Part shown: piece after piece, positions 1 to 64,000 of the stretch | How the letters are laid out: each line of letters starts with the position of its first letter | Position numbering within the stretch: position 1 is the first letter of the stretch | Source of the DNA: Podarcis cretensis | Lineage: Eukaryota | Assembly (NCBI GenBank): GCA_951804945.1 | Contig: OX638149.1 | Coordinates: 83,018,001 to 83,082,000, forward strand | Direction: 5' to 3' | DNA: 64,000 nucleotides | Position numbers and translations under genes: made by a program | Notes under the pieces: model-generated | What the model saw: the letters and a program-made list of their open reading frames with translations, nothing else | The model's database searches: none | What the model was told of the DNA's origin: nothing

Positions 1-95
1 CCCCATTAGCTAAAGTGGTGCTTCAGGTTAAGAACAGTTTCAGGTTAAAAACGGACCTCCAGAACGAATTAAGTTCTTCACCTGAGGTACCACTA
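1..95 (-). mobile_element. Tc1/mariner-type MITE, truncated by window edge
   Basis: Reverse copy of the 41354 and 50895 elements, ending AGGTACCACT followed by ATA. Confidence 0.75.
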
Positions 96-713
96 TATTA
101 TCATTAACTATACAGCAGTTCTGCAACCTAAAACTATACTTGTTAAGGAGGATGTTAAGTTCTACTAAATTCAAAAAGGGCTTACTGCAAATAAAAATAC
201 ATATGTTTTAAAGGTAGAGTATACATTAGTTATACTCTTGATCAGCCTGACTGCTAGAGTTGGAATGTTTATATGGTGAACATGACAATTTTTAGACCCT
301 GCTCATAGCTAAAACTGTATTTCAGGTTGTCAGTGACAAATCCTTCTAGGACAATCACCTTTTCAGGACAGAGGTTGAAATATTACATGTACTGTGCTGC
401 TGTGTGTGGTCCAGAGGGCAGCAACACGAGAACAAGCATTTTCTGTGACGGCTCCCCACTTGTGGAATGTTCTCCCCAAAGGGGCTTGCCTGATGTCTTC
501 ATTTACATATCTTTAGGCATCAGGTAAAAACATTCCCGTTCTCCCAGGTCTTTGGGCCTTTTTAACTGTGTGCAGGGGGGTTATTGTTTTTGTTTGTTAC
601 TATGTTGTATATTTTTAAGTTTTTATATTGTGAAATGCCCTTCATAAGACACGCCCCCCAAGTCACATAAGAGCCAATAGCAAGTGACCCCAAAATACAG
701 TGTTTTGCTTTAC

Positions 714-2143
714 CTGTTGCCCAGTAGTAGATATCCCAATCATTGCTGGGCTCATTAATCAGGCGATCATAAAGATCCAGCTGTTGCTCATTCATTCGAT
801 TCAGATTCTCTTTGGCAAAGAAACTATGGAAACAATAAAACAGCATACTGGGAAAACCAGACGAGGTAGAAAAAAATACCACAATGTAATAAATATACTA
901 CATTCTGGCTATGCAAGTGTCAGAAATTTCTGCACACCCATTCAGACAAACAAAAGGCATTATTACAGTTCAAGGTCCAGGCAAAAGCAATGAGGAGCAA
1001 GGCTACTGAGGGGTGTGGCCTTTGGAGAAGAGTCCCAGAAGCTGGATAGAGGGGCTCAGAGGGGAGACCACATTCAGCCCCAGGTTCCCTCTACCAGTTC
1101 AAGATAAACCAATGTCTGACTATACCCTTGATAACCAAGAGAAAACAGAATGGACAATCTTCTCCTTTTTCCTCTATAAGCTGATTTTCAATATTTCATA
1201 ACAACGCTTCCTAGCGCTGTCCTTGGATAAGGGTATTTCCAAGTGCAAGGAGAGAGCAACATTTCTTTTTTAAAAAATGTAGGTTTATAAAATGATGCAC
1301 AATATGGAGAAAGTAGACAACAATGATTTGTACTCACTGTTTTTCAGCTAAATTTCCAGTTGCATTTTATCAGTTTAAACTGCCCAGAGAACATACGGTA
1401 GTTTCATCATTCTTATCTCTGTTTTATATACATTATAAAATGAAATAACAATTATAATATTAATATTAAATATTTTAATATTTAAAGACTCGATTCTGAA
1501 TATGGTTACCAGGAAACAAGCCCAAGTTGAAAGCAAGGAGGAGGTTTAGGAAAGGCAGAACAGAAGGCGACGGCTCACCTGAGCAGGAGGCAGTTCTCCA
1601 GCATGCCCCTCTTGCGGCTCTCGTACAGCAGCCTCGCGCGCTTCCTCGCCGGGGCTTCGTGGGGCCGGGCCTGCCAAGGCGGCAGAGGGATCTCCAGCAG
1701 ATCCCGCCCGGAGTCGGAGGGAGAGTCCCCGCGGTAGCAGCACTTCGACGAGCGGAGGACGCAGGCAGGGAGCAGAAAGAGGCGCTGCGAGACAAACAGG
1801 CAGGGAAACGGCGTAAGGCAACCAAGGGCAGCAGCAGCAGCAGCAGCGTCCGACCCACCACTCCGTTACTAGGCGAACGCGCCGGAGCCCCTGCTGTTGC
1901 GACGGTTAGGGAGTCGGACTAGGACTCGGGGAGGCCGTGACGCTCAGGGGGTGACCTTGGGGGCCAGTCGCTGCCTCTTAACCTCAGCCTAGCCCACCTC
2001 GCAGGGTTGGTGTTGTGGGGCCAGGAAGCCTATGCGCTTCACCCTGAGCTCCTGGGAGGCGAAGCGGGGGACACGAATTCAACAAATGCCTAGATACATA
2101 ACGTGCATCTCCCTTTACTCACGCGAACGCTCAGCGCCGCCAT
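714..2143 (-). CDS. SDHAF2: Succinate dehydrogenase assembly factor 2, mitochondrial (exons 1-3; last exon left of window)
   Basis: Exons 2143-2123 (MAALSVR), 1784-1579 (...[53 protein letters not shown]) and 823-714 ([36 protein letters not shown]). All junctions are GT-AG and in phase. Carries the Sdh5 RGMLE motif and lies head-to-head with CPSF7 as in mammals. Confidence 0.96.
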
Positions 2144-3200
2144 CCTGGTTTCCTCCGCAGCCGCTCTACCCTTCGCGGCCCACCATAAACTCTCAGCTTC
2201 TCCACAACGCATGCGCCCTAAAGCAACCTCTCGGCCACCCACGCCCGCTTCGGAAAAGCCGCCTACCGAGAGGGGCCTTTTCTGTTTTTGTTTACTCCTG
2301 CGAGAGGTGGCACAGCAACAGGCCGGAAGGGGCGGACCTTGCGGAAGGGGCGGGGCTCGGCAGGGAGGAAGGGGCGGGGCAACGGGAGGAGGCGCTGGTT
2401 GTAGCGGTGAGAGGAGGAGGAGGAGGCGGCCGAGGACGAGGGGGGGTGGGGGTTCGCGCGCGCGTTTTGGGCCTGCCTGGGATTGCTAGGCCTTGAGCAG
2501 TATAACGGGCCCCGAGCGGCGCCGGGGAGGCGTCGGAGCTTCGTGGCCGGGGTGAGCGCGGGGGAAGTGGGCGGCGGCGGCGGCGTGTCTCCGTCGCAGC
2601 GCGGGAAAAAGGAGGCGATGGCGGGCGCGAGCGTCCAGGCGCGCGCAGCTATGGCGGCCCGCGGAGGAGGGGAAGCGGGAAGGGAGGCGGCGGCGGCGGC
2701 GGCGGCGGCCCGGCTCTCGGGTTCTCCGCTGCCGGCGGAAGGTCCCGCCGTCCGAGTGGCCCTGAGGCGGCGAGGGGGGCGGGGCCGCCTGCGCGGGATC
2801 CTCGGCGGAGCGGGGCTGCGCGGGAACGGGCCTGGGCTCTGCCGGCGGCGGCGGCGGCGGCCGCGTGAGGCGGCGATCTCACTAACCTGCGTCTCCTTCC
2901 CCCTTCCTTCTCTTTGCTCTGTGACCCCCGCAGTGCGGCTCTTTCTTCTCCCCCCACCCCCGGTTCTCTCGGCGGCTCCCCTGGAGAAATATGTCGGAAG
3001 GAGTGGACCTCATCGACATCTACGCCGACGAAGAGTTTAACCAGGTGAGCGCGGCTGCGGACCCCGCTGGGTGGGCGTAAGGGCTGCGCCACCGTCTCGG
3101 CGGGATGTGGAAGGGCGGCAGGTGAGCGCTAGAAGAAGAGGCGAACTCTCCACGAGCCCCGAAACTTCGGCCCGTGCTGAGGTCTCAAAAGAGAGGTTTG
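1480..3200. promoter_or_regulatory. CpG island / bidirectional SDHAF2-CPSF7 promoter
   Basis: Very GC- and CpG-rich. YY1-like GATGGCGGC over the SDHAF2 ATG, NRF1-like CGCATGCGC at 2208-2216, ETS CGGAAG sites near 2323 and 2342, GC boxes at 2330-2380, GGC runs near 2686-2708 and 2843-2860. Confidence 0.8.
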
Positions 3201-6200
3201 TCCTCAGGTGCGTTGTTAGGCTGCTGGAGCATCCTTTCCTTTCACGGTAGAAATACGAAAATCTCTGTAGAAGCAAATTCCGTTGTGTGAAAAGTTTGTT
3301 GAGTGAGAAGTGAATAGTGTTAAATCAGCGTTATAACTGGAGATTTCCTAATAAACTCCTCACATTTGCCAATTGGTGTGAATTGTTTTACTCTACAGGA
3401 AAGAAAACATCATGAACCAAATGAATGCATGTTGGAAGAAATGTTGAATCACTATTTGTGTGTGTGTGTTTTGGAATGTATGAAGTCTTCCTTTTAAAAA
3501 AAGAAATAGGAAGTTAGAGCATGATAGAAATAGAAAGTAATAGCATGTTAGTCTACGTAGTCTCTCAAGTGAGAGGTGCATTCCTGGAATCAAGTTAACA
3601 GTTGAGGATGCTGAATCTTTTAGAAATATGTAACCTGGGTCAGTGAGCAGACCAAGATTGTTGGTACAGTAGCTCCTGCATATGTGATTTCAAGTTACAT
3701 AGTATTCTGTCCCATTCGCCGCACCACATTGACACAAAAAAATTAAACATGGAAACTGACAGGCAATTACGCAGTTAATCACAGGCAATACTAGCACCTT
3801 CATAGGAAAAGATCCTTCAGTTTTGTGCACACATTGCTTGCAGTATATATACTTTATAGTCTAAAAAGTGAACAATTAAGTGATGTTAGGGGTGTAGGTA
3901 ACAGCAACTTTAGTCCACCTTACAGTTCTACTTTTCATGCCTGCTTATACCTAATATTTTTTGTTACAATTATAAATTGGGTCATCTTAGTTATTGAAAT
4001 GACTGTGTTTAATGGGAGAAAGAAGTGGGAAGACAGGATAACCTTTTCTGTCTGATGTATTAACTTTGTGTGAGAGTGCATTGCACTAGAAATCAAATCT
4101 GGTTTGTGGTGTATATTGTTCCCTATTGATTTCAATCCTCAAGGCTTGATTACTGTAGCACACCTTATGTGGGGCTACCCTTTATCTAGTCCGGAAGCTT
4201 CAATTTGTGCAGAATGCAGTGGCCAGACTGCTCAAAGGAGCAACATACTACTCTGCTGCTGAGGGAGCTGTTGTGGTTGCCTGTTTGTTACCTGCCTAGG
4301 TTCAAGGTACTTACATTAATTCACAAAACCCTAAACAGTACAGGCCTTTGCAATACAATTTTTCTCTTTAATGATGTTTTATTGATGCTTTTTGCTGCTT
4401 TTATTTTTATATGCTGTTAACCACTTTGGTATATTTTGATGAAAGTGTGGATTATAAATACATAAATAAATAAATAGAAATAAACACCCACATGTGTTTC
4501 AAGTGTGTGTTTATGTATTACTTTAAATAGAACATTAAGAAGGCCGTGCAATTCCATAAGCAGTAGGACTGGAACCAAACTTACACTGAACAGAATTATA
4601 CTGTAACCACAGAAACATGGCAACCAGCAGCCAGTTTGTTCATAATAACTCCTTTAGTGGCATTGTTCAGTGGCAGAGCACAACAAACCACGCAGGAGGT
4701 CCCAAGAGCAGTCCCTGCCATCTCCAGATAGTGACTGACTGCTGTCTGAAGCCCTGGAGAACCTTTGCCAGTCAGTCTAGCAAATACTAAGCTATATGGA
4801 CAGTGGTCTGACTTGCCTTAAACCAGCACCCGATATTCCTACAAACCTGGGCTGAGGGACGTATAGCTCCATATGCTTTAGGCCTCCCCCTGCTACCTTC
4901 TGTCCTGGGCCGCATGGTTAGTGCTCAGGGATGATGGGCATTGTAGTTAAGCACATCTGGGTGGGTCACAGGCTTCCTACATGTGCAATACTCATAGTCC
5001 TTACTCCAGCTAAAGATAAAGCATATAGTTTATATTGCCAAGGTCCCAAGTTTGATTTTGCCACCTCCAAGCAGCAGCATTTCATCTCCATTTTGTCCCA
5101 TCCTTAACTCCTGGTCACACCCATTCTTTCCTGTTGATTTATTTACCACTATGCATAAGTTTCATTTCACAAGGGTTCTAGTTTATGCTCATTATGTATC
5201 CCTGTATGTGGTTATAGCACTAGATTGATTGGTCTACAAGAGAGGATTAATACCTATATGTCAGCTTTCCTGTATCTTGGTTTGGAATGTGTAGGAACAT
5301 TTCCTCTTTTGGGTTGACGTTAGGGGTGCCCAGTGCTAATTCCCTCCAATGTCAGGTGTACATTCAGGTGTATTCATGTGCATGCCATCTTGCATTCACA
5401 ACTAGTACAAAGGCACTTCACTGTTTTCAGTAATTTTGAATATATGAATGCTGGTGAAGTTGTTGCAACATCACAAAGGGTTTCTGCTGCTGCACTAATT
5501 GTTTTTTTCTGACTGCATGGCTCTAGATAATGACCACATTTCATCTCTGGGAGCATTGGATGGATGGATGCTTGTCTCTGGAAGGCATGGGGTGTATGTT
5601 AAATGTTCCACTTGATCAGGGAAAATTTATTGTATTCTGCCTATAGTACCCCATTTTTAAATATTCTGTTCCCTATCAAGAGTAAAAGAAGTATAATACG
5701 AGTATGTAATGAATTAATTTTATCTATAAGAGGTTTTCATATTTCTACAATAGTTTTCTAGAGTAAAGGATTGTTCTTGTAAACTTGGTAATCTGTTCTG
5801 GCGAAGGTGTTCTACCCTGAAAAAGTTTTAATTACAACAAATCACTGGTGTAGATGACACCATTATAGCTTTCAGACAAATATGTTTTATATATTTATTT
5901 GAAATTCCTAGTTGTGGCAAGAGAAGAAACATAAAATATATTGAGGACCAAATCCTCTTGTTCAGGTATTGGTTACATAATTCAAAAACTTTATATGACT
6001 TTTGTGCACATTCATTGTGTGTGCTATGTCTATTTCCTGTAGTATTTCTGCCTACCATACACTTCATTCTGTATACCTTTAGCCACTCCTCTTTAATGTG
6101 TGCTTACCCAGTCTTCACCCATATTGGCTTGTTCCCCAGTGGATAGATTTAGGTCACATTCACAGCATACTTTTAAAGTACTATGATACCACTTTAAACT

Positions 6201-9200
6201 GTCATGGCTTCTCCCAAAGTATTCTGGGAGCTGTCTTTTATTAAGCATGCTGAGAATTGTTAGGAAATCCCCATTCCCCTCACAGAGCTACCACAGTTCC
6301 CACAGTGGTTTAACAATCAGCCCCTCTGCATAGGGAACTCTAGGAATTGAAGTTATGGGAGGGGAATAGGAGTCTCCTAACAACTTTCAGCACCCCAAGA
6401 GTGCTTTAAATGTATGATTTGAATGTGACCTTATCAGTGTACATGGTGAGAAAGAAAGAACAGTATTTATAGGCCTATAGTTGCTTCTTCATCATGTATT
6501 GCCAATGATGTCGTCAGCCACACTTGATCTGTTGCAGGATAAGAAGAATAGTGAAAATGTACCCCCATTTCTTCACTGTGTACATGGATGGAGCTTCCCT
6601 GGAGGCAGGTGGGGGGGCGTACTCTGGCTGTGGATAGCAACTTCAACTTGGATGGTGGTGTTTTGTGGTGGGGTATGGTATTTGCTACTATGTATGGCTT
6701 ATTCCCCACACTGCTTACCTTTCATGGGAACCTGCTTACTAGTGTGCATCTCCTTTTGTAAGTACAGGAGTTGAACATCTTAGCTGTTTGTGTACTGAGC
6801 AATGAGACAGGCTGCTTCTGGAGAGCCTGAAAACATAGTAAACATTGGACACCTGCCCTTTCTTCCTTTCTTTTTCTTATTTGAATCTCACCCATAGCCA
6901 TAGTTGTGACATCTCTGGCCGCTACACAAGTGCAGAGTTGCATCACCACAATGGTTTTGACAGATGCGAGCTATGTGCAGGTGTAAATGTTCCATTTGTG
7001 TAGGAGTAGGGCTCCTTTCCATGGTGCAAAACTTGTCGGTTATCACGTGTTTTTTCCACTATGGATAGCAGGGAACTGTCTTCACATTAGATGCTGAATT
7101 CCCAGTTCATGATCTGCCCTACCAGTCTGATCAGGTTGTGTGCATAGAGCTCATATTTTTTAATACATGTATTTCAGAATAGTTTATGTACTGAGTCTTG
7201 TTACGTGTTTGGTGTGTGGCACCTTGTGATTCCATGTGCTTGCTCAAGAGTATGATGATTAGCTATGCTCTTTTTTTCAGTTGGGGCTGTACCTGAACCT
7301 CTGCTTGAGGAACATGGGAAGCTGCCTTATACTAAATCAGACCATTTGTCTCTGTAGCTCAGTATTGTCTACAGTGACTGGCAGTGGCTCTCTGAATTTT
7401 CAGACGAGGGTATCTCCCAGCCCTATCTGGTATGCCAGGGATTGACCTTCTGATATTCTGCATGCAGTGCTGATGCTCTACCTTTCAGTTATGGCCCAGT
7501 CCCAGATCCTCTCTGGAGTGGGTTCTGATGTAATGGATGCTGCTGCCCATGTTATTTCCCCTTGTTTAAGAATAACTTGGTTCCCATAGCTTTTCAATGG
7601 GTTGTCTTTATATGCTAACCATTTCATTTCAGAGTTCTGTCCCTGTGTGTTTTGGCAGGAGGGTTATTCATGCTTGTTTAACGGTGGAGGGTGTGTGCTG
7701 TTTCCTATGAGGTAGTATGATGGTTATCAATGTACACTCATGGTCCTTGGATAGAATGCTAATGAGCAACATATTTTTTTCCATTAGTTTCCTTTTCTTC
7801 CATCTTAGCAGTATTAACAGTACACCACAACTTCACTAGTGCAGTAGTATTACATGGATGTGGGAATACACCTTTGGACCCAGAGATGCAAAAGTTGCCT
7901 GTAAGCTTTCTTGTCCATAAGAGAATCCACTGAAGAACTAGAGAAGACATGACTAAATAACAAGAACAATTGGACCAAGAGCCTGTGAGCTTACTGTATG
8001 TAGGGATTCATCTGGAGGCCTTTGTCAACTTAGAGCCTTTTCAGTAGTGGCACATACCTTATTAAATACCTTACCCAATGAGATTGTTTTTAAGTAGCAG
8101 GCAGAAACATGACTGTTTAAGAAGACTTTTGACTTCCTTCTCCCCACTCAGTTTAATTTGTTTAATGTTGTGCCCTTATGTGATTTTCAGGAATTACTTA
8201 TATTCTTCGACCTGGCATGTTAACAATTGCTCATTACCACTATTTTTTAGAATTGCTGCTCTTTTATGTTTTTACATTGTATGAAACTTTGTTTTGGAAA
8301 CCACCCTGATTCCATTTTCCCCCCTTAAAGGCAGGACATAGGTTTTTACAATAAATTAATTGTAAATTACAATAAATAAATTGAGCCAAGAATTTAGCAC
8401 TGTGTTCTAGGATAAAGTTTTGGAAATGGAAATCTCAATGTATGGAAGTAGGCTAAAGATTTGATCAAAGTTTCAGCAAACTATTTGTTTCCTCTGCAGA
8501 TTCAGAGTGCAAACAAGAATGTGTTGCAAATGCAGCTTCATGAAAAATACACATTGTAGAGAATTCAAAGCCTCTGTGCCATGCAAAAGTAAAGAAGCAC
8601 ATACTACGGCTTGGGTCCAGAGTTCCTGCAGGCAAAACTTCACTCAATCTGTGCTCCCATTGGAGGAAAGGAAAAGCAATCTCCACTGATGCTTCCTGCC
8701 CCCTGAAAAATTCTCTGAGGCGAGGGTGTTGAGGAAGATCCTTTGGAACCGCATGGGAGGTAGCAGGAGGAGGAAATCTGCAAAAATGGCCATCTTGGCC
8801 TCCCTCCAGCAGGAGCCATTCCTTCCACAAATGAAGGGAAACTCTTGATGAAGCCTCGTGCATTTAAATTTTGAAGAAAAGGGTCGGGCTTTCCATGGAA
8901 TTGAGCTTTACTCTGATTGTAAAAAGAAATAAGATAGTCATATTTCAAATTTGAAAAGGGTCCAAAGTAATGAAAAGCAAAGTATGAAGCTGGTGAAATT
9001 CCAGCTGCAAATTTCCTATACGGAGCTTTTTCTTACTCCAAAGGTTTTAAAACTCACTCTAAAAAATGTCTTAACAGTTCCTGATTCACTTGGAAGTACT
9101 AGGGTGTAGGGGTAAAACAAAAATTAACCCCAAATCTTTTCCTATACTGCTAAAAAAAATATTGTATGCTGTTATGTCTTTGGAATAGCAACTGCATCGA

Positions 9201-12200
9201 ATGGTCTTGATTCACTTTTTCAAGTTCCAATAAATATTGTTTGGCAAAAAAGAAAAAAAATTGAGAGCCATCTAGGATGCAGGGAGAAACTGTGTAAATC
9301 ATCAATTCTCTATTTGTGGAATTAGAAATTAATAAACTCTGGAATTCCCTCTTGCCTTGAAAAAGTGGATATCAGCATTGTAGTATCAAAAGAATGCAGT
9401 TTGAGTCTGAAGAGACACAACATGTAGCACTGTCTCCTTGGGAACCGTGGCCAGTGGAAAGAGAATCTCTAGGTGTTGCAGGGAAGTTGCTGAAAATAAA
9501 TAGGTCTGTATTATTTATTGAGACTATACTGTATTGTGTGTAGGGAAGAACTCTTGTGTCAGGCCTATTGCATGGTTCAAAAACTGCCCAGAAACACAGC
9601 AAATAAAATAAAAGCTGTTACCTATTTGAGACATGACCAGATAACCAAGAATGTGCAGGTCTTGCTCACATGATGCTTGCAAACACATTTAACATGATCT
9701 TTGGAAGGTTTCAATAGCATCATCAACAGCCACTACCCTTGTTCCTGATGATAAGTCATCAGGAAACTACTTTGTAGTATATGTGTGGGTGGTGTTGCTG
9801 GATATGCACTGTTTTCTCCTTCCCTGTAGCTTATGTGATTCTGCCTTAGGTTCCTGGAGGCTATTGGGGACATTCTTCTGATGGTGTGGGCTTTTCATTG
9901 CCTTGCAATGGCAGTCAGTATTTGCTACAAGGCTAGAGTGGTCTTGTGCCCCTACTGTCTTAGTTTAGTTGAAAGTGAGTATCACAAGCTGTACTGTGGT
10001 CTTTACTGAGGAAATCTAAATATATTTTTCTTGATGTCAGGAAGCTAACAATAAGTAAGTTTCCAATCTTCTGCTTTGCAGATTTAAGACGTATCCTAAA
10101 AATAGAATTAAGTGCTGATAGCTTGAAAATGTTGAAGTGACTTGATTTTCCTATCACCCTTTAATATCACTGCTGTTCTTAATTGATAACATTTTGTTAG
10201 TAGTAACTTTTCTTTTTCTTATGCGTAATATCCATTCCTTATTGCAGATTTGTCTCGTACTACTATGTAAAACTATTTCTACTGCTAGTAAGCTTTTTGT
10301 AGCATGTACTACTTTCTACTTGAAGACTTCCCAGTATTTGACTTTATAAAGATTGCTTGAAACAGGAGCTGCTGCTATGTTTAAAATGGTCTGAAACACC
10401 CAAGTTTCTTTTATTCTAGATAATTGGAATGTAACAAGCATATCACTAGTTCTATGAAACCAACAAATGGTTGTGACCTGCATCCCAATATATTGACTTT
10501 AATCCAATTTAGCATACTCATGCTAAAGCCCATTGAAAACAATGTAACAGGCTAATTGCGATTAAAAGTTCGATTCATTTCAGCGGAATTAAGCACATCC
10601 ATCTGAAATTAAGACAGTGACCATGATTCAGTACATGCCAGAAATCTGATGTTCTTGATAACATATGATAAATAGTTGAATTCAAACCCATAACAAATGC
10701 TAGAATTTGATTGTTTATATCCTGCATGAGTTTTTGCAGTCTTGCTAGTTTAAAACATTGAAGAATCCTTCCGGTGGGAAGCCATACCTTACAATAATCT
10801 GTGAATTACAGTAATAGTAATGTGTATTTGTTTTATTTATTCAATCTATTAGTTGCTTTTTTACCAGAGAAACACAAAGCGACTTTGAGTATATAAACAG
10901 ACACACACATTAAAACTGGCATAAAGGAAAAGAGGAAAAAATCTGAAAAATAACCCTGTTTTTAAAAGGCAGTACAAGCTTTATGTTCTAGCTGCTGCTG
11001 TGTATACAAATTGGGCCAGATTATGTTGCATGGGAAGATGAAAATTTTATATACCACTCTACATAATACTGAATTTCATATATATATATAGAGAGAGAGT
11101 GTGTGTGTTTAGTTGTTTATATCCCATTGTTACTGCATTCCATCTTCTAGATAACTTTAGGCTGATAGGAATTATACATGTGTGTGCATAATGTGCATAT
11201 TCATGTATTAGAATTCTTTTACAGTGCATTTTTTTAGCTAGCAAAGGATTGCAGTGTGAATCACAGAAGACTATAACTACATTTTCAGAAGACCAGTGAA
11301 ATATCATTAGAGTTTCAATATAATTGTTTGCTTCTGATAGTGACTCTTTAAATGTTGTGAGGATGAAATAGTACTGCATGATACCTAACTCCTCTGAAGA
11401 AAAATGTAGAGGCTGATTTCTAGTGGAGTTCAGTATAAATCTTGACACAACCTGATCACCTTTCATGAGCAGCCTGCAACATGATACTGCTCAAATAATC
11501 CAAAATAGGGAAAGAAACCAAGAGGCCTTTCTGCCAAGTTGAGTGGCCTCTTATAGAGGTTGGTGGTTATGCTATATGTGATACTCCTTCACTGCATATA
11601 TGCAACAAGGAAATACCGCTCATTGGAGCAGTGAGGAAAATGAGATGGGTCTGCACACAGTGTAGATTGGGGGAGGGGGGGTGTAAAAATGTGGTTCGAT
11701 TACCCAGTCCTCCACAAAGAATGGAGAGGCAAAACGTCTTGTGCAGTAATAGATGGCAGTGAAACATGCATTCTCCTCATCTCAGAGAAAATGATGGGGA
11801 GCTTGGGGCTACATGAAATAGCTAGTCCTACTATACTCTTTGCTCTTCCTTGCAACTAGCAAAAAGAGCACGCTTCTTTTTGAGAAGCAGGTTTTACATT
11901 ATTACTTAAATTCTAGAAAATTATTATTTGGTATAGGTGTGCTGCTATTCTGTTACGAAAAGAACTAATGTGGAGAATTGGCCCTGCTTCGGCTCTGCGT
12001 GTGCTCAGTGATATCTTGTGTCTTCTAGGACTCTGAGTTTAGTAATGCTGACCAGATGGATCTATATGACGACGTGCTAGCTGCCAGCTCACAACCTTCT
12101 GAAAGTTGCCCTAGCAGCTCCGAGCCACCACCCGAAAACCGTCAAGAGCAGTCTCCTAAGCCAAACAGCAAATCACCTGCTATCCTGTATACCTACAGTG

Positions 12201-15200
12201 GGCTGCGTAATAAGAGGGCTGCTGTTTATGTAGGCAGCTTCTCTTGGGTGAGTGCGTTCCATAATCGGAGCAGAAAGTAAAGGGCCTAACAAAAACAAAA
12301 CATTTGTGTGGAAAGGCTGCATCTGCACTTTAATCTTACTGCAGATGCACTGTTCTTTAATAGAGTATAGAGCCCCATGTGGGTGGGTAGGTTTTATGCT
12401 GCTTGCCAACCTCAGTCCTCACAACACATTGGATAAATAACTAGAAGCATTGTTCATTATGACACATTGCTCTGTTTAGGACATTTTTATCCTGCTTTTC
12501 TCACAAAGACTCAACAGTGGCTTCAAATAAATATGCTACAGCAACATAGTATTCCGTACTATGCTAAAAAGCAACACATCTCAGAGTTGGAGAATATGAT
12601 GCTCTTGCATTAGCAGGGTAACTTTTAAGAGAAGAGGATTTAACACATTTAAGATACATCAGAAAATATGATAATAGTAGAATTGAGGCCCTTAAAACGC
12701 CATGATAGAGACATTTTCACAAATTTTTCTGTAGCTGGCATACAGGTATGAGAGTTTTCTATGAATGAATCTCTTAGGACCTGAGTAAGTCATATTGGGC
12801 CTGCTGTGTCATGATTTAGGGTGTGTACACTCATCACTGCCCTAAGTGCATGCAGTTCTCTTTAATACCTGTGGTATGTGCTGGGAAAGGGATTGCTGCT
12901 GCTGCTCCTTCAGTTACGTAGGTCTGTCTAGAACTTTCATCTTCTAGGAAGATACATGTTCACACATGTACGTGCTCACACATCTGCAGCTCCAAAAGTG
13001 ATTGTAGTGGGAGGGGTTTAATCAAATGTTCCTTCATTAGACTATACCAGGAACAGTATAGGAGCTTGAGAAGGATGAGTTCTCTTACTAATATAAGATG
13101 ATGTGGGTTCTCTAAAAGGTTTCAGGTTATAATGTAATTTTCTGCTTCTTCATACATAGTGGACAACTGACCAGCAGCTGACCCGAATAATCCGTTCTGT
13201 GGGTGTTTATGATGTGGTGGAACTCAAGTTTGCTGAGAACAGAGCCAATGGCCAGTCCAAAGGGTGAGCACTCCAAGACTGCTTCAAAAAAGGACCCATC
13301 ATTCGGGGCTGTTATTGTGGGAGGAATGATCTAGGGACCAGTGTGGTTGATAATGGTGTGCACTTAAGTCTGGTTTTCTTGCTATTTTTTTAAGGTGGCC
13401 TTAGAAGTCCCTGTAACTGTCCGGTTTGGATGCCACTGCCTTCAAACTAAATGACTACTTGTTATATGTGATTCACGAAGGCGGTGGGCTCTGTCCAATT
13501 CTGCAGAGCGATCCCTTGTCAATGTGCTATTTGCTGCTGCTCTTAATGACAGCTTTAATTTGGAGAGCATGGAGCTGAAAATTCTGCACTGTTAATGACA
13601 CTGTGCTTGTGGACAGCGGGGTTGGCCTGAGAAATCGATCAAATTGGGAATGAGAGAACCTTGGGCCTGTGGACCCCATCTGGCCATCAGAGGATTCCCA
13701 TCCAGCCTCCACAGCCTCTTGTTCTTGGCTCCTGGGCTGGCTGTGAAGGGCAGTGTTAGAAACTGGGATAGGAATACTAGGAGCCATGTGGGTGCCAAAC
13801 CAAAATGTGTAGTGGCCCATTTTTATTGCTCCCCCCACCCCCACCAGACCAGGCAGCCCCACAGCAATAAAAATTAAAATTGCTGCTGGGTGACTCAGGA
13901 GGTATGCAGTGTAGTGTGGCAGCAAAAGACAAGTCTTCTGCTACCTCTCTACCCTGCCAAACACCTGGTTCACCTGGCAGCGGAGCAGCAGCAAAAAACA
14001 AAGACAGATGGAGATGCTAGGCACCAAAAGTGGTGCCTGGACATCTCCATCAAGTTGCAAAAGGCCAATTGCAAAATGTGACTGGTGCCCGCTAATTTCA
14101 AACCCTGGTGGAACGAGCTCTCTGTCTCCCAAGCTATCACAGTGGGAGATAAAGGGATGAAACCCCTTACCTCTCGCTCCTGACATGGATTGGGCCCCCA
14201 CACCTGCAATTTGCCGGGAGGGGGGCACTCACATAGGAACAAATGGGAGGTTTCCCCTCAATGCATCTGTGTGTATGCGAGAGAGATAAATGTAATGAAT
14301 GGTGTGAGCTCATATGTGTGAGCAGATGAGGATGTGGGGGGTGAGAGAGGGAGTGTTGTGGCCCTGTCCAATTTTTCCTCCCATCCCACCCACCAATGCT
14401 ATATAGCAGTGACATTTTGTAGACCTTGGGTGGGGGAAGATTTCTTGTCTTGGATTAGATGACATTCCTTACTAGAAGTTGCTGACAGTCTTCAGTTCTT
14501 TTTCCTCTGTGACCAGGTACGCAGAAGTGGTGGTTGCCTCTGAGAACTCCGTCCACAAACTTCTGGAGCTGCTACCAGGGAAGATTCTCAACGGAGATAA
14601 AGTGGAAGTGAAGTTGGCTACCCGGCAGAACCTTGCACAGTTTGAGGCTCAGGCTCGAAAAAGTAAGTTTAGATGGGGGTTGCATTTGCTAAGTAGGGAA
14701 CAAGGCAGAAATACAGGGCATTGGTTAGGTCTTAGAGAAACCTGAGCAGAGCTTAAGTTACAGTTGGATGTGTATGAATATCCAGGTGTCCATGTATATT
14801 TCCTTTTTCTGTTGCTGCTGAGTGATGCCCAAGTAGATTTTATTATCCCCTTGCATGATTTGTTGCATGATTTGAGGCACGCTTCAAACTGAATGGGCTT
14901 AAGCTATTGAAGCTGTTATAGCTAGGACCACCCCCAGCTCCTCTCTGAACCTTCTCCAGAATTTGTGCAGCCCTGAAAAGGTAAGGTGCCCTGTATTGGA
15001 TGCAGTGCTCCAGCTGAGGCCTTACCTCTTGGTCATATAATTCATTTACTATTATTTATAAAACACATATCCCACCCTTTCTCCCAAAGGAGCCCAGGGT
15101 GGCAAAGGAGGACCATAATAGATGGCCCTGCTTGTCAATTTCTGTGAAAGGTATGCTGTTGTATGTACTATCTGACTTAGTAAGTGGAGAAGAGGACAGT

Positions 15201-18200
15201 TTCCTCTGTTGTTTGCAGAATTAATCTGGACAGTTAGGATCCACCGTTTTGTATGATCCTGTCATAGTCTCAACTGACTATAGAGTTGCAGCCTTGTCAG
15301 CTTTAGCACAGCTGCGTTTTAATGGCCTCCATGTTCTGCCCTAGAAATTGACTGAATTTCAGTGCAGAAAGTCATGTTGTTCCTATGTCCCTTATCTGCA
15401 CGGGGTGTCATGGTGCCTGTGGTCCATTTCTCTGTGGTAGGAAGGTCAGTCATTGTTGCTGAATCATAAGATGAAGCAGAGCTGCTTTTAGCCCTCATCA
15501 AGCTTTTCCCTGTGAAAAACTGCTTAAAGGGGCTTATCTTATCTTCACTAGGAGGTCGCGCTGGTGAATGGCAACGCCTGACAGTAACCATGGCACGTCA
15601 CCATTTTTGACAAGGCCTTCGTAAATGACTTCCACCACTTTGTGATTCCTCGCCCAAAGGGCCTGAGAAATACAAATTTGTTGTTTTTAGTAATTTTATT
15701 TACACTCTGCCTCTCTCTAGCCCCCAAAGTGGCGAACTGTAAAGCAGACAAGCCAGTACGATAAAGAAAAACACATGCACAAGTTAAACGTTTGAAGTTC
15801 TCTTTATTGCACTCTCCTATTTATCACAAAGGAAACCTAAAAGTGGCTTCCGTTCGGTGACCATGAAGTGAATTTTTAATGTAATTCAGACATGTGCTGA
15901 GTTTGAAATATGAATGTTATTAGATTATCCCAAACTTGCTGTCACCAAGTCTCATGTGGTGATGGTATAACAGATTTCTGTGTCCCTAATTATTGTGTGT
16001 CATTGCAATTGTATGATCATGGTTTTTTTCTTTTGAAATGTTTCTCAGCTATATTTGCAATTAATTAATTTTGCCACATTGGGACAAGATCGCAATATGT
16101 TTCAAAATCCATCTTCTCAACATTCTCTCCATGTTTTTTTTAGTTTTTTTTTTTAGTTCTTTTGATTATTGATTTCTTTCAATTATGCTTTAGATTCTCT
16201 ATCTTGAATAAAGGTCTTAATTTTTAAAAAAAATAATGTATCAAATCTCATAACATACTATAGTTGAGCTTATTGTACATTAAAATTCCAAATTAAGATG
16301 ACACAGCTTTTTTTAACCTGGAGTTTTTGAAATAATATATTTTTGCTTTACGCAGACATTGTAAATCTTTGTAAATACTTCCTGTAATGCCCTTCCATAT
16401 TATTGCCATCTTGGTTTGTGTCAAATAAAGTTGACTAAGTACAGTACTTTGGTCAGCATGGCTTGATTATTTCTCTGGGGTCAATAACTCTTCATTGGGA
16501 AGAATAAAGGAGTCATGTTTCCAGATTTAGGAAGCTTTCTGACTTTGAGGCCAAGCAACCGGCCTGGTGGAGCAATGGTGGATAATATTGATTGCCTTCC
16601 AGTACTTGGGTATTGTCCCCTTGTTTTTCTAACGTTGCATTTATTAAGAATGTCGATTTCTTAATTGTAGCCAGAAGTATTCATGACAACTGAATCTAGT
16701 TTAATTCATTAGTCAGGATCTGCTGATGTATCTAAAACTATATTGCTCTCACAAGGACCATAAGTTTTCTTCCATTCCACAGATAGTTGCTTATTTTATG
16801 TAGAAGGAGATGCAGTTTGTATTACAGATTAAGGTTCAGAGACTTCTCTACATCTACATTTTGTATTCTATGAGAATGGAAATGTTGATTATTTTCTGGA
16901 TGTAGTGGAAAACACTCAGTTTGCAGTAGGTGTTCAGGAAGTAGTTCAGTGACTTAAAAGTAGCAATATGTATATAAGCCTGTTGATATTTGCCTTTATA
17001 TAAAGCAACGTATACGCATATATTGCAAGGTAGTTGATATTGGCATATTAGGTTTTAATATTTCACTTTATTGAAGAATTCTACTAAAATAACCAAATGT
17101 TCTGCTGAGTGTATTCACTAAGCAGTAGGTTCCTGAGGTCATTATTTCAGGGGACAGGGGGAGGAGTGGGAGTTAGGCATATCTCCCAAAATTATGGGTC
17201 TTGAGGATTCTGTATAATTGTGTAGTGTTAGAATGTTCAGTTTTCCACTCATTAGAATACTTATAATGGGAAAGGAGTAGGGATAACACTATAGCCAATT
17301 AGTGATTTTACTGAAGACCATTCTTGCATAATCCAGTGCTTGTATAGTGTTAGCCAGAATTTCAGACACATTTTACATAATTAGTTAAGAGAATTAGCTC
17401 AGTGAGAAGGCCATTCATGTACAGTTTTGTGGCTGTTGCCTGCAGTTTTCAGAGGGTAGAACAATTGCTTTGTCTGCAGAAGTTTCCATATTTAATCCCT
17501 GGCATCGCCATGTAGGATTGGAAAGAGTCTTCTCTGAAGTCCCAGAGAGCTACTGCCAATCAGTGTAGACTATACTGAACAAGATGTGTCGATCACAGAA
17601 TCAGAATTGTAAATGTTCTGACTTGGATTAAGTCAACTTCCAAGTTCCTAGTCATCAAATGATAACCCATTTGTGGTGTTACGTTTGCACATTGGGCTTC
17701 CATTAACACATTGAACTCTGCTCATGCAGCATTGGATACAACACCGTCTATTTTAGTTGTCACTGTACTAAAGTGTGGGTTAGTCAAATATTCTCCTTAT
17801 ATTCAGCATGGTTTGATTATTTTTTATGCTGTCTGTCACATTTTCGTTCTTTTCTCTTGAAGCTTCCTGATTTTGCTTTTCCTTAAATGAGAAAGTTCAA
17901 TACATTTGTCTCTGATAGTATGTGATGTTCTAATTAGTTACATTAAAAATGAATATTTTAATATATCTTTCTATATAATATAACATACTGACTATGGCTG
18001 AGATGTAAACAACACAGACACCAGTTCAGATTTCACCTTGGCTATAAGCTCAGTAACTAGGTAATATTAGGTAAGCCACACTTTTTCAGCCTAAACACCT
18101 ATCTAGAATCTTTGCGATAAAGATCTGTCAAGTAGGTTTATTAGCAAGTTTACTGTGCTAATACATAAAGCATTTTGAACACACTATAAGCACTATATGA

Positions 18201-20290
18201 ATGATAAGTATTACTTGAATGCTCAGGCAAAATTTATTTCACTGAAAGTGAACAATGTAAAATACACTCAATACATTCTAAGACCATAAATGAAATGTTC
18301 TCAGTTCAGTTTGGACACACTGCTATTGTAAATTGTAGTTAAAGTTAAGCATTGATTTAGCATGTTATGCTGCCTGTCCATCTGACTCATAATCAGTGCA
18401 TGATACAACTATCTCTGTCAACTCAGCACACAACACTTAAGAGAGCTCTTACAGGTCTCTTGGCCAAGACTGGGAATGCCCAGTTCCAGAGCAGGAAGGT
18501 ATCTCTCTAGATACCTCAACATTTGCCCAAATCAACCCAAAAATCTGTGTGCACATACCAATGAAACCTACCTTTTCTCACATGTATGAGATAAGAGTTC
18601 TGATATTTGGGCAAGGTGTTATTGCAATTCAGAGGCATGATGGTTGACATGGGTGTACTTACTGGAAAGCGGGGAGAGGGTTATTTTGTCAGAAAACTGA
18701 CCTACCCAACTGCTACAGTGTTGAGCGCTTTTCCTCTTCTGTGATGTCTGACAGGGGTGCCTCCGAGGGCTCATTCAAGGGATTCCTCCGACTTGATAGA
18801 TGGCCGAGCCACTCCGACAGAGAATGCTGTGCCGCCGCCACGCATTGAGAAGCCTCCTGTGTTGCCTTTCTTCAACCGCCCTCCTTCTGCGCTTCCTCTC
18901 ATGGGGCTGCCACCTCCACCCATACCACCCCCTCCTCTTTCCTCAAGCTTTGGGGTTCCCCCTCCCCCTCCAGGAATCCACTACCAACACCTCATGCCCC
19001 CTCCCCCTCGACTTCCTCCACACCTCACTGTGCCACCTCCTGGGGCCGTGCCACCTGCGCTGCACCTCAACCCAGCCTTCTTCCCCCCACCCAATGCAGC
19101 AATGGGGCCCCCGCCAGACACCTATAACAAGACCTCTGCAGCATACAACCACAGCAGGTGAGAGCAAGCCCATTCCCGGGAATCTGAGAAGAAAAAAAAA
19201 ATCAAAACTAAGCAGTGCAAAGAACAGTAGCTAAGCCTCTTGTTTAGCAAGGCTGCAGACCTAATTCTCCAAGGGCTTAGTTATTTTATGCAAAGAGTGA
19301 TGGATCGACTAGACATGAAACCACTTCTCGTTGGTGGTAGAAAATGTCTCGTATAGCTCTAGAGCACGACAGCTGACAACTTGGTTCTTAAAGGATGCTA
19401 CTTAATGTCTGCTTTGGGGGGGGGCAGTACCTGGTCAACCACACATTGCTGTTTTGAAAGGCCTTGAATTGCCATGTCTATGAATAAGGAACTGTGTCAT
19501 AGTTCTGCTTGAAGCTGTTTATCCTCTGTGTGTGATGGGTATGTGTTTGTGTACTACAGTCGGGAACTGGGCCCATTGCCACCTCCTGTCAGTGAAGCTG
19601 AATTTGAAGATATCATGAACAGGAATCGAGCAATTTCCAGCAGTGCCATTTCCAAAGCTGTGTCTGGTGCCAGTGCAGGTAACCAGAGCTGGCTTTTGCT
19701 ACCTCTTGCCATTTCTCACTCCTGGTCTCATTCTTACCATGCCGCCTTTGCTCTGTTATATTGCAGGAGACTACAGTGATGCCATTGAGACCCTGCTCAC
19801 AGCCATCGCTGTGATTAAACAGTCACGTGTCGCAAATGATGAGCGGTGTAGTCTCCTTATCTCTTCACTCAAGGATTGTCTTCATGGCATTGAAGCCAAG
19901 TCTTACAGCATGGGCACCAGCAGCAGCTCCTCCAGGTGAGCTTCAGGCACAGTTATTGCCAAGTCATCCAGCTACTGTCACTCATGTTGCTGATGAGCAA
20001 GTCTCAGTTGTGCTCTGGTCCCCTTCCTGGGCTTTGTACAGCCAGGTAGGAATAAGTGCTTTTGGTAGGGGAAAGGGTCTTGTTACAGCTTGCCAGTAAC
20101 TGATACCTCATTTTTTTCCAGAAAACGGCACCGGTCTCGGGATAGATCACCCAGTCGGTCTCGTGAGAGCAGCAGGAGGCACCGAGACGTCGTCCATAAT
20201 GAAGATCGGCATGAAGACTATTTCCAGGAAAGAAGCCGGGAGCATGAGCGACATAGAGACAGGGACAGAGAAAGAGACCGACATCACTGA
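2991..20290 (+). CDS. CPSF7: Cleavage and polyadenylation specificity factor 7 (CFIm59), 460 aa
   Basis: Coding exons 2991-3044, 12029-12247, 13160-13263, 14517-14662, 18755-19157, 19560-19678, 19767-19935, 20122-20290 total 1383 nt, in frame. Starts [18 protein letters not shown]; contains an RRM ([14 protein letters not shown]...NGQSKGYAEV), a Pro-rich region and an RS/RD/RE tail. Non-coding exon 1 ends at 2551 and exon 2 starts at 2934. Confidence 0.97.
4660..4840 (+). mobile_element. Old tRNA-derived SINE (Squam3-like)
   Basis: CAGTGGCAGAGCA...CCCTGGAGA...TGCCAGTCAGT...GGTCTGACT; related to copies at 7310 and 17430. Confidence 0.55.
6152..6430. mobile_element. PIF/Harbinger-like MITE
   Basis: TIRs GGTCACATTCA...TGAATGTGACC flanked by TTA on both sides; a related decayed fragment near 49040-49210. 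Confidence 0.65.
7310..7497 (-). mobile_element. Old tRNA-derived SINE (Squam3-like)
   Basis: GGAACATGGGAAGCTGCCTTATACTAAATCAGACCATT... is the reverse complement of the same family. Confidence 0.6.
16360..16429 (+). promoter_or_regulatory. Candidate intronic poly(A) site in CPSF7 intron 5 (three TGTA plus AATAAA)
   Basis: TGTA at 16360, 16370 and 16383; AATAAA at 16424-16429; flanking AATAAA near 16207 and 16503. Confidence 0.5.
17430..17651 (+). mobile_element. Old tRNA-derived SINE (Squam3-like)
   Basis: GGTAGAACAATTGCTTTG...TAATCCCTGGCATC...TGCCAATCAGTGTAGAC. Confidence 0.55.
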
Positions 20291-20699
20291 GAGAAGTGAG
20301 AGATGTTTCTAGGGTGCTTTACCTTTCCCATCCCCTCCACCCCTACCCAGTATATTTTCCTTTCCGAAAAGAGCACCCTGCTCTTCAAGTTGAGTATCAT
20401 CCCTCTTGTAGATGCTGGCTAGGTAAGGTTGATTTCCCTTATGCTCTGGAAGACTTTCCATGGCATAATCTCACACTTCTCTCCAGTGAGTGGACTGGTC
20501 ATGCATGGATCTTAAGCTACCAGGGCAAATACATATTGTCTTGTGTTCTCCATGCAGTATGTTCTGCTAGGTAAGATTTTCCAAAAATAAGGGAGTTGTC
20601 TGCTCCCTGATTGACTTGCCCTTTGAGTACTGATCGGCAAGCGATCAGGAGGGAGATCAGGGACGCTAGCAATAAAGGAGGCTGCCTGGGATGGGGGAG

Positions 20700-21038
20700 G
20701 TAAAAGCCCATGGATCCTCAGGATTTTTGCATTGGGTCACCCAAAATTCACCATCAGATCACATAGCATGTCCATGGCTACAGCCTGCACCAAAAAAATC
20801 ATGCACCCACTGTTTCGTTGGGGCCGCAGTAACGCAAAAACGTGGTTACAAAGCATGGATCCACATGGATTCTCAGGATTTTTGCATTGGGCTACCCCAA
20901 ACTCACCATCAAATCACATGTTTGTGGCCACAGCATGAACCACAAAAATCATACATCCACTGTTTCATTCAGAATATTTTTTTTCTTGTTTTTCTCCTCT
21001 AAAAACTAGGTGCGTCTTACGAAGCGGAAACTACGGTA
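20700..21038. mobile_element. DNA transposon remnant with an internal tandem duplication
   Basis: Two diverged copies of CATGGATYCTCAGGATTTTTGCATTGGG...CCACTGTTTC near 20710 and 20863. Ends GGTGCGTCTTA...TACGG|TA, resembling a mariner-class terminus. Confidence 0.5.
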
Positions 21039-21521
21039 TTTCTGTAGGTTAGAATCAGATGCTTGGTAAATGTGTCAAGGGCCCAGTCTATATATTGCAA
21101 TAAGTCATGGTTACTGTGAACTAGTAGCATGCTAATGCAAACTGCTCAGTAGCTGCCAGTTTGCTGCTGCCCTGCCATGAAGGACCTGGAATAAAAAGTG
21201 GAGTAGAAACTACAAAAATAAGTAGAACATAGCCTTGCAATCTCACCACCCTCTTTGCTTTATGAATGTGACTAGCACCTAAGGTGGTGATGAGTCTGAC
21301 TTGAGAGTATGTTTGATTCAGTGGGTAAAGTGCTGAGTCTAATCCAGTTCAACCATGAGCTAAGACAAGCCTGTAGCTTTGGTTCCCTATTGCATGTGGA
21401 AATAACTGTGACTTCCCCATGGAGTTACAGTCCAGGGTTAATGGGCAAAATTCTCAACAAACCTCTTTGAAAGTGCTATAGAACTTACCAGCATTTCCAA
21501 TTTTGTTTTGTCTCTTTCTAG

Positions 21522-23730
21522 GAGCGTGGGAAGCATTCAGTGTTTTTATGGACTCTTATCTCCTCTCCTTAATCAAGACTAAAATATGGAGACTTCTCCA
21601 CCCCCTCCTTCCCATTGCCCTCTGCTCTTTCCGAACCCCTTGGAAGGGACTTTGCCTGCAGAACTCCATCTGGCACACCATGGTATTGGGACCTGAGCTC
21701 TGCCTGTGTGCTGTCGCTGCTGCTTGATGGAGAAGCACTGAATGACTTGGAGGGTGGGAGGGGTTGGTTGTCTGAGCCACCGTGACCAGGGGGCCACTTC
21801 AATCCATGGATTCTTGGACCCAAAGAGAATGGTGCTTTCCACAGAGGTCTCTCGCCTCTTTCCTTTCCGTGGCTTTTTTAGGAGCACTGGGGAAGGAGCC
21901 CATCCAGCTCGTCTCCTGCGAGAAAAACTGGTGCTTCAGCACAGTATGAGATGTCTGACCCTATTCTCCCCGGAACTCGTGTCCACGGTCCACACTGCAT
22001 TGTTTTCTTAGGCATCGAGGCATCCATTCCTCCTTAAATCTGATCCTTTTTCCAAAGCAGCTTCAGTCTTGCCCTCCAGCACCGTTGTACACAGCTTAGA
22101 AAACAGTATTTCCCTGCTAGGATGGAAGGCAGGCTGGCTGCTTCTTCGGGTCACCCCTCTTCTCCCTTCCTCCTTTAGTTGCGGGAAAATGTCACCTCCT
22201 TTCTACCTGGCTTCTTCTAGAGGGGCCTGCGTTGGTCAGCCGGCTCGCAACGTTGAATCTCCCTTAAAAAATAGATCTGGCTACTGCAGGTCCGCTTTCC
22301 ACTGATTTGCTAACCATTTTCCTCGCTTAGTTTCATGCAATAGCTGCTCCAGTTGTAACTTCTGATGTAAACCTTTGTTTCTGGGGCCAGCCCCTCCCAG
22401 ATTGCCGCCTTCCTTGTTGTAGAGGAAGTGTTGTGAACGGAGACCATAGAATGGAACAGGGCAAAGTCAAGCTGGGGCTACCTGGAAGTTACCGAATGCA
22501 GCACACCCTAAGCATTTTTAAAATTCTATGTGATGTACTTGTTGAACGTGTTGATTTAAGGTCCAGAGCTTTCCTTGGCCCCTGCCTCCTTTTAAAAGGA
22601 GTTCCTTTTTGGAGTGGTTCACTCATGAGTTTGCTTCAGATAGCACCATACCTCACTGATCTCTGGCATGCCAGTCTAGGGAGACGATTAGAGACAGTGG
22701 GAGGTGTCTCTTCACACCATCATATTTAGCTGTGTTATGTAATCGTAAGTAGGGTTTCTGGAGCCACTCTAGTCACCAGGCAGCCCTTTGAGACCAGTTG
22801 CAGTAAAAACCTGCTTGTTCGGAGCATTATGGGACAAAAGCACCTGCAGAGCTCTCACCTTTGAGTTGCAACCCTTCGGGTGTTCATTTTCAGCTTTCAT
22901 TGCTCCATCCTAGCCTGAGCACCCAGTTACTTAAAATTAAGGTAACACGTTACACCCTGGAATATGCAGTCTCCAGCAACTGGGTCTCGGTAGTGAGGCC
23001 AAGCATCTGTTGTGTTCACGAACACTTAATGTGATTGTTCAGCTGCATGGTGAAGCCTCCCTTGTAGAAGGACCCTGTTTTGTCTCACAGAACAATGTTG
23101 TGGCCCAAGGCGGAGGGGGTGGTGTCTGGCAAAGGATGTTCTTGTGTGATGTGGCACCTCCTTTTGTACTGTTGATCACAGAGGTGCTCAGCTCTAAATG
23201 TGGTTTTTTAAAAAAATAAAACGGGGAAAGTTGTGTAAGCAATGGAGCGACAACTTAAAATGTAAAATATATTAAAAATTGATGATTGGAAAAGTTGCTT
23301 TTTACATAATGGACATTTTTAGTTTGTTTTGAAATAATGGAAGTAAGAAAAGAAAGAAATGAAATAACAGAAACATAGCCTTGGTTCCTCTCAACTCACC
23401 CCCCCCCCCCCGTTCTTCGTGATTTGATTTGTTTGTCTTTTTCTGATAGGTTGGAAATTGTGTAATAAACTTGATGATATTGTCAATCTTTTATACTGCA
23501 TTGTATGGCTTCTTTTCATTTTGTAACTATTTTGAATGCTGGGTGAGCTGTTTTCTAGAATCTCCACTAAATATGAGCAGGGGGCAGGGAGGATGGAAAA
23601 GAAGATGGATAGATAAGACAGGTGCCATATTTTGGCTGGGTAGTAGCCCTTGTACAACCATGGTGTTATGTACTGCTAAACTAGTTCCAAAACCACTTTA
23701 TGTACACATATTAAAATGATTTTTTTAAAA
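21522..23730 (+). other. CPSF7: CPSF7 terminal non-coding exon (3' UTR) with several poly(A) signals
   Basis: Donor at 20296, 5 nt after the stop; acceptor tctctttctag at 21521. AATAAA at 23215 and 23464; ATTAAA at 23271 and 23710. The 3' end is approximate. Confidence 0.7.
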
Positions 23731-24324
23731 GCTTCTATCTCTCAGTCATCTCCATTTAAAGGGGAGTGTCTGGTAGCAAGCCAAGGAAAGATTTGAGACC
23801 CTTGAGAATTTCTGCCAGTGTGAAATCAGTACACTGAATGAAGATTCGATGTTCAGCATCATTTTAAGTTGCTTCTTTAAAAAATATTTGCTCTGGAAAA
23901 CATGAACAGAAATCACAGGTTTCATAAAAAGGGATAAGCATTATGCTGAACAGAGATGGGGAAATGAAGCCACGATGGAAACAGATGAAACTCAAACACT
24001 TTGAAAGGGGATTGTGCCTTTCATGTGAAATTGAATATTACAGGCAAGGATGCAAGGAAATATAATAGCATATAAGGGCTTTCTGTCTATGGCAGGAAAA
24101 GGTTCAGTTACAAGAATATTGTCCTGATTGCTAGTGGTATTCAGTGAAATGTTTCTGGGGATCATAGGCTTGCACAGATGGTTTGTGTTTCACCTTCCTG
24201 AAGGTTTGTCATACAAGGGCATTTGCCTGTGACTGGCGGGTGAGGTGGTAGTACTTTCAGAATGCAGCTTGAGTGGTGAACAGCCTGTGGGAGGGGCTTA
24301 ATGCTGAGTGGGTGGGTTTACCTG

Positions 24325-24337
24325 GTTGCTAGGTGAT
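24325..24337 (+). promoter_or_regulatory. RFX X-box-like element upstream of the fascin-like ATG
   Basis: GTTGCTAGGTGAT about 95 bp before the ATG: a strong GTTGCT half-site and a degenerate second half. Confidence 0.4.
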
Positions 24338-24430
24338 GATTGTGATCTAAAGGGCCAGGATTAATCTCAAGTGAGCCCAGATAACTGGTCTGATGAATGG
24401 GTACCATTCAAGTCTCTTGTTATTCTCACC

Positions 24431-27400
24431 ATGACATACTCACTAGAATTTGGCCTTGTTAATGCGGCCAACCGGTACCTGACTGCTGAACCTTTCCGTT
24501 TCCAGGTGGCAGCCACAGGCAAGCAACTGAAGCCTCGCCAGTTGTGGGTACTGCAGTTTGTGAGCCCACAGGGAGCTGGGGCAGCTGGCCCAGGAGAAGG
24601 GGCTGGCCAAAAGCTTCACCTGATCAGTGCACTGAAACGCTACTTGGCGGCTGACGCAAATGGAAAAGTCACCTGTGACCAGGACAAACCAGGGCCTCAG
24701 ACCTTCTTTCTCTTGCATCAATATCCAGATGGCAAGGTGCTGTCTCTCACCCAAGCACAAGCATCCTATCTCTCAAGTGTAGCTTATGTCCAATATTATC
24801 GGGCTGGAATTCTGGACAAAGAGGGTTGGGTGTGGTTGGGTGGGTGAGACAGAGGGCAGAAGGTAGGAAAACAATGCTTAAAGTTGCCTCAATAGGGCCT
24901 CAAAACTATTCCGCTATTGCCCAAATGTGGGCCTCTTGTTTTGCTTACAAATGTTTTTTACAATTAAGAGGAAGAAATGAGGGCAGGATTGTGCTCGATT
25001 TGCAGACTAGTTTGCTGTGGTGAGAAGCAGGGCCTTTTCTTAGTGTGCAAGTTTTTAGATTCTTACGGGTAAGTCCAGGCAGCAGATTCCTGTAAAGTGC
25101 ATCAGGAAGAGTGTAAAATGTCCCTGGACTTCCCCCACCCCACCCCCATGGTCTCCTTGGGAAGCCAGTCACATGAGCCAAAGCTCTTTGCCCCTGTCGG
25201 CCAAACAGTATGATAGTCAGCCACTATGGGCTGAAGGGGAGAGAATGTGTCTGAATAGCTTATTTGAGTCCCTGTGCCTGGTGTATCCTTCAAGGTGCCC
25301 TAGCCACTTCCCATCCACAACTGGAAACAACTGTTGCACAATGGAACTTAGGTGATCATGGCAACTCCATAAGCCAAAAGGTGTAACATAATTGGTGTGA
25401 TGATACCTGAATTTTATTCTGCCGTGTTCTTTGCTCATTGAGAGTGTTCCTGCTTTTCTTGTCTTGGGCAATGTAGCTGACCAGACATCCTTCCCTCCCT
25501 GCAGGTGTCCTTGCAAAATGAACAGTCCAAGCGCTACCTGGGTGGAGCAGAGGAGAACGTCACTTGCTTTGCCCAGGCTGCCACCGAAACTGAAAAATGG
25601 ACCCTCCACCTGGCTGTGCACCCCAATGTTGCCATGTACAACCCCAACAGGAAGCGTTATGTGCGGTGTGATGATAAAACTGGGGTGCTGCGCTGTGACC
25701 GTGACATGCCCTGGGGAGCTGAATCAGTCATCACTATCTACTATGATTTCAGAGGTGGGTGGTGGCATTTTCCTATTTTGTTTTCAATTGATATGTGCAT
25801 TTTTCTCTCTAATACTGTAACACACATCTCCCCCCCCCTTTGTTGGGGGAGCGTGTTAAAGAAGCAAAACATTCTGCTATAGGGTTACACACACACACTT
25901 ACAGTAATTCCTGTTGCAGATGAGGACTTATAGCTACTATACTAACAAGAAAGTTGCTTCTTCTGAACTAAGGATTGTTTAAAGTTTTCTGTTATCCTCT
26001 CCAACTATGGAGCAGACACCTGGGGTAAGTCTGAACACCTGGAAAGACTTGAGAAATTTGAGAGATGGAGGAAGTCTGTACCGGTCACAGGCTTTCTCCT
26101 CCCACAGTGAGAAAGTTGCTACTTTATTCTACAGATGTTTGTCTGCTTGTGATTTTACCTGTACATGAGGATTTCTAAGTGCTACAGGTGGGTGGGGTGG
26201 CCTGGGAAGGCAGTAAGTGCTTCTAAGTGGAAGGTCTTAATTCAAAAAGTTTGAGTGACACTGCCTTATTTACACATCTCTATCCAAAAGCCACCCAAGC
26301 ACCTTCTAAGATAGTCCTCTGTTATTGATGTGTGAAAAAGTTCAGTTTGAGTCATTTGCATCTCCTCCAATAGGTCTGGAGTCCAATGGTGAGAGAAGGC
26401 AATTTTCCCCATACATACCAGGTGAATTCAAATTCTGTTTACCCAAGAAGTCACTGTGGCTGGCAGGAATTTTGGTTTCCTTAACATCATTAATTAGCTT
26501 GGGTAATTCTTAGAACTACTAATTGCCCTATGCAAGACTTTCTGGTAAGTTAGACACCAGTGCAAACTTTCCAAATAAGACAAGAAAGGGAATTGTCTGT
26601 ACAGAGAAGTTTCCAAGTGCAAATCCTCTTTCCTGACCGTATTGATGTTGGAGGTTCCCCACTCTCTCACACACACTTTTAAGTGAAATTGCACACTAGG
26701 CTAAAGAATCTAATACAACCAGTTTTTAAAACACATGTAGTGTGGATAAAGGTGTGTATTAGTGCAGATGAGAACATTATTTCAATCCCAATCTTAGCCT
26801 GCCTGTGCCCATGGCACATCTCACTATACCTGGGTTGGGGCAATGGCCTCTAACTTTATCAAGCACACACGTAAACCCCCAAAGTAACTATGCAAGAAAA
26901 ATAGGGTGTAATCTACGAGGAAACAAATGCAGTGTCAGCACCACCAACGCTGTACAAAGCTGAGACCCAATGAACGTCAACTTGCCTATCAGAACAAAGC
27001 ACAGGGGGCTGTTTACACACATGTACAAATGATATATGAGATTCTGGGCAAGGGAAATACAATGGGAAATGTTAAGGGCGAACAGGACTAGGGTACTCTA
27101 AAGGGTTGGTGTTTGGAACTGCAGGCAGGGTGGGCCTGTGTGGCAATTCTGCAGTGAAACAAGCATCAACTCTGATGCTACTTTGTAAGACAACTGATTT
27201 GGAGATTGTTTTCCAGGACTAAACATCAAGCTGCTGTCAACCTCTCATTTCTCTCGCCTTTGTCTCCAGCAAAGAAGTATGGATTGAGGAATGGGGCTGG
27301 CAAACTGTTGGCTTCCAATGGCTCACTGGTGCCAGATGTTACCCCACAAACGTTGTACTCCCTGGAGGTGCATGGCGGCTTGGTCGCTCTGCGGGATGAG

Positions 27401-30400
27401 GAGGGAAAGTACTTGACTGGGCGAGAGGGTAGCATGAGAACCGTAAAGATGGACAAACCTGGACGGGAGGAACTCTTCAGCATGGAATCCAGCCCTGCCC
27501 AGGTCTCTATGCGCTCTTCTTCTACTAACAAGTTTATTTGCTGCAGGCCAGGTAAGTCAGGAGAAAGCAGCACTATCTATATTGCATTGCACTTTGTGAA
27601 CCCTCTGAAGCTGATTGGCTGTTCCTGTCTGATGAGATAGAATGTTTGTGACCATTCCACCTGCTCAGAAAATGAGGCACGGTGGTAGTCCACATTCTGC
27701 AAGCAATGGGGCAGTTGTCAGTTTGGTTGGGTAAAACTGAGATAAGACTGACTCAGGAGGCAGGGTGAAGGCTGGGAGGAGTTCTTAGGAGGTAGGTAAG
27801 CTTAGATGCTGGGACCTCAGAGGCAAGATGGATGAAGAGAGGGTGCAGAAGTAAGAAGCAGGAAAAGTGCACATACAATTGAAGTGCAAGGATCCAGTAA
27901 GATTATGGTCCCTGAAAAAACCCACAGCATTTCTTATTAAAAGTGGTGTGACAGAAGTGCTAGGGAAGCTTGCACGTGACGTTTTGTGCTCTTAAACCAG
28001 CCTGCCTCCAAAGATAAAGATAGGAAGGTCCAAATGATCCTAGGTCAGTTGACACACAGACAATGCCCCCATTCTCTGCACCATGTTTTCCTCTTTCAAT
28101 CCACAAAACACTGATTTCAGCCTGCAAGGAGTGGGCAATGGCATATGTAGGAATGCTGACCTAGGGTGTTTCTTCCCTGCCCCCTGCAGGTGCTGATCTC
28201 TATGCCAATGCTATGGCTGTTGGCAACACAGAGATCTTCCAGGTGCTGTTTGATGACACCACAAAGAAGGTCTGCTTCCGTAGCCACAGCGGCGCATATA
28301 TGTCCTTGGTGAGTGTGCCTGCCACGCGTTACGAGGAACAGCAGCGATCAGACAGGACCTAACTATGTTTCCTAACCACGGGGAAGGACGGCAGCTCATA
28401 GGTGGTAGAGCACCTGCTTTGCATGCAGAAAGCCCCAAGCTTTTTTCAGCCACAGCCACTCATTCCAGTCTTGTCCCCAACCTCCTTCCGACTATATTCT
28501 ACAATGGGCAACACTGAGACTAAGGAGGGAGGAAGCTGACAGGCAGTCCCACCCCACGACTGGTTGTGAGAATGTGGGGACTGATCAAGGGCAGAGTGAG
28601 GATGGTGGGGCAGGGCCCCTTTTGCCCTAGTGGATCAGCCTCCACTGGATACATCTGTGCCCAGATTGTGGTGCACCAACTTAATCTGGAATTCTTTTAA
28701 ATGTGAGCAAGGAGGTGGGTGAGCTGCATCCTCGACACTTGGCTGCGAGCATTCACAAAAATTGTGGCCTGCTTCAAAAAACAAAACAACTTAAGCTTGA
28801 AACTTGATGTAGTAGAGGCTTTGCCACCTCAGGTGTTCACCAACTCTCCCCAGATGAAGAAGATATATCTGTGCCGTGTGTGTATTAATACAGAAAGGCA
28901 GGCTGCAAATCAAGAGGATAATAATATAGCAAGCAGGGAACTGATAAAATGAGGCTTGTTAAATAGCAGTAGATAGCTCTTGGTCCCGGACTTGTTTGTT
29001 AATGTTAGTAAGGATTGTCTCAGTCCTTTTCCAAAACATTTTTGTCAACTTTAGTGCGGGTGGGGGGAGTTACTCTATTCTACAAAGCAAAGCAGGGCAT
29101 TATACACAATCCTCCTTGTGGAAAAGTGAAAAATTGTTTTTTGTACACTGAGGATGGAGAACCTGTGGCTCTCGAGTTGTTGTACTCAAATGCCTATTGT
29201 CCTTGATCATTGGCTGGCAGTTATTACTCCAACATCTTCAGGGCCTCAGGTTTCTCATCCCTGCCACAGATGAAATATGTAAGAGTGCAGTAGGAATGCA
29301 CAACTTCCTGAACAACCTCTTAAGAGAAAGCTAACTGCTTAAGCCTGGAGGGCTGGAGACATCTTTTTCAGGTCTGCTATTCACTTACCTGGGAGTAAAA
29401 CTTACTTATAAGTAGAGTTGAAGGTGATCTTCTGGCTGCATTGTTGTTCATGGTGTGCACATACACTATCTGCTGTGGACCATGGTCAGAAATTTTACAG
29501 ATTTTTGTTGTGCTTCAAAACTTATACTACATCTAACATACCATTTAGATGTAGTACCTTATACTACATCTAACATACCATTTAGAAATCTTAATAGTTT
29601 GGCTTCAGTCTGGGCTATGGTTCACATAGTGCAACTTGAAGTGTGAAGTCAACAAGAAAGTGGCTTTGAATAAAGCCAAGGTCCACCACCATCCCTATCT
29701 TGCTGATGCTAGAAACCCTCCACTTTTGGAGGTAACTACTGCTGGATGCGGGTGGCGCTGTGGGTTAAACCACAGAGCCTAGGACTTGTTGATCAGAAGG
29801 TCGGCGGTTCGAATCCCCACGATTGGCTGAGCTCCTGTTGCTCGGTCCCTGCTCCTGCCAACCTAGCAGTTCAAAAGCCCGTCAAAGTGTAAGTAGATAA
29901 ATAGGTACCGCTCCGGAGGGAAGGTAAACGGCGTTTTCGTGCGCTGCTCTGGTTCGCCAGAAGCGGCTTAGTCATGCTGGCCACATGACCCGGAAGCTGT
30001 ACGCCGGCTCCCTTGGCCAATAAAGCGAGATGAGCGCCACAACCCCAGAGTCTGTCATGACTGGACCTAATGGTCAGGGGTCCCTTTACCTTTACTGCTG
30101 GACTAACCTCCCTGGTATTGAGATGCTCATGCATTGCTGTACTCTTGTGTTGCATCACCCACCACAATGGGATTCTCAGTTGATGCAGCACCCAATATCT
30201 TCCACTGAAAATATATCAACATGGATCTCAGAACATAGCTGATAAAGGGACTGCAGCAGGAGGTTTCTATCAGACAAAGTAAGCTGAAAGCACAAAAAGC
30301 ACTTTCCAACGAATGCATCCTGTCTTTTGCAGGGTCCTAATGACTGTATTAACAGCAACACTAAACAGGACAGGAATGTCTGGTTCGACATCCAGTACCA

Positions 30401-32401
30401 AGACCAAAAGGTGTGTCTCCGCATAGCAGACAAGCAAGTGTCCATGCGGCCCAATGGACAGCTCCTGGCAATTCCCAAAGCTGCAGGTACAAGTTGGTAG
30501 AGAGCTTCTCTTACAAGCACCAGGGCATCAGTGTGGACAGGTGAAGACAGCTAGGGTGGGAAGAGAGACTGCACACTACCAGCTGCAAATTAGCTTTAGG
30601 TAGTTCTAGGGGAAAGGAATGGAAGTGACAGCCTTGCCCTAAGTCCCTAGATAGCCCTCTAGAGGAATAATGTGGGGAAAGTGTATGCACAGAAACCAAG
30701 CTGTCCCTGGATATAAAATTGGAACATGGGGAGCCAACCTTAAGCTCATCCCATGAAATGGCTTTTTAGACACCTCAAGGGCTTCTTATTAGAAACCAGC
30801 AACCAAAACTTTCATAATCTTGCTCCTGTAAGATGGAATGAGTTCTGTTTACACTCTCTTCCTTACACTTTGGAGTAGCTAACATCACTACAAATACAGC
30901 CTAGATGAAAGAGAAAAAAAACACCCTAAGACTCACTGAAACACTGCCCCTCTGTGCATATAATCCTGGCCCCCAGAACTGCATACCAAGTAGGTTGACA
31001 CTGCTTCTGTAATATGATCTGGGAAGCAGTCAGAGAATGAGTTCCAGTTTGGGGAGAACCACCATCAGAAATAGCTGTGCAGTTGTCCATAGTGGTTACT
31101 TGAATGAACTTTGGGGCAAATGCCACTGACAGTAGAAATCGGGATAAAACCCAAGGGAAGAACAGTATTTGAAGTCCAAGCCATTAAAAGCTTTCTGTGC
31201 CATAAGCAGCACCTTGAATCAAGTAAGAAAGACTAGAGGGAGACATTGTGAATTCTGGGCCCCTGTTACAACACTCAGCCTGGCTTCTCAGTGTGGGGCG
31301 ATTTCTCCTGATCTTTAGCACTGAGGTTGACTTTCCCTGGGGAGCTGATTCCCTCTTGAGAGCAAAAGGAAGGGTGGCAAAATAGTTCTCTTTGAAAGCC
31401 AGGTGCGGCCAATGCTAAAGGTTTCCCTTGTACCTTCAGGGAAGAGTGAAGATTTCCTGCTGGTGCTGGTGAACCGGCCACTGCTTGTCCTGCACAGTGA
31501 TGCCGGCTACGTGGGTCTGTGTTCTGACATGAGGAAGTTGGAAGGGAACTGCGTCAGCTATGTTGCCAGCAGCCTGTCGCTCACTGAGGAAGGCTACTAC
31601 AACTTCCAAGTTGGTTAGTATGTGTCCAGGTGGGACTAAGTATATTCCAAGGGGTTGCGGTCTCCTAGTATCTGTGTTGCGAGAGAAACATGACCTACTC
31701 ATAAATGGGAGCTGCCATCAAAGGATTTTTATAAAAACAAGCCTAGTTTATACGTAGCCATAAGAGGGAGCCAAAACTTGCTTTCCCAAACCAAAACAAT
31801 GCAAGAGAGCGCATCATCACTATTTCCCCCCCTTTGCCATTTGTTTTGCTCCATGACCCCTGGACAATAGTTTCCTAGGCCCAATTAAGGATAAACTACT
31901 GTTCAGGTTGGATGGCCATCTGTCATGGTTGATTTAGCTGTGATTCCTGTGTTGCAGGGCGTTGGACTAGATGACCCTTGGGTCCCTTCCAACTCTATTA
32001 TTCTAGGTGTCGGTCATGTTTTCACTTTATACATGGTTTCTTTCTAAACCATACCTAGTATTGCCATGACAAGCACATCCTAATTACCTGTGATTCTTTT
32101 ACCTTGTAAACATTAGAGAGATCCAAGAGCTGGTCTTGCCACGCCTCTACCTTCCCTGACCCTCACCCTTCCTTCCACTAATTCTGCCACTTGACTTGCA
32201 GGCAGCAAGTACTGGGCTCTGGATAACGATGGACAAATCTTGGTAAACAGTGACCGTCCCAGCAATTTCACCATCCAGTTTGCATCCTCCAGCTGCCTGA
32301 TCATCAAAGCACCCAACAACAAGTTTTTTGTGGCTGAGCAAGGAGGCCGACTATGGGCAGGGGCTTCAGACGCATCTGGAGCAACACTGTTCCATTTCTG
32401 A
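24431..32401 (+). CDS. Fascin-family actin-bundling protein (four beta-trefoil domains), 494 aa, divergent paralogue
   Basis: Exons 24431-24736, 25505-25754, 27270-27551, 28190-28308, 30333-30486, 31440-31613, 32202-32401 total 1485 nt with no internal stop; all GT-AG and in phase. Fascin motifs: EFGLVNAANRYLTAEPFRFQV, RYLAADANGKVTCD, KWTLHLAVHPNV..NRKRYV, DRDMPWG, VALRDEEGKYL, PGREELF, NGQL, LVNRPLLVL, KYW. Kozak ACCATG; AATAAA at 32428. Confidence 0.93.
29744..30092 (+). mobile_element. Sauria SINE, full length, in fascin-like intron 4
   Basis: tRNA-like head (GGTGGCGCTGTGGG...GGTTCGAATCC), ACCTTT-type tail, TSD TACTGCTGGA (29737-29746 and 30093-30102). Confidence 0.85.
31920..32005 (+). 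mobile_element. CR1 LINE 3' end fragment
   Basis: GGTTG...TTGGACTAGATGACCCTTGGGTCCCTTCCAACTCTATTATTCTA, typical of a CR1 terminus. Confidence 0.6.
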
Positions 32402-32820
32402 GAGCATCTGACCTTGCTCTTCCCACCAATAAACTTTTTCTGTGTGGGCTTACTTCATGCTTATCTCAACTCATGCCCAATTGGCCCATGCGTTAGACCT
32501 CTTGGAAATAACCCTTCCTCCATAGATCCTCCCTCACACAGGGCATACTTGAACTCTAAATGAAAGCTCTGCTACCTACAGCAGACCCAAGCCAGGACCC
32601 TTGAATGTGAATTTCCTTATGCAAAAACTTTCTGTGCCCATGAGGTTCCTTCTGAACTGCCTTCATGCAGTTAGGATGATTTGCTTGCAAAGCCTCAGTA
32701 ATCTTAAAGATGTATACCTCTCTTCAGCCCAAGAGGGGTCCCCCATGCTTCTAGGAGCACTGTTGTTCTCCCAGTGGACCAATGTTTGTCTGAAGCTCCA
32801 CATAGCTACAGTAGTTTAAA

Positions 32821-32834
32821 AATAAATATTTATT
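32821..32834. terminator. Palindromic bidirectional poly(A) signal AATAAATATTTATT
   Basis: AATAAA on + (32821-32826) and on - (32834-32829), between the convergent fascin-like and TMEM216 genes. Confidence 0.55.
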
Positions 32835-33441
32835 CCAAGGATGCAGTAGAAAACCAAGTATCACAAATTATCAATACACACCAATAACAACACTGATTTG
32901 GGGGGAAGCGGCACAAGGCCTGCTGCCCTTAACCCTACCCCCATTCAGGAAGAGGGCACAGGAGGTAACACAACAATTAGAGAGGATGAGCAAGACTGCC
33001 CTCCTGAGTCACTGCACACATGCTAGAGTCTTGAGTTGTTAGAATGTACCACGCTGGGGAATTCAGAGGACACACCAGCTGCAGGCAAAGTCTGATTATT
33101 AGGTGGCATTCACTGGCCCATAGTCTTTTGACTTGCGAGAGTCAATTACCCAAGGTACAAAGTTGGAATGGATCAATCTGCGCCCTCCAGGAGGATTGCA
33201 AGCTCAGGGTGGGTGGGTGGGTCTGTCATCTCATGAAAACTGTTTCCAGACACTGGAGACCCTGCTAATGGTGCTCTACCTGAATGAGCTTGAAATGAGA
33301 AGTTGAGCCACCTTCTTTCAGCTTATTGGGGGAATTGGACCCACACCTCATCTTGTTCCAGCCACAGAAATGGAGGGTTCATGCAGCCTCTCTCCAATCT
33401 GAAGAGCACACGGTTCCATACATTGCAGCCCACAAAGGTTC

Positions 33442-36400
33442 TCAGTAAGAGTCCAAGCTGCAGAAAATAGAGAGCGAAACGTGAGGATCTTAGAAACAGC
33501 GACAGCAAATACCTCGGCCTTCTTACCCAATTTACAGAGGAACAGACTGAACACCTATTCCAAGGATTGGGAACCTGCAGCCCTCCAGATGTTGGAATCC
33601 AACTCCCACCATGGCCAATAGTCAGTGATGATTGAAGTTGTCTAGCAACATCTGGGGAGCCCATGTTCTATTCCATTGATTCCCCTGTTTGAAGAAATAA
33701 GCCAACCAACATAAATATATGATAAGCCACCTGTGCAATTTAGCATTACATCACTGAGCCTGAATCAATCAGAAAAAGAACGTCAAACCTGCATGTTCTC
33801 CCACAACAGCCAAGGAGGACTTCAGCAGGATTTTATGTTCTCTATTTAATTCTACTTTTAAAGAATCCTAGCTTAGCATTATGTCTGAACCAGGAATCCT
33901 GGTTTAAAACTCTGCTAAGTGCCATAATAAATCAACTTCACACTATGGGTTATGAATTTGGCTTCTTAAACTGATCAGAGTTACAGTATACCAATTTCCA
34001 GAGAGTATAACAGAAAGGTTTGCATTCAACACAGCGCTAAGAAGAAAAATTTCTCCTTGTGCAATTGAACATTTTCGCCACCTGCATGCCCCTTAAATCT
34101 GCTCTGGGAATGGCATAGGGCACAGAAGTCCCACTGTACTAATATTAATCCTTGCACTAATGTGGATACTTGGTTGAATATTGTCCAGTCTTTGAGGGAC
34201 ATTAAAGGCTAAGCTAACACACTTATTACAGCTTAAGCTAGTCCATGAAAACTTATGCCATAACTAATCTGATGCTTTTTAATGTGCCACAGGACTTTTG
34301 TTGTTTTAAACCAGGATTCTTGGTTCCAACATGATGCTAAATGGGGATTTAAAAGTGAAAGGAAATCCTTCCAAGTCCTCCCAGCCATAAAGGAAGAGGA
34401 TATGGGGACTCACACACGAGCCTGAAACTTCACTTAGCACTAAACCCAACATTACCAGTCAGTGTCTTAAAAAACAAAATCTAATCAATGCACATAAAAA
34501 AATATTTCCCTAAAATACCATAATGGTAGGCAAGTAAAGTACCTGGAGAAGGCAGCCAGAGTGAGAACACCCAGTAACAGCTCCACAGCATAGAAGAGGA
34601 GGAGGATAGCATTAAGGATGGCCTCCAGCCGCAGAGCATAAGTCTGCAGCAGCAGATAATAGGCTGCCATCACTGCTGCTGGAAAGGTTAAAGCCAGACT
34701 GATAGCAAGTGGCACTTTCCGTTGACAGAGGTTCCCTTTTGAGCCTGCCATACACAGAAAATATGAAAAAGAAAATGCATAGACCTGTTCAGCATAAAAG
34801 CCACAATATTTGGAATCTGAGGGCACAAAATGAATAGTTCTACTTTTCAGGGATCAGTTCTCATTTAACTAAATAAGTTAAAAAATTGTCCAGTAGCACC
34901 TTTGAGACCAACTAAGTTTGTTCTGGGTATAAGCTTTTGTGTGCATGCACACTTCTTCAGATACACTGAAACAGAAGTCACTAGACCTTTATATAGAATG
35001 GGAGGTGGGGTGGGGTATTTCTCCGAGGGGTAGTAGGAGATGGGTGATTGGCTCAATGGGTATGGTAAACCTGTTGACGACTGTGAACAATTTTTTAATT
35101 TATATATATATGAATGGGTGAATGGGATGAATGGGATCTCATATTTCCACCCACATAATGTTGTCTTGCCTCCTACCTACTCCCGAATTAGGGAATGTAC
35201 CACAAAGCCCCTTTTTCAGCCTTTGGGCATCATTTCATTGGAGGCACCTATTCCAGTTCAGCAGAATAATTAGGAAGGCCTGGAATGATGGGAGTGAAGG
35301 CACTGTCAGCAATTTACACTCTGCTCAACTACTCTACTCTCAAACACCTTTGCTGTTGGAGAAGCAGAATTTATCAATGAGTGAACCACAACAACAACAA
35401 TAATAAATTTTATTCATATCCTGCCCATCTGGCTGGGTTTCCCCAGGAGTCATCTTTTCAGGTCAAGTGCCATCAAAGATGCTCACAAAATGGCAGGTGA
35501 GTGCACTACTCGTAAGAACATTTTTATTGAATACTCACCAAAAAATATCCGGGTCACCTCAATCCCAAGATAGAGAAAAAGCATAATCAGGTCCAAAGCC
35601 AAATTGGCAGAGGGGTAGGGCAACAGGAGTCCTAAGTGGGTGCACAAATGGACATATGCATTAAGAGAACAGCAAAGCAACAAACACTGGGACATGAATG
35701 GTTCTGAAAAAGGCTTTGAACTCTCAAGCAGCTAGGTGAGAAATAAATAATTACACTATCCACTTTGTTCTTTCACTTTCTTCAGGTGAGAGCCACAAGA
35801 TAAATGCGTAAAAAACCCCTTCTGCAGGCAACCCAAACACATCATCCCTTCAAAGACTCACCTTTATAGACAAATATGAAAATCTCCAGCAGAAAATATG
35901 TTGCGTAATACCAGCCATTCAGGAACAGGAGAATCTCCAGAGGGGTGGAGGAGAGCTGGCGATCTACGGGGTGAAACCAGAACATGATTATCTATGGGGT
36001 ACACATTTTGTGTTCCACTCTCACCTTCTCTCAAAGAGGAGCAGTACAAACTTTCTTGAGAGACTATATAAGGGTTCATGTACAATTCAACTTATCCCCC
36101 TGCTTTCCAGCTGAATCAGAGCCAATGGCAATTCTGGTTTTCCCAGGACTGCCATTTGTTCCAATCTATCCCAAGGTGGGTTTTCGGAAATGAGCAGGGC
36201 AAAGGGTGTGAGTCAAGCAGAAACTGCTGCTAAGAAGCCAAGCAGCAATGAGGTCTCAGTTCTGTTCTAAACTCAGTCAAGAGACCGGTGCGAGGTGAAG
36301 ATTGTCAAAATGGAAGCCCTGAGATGACAACAGCCATTAGGGGACGCCAATATTTGTACTGGGCTGGACAAGTGTGCAGCCACTCTCCATTTTGCCTTTC

Positions 36401-36996
36401 TTGTATTTGCACTGGACGTTGTGAGCTCAAAATTGGGATGCTGCGGCCTCACCAGCTTAGCGTGGAACCTCAGCACATGGTCTAACATACCTCAGGCAAA
36501 GGGAAACCAACCAGCAGCAGAGAATAAAAACCCTAACCCACCGATCTGAACCCCTTGGAAGGGTCCAAAACCCCGTATTTGGGCAGCTTTATGCTAGGAG
36601 AGGGTTGCGAAGGGGCAGCCTCCCGCAGGACGTAGCGCCGAGTCTACCACCCTCCTCTGGCAGGATGGTTTTTCTGGGGGAGCTCAGCGCGAGGGTGAGC
36701 CAAGAGGGGACCCGGGGGCTACTCTGCCTCCTTCCGCTTCGCTCCGGCTATTCCTCCCGCCTGGGGAGCGCTTGGCGGGATGCCGTCGGATCCCCGCCGT
36801 CGCTGCCGGGCTGCAGCCGGAGTCCGGTTCCCGTCCCTGCTGCAGGGCTCGGGGTGTCCTGGGCGGCGGGCCGGGCGAGCGGGGTGGGAATGAAGAAGAG
36901 CCGAGCCCTCCACGGGGACCAGTCGCAGTCACGTGACCTCGCAGCCCCCAGGGCCCTAGAACGCTGCCGGGAGCCCGACTTACTGCGAGGCGCCAT
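33442..36996 (-). CDS. TMEM216: Transmembrane protein 216 (ciliary transition zone), 141 aa
   Basis: Exons 36996-36984, 35963-35862, 35631-35539, 34744-34543, 33457-33442 total 426 nt. Translation MAPRNRQLSSTPLEILLFLNGWYYATYFLLEIFIFVYKGLLLPYP...GSKGNLCQRKVPL...LLQTYALRLEAI...FSSLDSY*. Confidence 0.95.
33560..33680. repeat. Short palindromic interspersed repeat (probable hAT-derived MITE), several copies
   Basis: GGGAACCTG..CCCTCCAGATGTTG...CAACATCTGG(A/G)GAGCC. Related copies near 4845-4985, 29150-29265, 43940-44070, 47790-47910 and 51595-51735. Confidence 0.5.
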
Positions 36997-37450
36997 CTTC
37001 CATCGCCATGGAAACCGCTACGCAGGAAACCCACTTCCGGCGGAGCTCACGGCACGAAAGCGGGAGAGGGCGGAGTGGCGCGCAGCGTTCGCGGAGGTAG
37101 AAAGGTCTGGGTTGGCGAGGCGCGCGCTCGCTCCCTCGCTCCCAGCACGTTAGACCGAATGGAAGCCGAGCAGAGCCGCTCTATCCCTCGCCTCTTTGTG
37201 CCGGAAGACCCGTTAGAAAGGCAAAAAGCTCCACGCGATACCGGATATCAGAGCCGCGTCTCTTTGGGGCGGAGGCCCAGATTCCGAGCGGGGACGGCGT
37301 CGCCTCGTCTCCATGGTAACCCATGAATTCTACCCGAGCTTCCTCCGCGCGAGTTGTGGAGGCAGGAAATAAACACAGGCGCTCCGTTCTCCCGCCTTCT
37401 GACAAGGAGCGACACCTATTTCTTTGCTTGTTATGTAACGGCCCCGTTTT
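36600..37450 (-). promoter_or_regulatory. TMEM216 CpG-island promoter with two RFX X-boxes
   Basis: ATCGCCATGGAAAC at 37002-37015, GTCTCCATGGTAAC at 37307-37320, ETS CACTTCCGG near 37032, YY1 AAGATGGCG over the ATG, E-box GTCACGTGAC at 36928-36937. Confidence 0.8.
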
Positions 37451-38618
37451 TCTTCCGCCCTTTACTCACACGCACATTTTTATTTTAGATTTTACAAGCT
37501 CTTTTTCCCGGGAAGCGGGGACAACATAGACACACGCACATCATACAAAGCACCTCGGATTGCTCAGTTCACATGGCCCAAATGGCACTTAGCTCGTATA
37601 TATCCGAAAATCCACTCCCAAATCCACCGCTTACCAAGTTACCCAGCATCACCTCCTGCCCTCGAAAGCTTTTTTATTATTCTGTCAAAGGCCCACAGCG
37701 TTCCACAGTTAATGCTACTGTTAGGAGTCTTGCCCCACATTTCAGAGTACAAGATTTCCTGGGTATTGCGCTTTAGGAACAAGCTTCTGTTCCCCCTCCC
37801 AGTCTATTTTTTCTGTGAATTTCATTATCTTACCCTAAACCACACACATGCCAGGCATAACATCCATTTGTTTCCTGTATTGAAATGTTGCTAAATTATA
37901 TGGTTCATTTTTAATATCAATAGCACAACACAGAGAACTGCTGGTAATAAATAAAGCCTTGGAATGGAAGGAACACCCTTTTACTACCACACATTAGAGG
38001 AAAAACAAAGCAAGATCACCACGCTTTGGTTTCTGAAAAAGAGCAAATTTATTTTCTCACCATTTATAAAAATGCAAGTACAAAAGGGGAATCTAACAAG
38101 TCAATGAGAGTACATTTGCTCAGGCTGAATACTGCAAAGCCAAACCATAGTCTTTATGCCTTGTCACACTGTCAGAGGTACTAGTGAAGGCAGGAATCCT
38201 TTTCTGTCACAGGGGAGCTTAGGGCAAGAAAATATTCTCAAGGAGGAAAATGCAGCATTGCTACTCAGTGGGAGTTGTCAGCCAAATCTGTTTGGCACTT
38301 CAGATCGTTCCTCAGTAAGGCTGCAGCCAAATCCAGAGTGCAGTTTGCTGAACTGAAAGGAGGATTGTGGAGTGCTTGGAGACTGAGAAGCATACTGTAG
38401 CAAGCAGGGTATCCACAAAAGAGCAGTTCCATTGATGGGTAGCCTAATGTGCATGAATGTAGGAAAGGGATGAAGTCATTTGACCACATGAGATTTAGAA
38501 CTTGACTGTAGGAGACAAATTGTAGTGGCAGGAGGGGAACTTGCTGCAAGATATTGGTAAAATCTCTGTGGACATTCTAGCAAGCTGGCCTCTGCTCCAA
38601 ATGATCCAGAAGCCGCTG

Positions 38619-41600
38619 TCAACTGTGTGCTTGTGCAAACTCTTTCCGTAGCCAAAGAGAGTCCTGGTAGAAACGGGGATCTCCCAAGTGCACAGCCGTC
38701 CTCTTATAGAAGTAGTAGTACAGCACAGCCACTGCAACCAATCAGAAATAAGTCACAAGCCAGCAAGGTCAACACCTGTATCAACTTTACTAATTTTCTT
38801 ACATTCAACTTCACCATTATCCCCCTAGCTACATTCCCCCTGCTCCCTGTCCCATCTACTTTCTGTGGGGAAGCACAGATGGAACCAGCCTCATTGATAA
38901 ATTTTAAAGCTTTGCTCAGAAGTCACGACACAGGGGAGAAATGAAACAGCCTCATACCCATTCTCTGGAAAACAAAAAGAGTCTGCAGCCCATCTGTCCA
39001 CACAAAATAGTTGGAATTTTTCCAGCGAAGGTTCTGTGGGAAAGAAATGTACGAAACATTAAAGGCAGGAAATAGACTGTTCCTCCCAGAACAACACAAA
39101 ACAATACCAACCATCCTTTCAGCCTTTCTTCAGTGCCCCATCTTTCTACCAAATTCCTTCAGAAACATGGCTCCCATTTTCCTACTCCCAATAATTATTT
39201 ATATATTTGGGAAGCAGCAACATTCCTAACTCCTTCTCTTGAAAGTTCAGAGATTACTACAATCTCAAATTAACATTATAGAAACTATGCAACAATCCAG
39301 GACAATTAAGAAGGCCTGTGGTATCCCACTGGTGTGTCCCCTTCCTTCATCCCACTCAAGAAAGCTTCCACATTTTTTCCAAGTATAGTAAACCAGGACT
39401 TATGCAATTGTATCTATAAAAATATTTTCACAGATCAAATAAAAACCAAAAGTTGATCTACATTAAAGTTAGACACAATATTTGTTGAGCTTGTTGGAAA
39501 AAAAGAGTAATGATGTTAGTTCCACTACTAGAGAGTTTCCAAAACTCATGTTCCCAGTCATAATAGGCTATTCCAAGTCTTTCTTAACAGTTAAGCAACA
39601 GACACCACATGGAATCGATGCCAGCACTAGGAGCAGCTCAGGGAGCAAAGAAAGGTTAATCGGATCAGCAGATTTATACAGAACAACCAGACCTATTCTA
39701 GCTCTCAACAACTGATCACAGAAAATCCTCTTAAATCCTCCTGCCTCACCAAGCAAGGTTTAGGAAAGCAGTAGTATCCAACTTTCAAGCTAGATTGCTT
39801 CATCTAACTTCAAAGATGAGATATTAATTCCCTAAATATCAGATGACAAGATACTGGGACTTAACTACAATGTGTACCATTTTGTCCAGTGTATTCTAGG
39901 CAGGTTTACCATTTACAAATAATGGCATGCAAAGAAAGAGTAAAAAGAAAGAGTAAAAAAAGAGATGGGGAATGAAAAGGAAAATAGGCACACTAAGTTA
40001 TTCAAACTGGAAATGAGGTGAAATTGAAATAAATCTATTGTTAGCCTCCGTAAAGCCCTCACTCATCTAAAGAGAGCCAAAGAAATCCATATGGAGGTAC
40101 TAGACTATTGAGGCTGTAGATATGAGAAGGTTTTTGCCTTCAATGCAGTGAATTCATATCAGTGCTAGCACTGCTTTGGAATTTAAACATTCTAAGAAGC
40201 CAAGGGTGCTATACCACGAACTTTTATGACTCTTTGGCAATATAGCCCATCAACAGTGGTAAATCATTGCATGTCAATGACACCTGTTCATTGTAGTTGT
40301 TTGCTCCACTGAACAAAATTTGGACTGAATTGAAATATGTATCCTTCAGTTAGGCAGCTGGATAGCAAGACACACGAAGAACCAGGAATAAGGACCTCGT
40401 TTTTAAATCCAACATCTGTTGATATTTGAAAAGTAAATCACACAGATCATTGCCTTTTGCGACAACAGCAAAAACGCTGAGTGCTTACAATGGATCAGGG
40501 TGTCAAACAGAAAATACAGTTTGATCAACCAAATATACTTCCTGGCCACTGTTCCAAGACAACTTTTGCACAGCTTCCTGACACTTCCAAATACCCTGGA
40601 AACCTACAAATCTTTTGTCCCAAATGCTTCTGTCCTCCTTCCCTTTAATTACCCAAATTACAGTGACCTCTGTTAAACTTCACAAATCTGTCCAGGAAAA
40701 AAGGTGAATGATATAACAGTTATTAAAGCTCAAGATATGTGATATAGGACAAATGCCCAGGCACACTGCCTAGAAGGACAAGACAAACCTAGAAGATAAC
40801 TACAGAACCGAGCAAATAGAGCCAGAACAAAGAATATATTGCTCATTCTATGAGATTTCAATGATCCAATGGGCTCACCCCAATCAAATAATAGCATAGC
40901 AAGATTCAATGGAATAATGGGCTGTGAACAATGCTGCAGCCAAGAAACTTACTTATACAGCCAATGATCAATAAATTAGAGAGGCCACCTTTATACAATA
41001 TTACAAAATAGTAGTAAGCATATGACATTTCAACCAGACTTCACTAGGACTACACTAATGCCAGTACTGAGCAAATTAGTGAGTTACATTCCAATACTCC
41101 ATTTGTGTCCATAGCTGCAGCTGCAAATCAGCATGGTAGTCATGTAGTCATGACAAAACTGCAGATAAAGTCTGGAAGTCTGTTATAAGAAACAAAAGAT
41201 AAATTTTCTTGTTGGTTCTTTTGAAAAAGATATCAGCCTTCCTTATTGTTGGGATTGTTTGTTTTTGCTTCTTAAAATAAGAAAGAGTTAAAAGATTAAG
41301 AAGAGATTCTGCTACAAGCATATTGAGCAGTGTAAAGGGATACAAAGTCTATACAGTGGTACCTCGGGTTAAGTACTTAATTCATTCCGGGGGTCTGTTC
41401 TTAACCTGAAATTGTTCTTAACCTGAAGCACCACTTTAGCTAATGAGGCCTCCTGCTGCCGCCGCGCTGCTGGAGCACAATTTCTGTTCTCATCTTGAAG
41501 CAAAGTTCTTAACCTGAGGTACTATTTCTGGGTTAGCAGAGTCTGTAACCTGAAGCGTATGTAACGTGAAGCGTATGTAACCTGAGGTACCACTGTACAT

Positions 41601-44600
41601 TACATTGAAAAGATGTGAAGACAGCATGAAGGGGAAATGTTTTGGTGCATTAAGCAACAAGAGAAACCAGAAAATTGGGCGGTGGGGGGGATCTGAAGGC
41701 ACAGCTTCCAAATCATAAGAAGTGCCAGTAAACCAAGTCAAGCAAATGTTAATAACCACTCAACTTACACATAATCACATGTACACAACAAGCTTGCCCT
41801 CAGTAAAAACCATAAGAGGGCAACTGTGATGCAGGATGCAATACATTAATTTAGGGTGCTTTGTGTGATTTGCTATCACATGAATACAGTATTAACAAAA
41901 CATACAATAGACCACTTAAATGACAGCTTAGGCAATTATTGCAAGGCCAATCATTTTTCATGGATCTCAGACACAGATATCTAAAAAGAATAAATTAATG
42001 TGAGCAGAAGTCAGTGTAACAAGATGTCCGAAGAAAGCAAGAATAATGGAGCACACTGTAAATTATGCTCATCAAGAACAAAAGAAAAGTGTGCTTGTTC
42101 AAAAAGATCTTAGAAAAAGAAGTGATTGGTATGTATGCAAGAAGTCCAGGGTGTGATGTTGAAGAACAAAGGACAGCTGAGAAAAACAGAACTGCCCAAA
42201 GGGGAAAACAAACACTGGTCAAAGAAGATTGTAAGGCCTCCTGTATCCAGCTAACCATATCAATAGGAAATTCTAGCTGTATACTGACAAGATTCTGAAA
42301 GGTTGGAAGGTGAATTAGCATGCCAAGCCACAATAATATATTGCATTATAACAGCTGCAACAGCTATGACCCTTTCCAGTTTATCCTGTTTCATCAGACG
42401 AGCTTTTAAATGTCTTAACTGAAGGCAGCCCTCTTTAGGGAAGTTTTTAATGTCTAATGCTGTATTGTTTTTAATATTCAGTTGGAAGCTGCCCAGAGTG
42501 GCTGGGGAAACCCAGCCAGATGGGCGGGGTATAAATAATAAATTATTATTATTATTAAATACTATTTGGTTTATCTAATCCAACTCCTTCCCAGGTCTTT
42601 ATTCCTGGGAACTCCTCAGCCAATTCAATGAGGCAGCTACTGTTCTACAAATTCTGCACACATTATTTATCACACCGAAGTTGGTACAAAAACCTGAGCT
42701 TCTTTTAAAAATATAATGGGTGTTGAAACAAATTTGGAAATCCACAGGTGGTGTTTGCAAGGGATTCCTAGGGTTTAATAGAGAGAACTTCTATCTCTTC
42801 CACAGCTACCTGTCCTAACCTAATCTGTTAGTTTCTTCTATTCATCCCTGTTCTTGCACAATATTTCTTCCATTTACCATACTGCTTTTTTGTTACATGC
42901 AGACCTCCATATTAAAAAACTACACAGTGCAGAACCTGGGGGGAGCATAAAATAAAGTTTGTTTCAATGTGTGTTTTCTTTGCTTGCACAATTACTCCTA
43001 TATTCAGAATTTGGGCTTCCTTGCTAACCAGTATAAGCAATCCTCTCCTGCCTTACCATGACCCAGATGTGGAAGGATATGCTCAAACCAAGGTATGTTG
43101 CTGACAAGACAATGGTCCCTTTAAATTTCTGGAACAGAAGATTAACCAGGCCAGCCTGGAAGACGAAGGTATTGAAGAACATGAGGAAGATGATGATGAC
43201 ATTGAAGAGGATGGCAATATCCTGAATGCTGTAAGACAGGCAAACATTTTAATGAGACAGAGATTGATAGATACCTTATACACAGAGGTGTACCTAGGTT
43301 CCCTTGCATCCTTGCCAAGGAGCTATATATCATCACACACACATCCTGGTCCCTTGCACAATTGCATTTCTCCACCAAAGCACCCACAGGAGCCTGCATG
43401 CTTTGCCTAAAGGTAAAGGTAAAGGTACCCCTGCCCGTATGGGCCAGTCTTGACAGACTCTGGGGTTGTGCGCCCATCTCACTTAAGAGGCCAGGGGCCA
43501 GCGCTGTCCGGAGACACTTCCGGGTCACTTGGCCAGCGTGACATCGCTGCTCTGGCGAGCCAGAGCCGCACACGGAAAAGCCGTTTACCTTCCCGCTGGT
43601 AAGCGGTCCCTATTTATCTACTTGCACCCGGAGGTGCTTTCGAACTGCTAGGTTGGCAGGCGCTGGGACCGAGCAGCGGGAGCGCACCCCGCCGCAGGGA
43701 TTCGAACCGCCGACCTTTCGATCGGCAAGTCCTAGGCGCTGAGGCTTTAACCCACAGCGCCACCTGCGTCCCAGCATGCTTTGCCTAGCCACCCATAATA
43801 TTGAAAGAGTGGCCCGGCCCAGGGAGCACACGAACAGACGAGCAAGTTCCTAGCCACTCCAAGCCAGAGTGGAGAGGCACAATTTTTGTGCACACACTCC
43901 AGGCCTGCACCCTTGGCAGGGGCTCACCTAACCAACTCCTAGGTATGCCCCTGCTTGTGGCTCTCCAAATACTACTGGACACCAGCTCCCCACCATCACC
44001 CATGGTCAGAGATAATGGGAGTTGTGGTCCAGCAACTTTTGGAGGGCCACAGACTCCCCACAACTGTGGCTAAAGCCTAGTACTTGGAGAACAAAAAGCA
44101 CATTAACATAGCTGCAGAAGTTTTCACTGTCCATGCTGCCAACTGAGACATTAGTCCACCAATTGCAGAGGAAAGGGAACCCCAAAACCCTTGCTAGAAG
44201 ATTACAATGGAAATAATACCTGCTGCAGCTACCTCTATTTCCCCCCTGCTTATCACTCATTCTCATAATCTGGGGGTAGAACTTTATGTAGTGGCAATTG
44301 AACTAATAGCTGCTAATACCCACAGAGAAAATATAGAATGAATGGATTATAATAGCACCACCCTTTTAAAAATATCATTCAACACAATATAGCCTATTAA
44401 CTGCCGATGTTTCAGGAGTAGGGAAAGAATAATAATTTTCTTGGTATCTTTTATTCTACTTCATTGCTCCATTTGTCTCTTCTCTGGCACTCTCTTCTTC
44501 CCATTTTCCTGAATGAGAGTGTCCCAAGAAGAGTAGAAACAAACAGAAAGGGCATTCCTGTGCATGTTTACTCAAAAAAGTTCCACTGTGTTCAATGTGG

Positions 44601-45116
44601 CAAATTCTCTGTAATCCTAAGCACATTTACTATGGATCAAGTCCTCTTGTATACATAAAGGCTTAAGCTGCAATTCTATGCACACTTACACAACAGTAAG
44701 CATGACTGAAAACAATGGGACTTCCTTCAGAGTCCACATAATATATAAGATTGCACTGGTGCTCCCGAGTAGACATACTAACCATCTATTCTCCATTCCA
44801 AATCACTTACCGTACTCAAGCACTAGTCTACAGTTCTATCCAAGGACCTGATGAGTAACCACATTTTTGATCCCTACAGCTTATTTAAGAGCTCATAGCA
44901 CTGTTGAGCATCTTTTCAGAGACAAACGTATACAAGCCCTTTAAAAAAACCAGACAGTGACAAGCATCCACTGTTGTGCCATACTCACATGAAAAGCACA
45001 AGCTGGATGACGGGCGCCATGCGCAGCAGCTCTGAGAAGGAGTTGACAAAGAGGTCATAGAACAGCAGTAGGAACTGCAAGGAAAGCACCAGGCTATAGT
45101 TGCTGGTTTGGAGCAT
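38619..45116 (-). CDS. TMEM138: Transmembrane protein 138 (ciliary), 162 aa
   Basis: Exons 45116-44989, 43228-43057, 39033-38958, 38731-38619 total 489 nt. Translation [31 protein letters not shown]...[28 protein letters not shown]...NLRWKNSN...[24 protein letters not shown]. Non-coding exon 1 ends at 45812, exon 2 starts at 45239; AATAAA (-) at 38048-38053. Confidence 0.96.
41354..41595 (+). mobile_element. Tc1/mariner-type MITE
   Basis: TIRs CAGTGGTACCTC...GAGGTACCACTG, TA on both sides, internal AACCTGAA repeats. Confidence 0.85.
43410..43773 (-). mobile_element. Sauria SINE, full length, in a TMEM138 intron
   Basis: Head with A/B boxes and ACCTTT tail on the minus strand; 14-bp TSD GCATGCTTTGCCTA (43396-43409 and 43774-43787). 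Confidence 0.9.
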
Positions 45117-45599
45117 CTTCCTTGCCTCAGTGTCTGCATCCCAGATGAGAGGGACACCTCATGCTCACGCAACAGACGGATACAAACTTTTTCCTCCAGC
45201 ACAATCACTCATAGCTCCCTTTGGGCAGAGACCTGGAACCTGCAGAAACACCAGGTGGGGGAAAGAGGGAGAATAAGGTGAACAACACTTGCAATAATAG
45301 CGGGGAGGGGAAGGGCATCACAAATCTGGAGCATACCACACACAATCTAGCACTGGAGAGCAAATATAAACCAGTCAAAAATACAAACAATGAATAAGAA
45401 TCCCTTTGTTGAAGTAAGACCGGTTGCACCGTTAACTGCTATTGCCTAACACTGTTCTTAACACTTTCCCGTGAACTAAGAACTTTACTCTTGCTGCCCC
45501 TCCGCGGCTTTTCTCCTATTGCTACACAGGGGAAAGCAAGGCACGAGGGTGGGTGGCGAGGGCTGACTGGCCACAGCCACCTCCAAGGGGCTGCAAAAG

Positions 45600-46060
45600 G
45601 CGCTTTTTCTTCCTGGGCAACACGGATGCAAGCGCCACAGACCTCATCTCCTTGGTCATCAAGATTTCGATCCGGGTACACGCGATCTCGTTCTGTGGGC
45701 TCCCAAGCGCCCTCGACCTCACACTCCCCGTGTTAAGTAACGGGGCACGACAGGTCGCGAAAGACAGGCCCGTCGCTGCTCCAGCTCGCGCTCTTTGCTC
45801 CCGGCCCTCACCTGGCGCGGCAGTTGCCCGTTCCCATGGAGACGGCGCAGCCACTCAGGGGAGCGTAGGAGGCAGCCTGGACGGAAGCTGCCGCGCTTGC
45901 AGTCACGGTCACAGAGTTGTAAATGACAGAGCGGACGGAGAATCGCGTCGCCCGGATAGGAAACTTCCGCCCTGCCTCTGGAAGCCATTTATAAAGTCTT
46001 CCACGGGGCGGAAGTGGATGCATCTTGAAGAAACCCGTGATTCTACAGCGGCTTAGAGGG
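45600..46060 (-). promoter_or_regulatory. TMEM138 CpG-island promoter and exon 1 with X-box
   Basis: GTTCCCATGGAGAC at 45830-45843; ETS sites near 45962 and 46008; exon 1 donor at 45811. Confidence 0.75.
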
Positions 46061-46849
46061 GACTACTTTTTTGCTGCTTGGTTGTTGTTTTTAAATATAT
46101 ATATATTAAAACATGGCCCAGCACACTCGGATCACATTTCCCCATCTCTAAATTGTGTGTGTCGGGGTTTGTGGCTTGGAGAGCCCTGCAAGGACACTAT
46201 TAATGGTGCAGGTCAGAAGTAGCACGAACGTTTGCATTTGCAGGTTACAGGAGTCTAGTTCATTTGCCTCTTCATACCACCCTCATCCACTAAACTCCGT
46301 AGACTCCACGCTACACTCGCAAATGTTTACAAGGGTGCGCGCGCGCCTCTCACCTGATACAAGAACCCGAGTTAGAAAGATTATAGACGCCTCTCTTTGC
46401 TGCTACTTTTTGTTCGTTATGTGGGCATCTGCTTCCCAACCATTGCTAAAGTAAAATCTTCAATTTCTCCTTTGATTTCTATGAGCAGCTGAAATTCCGC
46501 GTGCAGACGACGACCGCTGACGCTCTTTTTTTCTATTTGTATGATACATGGCGCGGAGGGCGAGTTTTTTTGTTTTTGCCTTTATATACCCTTTGCCGCT
46601 GATCTGGCTTTTGAGCTTTTCTGGTGGGTTATTACCACTTCGGTGCGAAAGAAAGAATTCTCTTCCTTCCTTCGGTCTCCTTCAGCGCACTAAACTGGGA
46701 CTTCCAGCAGCTGAGACGCATTCCACAATTTGATGAAATCAGTCCGTGTTTATTGCCTCAATTTTTAAAAATACAGACAGTCATTCCAGTGGAATCAGAC
46801 CACCAGAAATCTATTTTTGTTTTGATATCACAGCTACAGGAGCGAAATC

Positions 46850-47650
46850 CTGCAGCGCGATTTCAGCAGATTAAGGGGCACCTAACGCCGCTGCCAGTCT
46901 ACAATAATAACTTATTGGCGTGGAACAGGGAGTTATAGAAAAGGTTGCCAACCTCAACCTGACAAAGCTCCTCCTTTGCCTTCAGCTCTTGCTGTGTGAC
47001 ACTCAAAACTTCGTCACGTGACGCGTTTCCTATTAATACACCTGCATACATACCTGCAATATACCTATACCAGCTCAATTTGCTGGGCACTTAGGCATCC
47101 AGGAAGTCCCTCATCTCTTTGACGCAAGGGAAAACAGTAATGACGGATGCACCTAGGTACATTGCAAAGGCAGAAGCAAACGAAAAAGCTTGTAAAGCTC
47201 CTTAAATGAGAACTTTCCCGGCTCGATTCCCCGCCGTCTTCATGCCCAGCAATATACTGTACAGTATTGTACAGATCTTGCTGAGAAAACTACATTTCCC
47301 AGAAACCCGTCGTGGCGTTGGCTGGGCAGTGCCATAAACTTCGTCTAGACTAGTCTGGAGTGCCTCCTGTCATGAGCAGAGACGATGGAGCTGAAGGGGA
47401 CCTGGAGCTTTGGAACTACTTTTCCCGGCGCTCCCCGCGACTCAGGCGGAAGCGAGGTGTGAGCTGTTGCTTGTATTTCTCGGTTCTTTGGGTGCGTGGT
47501 CGCAGCTGGGTCGCGAAAGCAAACCCTCTTGCGGCTGTTCTTAGGCGCTTCCCTGCAAGGGGCGATCCCGCTACCCATTTATAAGTTATGCTATCTAGCA
47601 AGTGTCACTTCCTTATTGCTCCTCATATGTGCTTTAATGGCGCGGTCAGG
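46850..47650 (+). promoter_or_regulatory. Probable CYB561A3 promoter (CLEAR/E-box and ZNF143-type sites)
   Basis: CGTCACGTGACG at 47012-47023, ACTACATTTCCCAGAAACC at 47289-47307, a second ACTACTTTTCCCGG near 47414, CpG-rich, candidate exon-1 donor GTGAGC at 47459. Confidence 0.6.
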
Positions 47651-48879
47651 GGTGTGCACTGGGCAGCAGAACCCGCAGTGCTTGAAACTGCTTGCAAGTT
47701 GCTCTCTGGAACTGCTGTGGGTTCAGCTTCGCTCGACAGCCTGGATCCAATAGATGTTTCGTGTGCTAGTTGAACAGAGATGCGACCGGGGATCCTGCAG
47801 CCCTGCAGGTGCTTCTGGACTCCAGCTCCCATCAGCCTCAGCCACAAGGGGGAGGTGGCCTGGGTGATGAGAGTTGTAGTCTATCAGTATCTGGAGAGGT
47901 GCCCCAGTTGTGCAAGGTAACTGTACTGTATGTGGCTTAGGAAGGCTGTTGCCGCAGCAAACCAATTTATCGCTTAAATGCCAGCAGCTTTCTTGCGGCA
48001 GAGCACTGGACGTCACGGGACTTCGTGCTTTATTGTTAACTTTATGAGGCTGGAGTTGGTTCCTTGTTCAGCACGCATGAGGGAGCAGGATGAATATGGA
48101 ACTGACGTTTGCACACTTCTGCGCCTTGCGATAAGTTGTCAGCAGCCGCGTTTCACTGCCAGCGTCACCCCGAGAGACTGCCAGCTATAAGTAGTGCCAG
48201 CTTAGCATTCTCTCCCATCCGAGGTTTGTTTTTGTTTTTGTTTTGCATTGGCTGCCGTTATGTTCATGAAACCGAGAGGCGGTGAAATTCAAGGCTAAAA
48301 GACGGGGTAGTTTGTCACAAGTTAAATCTGTTCACCAGTCGATGCCAGAAATTATTCTAATTTAAATATCGACCTACAAGTGCTTAAAGGAAAGCAAAAA
48401 CAGCAACCACCTGGTGCGATTTTCAAAAGGGGCTCTTTGGCATGGTAGTGCATCAGTGTTTATTAGTTCTTGTTAGAGTGGCCATTTTCTGCTCTTCTCT
48501 TTGACCCTGCTTATACTTTGCAGTAAAGTACTTTGCAGACTGTAAGTAAAAAGGTTGATCATAAAGATAAATGATTCTAGTCAGGTAGCTGGTCAAAACA
48601 TGTTAGCAAAACCATATTTTGAATGAAACATTTCCAAAGTTGGCTGTAGTTTCTATGTATTTCTTTTTTTATCTTACACCTACTTACCCTTGATGTTTAC
48701 ACTTCCTTTCCTAAGGGTGTTTTAATACTTTGTTCTAAATCTATTGATGGGGTTATTTTGTGTGTGTGTGTATGTTGTTATGAATTTGTGGGGTGAGAGA
48801 CACTCTAAATTCCTGGGTCCAATAAAAGTTAGAATTAATCAAGGACTGCCGAGCACTGAACCACTGGAATATTAACATT

Positions 48880-48929
<50 letters not shown>
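48880..48929. repeat. (AAC)n microsatellite
   Basis: About 16 perfect AAC units. Confidence 0.95.
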
Positions 48930-48930
<1 letters not shown>

Positions 48931-50627
48931 TATTCTATACTGCCCTTCATCCAAGGATCACAGGGTGGTTTAAAATATAAAAGCACCAAAAAGGCGGTCA
49001 AAGCACAATGTGGGCTGACAGGTTGAATCCAGCGTGGCAGCAGTGGTAGAAACAGGGCCCTCCTGAACTGTAAAACTCCCCCTATAATTGTGGGAATTAT
49101 AGTTTGTAAAGGGTGCTGTGAATTGTAGCTCGGTGAGAGGCAAACTACAATTCCCAAGCTTATTTTGAGGAAGCCATGAGCTTTGAATGTAAATGTATGG
49201 TGTGGCTGTTACCCCAAACTGAACTGGCAACTTTAAACAATTTTTTTTGTGGGCTATGCCCCCACAGAAACCACACAGGACACAGCTGCTCAGCAGCTTT
49301 CACTTTTGCATCAGCACATTTTCCTCTTGGGGTACGTGGTGAGTTAATGGCACAAAAGTTTCAGTAGAACTCTCCAATTCATGACAAGATGCTAGTAGAA
49401 GTTGCCAGCCATCCAAACTGAGAGTCTGGCTGCAGTTAGACAAGAGACTTGTTTGTTTGTTTTTAAAGACCCTAGATTGTCACTCACTTAACTTCCAGCC
49501 CACCTTTGCACTGTGAAGAGCAATGTTTCAGTCACTCCCATAGTCTTTTAATGCACACACTCTGCAAGCTTCTCACTTCTGCCTTGAAAGCAGAAGTTGG
49601 GATGATCTTGTGACCGTTGTCTCCCTCCAGGACCCAGTGGTTGCAGGTGCAGCATCTGTGCAGGGCTGCTGGGTTGGTAGAAAAAGTCTGTGGTTTGCAC
49701 TATTCACTCTGGGGACAGTTTGTAATTAAATTTGAAATCTAATGTGAGGCTATCTGTTTTCTTATGCAATTGACTGCAGTGACCTTTATTTTTGGCTGAA
49801 ACTCAGCTATGGCTCTTAGATCAAGTTGGATCCAGTAGTAGCCAATCTAATTTCACTTTATGAGTGCCAGTGTTGCTTACACAAAAGTTTGCCTTGGTTC
49901 ACAGAAGAGCCTTGGATATCAGAATTGGACATAACACATGGTATCTGCTGCCTACCTAGATTTAACTAAATTGGAGTTGCATCCTGCCAGATCATATGAT
50001 CAATTCAGTGTAGGTTTTGGTTCCTGATCAACAACTGTGGGACTGTTTTGTTTCTCTGGAAACTTTCTCTTCAGTAACATGTGTACTCCTTTGGTTTTTC
50101 TGTGTGACTTGACTTTGGGAAGTATGGAATCATCAGTACCATTTACTTTCCGAAGGAAGTAATTGTGCCTCCTTCTATTAGTGGACAGGGGCTGCAGACA
50201 GTAGAAGCCCCTGCTGACACAGTTGGATATAGTCTGTGAGGTGTGTTATCCCATTGGGCAAGCTGCTGGTAACTGCCAACCTTGACTTTTGAGAGAATAG
50301 TGGTTAGAATGTTAATTGCCTTAACCAGCCTGGGGAAATTCCAGATCTACCTTCCACTTAGCTGTGAAGTTTTGATGTTTCATGGTCTGTGGTGGACATA
50401 CTATTGAAATCAGTTCCTCTGACCCAGCATCTGAGACTCCACCCTATTTTGGGTTACAAAACTGTGTGACAGAAAAACAGTTCTCTGCTGAAGGGAGGAA
50501 AGCAGAACTAGGTAGTAAGGAAAGGGAGGAGGCAAAAATCTTGCTGGTGCCAGAACCAGCAGATGTTTGGATAGCTTTTACAGCTAGCTGGTCTCTTGCC
50601 TTCTCAGGTGTGCTCCCTGTGAACAGG

Positions 50628-53600
50628 ATGATTCCCAGAGTCTCATTCTTGCTGCTCTCAATCCTACTGGGAATTCTGGGGATCTTGTGTGTGGTGTTCA
50701 CAGTCTACTGGACCCAACACTGGCTTGGTGGCTTTGCCTGGGATGGTTCTTCTCAGATGTTTAACTGGCATCCAGTTTTCATGGTGACAGGCATGTTGGT
50801 CTTGACTGGTGCAGGTAAGTGAAAAGAGGATCCAATCCTTTTCTGATTTCCCCTCCTCCTGCCCTAGTAGCAGAACCGATATTAACATCCTATAGAGTGG
50901 TACCTCGGGTTAAGAACTTAATTTGTTCTGGAGGTCCGTTTTTAACCTGAAACTGTTCTTAACCTGAAGTACCACTTTAACTAATGGGGCCTCCCGCTGC
51001 CGCAGAGCCGTTTCTGTTCTCATCCTGAAGCAAAGTTCTTAACCCAAGGTACTCTTTCTGGGTTAGCTGAGTCTGTACCCTGAAGCATCTGTAACCTGAG
51101 GTACCACTGTATCCTTTTAAGTGTGTTTGTGAGCGGGGGGGGGGGGTATTTTATTATGTATCTTGTGTTTTTATCTTGTGTTTTTATGCTGTGAACCACC
51201 CTGAGATCATTGGCTGAAGGGCAGTATACAAAACAAGCAAACCTGGGAATCAGTGACTTGGCTATTTTGGGGGGATGTGGGATGGGTGCCTGAGCTATCT
51301 TGGCTCTAGTGACTTCTCCGCCTCTCTCTCCTCCAGCGGTGCTAGTGTATCGCGTGCCCCTCTCTTGGTCGGGGCACAAGCTGCCATGGAAGCTGTTGCA
51401 TGCAGGACTGACCTTGGCAGCATTCATCTTAATTGTCCTGGGACTGGTGGCCGTCTTTGAATATCACAACAAACAGGGCATTGCCAACATGTACTCCCTC
51501 CACAGTTGGCTAGGGCTTGGTTCTGTGCTGCTCTTCTCCTGTCAGGTGGGTAAGAACCTAAGAAGCTGTAGCTTGGTGGCAGAGCACATACTTTGCATTG
51601 GGTGTGGGGAACATTCACCCTCCAGATGTTGCTGAACTACACTTCTCATCATCCCTGAGTATTGGCCATGCTTGCTAGGGCAAATGGGAGTTGCTGTGCT
51701 GCAACATCTGAGGGCCAAATATCCCCCACCCCTGTTTTACATGCAGAGGGTACTTGGTTCAGTCCCAGTCACTTTTATGTAAGGTCGGAGCAGGGGGAAA
51801 CCTGTCTGAAACCGCCGCTTTTAGTGTTCGGGAGGGATACACAAACTTCAGGTTTGTTGAATCTACTTTGGGTTTTTCTCTTCACAAGAATCCCAAGAGC
51901 TACCAACCAGAGCTAGGTGCAAAAGACATATTTGGAATTAAATAAGGTGGTTGCCTCCTAGCACAATCTCAGCCCATGAAACCCAGTACTGGGAAAGTTG
52001 CCATTTATAGATCTAACCTCCTTGAATTCATCGTAATACTTTTAAAAGCAAAGTATTTTGGTGGGTTGTCACCAGTGCTTTTTTCTGGGGGGGACACAGG
52101 TGTACACATACCCCTAAACATTTTGTGAATTTAATTTTGGCCTCATTGAGGGGCAGTATTTCAATATGAATAGGAAAATGAGAATACTCCTAAACATATT
52201 TTTTTAAAGAAAAAAAGCACTGGTTGTCACCCAAATTGCATAGAAGATATACTTTTGTCTTAAACCTGCTGCCTGACACTTCTTGTATTTTGTGAGAGTG
52301 AATAATTTGTTGTAGCCACCCTTTTTATAAATATTAGCTTTCCTCCCTCTTGGGTAATTCCCCCCCCCCCCACTTAATCCCTTCACCATGTGCACACATG
52401 GTATTAAAAGTTTGTTTCAAACATTTTATTTATTTCATTTAAAAAGTTATCTGTAAAAGCACAGTAGATATTTGAAAAAAACTAGCCTAAATTGTTCACT
52501 GGTGGCTGTCTATCTCTCCCCCCCCAAGCTCTCATAGCTAGTTTGAGATTTTAGATCATGAACATAATAAAACAAATACTTCTGCAAATCTGGTTGCCGC
52601 ATTACTTGTGCTCAGTCCCTGTGCAGATACCATGCTGAGCCCTTCCTCCAATATGGGTTTCTGAAAAGATCCCAATTTCTTATCTCTTCCATCCAGTGGG
52701 CCATGGGCTTTGCTTCTTTCTTGCTGCCTTGGGCTCCCACCTGGTTCCGAGCCTTGTACAAGCCCATCCATGTCTTCTTTGGCTCTGCCATCATCCCTTT
52801 AGTTGTGGCCGCCTGCATCTCGGGCATCAATGAGAAGCTTTTCTTCAAACTGTGAGTTGCAAAACAGAGAGGGCTTGATACTGGGAGGAGGAAATAGTCC
52901 GCGCTAAAAAGACAATGGAGAGTATGTTGCTGGTTATTTACACTGGAGAGCGTTGGCAGTCTTCTGGGGTACAAATAATGAGGGATGAAGAGGAAGCTGC
53001 TCAGCCTGGTCCAGATCGATAGCAGTCATTATAAAGTTTGAAAGCAATGATAGCTTTTAGACCAGGAATAAGGAACATATAGTTCAGCAACATTTGAAAG
53101 GCCACTGGTTCTGTTTTAGAAGTACAGAAGGGAAATGTGTCCACGAGGCAATGGGGAACCTGAGAAGGCGGTTAAGCCACATGTAGCAGCAGCAGCAGAT
53201 GGGAATTGCAGAGCTAGTGTCTGGAGGCTTGTAATGTGAAGATAGTGTTCTGCTCAATAGGTCATTGTACACATTTCATTGAATATAAGATGTGCTCCAG
53301 CCTTGAAGCCAAATGCATTACTTGGGTGTCTGGGACAGTAGAATGGCTGTTGGTACAAAGCTACATATGGTGAAAGAGATTACGTGGCTTAATATAGATT
53401 TTTGGCACTATTCAGATATTTCCTTCTTTATGGGTCTCTGGGGAGGTGTTTGTGGTGCTATTGGCTTTTCATCAAGCATTTTTGCTTTTTGTCTGTACTT
53501 TTAGAACAAACACAAGCACACCCTACGCTCAGCTTCCTGCAGAGGCATGGTTTGCCAACATATTGGGGATGCTGATCCTGGTCTTTGGGCTACTGGTGCT

Positions 53601-56028
53601 GTTTGCCCTTGCCATGACAGTATGGAAGCGTCCAGATGTGAATTTGCAAGATACCCAAGAGGTGGTATAATTATTGTTATTGTTATTGACCTTTAAAATT
53701 TATTTATTTTACCACAACTATTTCCTGCCTATCCTTCAAGGCATCACACAAGGTTTTCTGTCTCCCCCACTACAATTTATCCTAACAACAACCCTGTGAG
53801 GCAGGTTAGGCTAAGAGGGACTGGCCAAAGACATCCACTGAGCTACGTGGCTGAGAGGGGATTTGAACCTGGATCTTCTTGGTCCTAGTCCAGCACTCTA
53901 TTCACTACACCATACGGGCTCGAACCCACCGATGTATTGTGGCTTGTAATTCATGTCTGTTGAGTTTAAATGGTAGTGTGTACTATCTTGGACAAAGTAG
54001 CAGAGGGATGGGGGAAGAATTTTTCAGAAAATGAAACTCTTGTTCAACTGTTGTTAGGATGAGAGCAGTGTATTGTGGTTCGAGGACCCGATCCCCGCAT
54101 AGTGGAATGAAAACACAAGGACACATGATATAAGGTTAATGGGCAAGAAAAGGCCACAACTTTATTGATTACAGCAAGTGAAAAGGTATTGGCTTAGGCA
54201 TTGGATTAAGTCATCTGACTCCACCCACTCGGAGAGGGGTGAGTCTAAAACAGGGGGGTTTATTCACCAGTAGGTGGAGCCTGTTGATGCTAATCCAACT
54301 ATAAGCTCTCCCCTGATGTCACCGAGGGTCGTGCCATGGCCTCCCGCCACGCAGGCATCGGACAGAATACACGACCGCCGGATTCCTTTAACGGAATACC
54401 CAAAATTGAAGGCGTAGGCGATGGCCACACCTAGCCCTTCCACACACCAAAGGGGGGGGGGCTTGGGTTGAAGAACTGTAATTTAACTGGTTTTTCGTCA
54501 CAAGAAAGCAACGGCGAACCCCAGCAACGTGAGCCACGCTCGCTGTAGGCTGCAGCTCGGGGGGGGGGGGGAACCCCTGGGGAGTCCCAACAAATGTCCC
54601 GCTGTCTACAGCAACTCTGGAGAATTACTGCCAAAACAGCTGTTTAAATTGCTCCCGTCAGCTGTTCGGCGGGAGGCTTAAAAGTAGCGGGCGGATAAAT
54701 GGTAGCAGCCACTTGGGCTAAGGCAAACGGAGGGGAAAGGTAATAAAAGAAGGGGTTAAGCCGGTTTTGCGGTAATATTAGCAACACTGCTGCAGCGGGG
54801 TGCAGGGGATCACAAATAGACACACACTCCCCCCCCCTTTGTTTTTGGAACCAGGCACTAGGAGTGGAGGGAGACAGCAGACTAGCGGATTTGGAAATAG
54901 AAAATTAGGAACCCCTGAAATTAAACCAAACACTAGAAGTGGGGGGAAATAGGGAAGTTAGTCCAAGGAAAAGTAAACTGAAGCAATTTACATCCAAGCA
55001 AAGATCCAAAACTCTCCCAGTACTCCAATCACAAGGAATTAGCTCCGATAGCAATAAACAGCCCCCCCCCCACTCTAAGCCTTGCAAAATACTTCCCTGG
55101 CTTCTGCAGACAGCAACAAGGGTATACCTGTTGACTCACGACGGTCCGACGAAGAGAGAGGCCAGGAGGCTGGCGCGGCAGCAATTTACACAGCCGTACA
55201 CGCCCCCTCGAAGGCAGCTGGTTGGGTGCCTGTCAGCAGGCGTGGGCGCCAGCCAGGTGAGTGGGAGGCAGGGGGCTAATGCCCCCTGCTTGAGGCGGAG
55301 TCTGGCCCCGACCACAACCACTCCCCTCTTTGCAGGAGAGTCTTTTTCGCAGTGTACACACGAGTTTCAAGTAGATTTGGAGCATCCCATGTTTACATGG
55401 TTTTTTTCCTGCCATCCACATGATTTTATCCTCCTTCAAGTAGAAACTTGCACCACCTCCCAATAATTCAGATTTATTTGATACACAGATAATGCAGTAA
55501 GGGGTGGGGGGAAATCCAACATAAAACCACATGCTACCCAAATATGAATGCACTAAAGCACATTATGTGGGTGACACCCATATACATACGTGTGTGATGA
55601 TGTTTTGCTGGGTGTCATGTTTTCATCATCACCTCTACTTCTGATGACAAGGCAGTTCTCAATGGTCTTCTGGTGGGGCTGAGTATGACCTCATATATGC
55701 TTCCCCCCCTTTCTTTTTTTTATCTGCTGTTTTCTGCAAATCTGGTATATCAGAAAACTGTATCTATATTTCTGTTAATGGCTGTGCACACAAGTAAGCA
55801 AATACCTGTGCAAATGCTCATAATGGACCACAGGTGTCCTTAAGTGAGGGAAGGGTTCTATAAAGTACTAATGGGGACGTACTAATTGAGGAGAGGGGGG
55901 ACAATAACACATAGTATGAGTATAGCCCATCAAGACCTGACCGATAGTATGGACAGGAGACACTAAACTTCATTAGATTTTGGGTTGTGGGTTTTTTTGT
56001 TTATATATATTAATCCACAAGGAACATG

Positions 56029-56075
<47 letters not shown>

Positions 56076-56460
56076 TGACATGTTCCTTGTGGATTAATTA
56101 TTAGTCTGACTGGCTTCCAACAGTTCTCTGTCCTCTTCCCTCATAGCCTCCATGGGTTTATATTGCAGAACATTTGTTTTGACAACACAGACATAGAATG
56201 ACAGATGTGTATAGTAGTGGAACTTATCCCTGGCAAAAGGAGCAACAGTATGGGAGCTAAATCCTAGAAACCTGGTCTGAATTTTCTCCGCAAGAGGGCT
56301 AGATTGAACATCATAAGCAATAGATAACATGTTCTGAGAGTTTAATATCCAAGGAAAAATTAACATCTCTCAGAGTGAGATAGAAAGCTTGTGGAATAAA
56401 GCTTTATTATTTACTTCTGGTGTTCTTTTTCTACAGCCCTTGCTACAGGAGCATAAATGA
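50628..56460 (+). CDS. CYB561A3: Lysosomal ascorbate-dependent cytochrome b561 family member A3, 243 aa
   Basis: Exons 50628-50814, 51337-51545, 52697-52851, 53505-53661, 56437-56460 total 732 nt. Heme-His motifs FNWHPVFM, WKLLHAGL, NMYSLHSWLG, KPIHVFFG; also SGINEKLFF and a C-terminal EPLL. Position next to TMEM138 matches the mammalian order. Confidence 0.94.
50895..51109 (+). mobile_element. Tc1/mariner-type MITE (same family as 41354)
   Basis: GAGTGGTACCTC...GAGGTACCACTG flanked by TA; high identity to 41354-41595. Confidence 0.85.
52073..52222. mobile_element. hAT-like MITE
   Basis: TIRs CAGTGCTTTTTT...AAAAAAGCACTG with a perfect 8-bp TSD GTTGTCAC (52065-52072 and 52223-52230). Confidence 0.8.
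53700..53915 (-). mobile_element. CORE/MIR-like SINE
   Basis: AACAACCCTGTGAGGCAGG...GGATTTGAACCTGG (B box on the minus strand)...CACTACACC. Confidence 0.5.
54074..55331 (-). mobile_element. LTR retroelement remnant: about 1.24-kb LTR plus polypurine tract, in the last CYB561A3 intron
   Basis: Inverted termini TGTGGTTCG (54074) and CGACCACA (55316). Minus-strand PPT AAAGAGGGGAG (55331-55321) 4 nt before the LTR TG; minus-strand AATAAA at 54161-54166; CpG-rich compared with flanks. Confidence 0.55.
56009..56098. repeat. (AT)n microsatellite inside a 24-bp perfect inverted repeat
   Basis: Arms ATTAATCCACAAGGAACATGTCAT (56009-56032) and ATGACATGTTCCTTGTGGATTAAT (56075-56098); AT tract 56031-56072. 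Confidence 0.92.
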
Positions 56461-56983
56461 AGCAGCAAACAGGAAGAATTGTGATCCAGACCTGTGTGGT
56501 GGCCTGTTCTCCACTGAGATCTTCAACCGTTCTTCCTTCTGTTTTCAGTGCAAGAGTTGAAACTTTAATTGTGGCACTGAATTGTTTGGCCTTCTGGGTA
56601 CTTTATTAATCCCCACCCCCACCCCACCCCACCCCACCCCACCCCTGGCTTGCTCTTGCTCAGTTGTTGAGCTGCTGGAAATCCAGGTATCTCTGAACAA
56701 TTCATTTCTTAGTTGCTATTGTGCCATTACGACAAGTTCCCAGATTTTAGTACTCCATGGACTTATTAGAAACCTAAATTATCAGATGAAATAAATGATT
56801 CCTTCTAATTGTTTTACTGTTGGATTTGCAGATGCTTCTACACTAGGTGTTTAGTGTGGAATTGTCATGCTTCAGGCATTCACTTTTGAATGGGGCATCC
56901 ATACAGTGCTGACATCCATGTATTGTCCTCCTGTGTTTTCCTGTGACTCTTGCCAGGTATTTATATGTGTTTAAGAACAGAAA

Positions 56984-57726
56984 GGACGCAGGTGGCGCTG
57001 TGGGTTAAAGCCTCAGTGCCTAGGGCTTGCCGATCGAAAGGTCGGCGGTTCGAATCCCTGCGGCGGGGTGCGCTCCCGCTGCTCGGTCCCAGCGCCTGCC
57101 AACCTAGCAGTTCGAAAGCACCTCCGGGTGCAAGTAGATAAATAGGGACCGCTTACCAGCGGGAAGGACGCAGGTGGCGCTGTGGGTTAAAGCCTCAGCG
57201 CCTAGGGCTTGCCGATTGAAAGGTCGGCGGTTCGAATCCCTGCGGCGGGGTGCGCTCCCGCTGCTCGGTCCCAGCGCCTGCCAACCTAGCAGTTCGAAAG
57301 CACCTCCGGGTGCAAGTAGATAAATAGGGACCGCTTACCAGCGGGAAGGTAAACGGCGTTTCCGTGTGCGGCTCTGGCTCTGGCTCTGGCCAGAGCAGCG
57401 ATGTCACACTGGCCACGTGACCCGGAAGTGTCTCCGGACAGCGCTGGCCCCTGGCCTCTTAAGTGAGATGGGCGCACAACCCCAGAGTCTGGCAAGACTG
57501 GCCCCTACGGGCAGGGGTACCTTTACCTTTTACCTACCAGCGGGAAGGTAAACGGCGTTTCCGTGTGCGGCTCTGGCTCTGGCCAGAGCAGCGATGTCAC
57601 GCTGGCCACGTGACCCGGAAGTGTCTCCGGACAGCGCTGGCCCCTGGCCTCTTAAGTGAGATGGGCGCACAACCCCAGAGTCTGTCAAGACTGGCCCGTA
57701 CGGGCAGGGGTACCTTTACCTTTACC
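56984..57726 (+). mobile_element. Two nested Sauria SINEs (inner copy 57166-57534)
   Basis: Outer TSD TTTAAGAACAGAAA (56970-56983 and 57727-57740); inner TSD TACCAGCGGGAA (57154-57165 and 57535-57546). Confidence 0.9.
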
Positions 57727-59657
57727 TTTAAGAACAGAAAAACAGCACAATTCTGAAGGTGTCTGCGGCCTTACCATTACTCATCCATCTTCTTAAAGGG
57801 ATGGAGTTTCAATGAGTGTGTCCAGATGAGGGTCTCCTACTGCTATCAATCATGACTCCCATTATAAGCAGAATTGCAACCGATTATCCACCTGCCTTTG
57901 GTGCTCTGATGCAGTGTCTGCATCTCATTATAGTTTGTCCACATGGTGGGCATGACATAACTGTATGGAGAAGGTTATATCCTTCTGTTTCTTCACCTGT
58001 TGGTTGGCTGTCACATGTCTCCTTTTCCTCACATTTTGAAGCCGGTGCTTCTTAGCACCATTTTAACCCCCTGCTTTGTGTGCCCTCCTGTGTGAATGTG
58101 TTTACACAATTAGCACAATTGCAAAAAACTTAAGAAGTAAAAAAGAGTGCTTACAGCTTACTTCCAAGTAAACATCATTAGAGATCAGGCTCTAAATCCC
58201 GTGGATTTCACTTGAGAATGACTAATCTCTACTTCAGTCAATTTTACAACCAGATCTAATTGGACAATCCAGTGTAGCCAGTTCAACAACCCAGCTAGAA
58301 AGCATGCTAAATCGATTCCCCGCCCCCTTGCTTATTGGTTGCAGTATTTTACCACAGCACAATTGTTAAATGTTTTTAATAGTGTCTGCAGCACAGGGGC
58401 TGGAGGATTGTGGCCCTGCAGGATTACTGCTGAAACCTACACCTTGGTACTTGGAAGTTAGCACTATCTTAATGCAGTTTACTAATAAAATAGCTAACTG
58501 AAGTGTGTAGGTTGAAGAAACCTCATTCTAGGGAACAATTTATTAAGACTGAAAGCTGGTAGAAAGGAGTTGGGGTGTAGGACATGAAATGATTTTTAAC
58601 CAGAAGTACATGGCAGGCCTTAGAGAAAGGAAAAGTCATCTCCAACATGTCAGCAACCTTCCTCAGGGAAAACAACTCCCAGTGTGGTTCAGATGTGACT
58701 TTTCCTGTGCACAACTGAAAGGAGATTGCTGTGCACTTCTGTTCTTTCCCTCTTTAACAGTAAGAAAAAAGGTGGAAGAAGCAATGGGAAAGCATGGGAT
58801 GATTATACTTGGCGTACATCCAGATGCCCTGTAAAACTGCATGGTGGAGGCATACCAAATACACATTAAAAGCTTCAGAGAAGGCATAATGAACACATAT
58901 ACTGAAAGCCTCTTAGGGAAGCAGCCAGTGTGTGCCATGATCTATAAGCAAGGACAATAATAATAATAATAATAAAATTTTATTTATATCCCGCCCTCCC
59001 CAGCCGAAGCTGGGCTCAGAGCGGCTAACAACAATATTGCCATTCAATGTACCATTGTTATCTTTCTAGTTGGAGTCATTCTATCAACCCCATTCATTTT
59101 GTTTTCACTCATCGTTAGATTAGCTCTGTAGTTTATTTTGTTGGTAGACACACATACGCAGCACATATATTTCTACCATAGGACTCTGGTACACCATGGT
59201 GACTGGTAGGATAGAAAGTTAAAGATAGAACCAGAGCCACCCTCCTCTCTGCTGAGTTGTAGAAGCAAGACTGAGACTAAGGCAGCCAGGACCAATCCAT
59301 GGTCTGGATGCTAAAGTAGGATGGCAGGCATTTGGGGCTGACTGGGGGCAGACTGGGACTGGTGGGGCAGTGCCCTGATTCATACCTCCACTGGTGCTAC
59401 ACAAAGGGTTATGCCTTCCTTTTTTCTTTGTTGCAGCTACCACCTAGTAAGAGTTCCTTAATACATCTGGGTCATCTGTCAAAGCGAAGGACACTTTGGC
59501 CTTGCTCTCACATGAGGCTACTTCTTGGTGATTCTACATTGGTAGCAGCCAATGCATAATATGTATTGGGATGCCTTGTCTAGTCTGCAGAATGCACACC
59601 GCTTTTTCAAGATGTCATGCGTTTATGTTTTTATTATATCCTCCTAAATACTTCCTG

Positions 59658-59963
59658 TAAAGTAAAGGTAAAGGGACCCCTGACCATTAGGTCCAGTCAC
59701 AGACAACTCTGGGGTTGCGGCGCTCCTCTCGCTTTATTGGCCGAGGGAGCCGGCGTACAGCTTTTGGGTCATGTGGCCAGCATGACTAAGCCGCTTCTGG
59801 TGAACCAGAGCAGCACACGGAAACACCGTTTACCTTCCTGCTGGAGCGGTACCTATTTATCTACTTGCACTTCATGCTTTCAAACTGCTAGGTTGGCAGG
59901 AGCAGGGCCGAGCAATGGGAGCTCACCCCGTCGCGGGGATTCGAACTGCCGACCTTCTGATCA
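59658..59963 (-). mobile_element. Sauria SINE, 5'-truncated
   Basis: Reverse complement of the 29744-type body with tail AAAGGTAAAGG; the start of the head is missing. Confidence 0.85.
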
Positions 59964-62900
59964 GTGATCTGCTTACTTTTCCAGTAACAAATGAACATAA
60001 CCTTCTTTTGGGGAGGGGAGCCATTCCCCCCCCTCCCATGGCAACATAGAATATATAGAGGTACAAATTAGAAAGTGATATTCAGGACGATGTTTGAATT
60101 ATTCTAGAACTATGTTTTACCACATCCCTTTTTCCAGCATTCTTACTAAACAGCTCATCTTCAACTAGCCTGACATAAGCTGACAAGTCATTATTTAAAT
60201 TTTTATATAGAGATTTCGATCCTGCCATTCTAGTAACTAGGTATGAGATTAGCTCTCCTAGTTCAAGGCCAAGCATTTATATGATACTTGTGACTTCTCT
60301 GATATATATCTTGTTTTGCTGAGTCACCTCATCTGTCATTTTTGGAACTATAAACTATGTACTATAATGTCAGTAGTGTTTGAGGGTGCTTATGAAAGAC
60401 AGATTGCTTTCTCCACGGTTAACCACATAAAGATTCCATCCCATACCGAAACAAGCAGTGGGAAATGGTCTCTTCCTGGCTGAGAACTATTTCTTGGCAT
60501 GAAGCTAAATTTGCACTTGAATAACACTTACTGATATCACCTGATTCAGAGCACTGGTATCTGGCTTAGTTATTCCCAGCATGTGGTGCCTGCTTTTTTT
60601 TTTTGGTAGATTTCAGTCTGTTAGAACTGGTAAAAGGCCATCACAGTCTAATATACGCTGATTGGTGAAATAATTCTCCCTACCACCCCAGACCCATCCA
60701 TAAACATACATAATACTCTTTCAGTCATCAACAGCTCCTCCTAAGTCTCATTCTTGCCACCTTTCTAAAACATGCAATGATTTCTTCTTCTCTTGGTTTC
60801 AAATGTGTTTCAGAACTCTTGTACATGCTGCCCCTGTATTTTAACCTAATGGCAAACAGTAGAGAATGCTGTTGCTATATTCAGGGGGAATTGAAAACTA
60901 GGTTTGTGCAATTAAAGTTAATTTGATACAGCATGACCACAAACCTTTCCACCCCAATCATACTTTTGTGATAATGAAAGTAATAGGGAAAAGCACTGGA
61001 AAGGGTGGGATAACACATGCTTGATGCATTGTGCAAGGAAATTGAATGTTCAATACACAGGTCACCTGGAGACAACCTTGGCTAGGTAAGGGTTGGGGCA
61101 TGCCTAGTCTTCTCTTCTATTCCTAGACAAAAAGAAAAGGGGGGGGGGGTGGAGCAGAGTACTCAGTCTCTTGTCTAAAACTGTTGTTTGGCATTTTTAC
61201 CTTAAAAGTACTAATAGCACTTCAGCAGTGTTGCTATTTTGTGGGCGGGGTTGTGCGAGAGCACCAAATTCACTTTTAATGTTTACTATATTTTGTACAT
61301 TGCCGTATATATCAACACGCTTCCACCCCCAAGTTGGAATTTTTGTGGCAAGAAAAGGAGGAAATGTCCTATAACGTAACACTTGCTTGAGCAACATAGT
61401 ACAACCTCCTGGCAAATAAATGCTCAGGAACAGTGGATATCATGTAAGATGTGGATGAAAGCTCCAAAAGAGGTGATTTGGAAGCAACATGAGACCAGTA
61501 TATGGTCTTGCAGTGCAATCCTAACCATGTCTACAGACCAATAAATCCTATAGATCTGAACAGGGATTACTCTTAGGTAAGCAGGGTTAGGATTGAAGCC
61601 TTAATGCTGTTTAGAAAGTTCCATTCAGTGATCTGCTTCTTGACAAATGTTCTTTGCAAATGTAGTGATTAGCTCCGTAGTATAATTCTAATACCATTTC
61701 TCCTTGCCTAGACAAGCCATTCAATATCAGGTAAGCTTTCTATGAAGAAATTGACTGAGTTGCATTATTCCAGTATTTGTCAACTAGATATTAAGCCACT
61801 GTTCCCCCTTTTGAGATACAACAGGAAACAGGAGTATAAACTTATCAGTATAAGTATAAAATTATCAGGACTGTTGCACACATGGAAGTAATTTAGCAAG
61901 CTAAGAATGAACATTTGAAAAGGTGCAATATTTCTAAGGTCTGAATATTTCTGTTTTCCTACTTGGGTATATATGTGTGCACATCTCATTCTCCTTAGTT
62001 ACTGCCACTAGTACAAACCTGGTTTATTGAGGACAGTGATTAGCCCAAGTCAAATATGAGCTTATCTATTCCCATGAAACAGTTTTTCTCTACAAAATGT
62101 AGTTTCAAAGGAGCATCCTCTTTGTATAGAGGGCTAGGGAACCTCAGGGCCAGGAGCCAAATGGAAGCATCTCCCTTGGCCATGTCTCATCACCAGCCTT
62201 GATCCATGCTCTCCTTGAGTGCTTTTCCTAGCTGGAGTGTGTCCTTGAACTAAGATAATGCTTTCTCTTGTTTACCTGGATGGAGAGGGTGTATGGGTAG
62301 AAACCTCTGACAGTTGTGTGTCCATAATGTAAACAAAATGTGTCCAAAATCCATTGCTCTGCTTACTTTTGCCTCTAGCCGTACCCACCATTAACATACT
62401 AACATAAGAAAAGCCTGCTGGATCAGACTAAAGACCCATCTAGTCCAGTGCTGTGGACCTGGGAACAGCCATACTTTCCAGCTTGTGATCCCCAGCCCCT
62501 GCTATTCAGAGGCACTATCTCTGATACTGGAGGTATTATGGTCATCATGACTAATAGCCATCTTATCCGCCGCAGATTTATCTAAATCACAGCTCTCTTC
62601 TGTTATGAAAAAAGCCCACCCTGGCTTCATCAGCAGGGTGGTGTCTAGAAAACTCAGTCAGCATAGCTGAGTAACAGATGTACAAACTTCCTGTTTTGTT
62701 AAATGTTATCAATGCATGGCTTTAATCAAAGATCTTCAGGAACAGCTCCTAAGTGGGGAGGTATTGCTGCAAAAATTATGAAGCAGCAGAGTGACAACAC
62801 AAGCAACTGCAAAGATAGGACTCTTTATTACAGCCAAATTTCATAAAGTACAAAGTAATGATCTCAAAACTAAGAATATAAAGCATAGACCTGTACTTAT

Positions 62901-63439
62901 GCATGGGGTTACAGAAACACCAGATACTATTCACTGCAAGGATGCTCTTGAGCCTGAAGTATTAGAAGCAAGGTACTATAAGAACATCATGTTGCCATTC
63001 TGAAGCTACTTCGATTCAATGGAGAGCCCTGCACAGGAGAGGAATGGTGATTCAACATTTTAGCAAGTCTTGAATTATGAGCTAAATCAAAGGAAGGAGG
63101 TATCACTGCACCCAGGACCCCTCCCAACCAGCTTTTGCCAGTCAGGATGGGCAGTCGAGCAAGAAGCTGGTCGCATCACTGTAAGAGTTCTGTCCACATC
63201 ATCAAGCCATATAAATTGAAATTGACCCCACAGAGTACTGCAAGGGGCACCTCAACTAGAGTTGCAGTAACAGTGACATCCAAGGCACTACAGAGCTGTG
63301 TGATTTTATCCCCAAAGCATTGTGCAAATGGCTCACAGCATGCTGCCAACTTCTGGTACAACCATACTCTGGAACACTCAAAACAATTCTGCTGCATGGC
63401 TCTTCGAGGATACAATAGAGGCAGCAGAATAATCTCCTA

Positions 63440-63810
63440 GCCTGCTTCACTACAACTTAGGTCCAGGGTACCTCAGGGATCGCCTGAACCTTTATATCCC
63501 TTTGAGATTAGCAGCAGGAGTGTTCCCTGAGTTGGTGAGGCTCATTTGACAACAATGAGAAACCAAACCCTTAGTGTCATTGGCCCAGTCCTTTGGAATA
63601 CTCTGCCAAGAGAGTTTCAGCAGGCACCTTCTGTGCCATCTTCTAAATGCCTGCTGAAAACCTTTTTATTTCACCAGGCTTATGCAGACAATTAAGAGTT
63701 CATCTTCCACCATGGTTTATTTATGCTTGTTTTTAACTTCTTTTTCTTTTAAATTAGTTTTTATATTTGCTTTTTAAATGTTGGAAATCGCTTTGATATG
63801 TTTTGGGATT
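63440..63810 (+). mobile_element. Decayed LINE (L2-like) 3' end
   Basis: CTTTGGAATACTCTGCC...GCTGAAAACCTTTTTATTTCACCAGGCT followed by a T-rich tail; similar remnants near 4150-4480 and 42400-42560. Confidence 0.45.
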
Positions 63811-63818
63811 TAGTGGTA

Positions 63819-64000
63819 CAGTGGTGCCTCGCAAGACGAAAAGAATCCGTTCCACGATTCTCTTCGTCTAGCGGTTTTTTCGTCTTGCGAAGCAAGCCCA
63901 TTGACGGATTAGCGGATTAGCGCTATTAGCGGTTTAGCGGCTTTTAGCTGCTTTTAGCGGCTTATCGGATAAGCAGATAAGCGGCTTAGCGGCTTAGAAA
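63819..64000 (+). mobile_element. Related Tc1/mariner-type element with internal TTAGCGG-like tandem repeats, truncated by window edge
   Basis: Starts TA|CAGTGGTGCCTCG; repeated TTAGCGG-like units at 63905-63995. Confidence 0.6.

Follow-up and report, generated by a model that had tools for sequence, protein, structure and literature searches.

A candidate UGUA-equipped alternative last exon in intron 5 of the lizard CPSF7 gene

Intron 5 of CPSF7, the gene of CFIm59, follows the exons of the RRM, and the question raised by this locus is whether transcripts can leave the gene within this intron, at a poly(A) signal on which CFIm itself would act. The window analyzed here, a stretch of 64,000 nt of Podarcis cretensis (OX638149.1, positions 83,018,001 to 83,082,000), carries a squamate, lacertid-type CPSF7 (CFIm59) on its + strand. 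Reading of the gene structure places the ATG at 2991, exon 3 at 12029-12247, exon 4 at 13160-13263, exon 5 (the last RRM exon) at 14517-14662, intron 5 (4092 nt, largely covered by transcript contigs) at 14663-18754, and exon 6, encoding part of the Pro-rich region, at 18755-19157. Over its first 406 residues, the assembled protein shares 99% identity with Podarcis CPSF7. The protein of a relative (P0029) contains both RRM_1 and RSLD_CPSF6 domains and matches a CPSF7 chain with an E value of 5e-69 versus 1e-38 for CPSF6. The preliminary description of this locus had named CPSF7 and an intron behind the RRM exons, which is confirmed by these boundaries. No Rfam match was obtained within the window and no tandem or direct repeats of relevance were found. 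Two tandem-like copies of 110 nt with 81% identity are situated at 20709-20969 in a 3' intron of CPSF7, and ORF pieces further downstream (24365-29200, + strand) presumably belong to a fascin-like gene. At 14663-14690 there is no GT matching the 27-nt alternative donor extension of the mammalian 471-aa form of CPSF7.

Splicing was assessed in run data, of which 23 runs were listed; 18 of these, from three related organisms, were guessed to be RNA, none being recorded as such. Four runs (X1, X5, X8, and X13), one per study from four studies, were aligned to positions 13100-19300. These data are assembled contigs of close relatives, not of the window's own species; they give evidence of presence, not of absence, as rare forms are dropped, and contig depth is a poor measure that cannot rank parts of the gene. 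Introns 4 and/or 5 are skipped at GT..AG in all four runs, which thus hold spliced RNA. The joint of exon 5 to exon 6 (14662 to 18755) occurs in every run, in contigs with a depth of 22 (X5), 192.9 (X8), 76.7 (X13), and 134.5 (X1). A second GT..AG joint, from the same donor (AAA/gtaagt, common to both routes) to 15552, occurs in X5, X8, and X13 with contig depths of 37.1, 41.8, and 32.5, from three organisms and three studies, and was not seen among the contigs of X1. The 3' splice site in use (15532..15551, + strand) consists of a pyrimidine tract with a score of 0.76 and an AG at 15550-15551. The alternative exon is very probably genuine in the close relatives.

None of the five joints listed leads out of the 15552 exon, in contigs that drop rare forms, and the exon is probably terminal. 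We delimit it as 15552..16450 on the + strand, with a 3' end presumed to lie between about 16130 and 16700. A poison cassette exon of the AS-NMD type was considered and rejected, as the contigs of the four runs show no exit joint; the donor-like sites at 15444, 15563, and 15880, the best of region 15400-16700, are unjoined to 18755. The truncation of CPSF7 to an RRM-only form by an exon of intron 5, as proposed in the preliminary description, is borne out by the joint from 14662 to 15552 and the apparently terminal nature of this exon, but acceptor and tail peptide differ from those proposed. The acceptor favored there, at 15721, is present with a good pyrimidine tract (15701..15720, + strand) inside the 15552 exon and yields the predicted peptide; reads joining it to 14662 had been expected and none exists in the contigs of the four runs. 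Minor use of this site may occur, since contigs drop rare forms. The further candidate entry acceptors 16356 and 14823/14837 are likewise plausible in sequence and without a joint in the four runs.

Among close lizard relatives, the exon diverges at about half the rate of the flanking intron. Compared to the window, substitutions in the exon amount to 6/576 (1.0%) in X5, 13/774 (1.7%) in X13, and 12/899 (1.3%) in X1, versus 68/2378 (2.9%), 108/2859 (3.8%), and 46/1718 (2.7%) in the flanks; the corresponding values for coding exon 6 are 0.4-1.2%. Fisher p values of 0.011 (X5), 0.003 (X13), and 0.026 (X1) are not independent, as the window's own changes are common to all comparisons. X8, whose contig is not divisible into exon and flank, was left out of this test, the exon pieces end at 16127 in X5 and 16325 in X13, and the flank of X13 includes one piece at the border of intron 4 and exon 5. 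No substitution is listed for 16290-16486 in X1 or X8, two runs of one relative; the listing for the X1 contig covers 37 of its 39 substitutions and 18 of its 33 gap letters.

Intron 5 contains AATAAA only at 16207, 16424, and 16503. TGTA occurs at 16274, 16360, 16370, and 16383, the last three being located 64, 54, and 41 nt before 16424, and two of them lie within TTGTAAAT at 16359 and 16369. All positions of hexamers and tetramers given around 16424 in the preliminary description proved correct in the sequence scan. Additional motifs are a TGTA at 16237 and an ATTAAA at 16279, in which both X1 and X8 carry a change (position 16282). The three tetramers (16360..16386, + strand) are predicted CFIm25 sites, and the best-equipped hexamer at 16424..16429 is the likeliest candidate for the exon's poly(A) signal, with a G+T content of 0.625 in the 40 nt downstream. 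The hexamer at 16207..16212 represents a rival signal and that at 16503..16508 a possible back-up, both on the + strand and both without TGTA in the 100 nt upstream.

In the whole window, both strands considered, 103 AATAAA were screened for TGTA at -80..-30: 73 have none, 26 have one, three have two, and the only one with three is that at 16424. In 3000 dinucleotide shuffles, such a signal arose with P=0.008 for intron 5 and P=0.002 for 15900-17000, in a test whose window and criterion were picked post hoc, after the site was known. TGTA is somewhat over-represented in intron 5 as such (36 seen versus 25.7 expected), with a density of 9.5/kb after the site versus 8.9/kb in the exon. The presumed distal signal at 23464, probably the gene end, has no TGTA at -80..-30. 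The spacing of UGUA, about 40-100 nt upstream of the predicted cleavage, is that of a CFIm site: provided that cleavage takes place near 16445-16455, the three UGUAs fall inside the zone from -100 to -41, which is UGUA-enriched at CFIm-dependent sites according to the accessible part of PMC4407891. On motif content, an exon end at 16424 is slightly favored over one at 16207. The expected cleavage zone is covered by a predicted 12-bp hairpin (16430..16457, + strand) of doubtful significance, with folding z values of -3.15 for the trimmed piece and -1.21 for 16415-16465. Its loop contains a CA, and an alternative 5-bp stem at 16419-16434 would partly enclose the hexamer. No structure signal was obtained for 15520-15900 (z of -0.04) or 16330-16480 (z of 0.63).

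Taken as a mechanism, exon 5 is spliced, as seen in the relatives, either to exon 6 or to the 15552 exon, with a stop after 19 codons. The latter exon, likely the last, would likely be cleaved at the UGUA-rich AAUAAA at 16424, and putative CFIm binding there would divert transcripts from full-length CFIm59, resulting in negative feedback, possibly exerted by CFIm59 complexes themselves. To this reading as a whole, a terminal exon ending at 16424 plus putative CFIm feedback, we assign a probability of about 0.37. Given a last exon ending at 16424, the chances are even that the 15552 acceptor and a CFIm-enhanced signal act by exon definition, in competition with the joining of exons 5 and 6, and a putative homeostatic loop of physiological size is, overall, somewhat less likely than not. 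The short site of TRIM9 is driven by CFIm via UGUA and CFIm59 favors proximal poly(A) sites (PMC9458458, accessible part), which makes such a feedback reasonable.

It is tempting to compare this exon with known attenuators, for which we refer to the accessible parts of the respective papers. The intron-3 site of CSTF3 (CstF-77) likewise generates short transcripts by intronic polyadenylation in the gene of a 3'-processing factor and could sense processing activity, as proposed here for CPSF7; in that case vertebrate conservation and feedback were demonstrated, and the site combines a weak 5' splice site with no apparent protein (PMC3708835). In contrast, the exon-5 donor of CPSF7 is near consensus, the exon has its own acceptor (a skipped last exon), and the feedback is putative. 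Similarly, premature cleavage at PAS1 within an intron of PCF11 itself cuts full-length mRNA, but PAS1 belongs to intron 1, its conservation extends to zebrafish, and its role was proven by deletion (PMC6458999), whereas the CPSF7 exon lies in intron 5, after the complete RRM, with conservation seen among close lizard relatives only. TRIM9-S resembles CPSF7 by several UGUAs upstream of the AAUAAA at the end of a short isoform; its site is activated by CPSF6/NUDT21 and requires a twin UGUAYUGUA (PMC10476966), while the tetramers of CPSF7 are 6 and 9 nt apart, thus not of the twin type, and the gene is that of a CFIm subunit. In the paralogue Cpsf6, too, regulation acts through splicing of the intron that follows the RRM exons; exon 5a (intron 5) is an in-frame cassette of 111 nt there, in addition to unproductive exon-6 splicing, but the control is by SRSF3 and not by the intronic polyadenylation proposed for CPSF7 (PMC7948361). 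In the detained intron of MAT2A, intronic UGUA and CFIm can steer terminal-intron splicing via RS domains; for MAT2A, CFIm promotes productive splicing, in a gene that, unlike CPSF7, does not encode a CFIm subunit (PMC8139829). By analogy, the CPSF7 exon is a plausible, unproven CFIm counterpart of the intronic poly(A) attenuators of CSTF3 and PCF11, a class defined by conservation and dose response.

Nearly as probable as CFIm feedback is a real attenuating last exon whose use is set by tissue or by the balance of splicing and cleavage, through a weak exon-6 acceptor, U1 level, or Pol II speed, with UGUAs that merely make a competent signal or with cleavage at 16207. The pyrimidine tract of the exon-6 acceptor (0.65) is indeed weaker than that at 15552 (0.76), and the share of the 15552 joint in the exon-5 joint depth, itself a poor measure, varies widely (0 in X1, 0.63 in X5, 0.18 in X8, and 0.30 in X13). 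Mammalian data, taken from the accessible parts of the sources, point the same way. In CPSF6-KO A549 cells the CPSF7 protein level is unchanged, though human CPSF7 does shift between two sites with a PolyAIndex of -0.31 and -0.32; these two, both in the 3' UTR, are the CPSF7 sites in the supplement (PMC12802250). Knock-downs of CFIm59 and CFIm68 have no effect on each other, and knock-down of CFIm25 lowers both without an explanation at the mRNA level (PMC9458458). CPSF7 is lower in CPSF6-haploinsufficient fibroblasts (PMC9937581), Srsf3 knock-down lowers CFIm with a change of only +0.19 log2 in Cpsf7 mRNA (PMC7948361), and LPS lowers Cpsf5 while Cpsf7 mRNA is 'not reduced' (10.64898/2026.01.31.703030). 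As CPSF7 does not rise upon mammalian CFIm loss, these data speak against a strong feedback; they are confounded by co-stabilization of the subunits, and an intron-5 site is outside their measurements. Also in agreement with such a balance, or with cleavage at 16207, is the high-depth contig of X13, which stops at 16325, 100 nt short of 16424, and fits 16207 or AT-rich drop-out equally. Against it stand the block of three UGUAs, unique among the 103 AATAAA, the freedom of this block from listed substitutions in the two runs of one relative, and its location in a gene that itself encodes a CFIm subunit.

The contigs gave no called molecule end. Beyond about 16.1-16.7 kb, contig depth drops, which is a weak hint of an exon end. 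It amounts to 27.1 over 15552-16325 and then 4.8 in X13, to 34.8 over 15552-16127 and then 6.4 (16386-16995) in X5, and to 17.3 over 14634-16678 and then 5.7 in X1. The missing contig cover at 16128-16385 in X5 proves nothing, and the single contig of X8 (15552-17727, depth 15.4) is not divisible. Contigs of all four runs cover intron 5, and unspliced ones span its boundary at either end. This cover includes both flanks of the exon (depth 7-17 upstream and 5-18 downstream), so intron 5 is partly retained too.

The latter observation leads to an unlikely explanation in which intron 5 is spliced slowly (detained), the route via 15552 gives an unproductive, partly spliced RNA that extends as far as exon 6, and an end is simulated by AT-rich drop-out or by priming at A-rich stretches. 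Besides the covered flanks, the unbroken contig of X8 and the contigs across the intron-exon boundary (18222-18784 and 18150-18784) agree with it, as do a GC content of 0.18-0.26 near the step (16100-16350) and an A8 run at 16226, 3' of the AATAAA at 16207. Together with bird and mammal records in which exons 2-5 are spliced and intron 5 is read through (P0305, P0306, and P0121), the contig cover suggests that intron 5 is detained. However, in X5 and X13 the depth stays at 4.8-10.8 over 16400-17900 and does not return to 27-35 where GC normalizes. The A-run is shorter in X1, and in X13 a gap of 8 nt at 16223 takes away most of it, so internal priming does not explain the step in X13. Furthermore, a full signal with UGUAs is located at the depth step.

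Truncation in intron 5 is also recorded in birds and frog, by sites other than those of the lizard exon. In six bird proteins, four of them from assembled contigs, exons 2-5 are joined to a stop-bearing intron-5 exon (P0011, P0025, P0096, P0218, P0225, and P0307). P0193 reads through to the same bird peptide, 56 codons past exon 5, which places the bird acceptor about 170 nt into the intron; it is thus not the counterpart of 15552. The truncated bird proteins have 192-203 aa; that of Xenopus (AAI67355.1) has 195 aa and ends 21 residues past the RRM, by donor read-through as we infer; we take its MGC origin to mean a cDNA clone. The lizard, bird, and frog tails are unrelated, and the pigeon tail is frame-shifted compared to other birds. 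An indirect peptide test gave no match to 15552-16450 in birds or mammals, and a metagenome scan for host contigs gave at least one locus with 44% identity, which is uninformative. At 16596-16631, 170 nt downstream of the signal, the bird intron-5 peptides P0088 and P0113 match in different frames, with E values of 2e-4 to 5e-3 versus controls of up to 2e-3, a weak sign of conservation.

A decayed LINE ORF2 remnant, which we take to be of CR1 type, is located at 14846..15055 on the - strand (seven matches, two of them with Pfam RVT_1; 46% identity over 39 aa to P0358). Bird intron-5 peptides match 14886-14915 and 14936-15022 within it, and the alternative acceptor of the birds falls at the edge of the remnant. 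From these matches, the bird exon is possibly an exonised old insertion common to birds and lizards. A poison exon conserved between birds and lizards at 14837-14980 was dismissed, as the lizard runs have no joints at either end and relatives carry frame-breaking deletions at 14853-14862; the cross-species matches in this region lie inside the LINE remnant and may thus reflect the old common insertion. It appears improbable that intron 5 is an old CFIm sensor, realized by a terminal exon of its own in lizards, by an exonised LINE remnant in birds, and by read-through in frog, whose CFIm-driven use would remove full-length CFIm59 mRNA and make a CFIm25-titrating, RRM-only subunit, and would so tune the balance of CFIm59 and CFIm68 and global 3' UTR length. 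Elsewhere in the gene, many annotated mammalian CPSF7 forms of 93-102 aa end after exon 3 (P0243-P0250 and P0255), some of them common across Boreoeutheria; the window counterpart is intron 3 (12248-13159), and unproductive splicing around this intron may be the mammalian control point of CPSF7. Diverged partial CPSF7-like copies, possibly duplicates or retrocopies, occur in Pogona and elapid snakes (P0122, P0242, P0134, P0142, and P0144), and the copy of Pogona ends directly after the RRM.

The coding part of the 15552 exon (15552..15610, + strand) comprises the junction codon, 18 codons (15554-15607), and a TGA at 15608-15610. In silico, 19 residues are added and a product of 193 aa results, in which the RRM is complete and the Pro-rich and RS regions are absent, exon 6 being the first exon missing. 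The solved CFIm59 chain 3n9u_C, presumably from a CFIm25 complex, aligns to residues 47-176, all of which are kept, and if translated, the short form would retain the CFIm25-binding RRM. Neither the 15552 tail of the lizard nor the 15721 tail is present in any of the 356 proteins compared. An mRNA with its stop codon in the last exon escapes junction-dependent NMD, as would the short CPSF7 mRNA. Least probable of the alternatives is that the protein is the purpose, an RRM-only CFIm59 holding CFIm25 as a putative dominant-negative in certain tissues: the complete 3n9u_C segment, the similar lengths of the bird and Xenopus forms, and the inactivity of CFIm59/68 without RS in a tethering assay (PMC8139829, accessible part) agree with it, but tails unrelated across lizard, bird, and frog, with a frame-shift in pigeon, are as expected for a non-coding purpose.

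As for precedents within CFIm, no paper on intronic polyadenylation of CPSF7 or on a like self-regulation of CFIm was found in a full-text search that is thin on subscription papers. CPSF7 gave no match in the accessible supplements of PMC5928244, PMC9937581, PMC8139829, and PMC10476966; that of PMC6458999, as far as accessible, holds abundance tables only, the accessible parts of 10.1101/2025.03.06.641848 and 10.1101/2024.07.23.604837 matched only for CPSF73, and that of PMC8989530 had nothing to add. It is possible that an intronic CPSF7 site is catalogued in poly(A) databases, which are outside a literature search.

With or without feedback, the 15552 exon defines a sizeable, apparently unannotated CPSF7 isoform in lizards. 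CstF (through CSTF3) and CFIIm (through PCF11) have an established intronic poly(A) feedback; none was found for a CFIm subunit in the full-text search. CFIm is a main regulator of 3' UTR length, with an unsettled role of CFIm59, and a UGUA-loaded exit exon in CPSF7 offers a concrete handle on how CFIm59 dosage is set.

Follow-up and report, generated by a model that had tools for sequence, protein, structure and literature searches.

Fascins have been studied heavily in filopodia, metastasis, photoreceptors, hair cells and sperm heads, on the premise that vertebrates carry three such genes. Reviews also count the vertebrate fascins as three (PMC7698196). A window of 64,000 nucleotides from the lizard Podarcis cretensis, by which we mean the whole stretch of DNA that was analysed, raises the question of whether that count is complete, since a first-pass annotation had placed an intact fascin-like gene, separate from the three known ones, in the interval between CPSF7 and TMEM216. 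The presence in the window of an intact fascin gene between these two neighbours, both spliced and expressed, is confirmed. SDHAF2, CPSF7, TMEM216 and a cytochrome b561 gene all lie in the window, and the proposed location is borne out by a CPSF6-like RSLD domain on the plus strand on one side of the gene and a Transmemb_17 (TMEM216) exon on the minus strand on the other. ACTB, the neighbour of FSCN1, is not beside it. The CPSF7-TMEM216-TMEM138 locus itself was rearranged early in amniote evolution.

The gene consists of seven exons on the plus strand at positions 24431-32401 of the window, 1485 nt in total (Table 1). All introns run from GT to AG with phases 0, 1, 1, 0, 1 and 1, intron 1 falling after codon 102 and intron 2 inside codon 186. 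The four codons split by introns are GCA, GGT, GGG and GGC, none of the seven exon peptides contains a stop, and the 494-codon product is colinear with fascin. Exons were searched one by one; for the full-length protein, two near-identical orthologues from the databases, P0165 and P0160, stood in as proxies. Exons 1, 2 and 3 singly exceed the cut-off of the Pfam Fascin family (PF06268; 44.3, 23.5 and 37.2 bits), and exons 4 and 7 give only a weak match to it; exon 1 aligns with residues 11-112 and exon 3 with residues 185-270 of human fascin-1 (PDB), and both proxies align with residues 10-493. Intron borders, the open frame, Pfam matches and transcript joints thus all uphold the annotated seven phase-consistent exons and their uninterrupted 494-aa fascin-like protein. 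The Kozak start was also correctly called, with the context ACCATGA and an A at -3. The proposed poly(A) signal was only partly sustained: an AATAAA hexamer is present, but transcript contigs extend beyond position 32519, one by a further ~1.3 kb and another by ~0.27 kb, so its use as the 3′ end is not established. Besides the seven exons, an optional cassette corresponds to a stretch of 16 additional residues in the Lacerta agilis model P0165, with 19-residue versions in snake and gecko models; it is absent from the X3 transcript contig.

Table 1. Features of the fascin gene and its neighbours, in positions of the window.
Feature	Position	Strand	Remarks
CPSF7, last coding exons	18757-19939	+	Upstream neighbour; proline-rich exon and CPSF6-like RSLD domain
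Coding exon 1	24431-24736	+	ATG at 24431; 102 codons; phase 0 donor; 102/102 identical to P0165 and P0175
Coding exon 2	25505-25754	+	250 nt; phase 1 end; exon end seen as loose letters before 27268 in X3 contig
Optional in-frame cassette exon	26374-26421	+	48 nt; AG and GT borders; adds 16 residues, GLESNGERRQFSPYIP, in a loop of trefoil 2
Coding exon 3	27270-27551	+	Joint 27551/28190 in X2, X3 and X4
Coding exon 4	28190-28308	+	Joint 28308/30333 in transcript contigs
Coding exon 5	30333-30486	+	Joint 30486/31440 in transcript contigs
Coding exon 6	31440-31613	+	Donor TTG/GTTAGT; joint 31613/32202 in transcript contigs
Coding exon 7	32202-32401	+	Stop TGA at 32399-32401; 3′ UTR extends further
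AATAAA hexamer	32428-32433	+	27 nt past the stop; candidate poly(A) signal only
TMEM216-type exon	34488-34826	-	Downstream neighbour, convergent; Pfam Transmemb_17

In transcript contigs assembled from a related lizard, exons 3 to 7 are joined precisely as in the model, with exon 2 abutting exon 3, and the four joints fall at the model positions in spliced contigs of runs X2, X3 and X4, where the depth of the spliced transcript is 213-643. Run X1 contained no spliced contig of the gene, and on this contrast between runs its expression seems tissue-restricted. All of the readable coding differences from the related lizard's transcripts (6/6) are synonymous third-position changes, and divergence from the contigs is ~0.9% in exons vs. 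~2.5% in introns. The joints, the intact reading frame and the synonymous-only coding differences bear out the view of a genuine fascin gene that has introns, is expressed and is under constraint. A decaying copy, that is, an expressed pseudogene whose reading frame is open by chance, might be suspected from the loss of several fascin-1 actin-binding residues and of the C-terminal motif (see below); this is nevertheless hardly credible given an intact frame of 487-513 aa in dozens of species from sharks to squamates, the short branches among squamates, the exact splicing at high transcript depth, the absence of amino acid replacements among the coding differences and a confidently predicted fold. 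Control of the gene by RFX factors through X-boxes was also considered and rejected: a pattern scan returned 6 matches where 6.0 were expected by chance, with none at the gene's 5′ end and one weak match in intron 1.

The exons of the window are 99.2% identical to the "fascin-like" protein of Lacerta agilis (P0165), and the Podarcis muralis model A0A670HS48 is 100% identical over four exons. Orthologues, here termed lineage L4, are present in squamates, turtles, alligator, the frogs Ascaphus and Discoglossus, Latimeria, Acipenser, many sharks, rays and a chimaera. Their database label is "fascin-like," given automatically in many RefSeq genomes (e.g., XP_074812756.1 of Natator depressus); the elephant-shark member J3SI32 is entered as "fascin-3" in nr. 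Word-limited homologue searches showed no L4 member in birds, mammals or teleosts. One elasmobranch subclade, B, was considered as a possible FSCN3 equivalent and rejected, since A and B come out as each other's sisters inside the cartilaginous fishes, which points to a lineage-specific duplication.

In a careful maximum-likelihood tree, L4 forms a clade with support of 100/100 on a stem of 0.97, next to FSCN1 (100/98) and FSCN2 (100/99), with all vertebrate fascins united at 98/94, and support for L4 is 100 in a 67-row tree too; the FSCN1 clade was represented by frogs and teleosts, with no shark FSCN1, and FSCN3 was in none of the trees. L4 belongs to the vertebrate fascin radiation but to neither the FSCN1 nor the FSCN2 clade. 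Whether the gene would group within FSCN1, FSCN2 or FSCN3 had been posed as a test, and the trees put it in neither of the first two; the annotated separate, strongly diverged paralogue is upheld with respect to FSCN1 and FSCN2 and is probable with respect to FSCN3, but its proposed retention in squamates does not stand, as the same clade reaches turtles, alligator, basal frogs, Latimeria, Acipenser and cartilaginous fishes. The deep position of L4 is unstable between trees: it is sister to FSCN1 at 88/84 in the careful tree, a grouping not rejected by the AU test (p=0.305), and sister to FSCN1, FSCN2 and lamprey together in the 67-row tree. Constraining L4 to group with FSCN2 lowers the log-likelihood by 8.6 units and is disfavoured (AU p=0.025). 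The sister relationship to FSCN1 invites the reading that L4 is a relocated, fast-evolving FSCN1 duplicate and not an independent product of genome duplication. We consider this improbable, as the larger data set puts L4 outside FSCN1 and FSCN2 together, and L4 has members among the cartilaginous fishes and does not nest within the FSCN1 clade, as sampled without a shark FSCN1; any such duplication would thus predate jawed vertebrates and be indistinguishable from an origin by genome duplication.

The AlphaFold (AF2) model has a pLDDT of 90.8 and superposes on human fascin-1 (3P53, 7ZAU) with TM scores of 0.87-0.91; in amniote L4 a Gly/Ala-rich loop at model residues 47-53 is of low confidence. 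By alignment to fascin-1, K22, F29, K41, K43, R149-R151, R271, K353, K358 and R383 are retained or conservatively substituted. Conversely, across the entire clade, sharks included, R389 has become Q or H and K471 V or I, K464 is lost, and the C-terminal LWEY reads F-x-Y/F; H392 and K359 are likewise replaced clade-wide. The changes at R389, K464, K471 and LWEY are absent from FSCN1, FSCN2, lamprey, amphioxus and Nematostella. In squamate L4, Ser39 is Gln and Ser274 is Cys. Judged from these residues, L4 appears to retain the N-terminal and second actin-binding residues, with the trefoil-4 part of site 1, the LWEY motif and the Ser39 switch changed.

The relation to FSCN3 bears on the count of four. 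L4 could be the orthologue of mammalian FSCN3, a single ancient third lineage that evolved very fast in mammals and was relocated in one lineage, with ARF5-PAX4 and CPSF7-TMEM216 as the two locations; we regard this as possible, though doubtful. FSCN3 is 27-29% identical to fascin-1 and is placed as a divergent lineage outside FSCN1/FSCN2 (PMC2377175, PMC7698196), as is the long-branched L4. Turtle, frog and lizard queries found no mammalian L4, so the two distributions may be complementary; the nr name of J3SI32 points the same way, and the sharp expression contrast between samples is as expected of a tissue-specific gene such as testis FSCN3. FSCN3 also has seven exons, and FSCN1 and FSCN2 have five. 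However, in human FSCN3 the ancestral C-terminal W-E-F is retained, as are basic residues at the equivalents of positions 389 and 471; every L4 member, those of sharks included, has lost these features, so orthology would need several exact reversals. The lizard locus is also unlike the GCC1-ARF5-FSCN3-PAX4 block in which FSCN3 resides (PMC3759438), although relocation would still permit orthology, and NCBI gave L4 genes no FSCN3 symbol. No FSCN3 was found among homologues of the turtle and frog queries or in the exon-1 representative search, the first search having a cut-off of 1e-20 that possibly hid weak matches. Similarly, there was none in the lizard-region search, which was aimed at words common to FSCN3 and lizard L4, in a motif search of 235 collected proteins, or among PDB matches. 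Protein language-model features place clusters of FSCN1/2 type (0.97) a little higher than a fascin-3 cluster (0.96), a weak lead only. Our literature searches returned no usage of FSCN4 or fascin-4, no paper treating the "fascin-like" records as a distinct subfamily, and nothing usable about either a fourth fascin or a non-mammalian FSCN3.

For L4, the gene model, splicing, transcription, signs of constraint, predicted fold and clade membership are established here. On balance we lean towards the lacertid gene being a copy of an ancient jawed-vertebrate fascin lineage, unnamed in the literature and the fourth of the vertebrate fascins; a fourth paralogue is given a little better than even chances, and a non-mammalian FSCN3 orthologue distinctly lower ones. 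As a fourth paralogue, L4 would be distinct from FSCN1 and FSCN2 and probably from FSCN3 also, and would most likely have arisen in the early vertebrate genome duplications. It would have been kept in cartilaginous fishes, sturgeon, coelacanth, basal frogs, turtles, crocodilians and squamates, and lost, or altered beyond recognition, in mammals, birds and teleosts. Its product is a single chain of ~55 kDa with four predicted beta-trefoils that would most likely bundle actin filaments in the manner of fascin-1; its actin-binding site 1 appears remodelled, and in reptiles it lacks the Ser39 phospho-switch, suggesting altered regulation. Overall, the history that we somewhat prefer is of a jawed-vertebrate ancestor with four fascins, one of which, L4, possibly the genome-duplication sister of FSCN1, is still present from sharks to reptiles, its site 1 rebuilt and the conserved Ser39 switch missing, after independent losses in mammals, birds, teleosts and most frogs.

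A fourth conserved lineage, if true, would revise the history of the fascin family, and with four ancestral fascins the textbook "three vertebrate fascins" would be valid for mammals only. If L4 were instead the non-mammalian FSCN3, it would provide the ancestral, slowly evolving version of a testis gene that evolves fast in mammals. L4 may also serve as a natural experiment on the residues needed for bundling and regulation, with the fold and the second actin-binding site kept and the trefoil-4 half of site 1, the C-terminal motif and the PKC serine replaced, and it adds a gene to the CPSF7-TMEM216-TMEM138 locus.

Among known fascins, FSCN1 resembles L4 in form: human structures (1DFC, 3P53, 3LLP) are of the same length class and align end to end at ~37% identity (E 1e-94 to 1e-101), the model predicts the same four beta-trefoil fold, and FSCN1 may be its sister lineage. 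FSCN1 differs in standing outside the separate L4 clade, in lying beside ACTB whereas L4 lies between CPSF7 and TMEM216, and in having the residues that L4 has replaced (Ser39 and Ser274 in squamates; R389, H392, K464, K471, K359 and LWEY clade-wide); the L4 gene has seven or eight exons. FSCN2 shares the family and architecture, and sauropsid FSCN2 is 35-38% identical to L4 members, but it forms a clade of its own from which L4 is excluded. The mammalian testis fascin FSCN3, compared by description only, is like L4 a divergent "third" fascin outside FSCN1/FSCN2, and both are seemingly tissue-restricted; the two differ in locus. The "fascin-like" entries for reptiles, frogs and sharks in RefSeq and UniProt are automatic predictions with generic names and are the same gene as that of the window.

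The fascin gene of the window is real, expressed and constrained. Its seven exons (see the table) carry intron phases of 0,1,1,0,1,1, with four split codons across the joins (GCA, GGT, GGG, and GGC), no stops within the exon peptides, and a start codon in the context ACCATGA. The exons add up to 1485 nt, the 494 codons described in the first-pass annotation. Similarity searches were run per exon, with database orthologues serving as proxies for full-length work. In an exon-by-exon profile search, exons 1, 2, and 3 scored above the threshold for Pfam Fascin, with weak matches for exons 4 and 7; exons 1 and 3 also aligned with PDB chains of human fascin-1 (residues 11-112 and 185-270). The placement between CPSF7 and TMEM216 likewise held, with CPSF7 exons upstream and the Transmemb_17 exon downstream, and from the order and strands of these neighbors the gene is flanked by the facing 3′ ends of both.

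Fascin gene exons and neighboring features in the window
Feature	Positions	Strand	Remarks
Fascin exon 1	24431-24736	+	open segment, GT..AG joins
Fascin exon 2	25505-25754	+	open segment, GT..AG joins
Cassette exon (optional)	26374-26421		48 nt, in-frame, intron 2 of fascin gene, good splice sites
Fascin exon 3	27270-27551	+	open segment, GT..AG joins
Fascin exon 4	28190-28308	+	open segment, GT..AG joins
Fascin exon 5	30333-30486	+	open segment, GT..AG joins
Fascin exon 6	31440-31613	+	open segment, GT..AG joins
Fascin exon 7	32202-32401	+	open segment, GT..AG joins
Sdh5/SDHAF2 exon	565-882	-	
CPSF7 exons	18757-19939	+	incl. CPSF6-like RSLD domain
Transmemb_17 exon	34488-34826	-	TMEM216-type
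Cytochrome b561 gene	around 51300	+	

Transcription was assessed in four transcript runs from a close relative (X1-X4, all belonging to a single study), which in a run search contained 20-30% of the locus words, about the exon share; DNA-like runs contained 91-95%. When contigs were compared with positions 26520-32519, spliced fascin contigs were found in X2 and X3 (depth 213-643) and X4 (depth 33), with joints falling, after the stated cut shifts, exactly at 27551|28190, 28308|30333, 30486|31440, and 31613|32202, as the predicted splicing required; in one X3 contig the end of exon 2 directly precedes exon 3. X1 yielded only low-depth unspliced pieces over the locus, so expression varies strongly among samples. 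The proposed poly(A) signal, AATAAA, is present at 32428-32433, although fascin contigs read through it, passing 32519 by about 1.3 kb in one case and about 0.27 kb in another. The 3′ end of the transcript may overlap the convergent TMEM216 transcript; the extension beyond 32402-32519 could be a long 3′ UTR or an assembly merge of both 3′ ends. The cassette exon, a conserved feature, was skipped in the one readable transcript contig. It encodes 16 extra residues found in the Lacerta agilis model, and snake and gecko models have 19-residue versions at this position; on the structural model, these residues would fall in a loop between two trefoil 2 strands, around residues 184-187.

Other features of the window were noted in passing. 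Two intronic stretches, 29744-30095 and about 31905-31980, reach contig depths of up to about 130,000 in X1-X4, with numerous loose ends and unusual joints, and resemble interspersed repeats that many expressed transcripts carry. The ORF at 29871-30191 (-) is nearly copied at 59617-59967 (+). A second repeated element is marked by ORFs at 43142-43573 (-) and 57463-57756 (+), which share a long, nearly identical translated stretch (46 protein letters). The best X-box-like match, GTCTCCATGGTAAC at 37307-37320 (one mismatch), lies at a GC-rich region, around 36.6-37.3 kb, past the TMEM216 exon and ahead of the following gene; window-wide, such matches occur at chance frequency (6 observed vs. 6.0 expected).

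Constraint is indicated by several comparisons. The relative's transcripts are 95-99% identical to the window, and each of the six coding differences that were listed falls at a third codon position and is synonymous; the count included at least two more. Divergence is about 0.9% in exon pieces and about 2.5% in intron pieces, and the frame is intact from sharks to lizards, at 487-513 residues. Per-exon identity is 99.2% to the L. agilis “fascin-like” protein P0165 and 83-89% to other squamates, and four exons are 100% identical to the Podarcis muralis Ensembl model P0175; these identities point to a lacertid as the source of the window, probably Podarcis.

The gene had been tied to squamates, a restriction that its distribution contradicts. 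Its clade, here L4, includes many squamates, turtles, Alligator, the frogs Ascaphus and Discoglossus, Latimeria, Acipenser, many sharks, rays, and Callorhinchus, under the names “fascin-like,” “Fascin,” and once, in elephant shark, “fascin-3.” None was seen in birds, mammals, teleosts, or Xenopus by exact-word searches, which can miss very divergent kin. Elasmobranchs have two copies, forming sister clades (P0179-P0185 and P0192 vs. P0008, P0127, P0128, P0193, and P0195-P0199), which therefore reflect a lineage-specific duplication and no further ancient paralogue. The chimaera Callorhinchus falls in cartilaginous subclade A only; the stem of subclade B is long (0.36-0.38), and the loss of basic residues at the actin site has gone further there (K43, R151, and K358).

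Two trees, a quick one of 67 rows (IQ-TREE, LG+C20 PMSF) and a careful one of 44 rows, were built with P0165 representing the window's gene and FSCN3 rows absent. L4 was fully supported (100 and 100/100, respectively) on a stem of 0.9-0.97 substitutions per site, and in both trees stood apart from the FSCN1 (100/98) and FSCN2 (100/99) clades. The careful tree united vertebrate fascins in one radiation (98/94) vs. amphioxus and other invertebrates. The deep position of L4 varied: it was sister to the group of FSCN1, FSCN2, and lamprey in the larger tree and to FSCN1 (88/84) in the careful one; AU tests did not reject L4 with FSCN1 (p = 0.305) and weakly rejected L4 with FSCN2 (p = 0.025). These placements and tests rule out a displaced FSCN1 or FSCN2, as the first-pass annotation had argued, and its rejection of a retrocopy also stands. 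An offshoot of FSCN1, together with other readings, is improbable, taking only the weight left by the two readings considered below.

The Varanus orthologue, which shares 89% identity with the window's exons, was modelled with AlphaFold from a 37-row alignment. The model has a mean pLDDT of 90.8 and pTM of 0.87, and superposes on full-length human fascin-1 with TM 0.87-0.91. Disorder is confined to residues 47-53, where amniote L4 has its Gly/Ala-rich insert. Functional residues of fascin-1 were placed via HMMER and family alignments. L4 keeps or conservatively replaces K22, F29, K41, K43, R149-K150-R151, R271, K353, K358, and R383. Replaced clade-wide are R389, H392, K359, K464, K471, and the terminal LWEY, all conserved from Nematostella to FSCN1 and FSCN2. 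At the PKC site, Ser39, squamates carry Gln, turtles and alligator Val, and one shark copy Ile; Ser occupies it in sturgeon, Ascaphus, and the second shark copy. At Ser274, most members from bony vertebrates have Cys and most from cartilaginous fishes have Ser. Actin binding is inferred: L4 would most likely be a monomeric actin cross-linker with site 2 conserved and site 1 remodelled, and reptile L4 would lack the Ser39 off-switch.

Databases already contain the gene as an anonymous prediction; new would be the recognition of a distinct, ancient fascin subfamily with characteristic substitutions, of moderate interest for the cytoskeleton and vertebrate genome evolution fields. The evidence on its relation to FSCN3 is indirect. 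No FSCN3 sequences were returned by representative or homologue searches, and none by the PDB. The FSCN3 gene has seven exons, the same number as the window's gene, a point in favor of orthology. Orthology to FSCN3, a possible but doubtful reading, would fit the result that no mammalian L4 was seen, the shark member named fascin-3, and the description of FSCN3 as a very divergent testis fascin with 27-29% identity to fascin-1 (PMC2377175, PMC7698196). However, the locus is unlike the GCC1-ARF5-FSCN3-PAX4 block (PMC3759438), and NCBI has not transferred the FSCN3 symbol. Moreover, every L4 member, sharks included, has lost the C-terminal W-E-F as well as the basic residues equivalent to 389 and 471. 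FSCN3 retains all of these ancestral features, so orthology would need several exact reversals; a separate fourth fascin lineage, set beside FSCN1, FSCN2, and FSCN3, is the reading that we somewhat favor.
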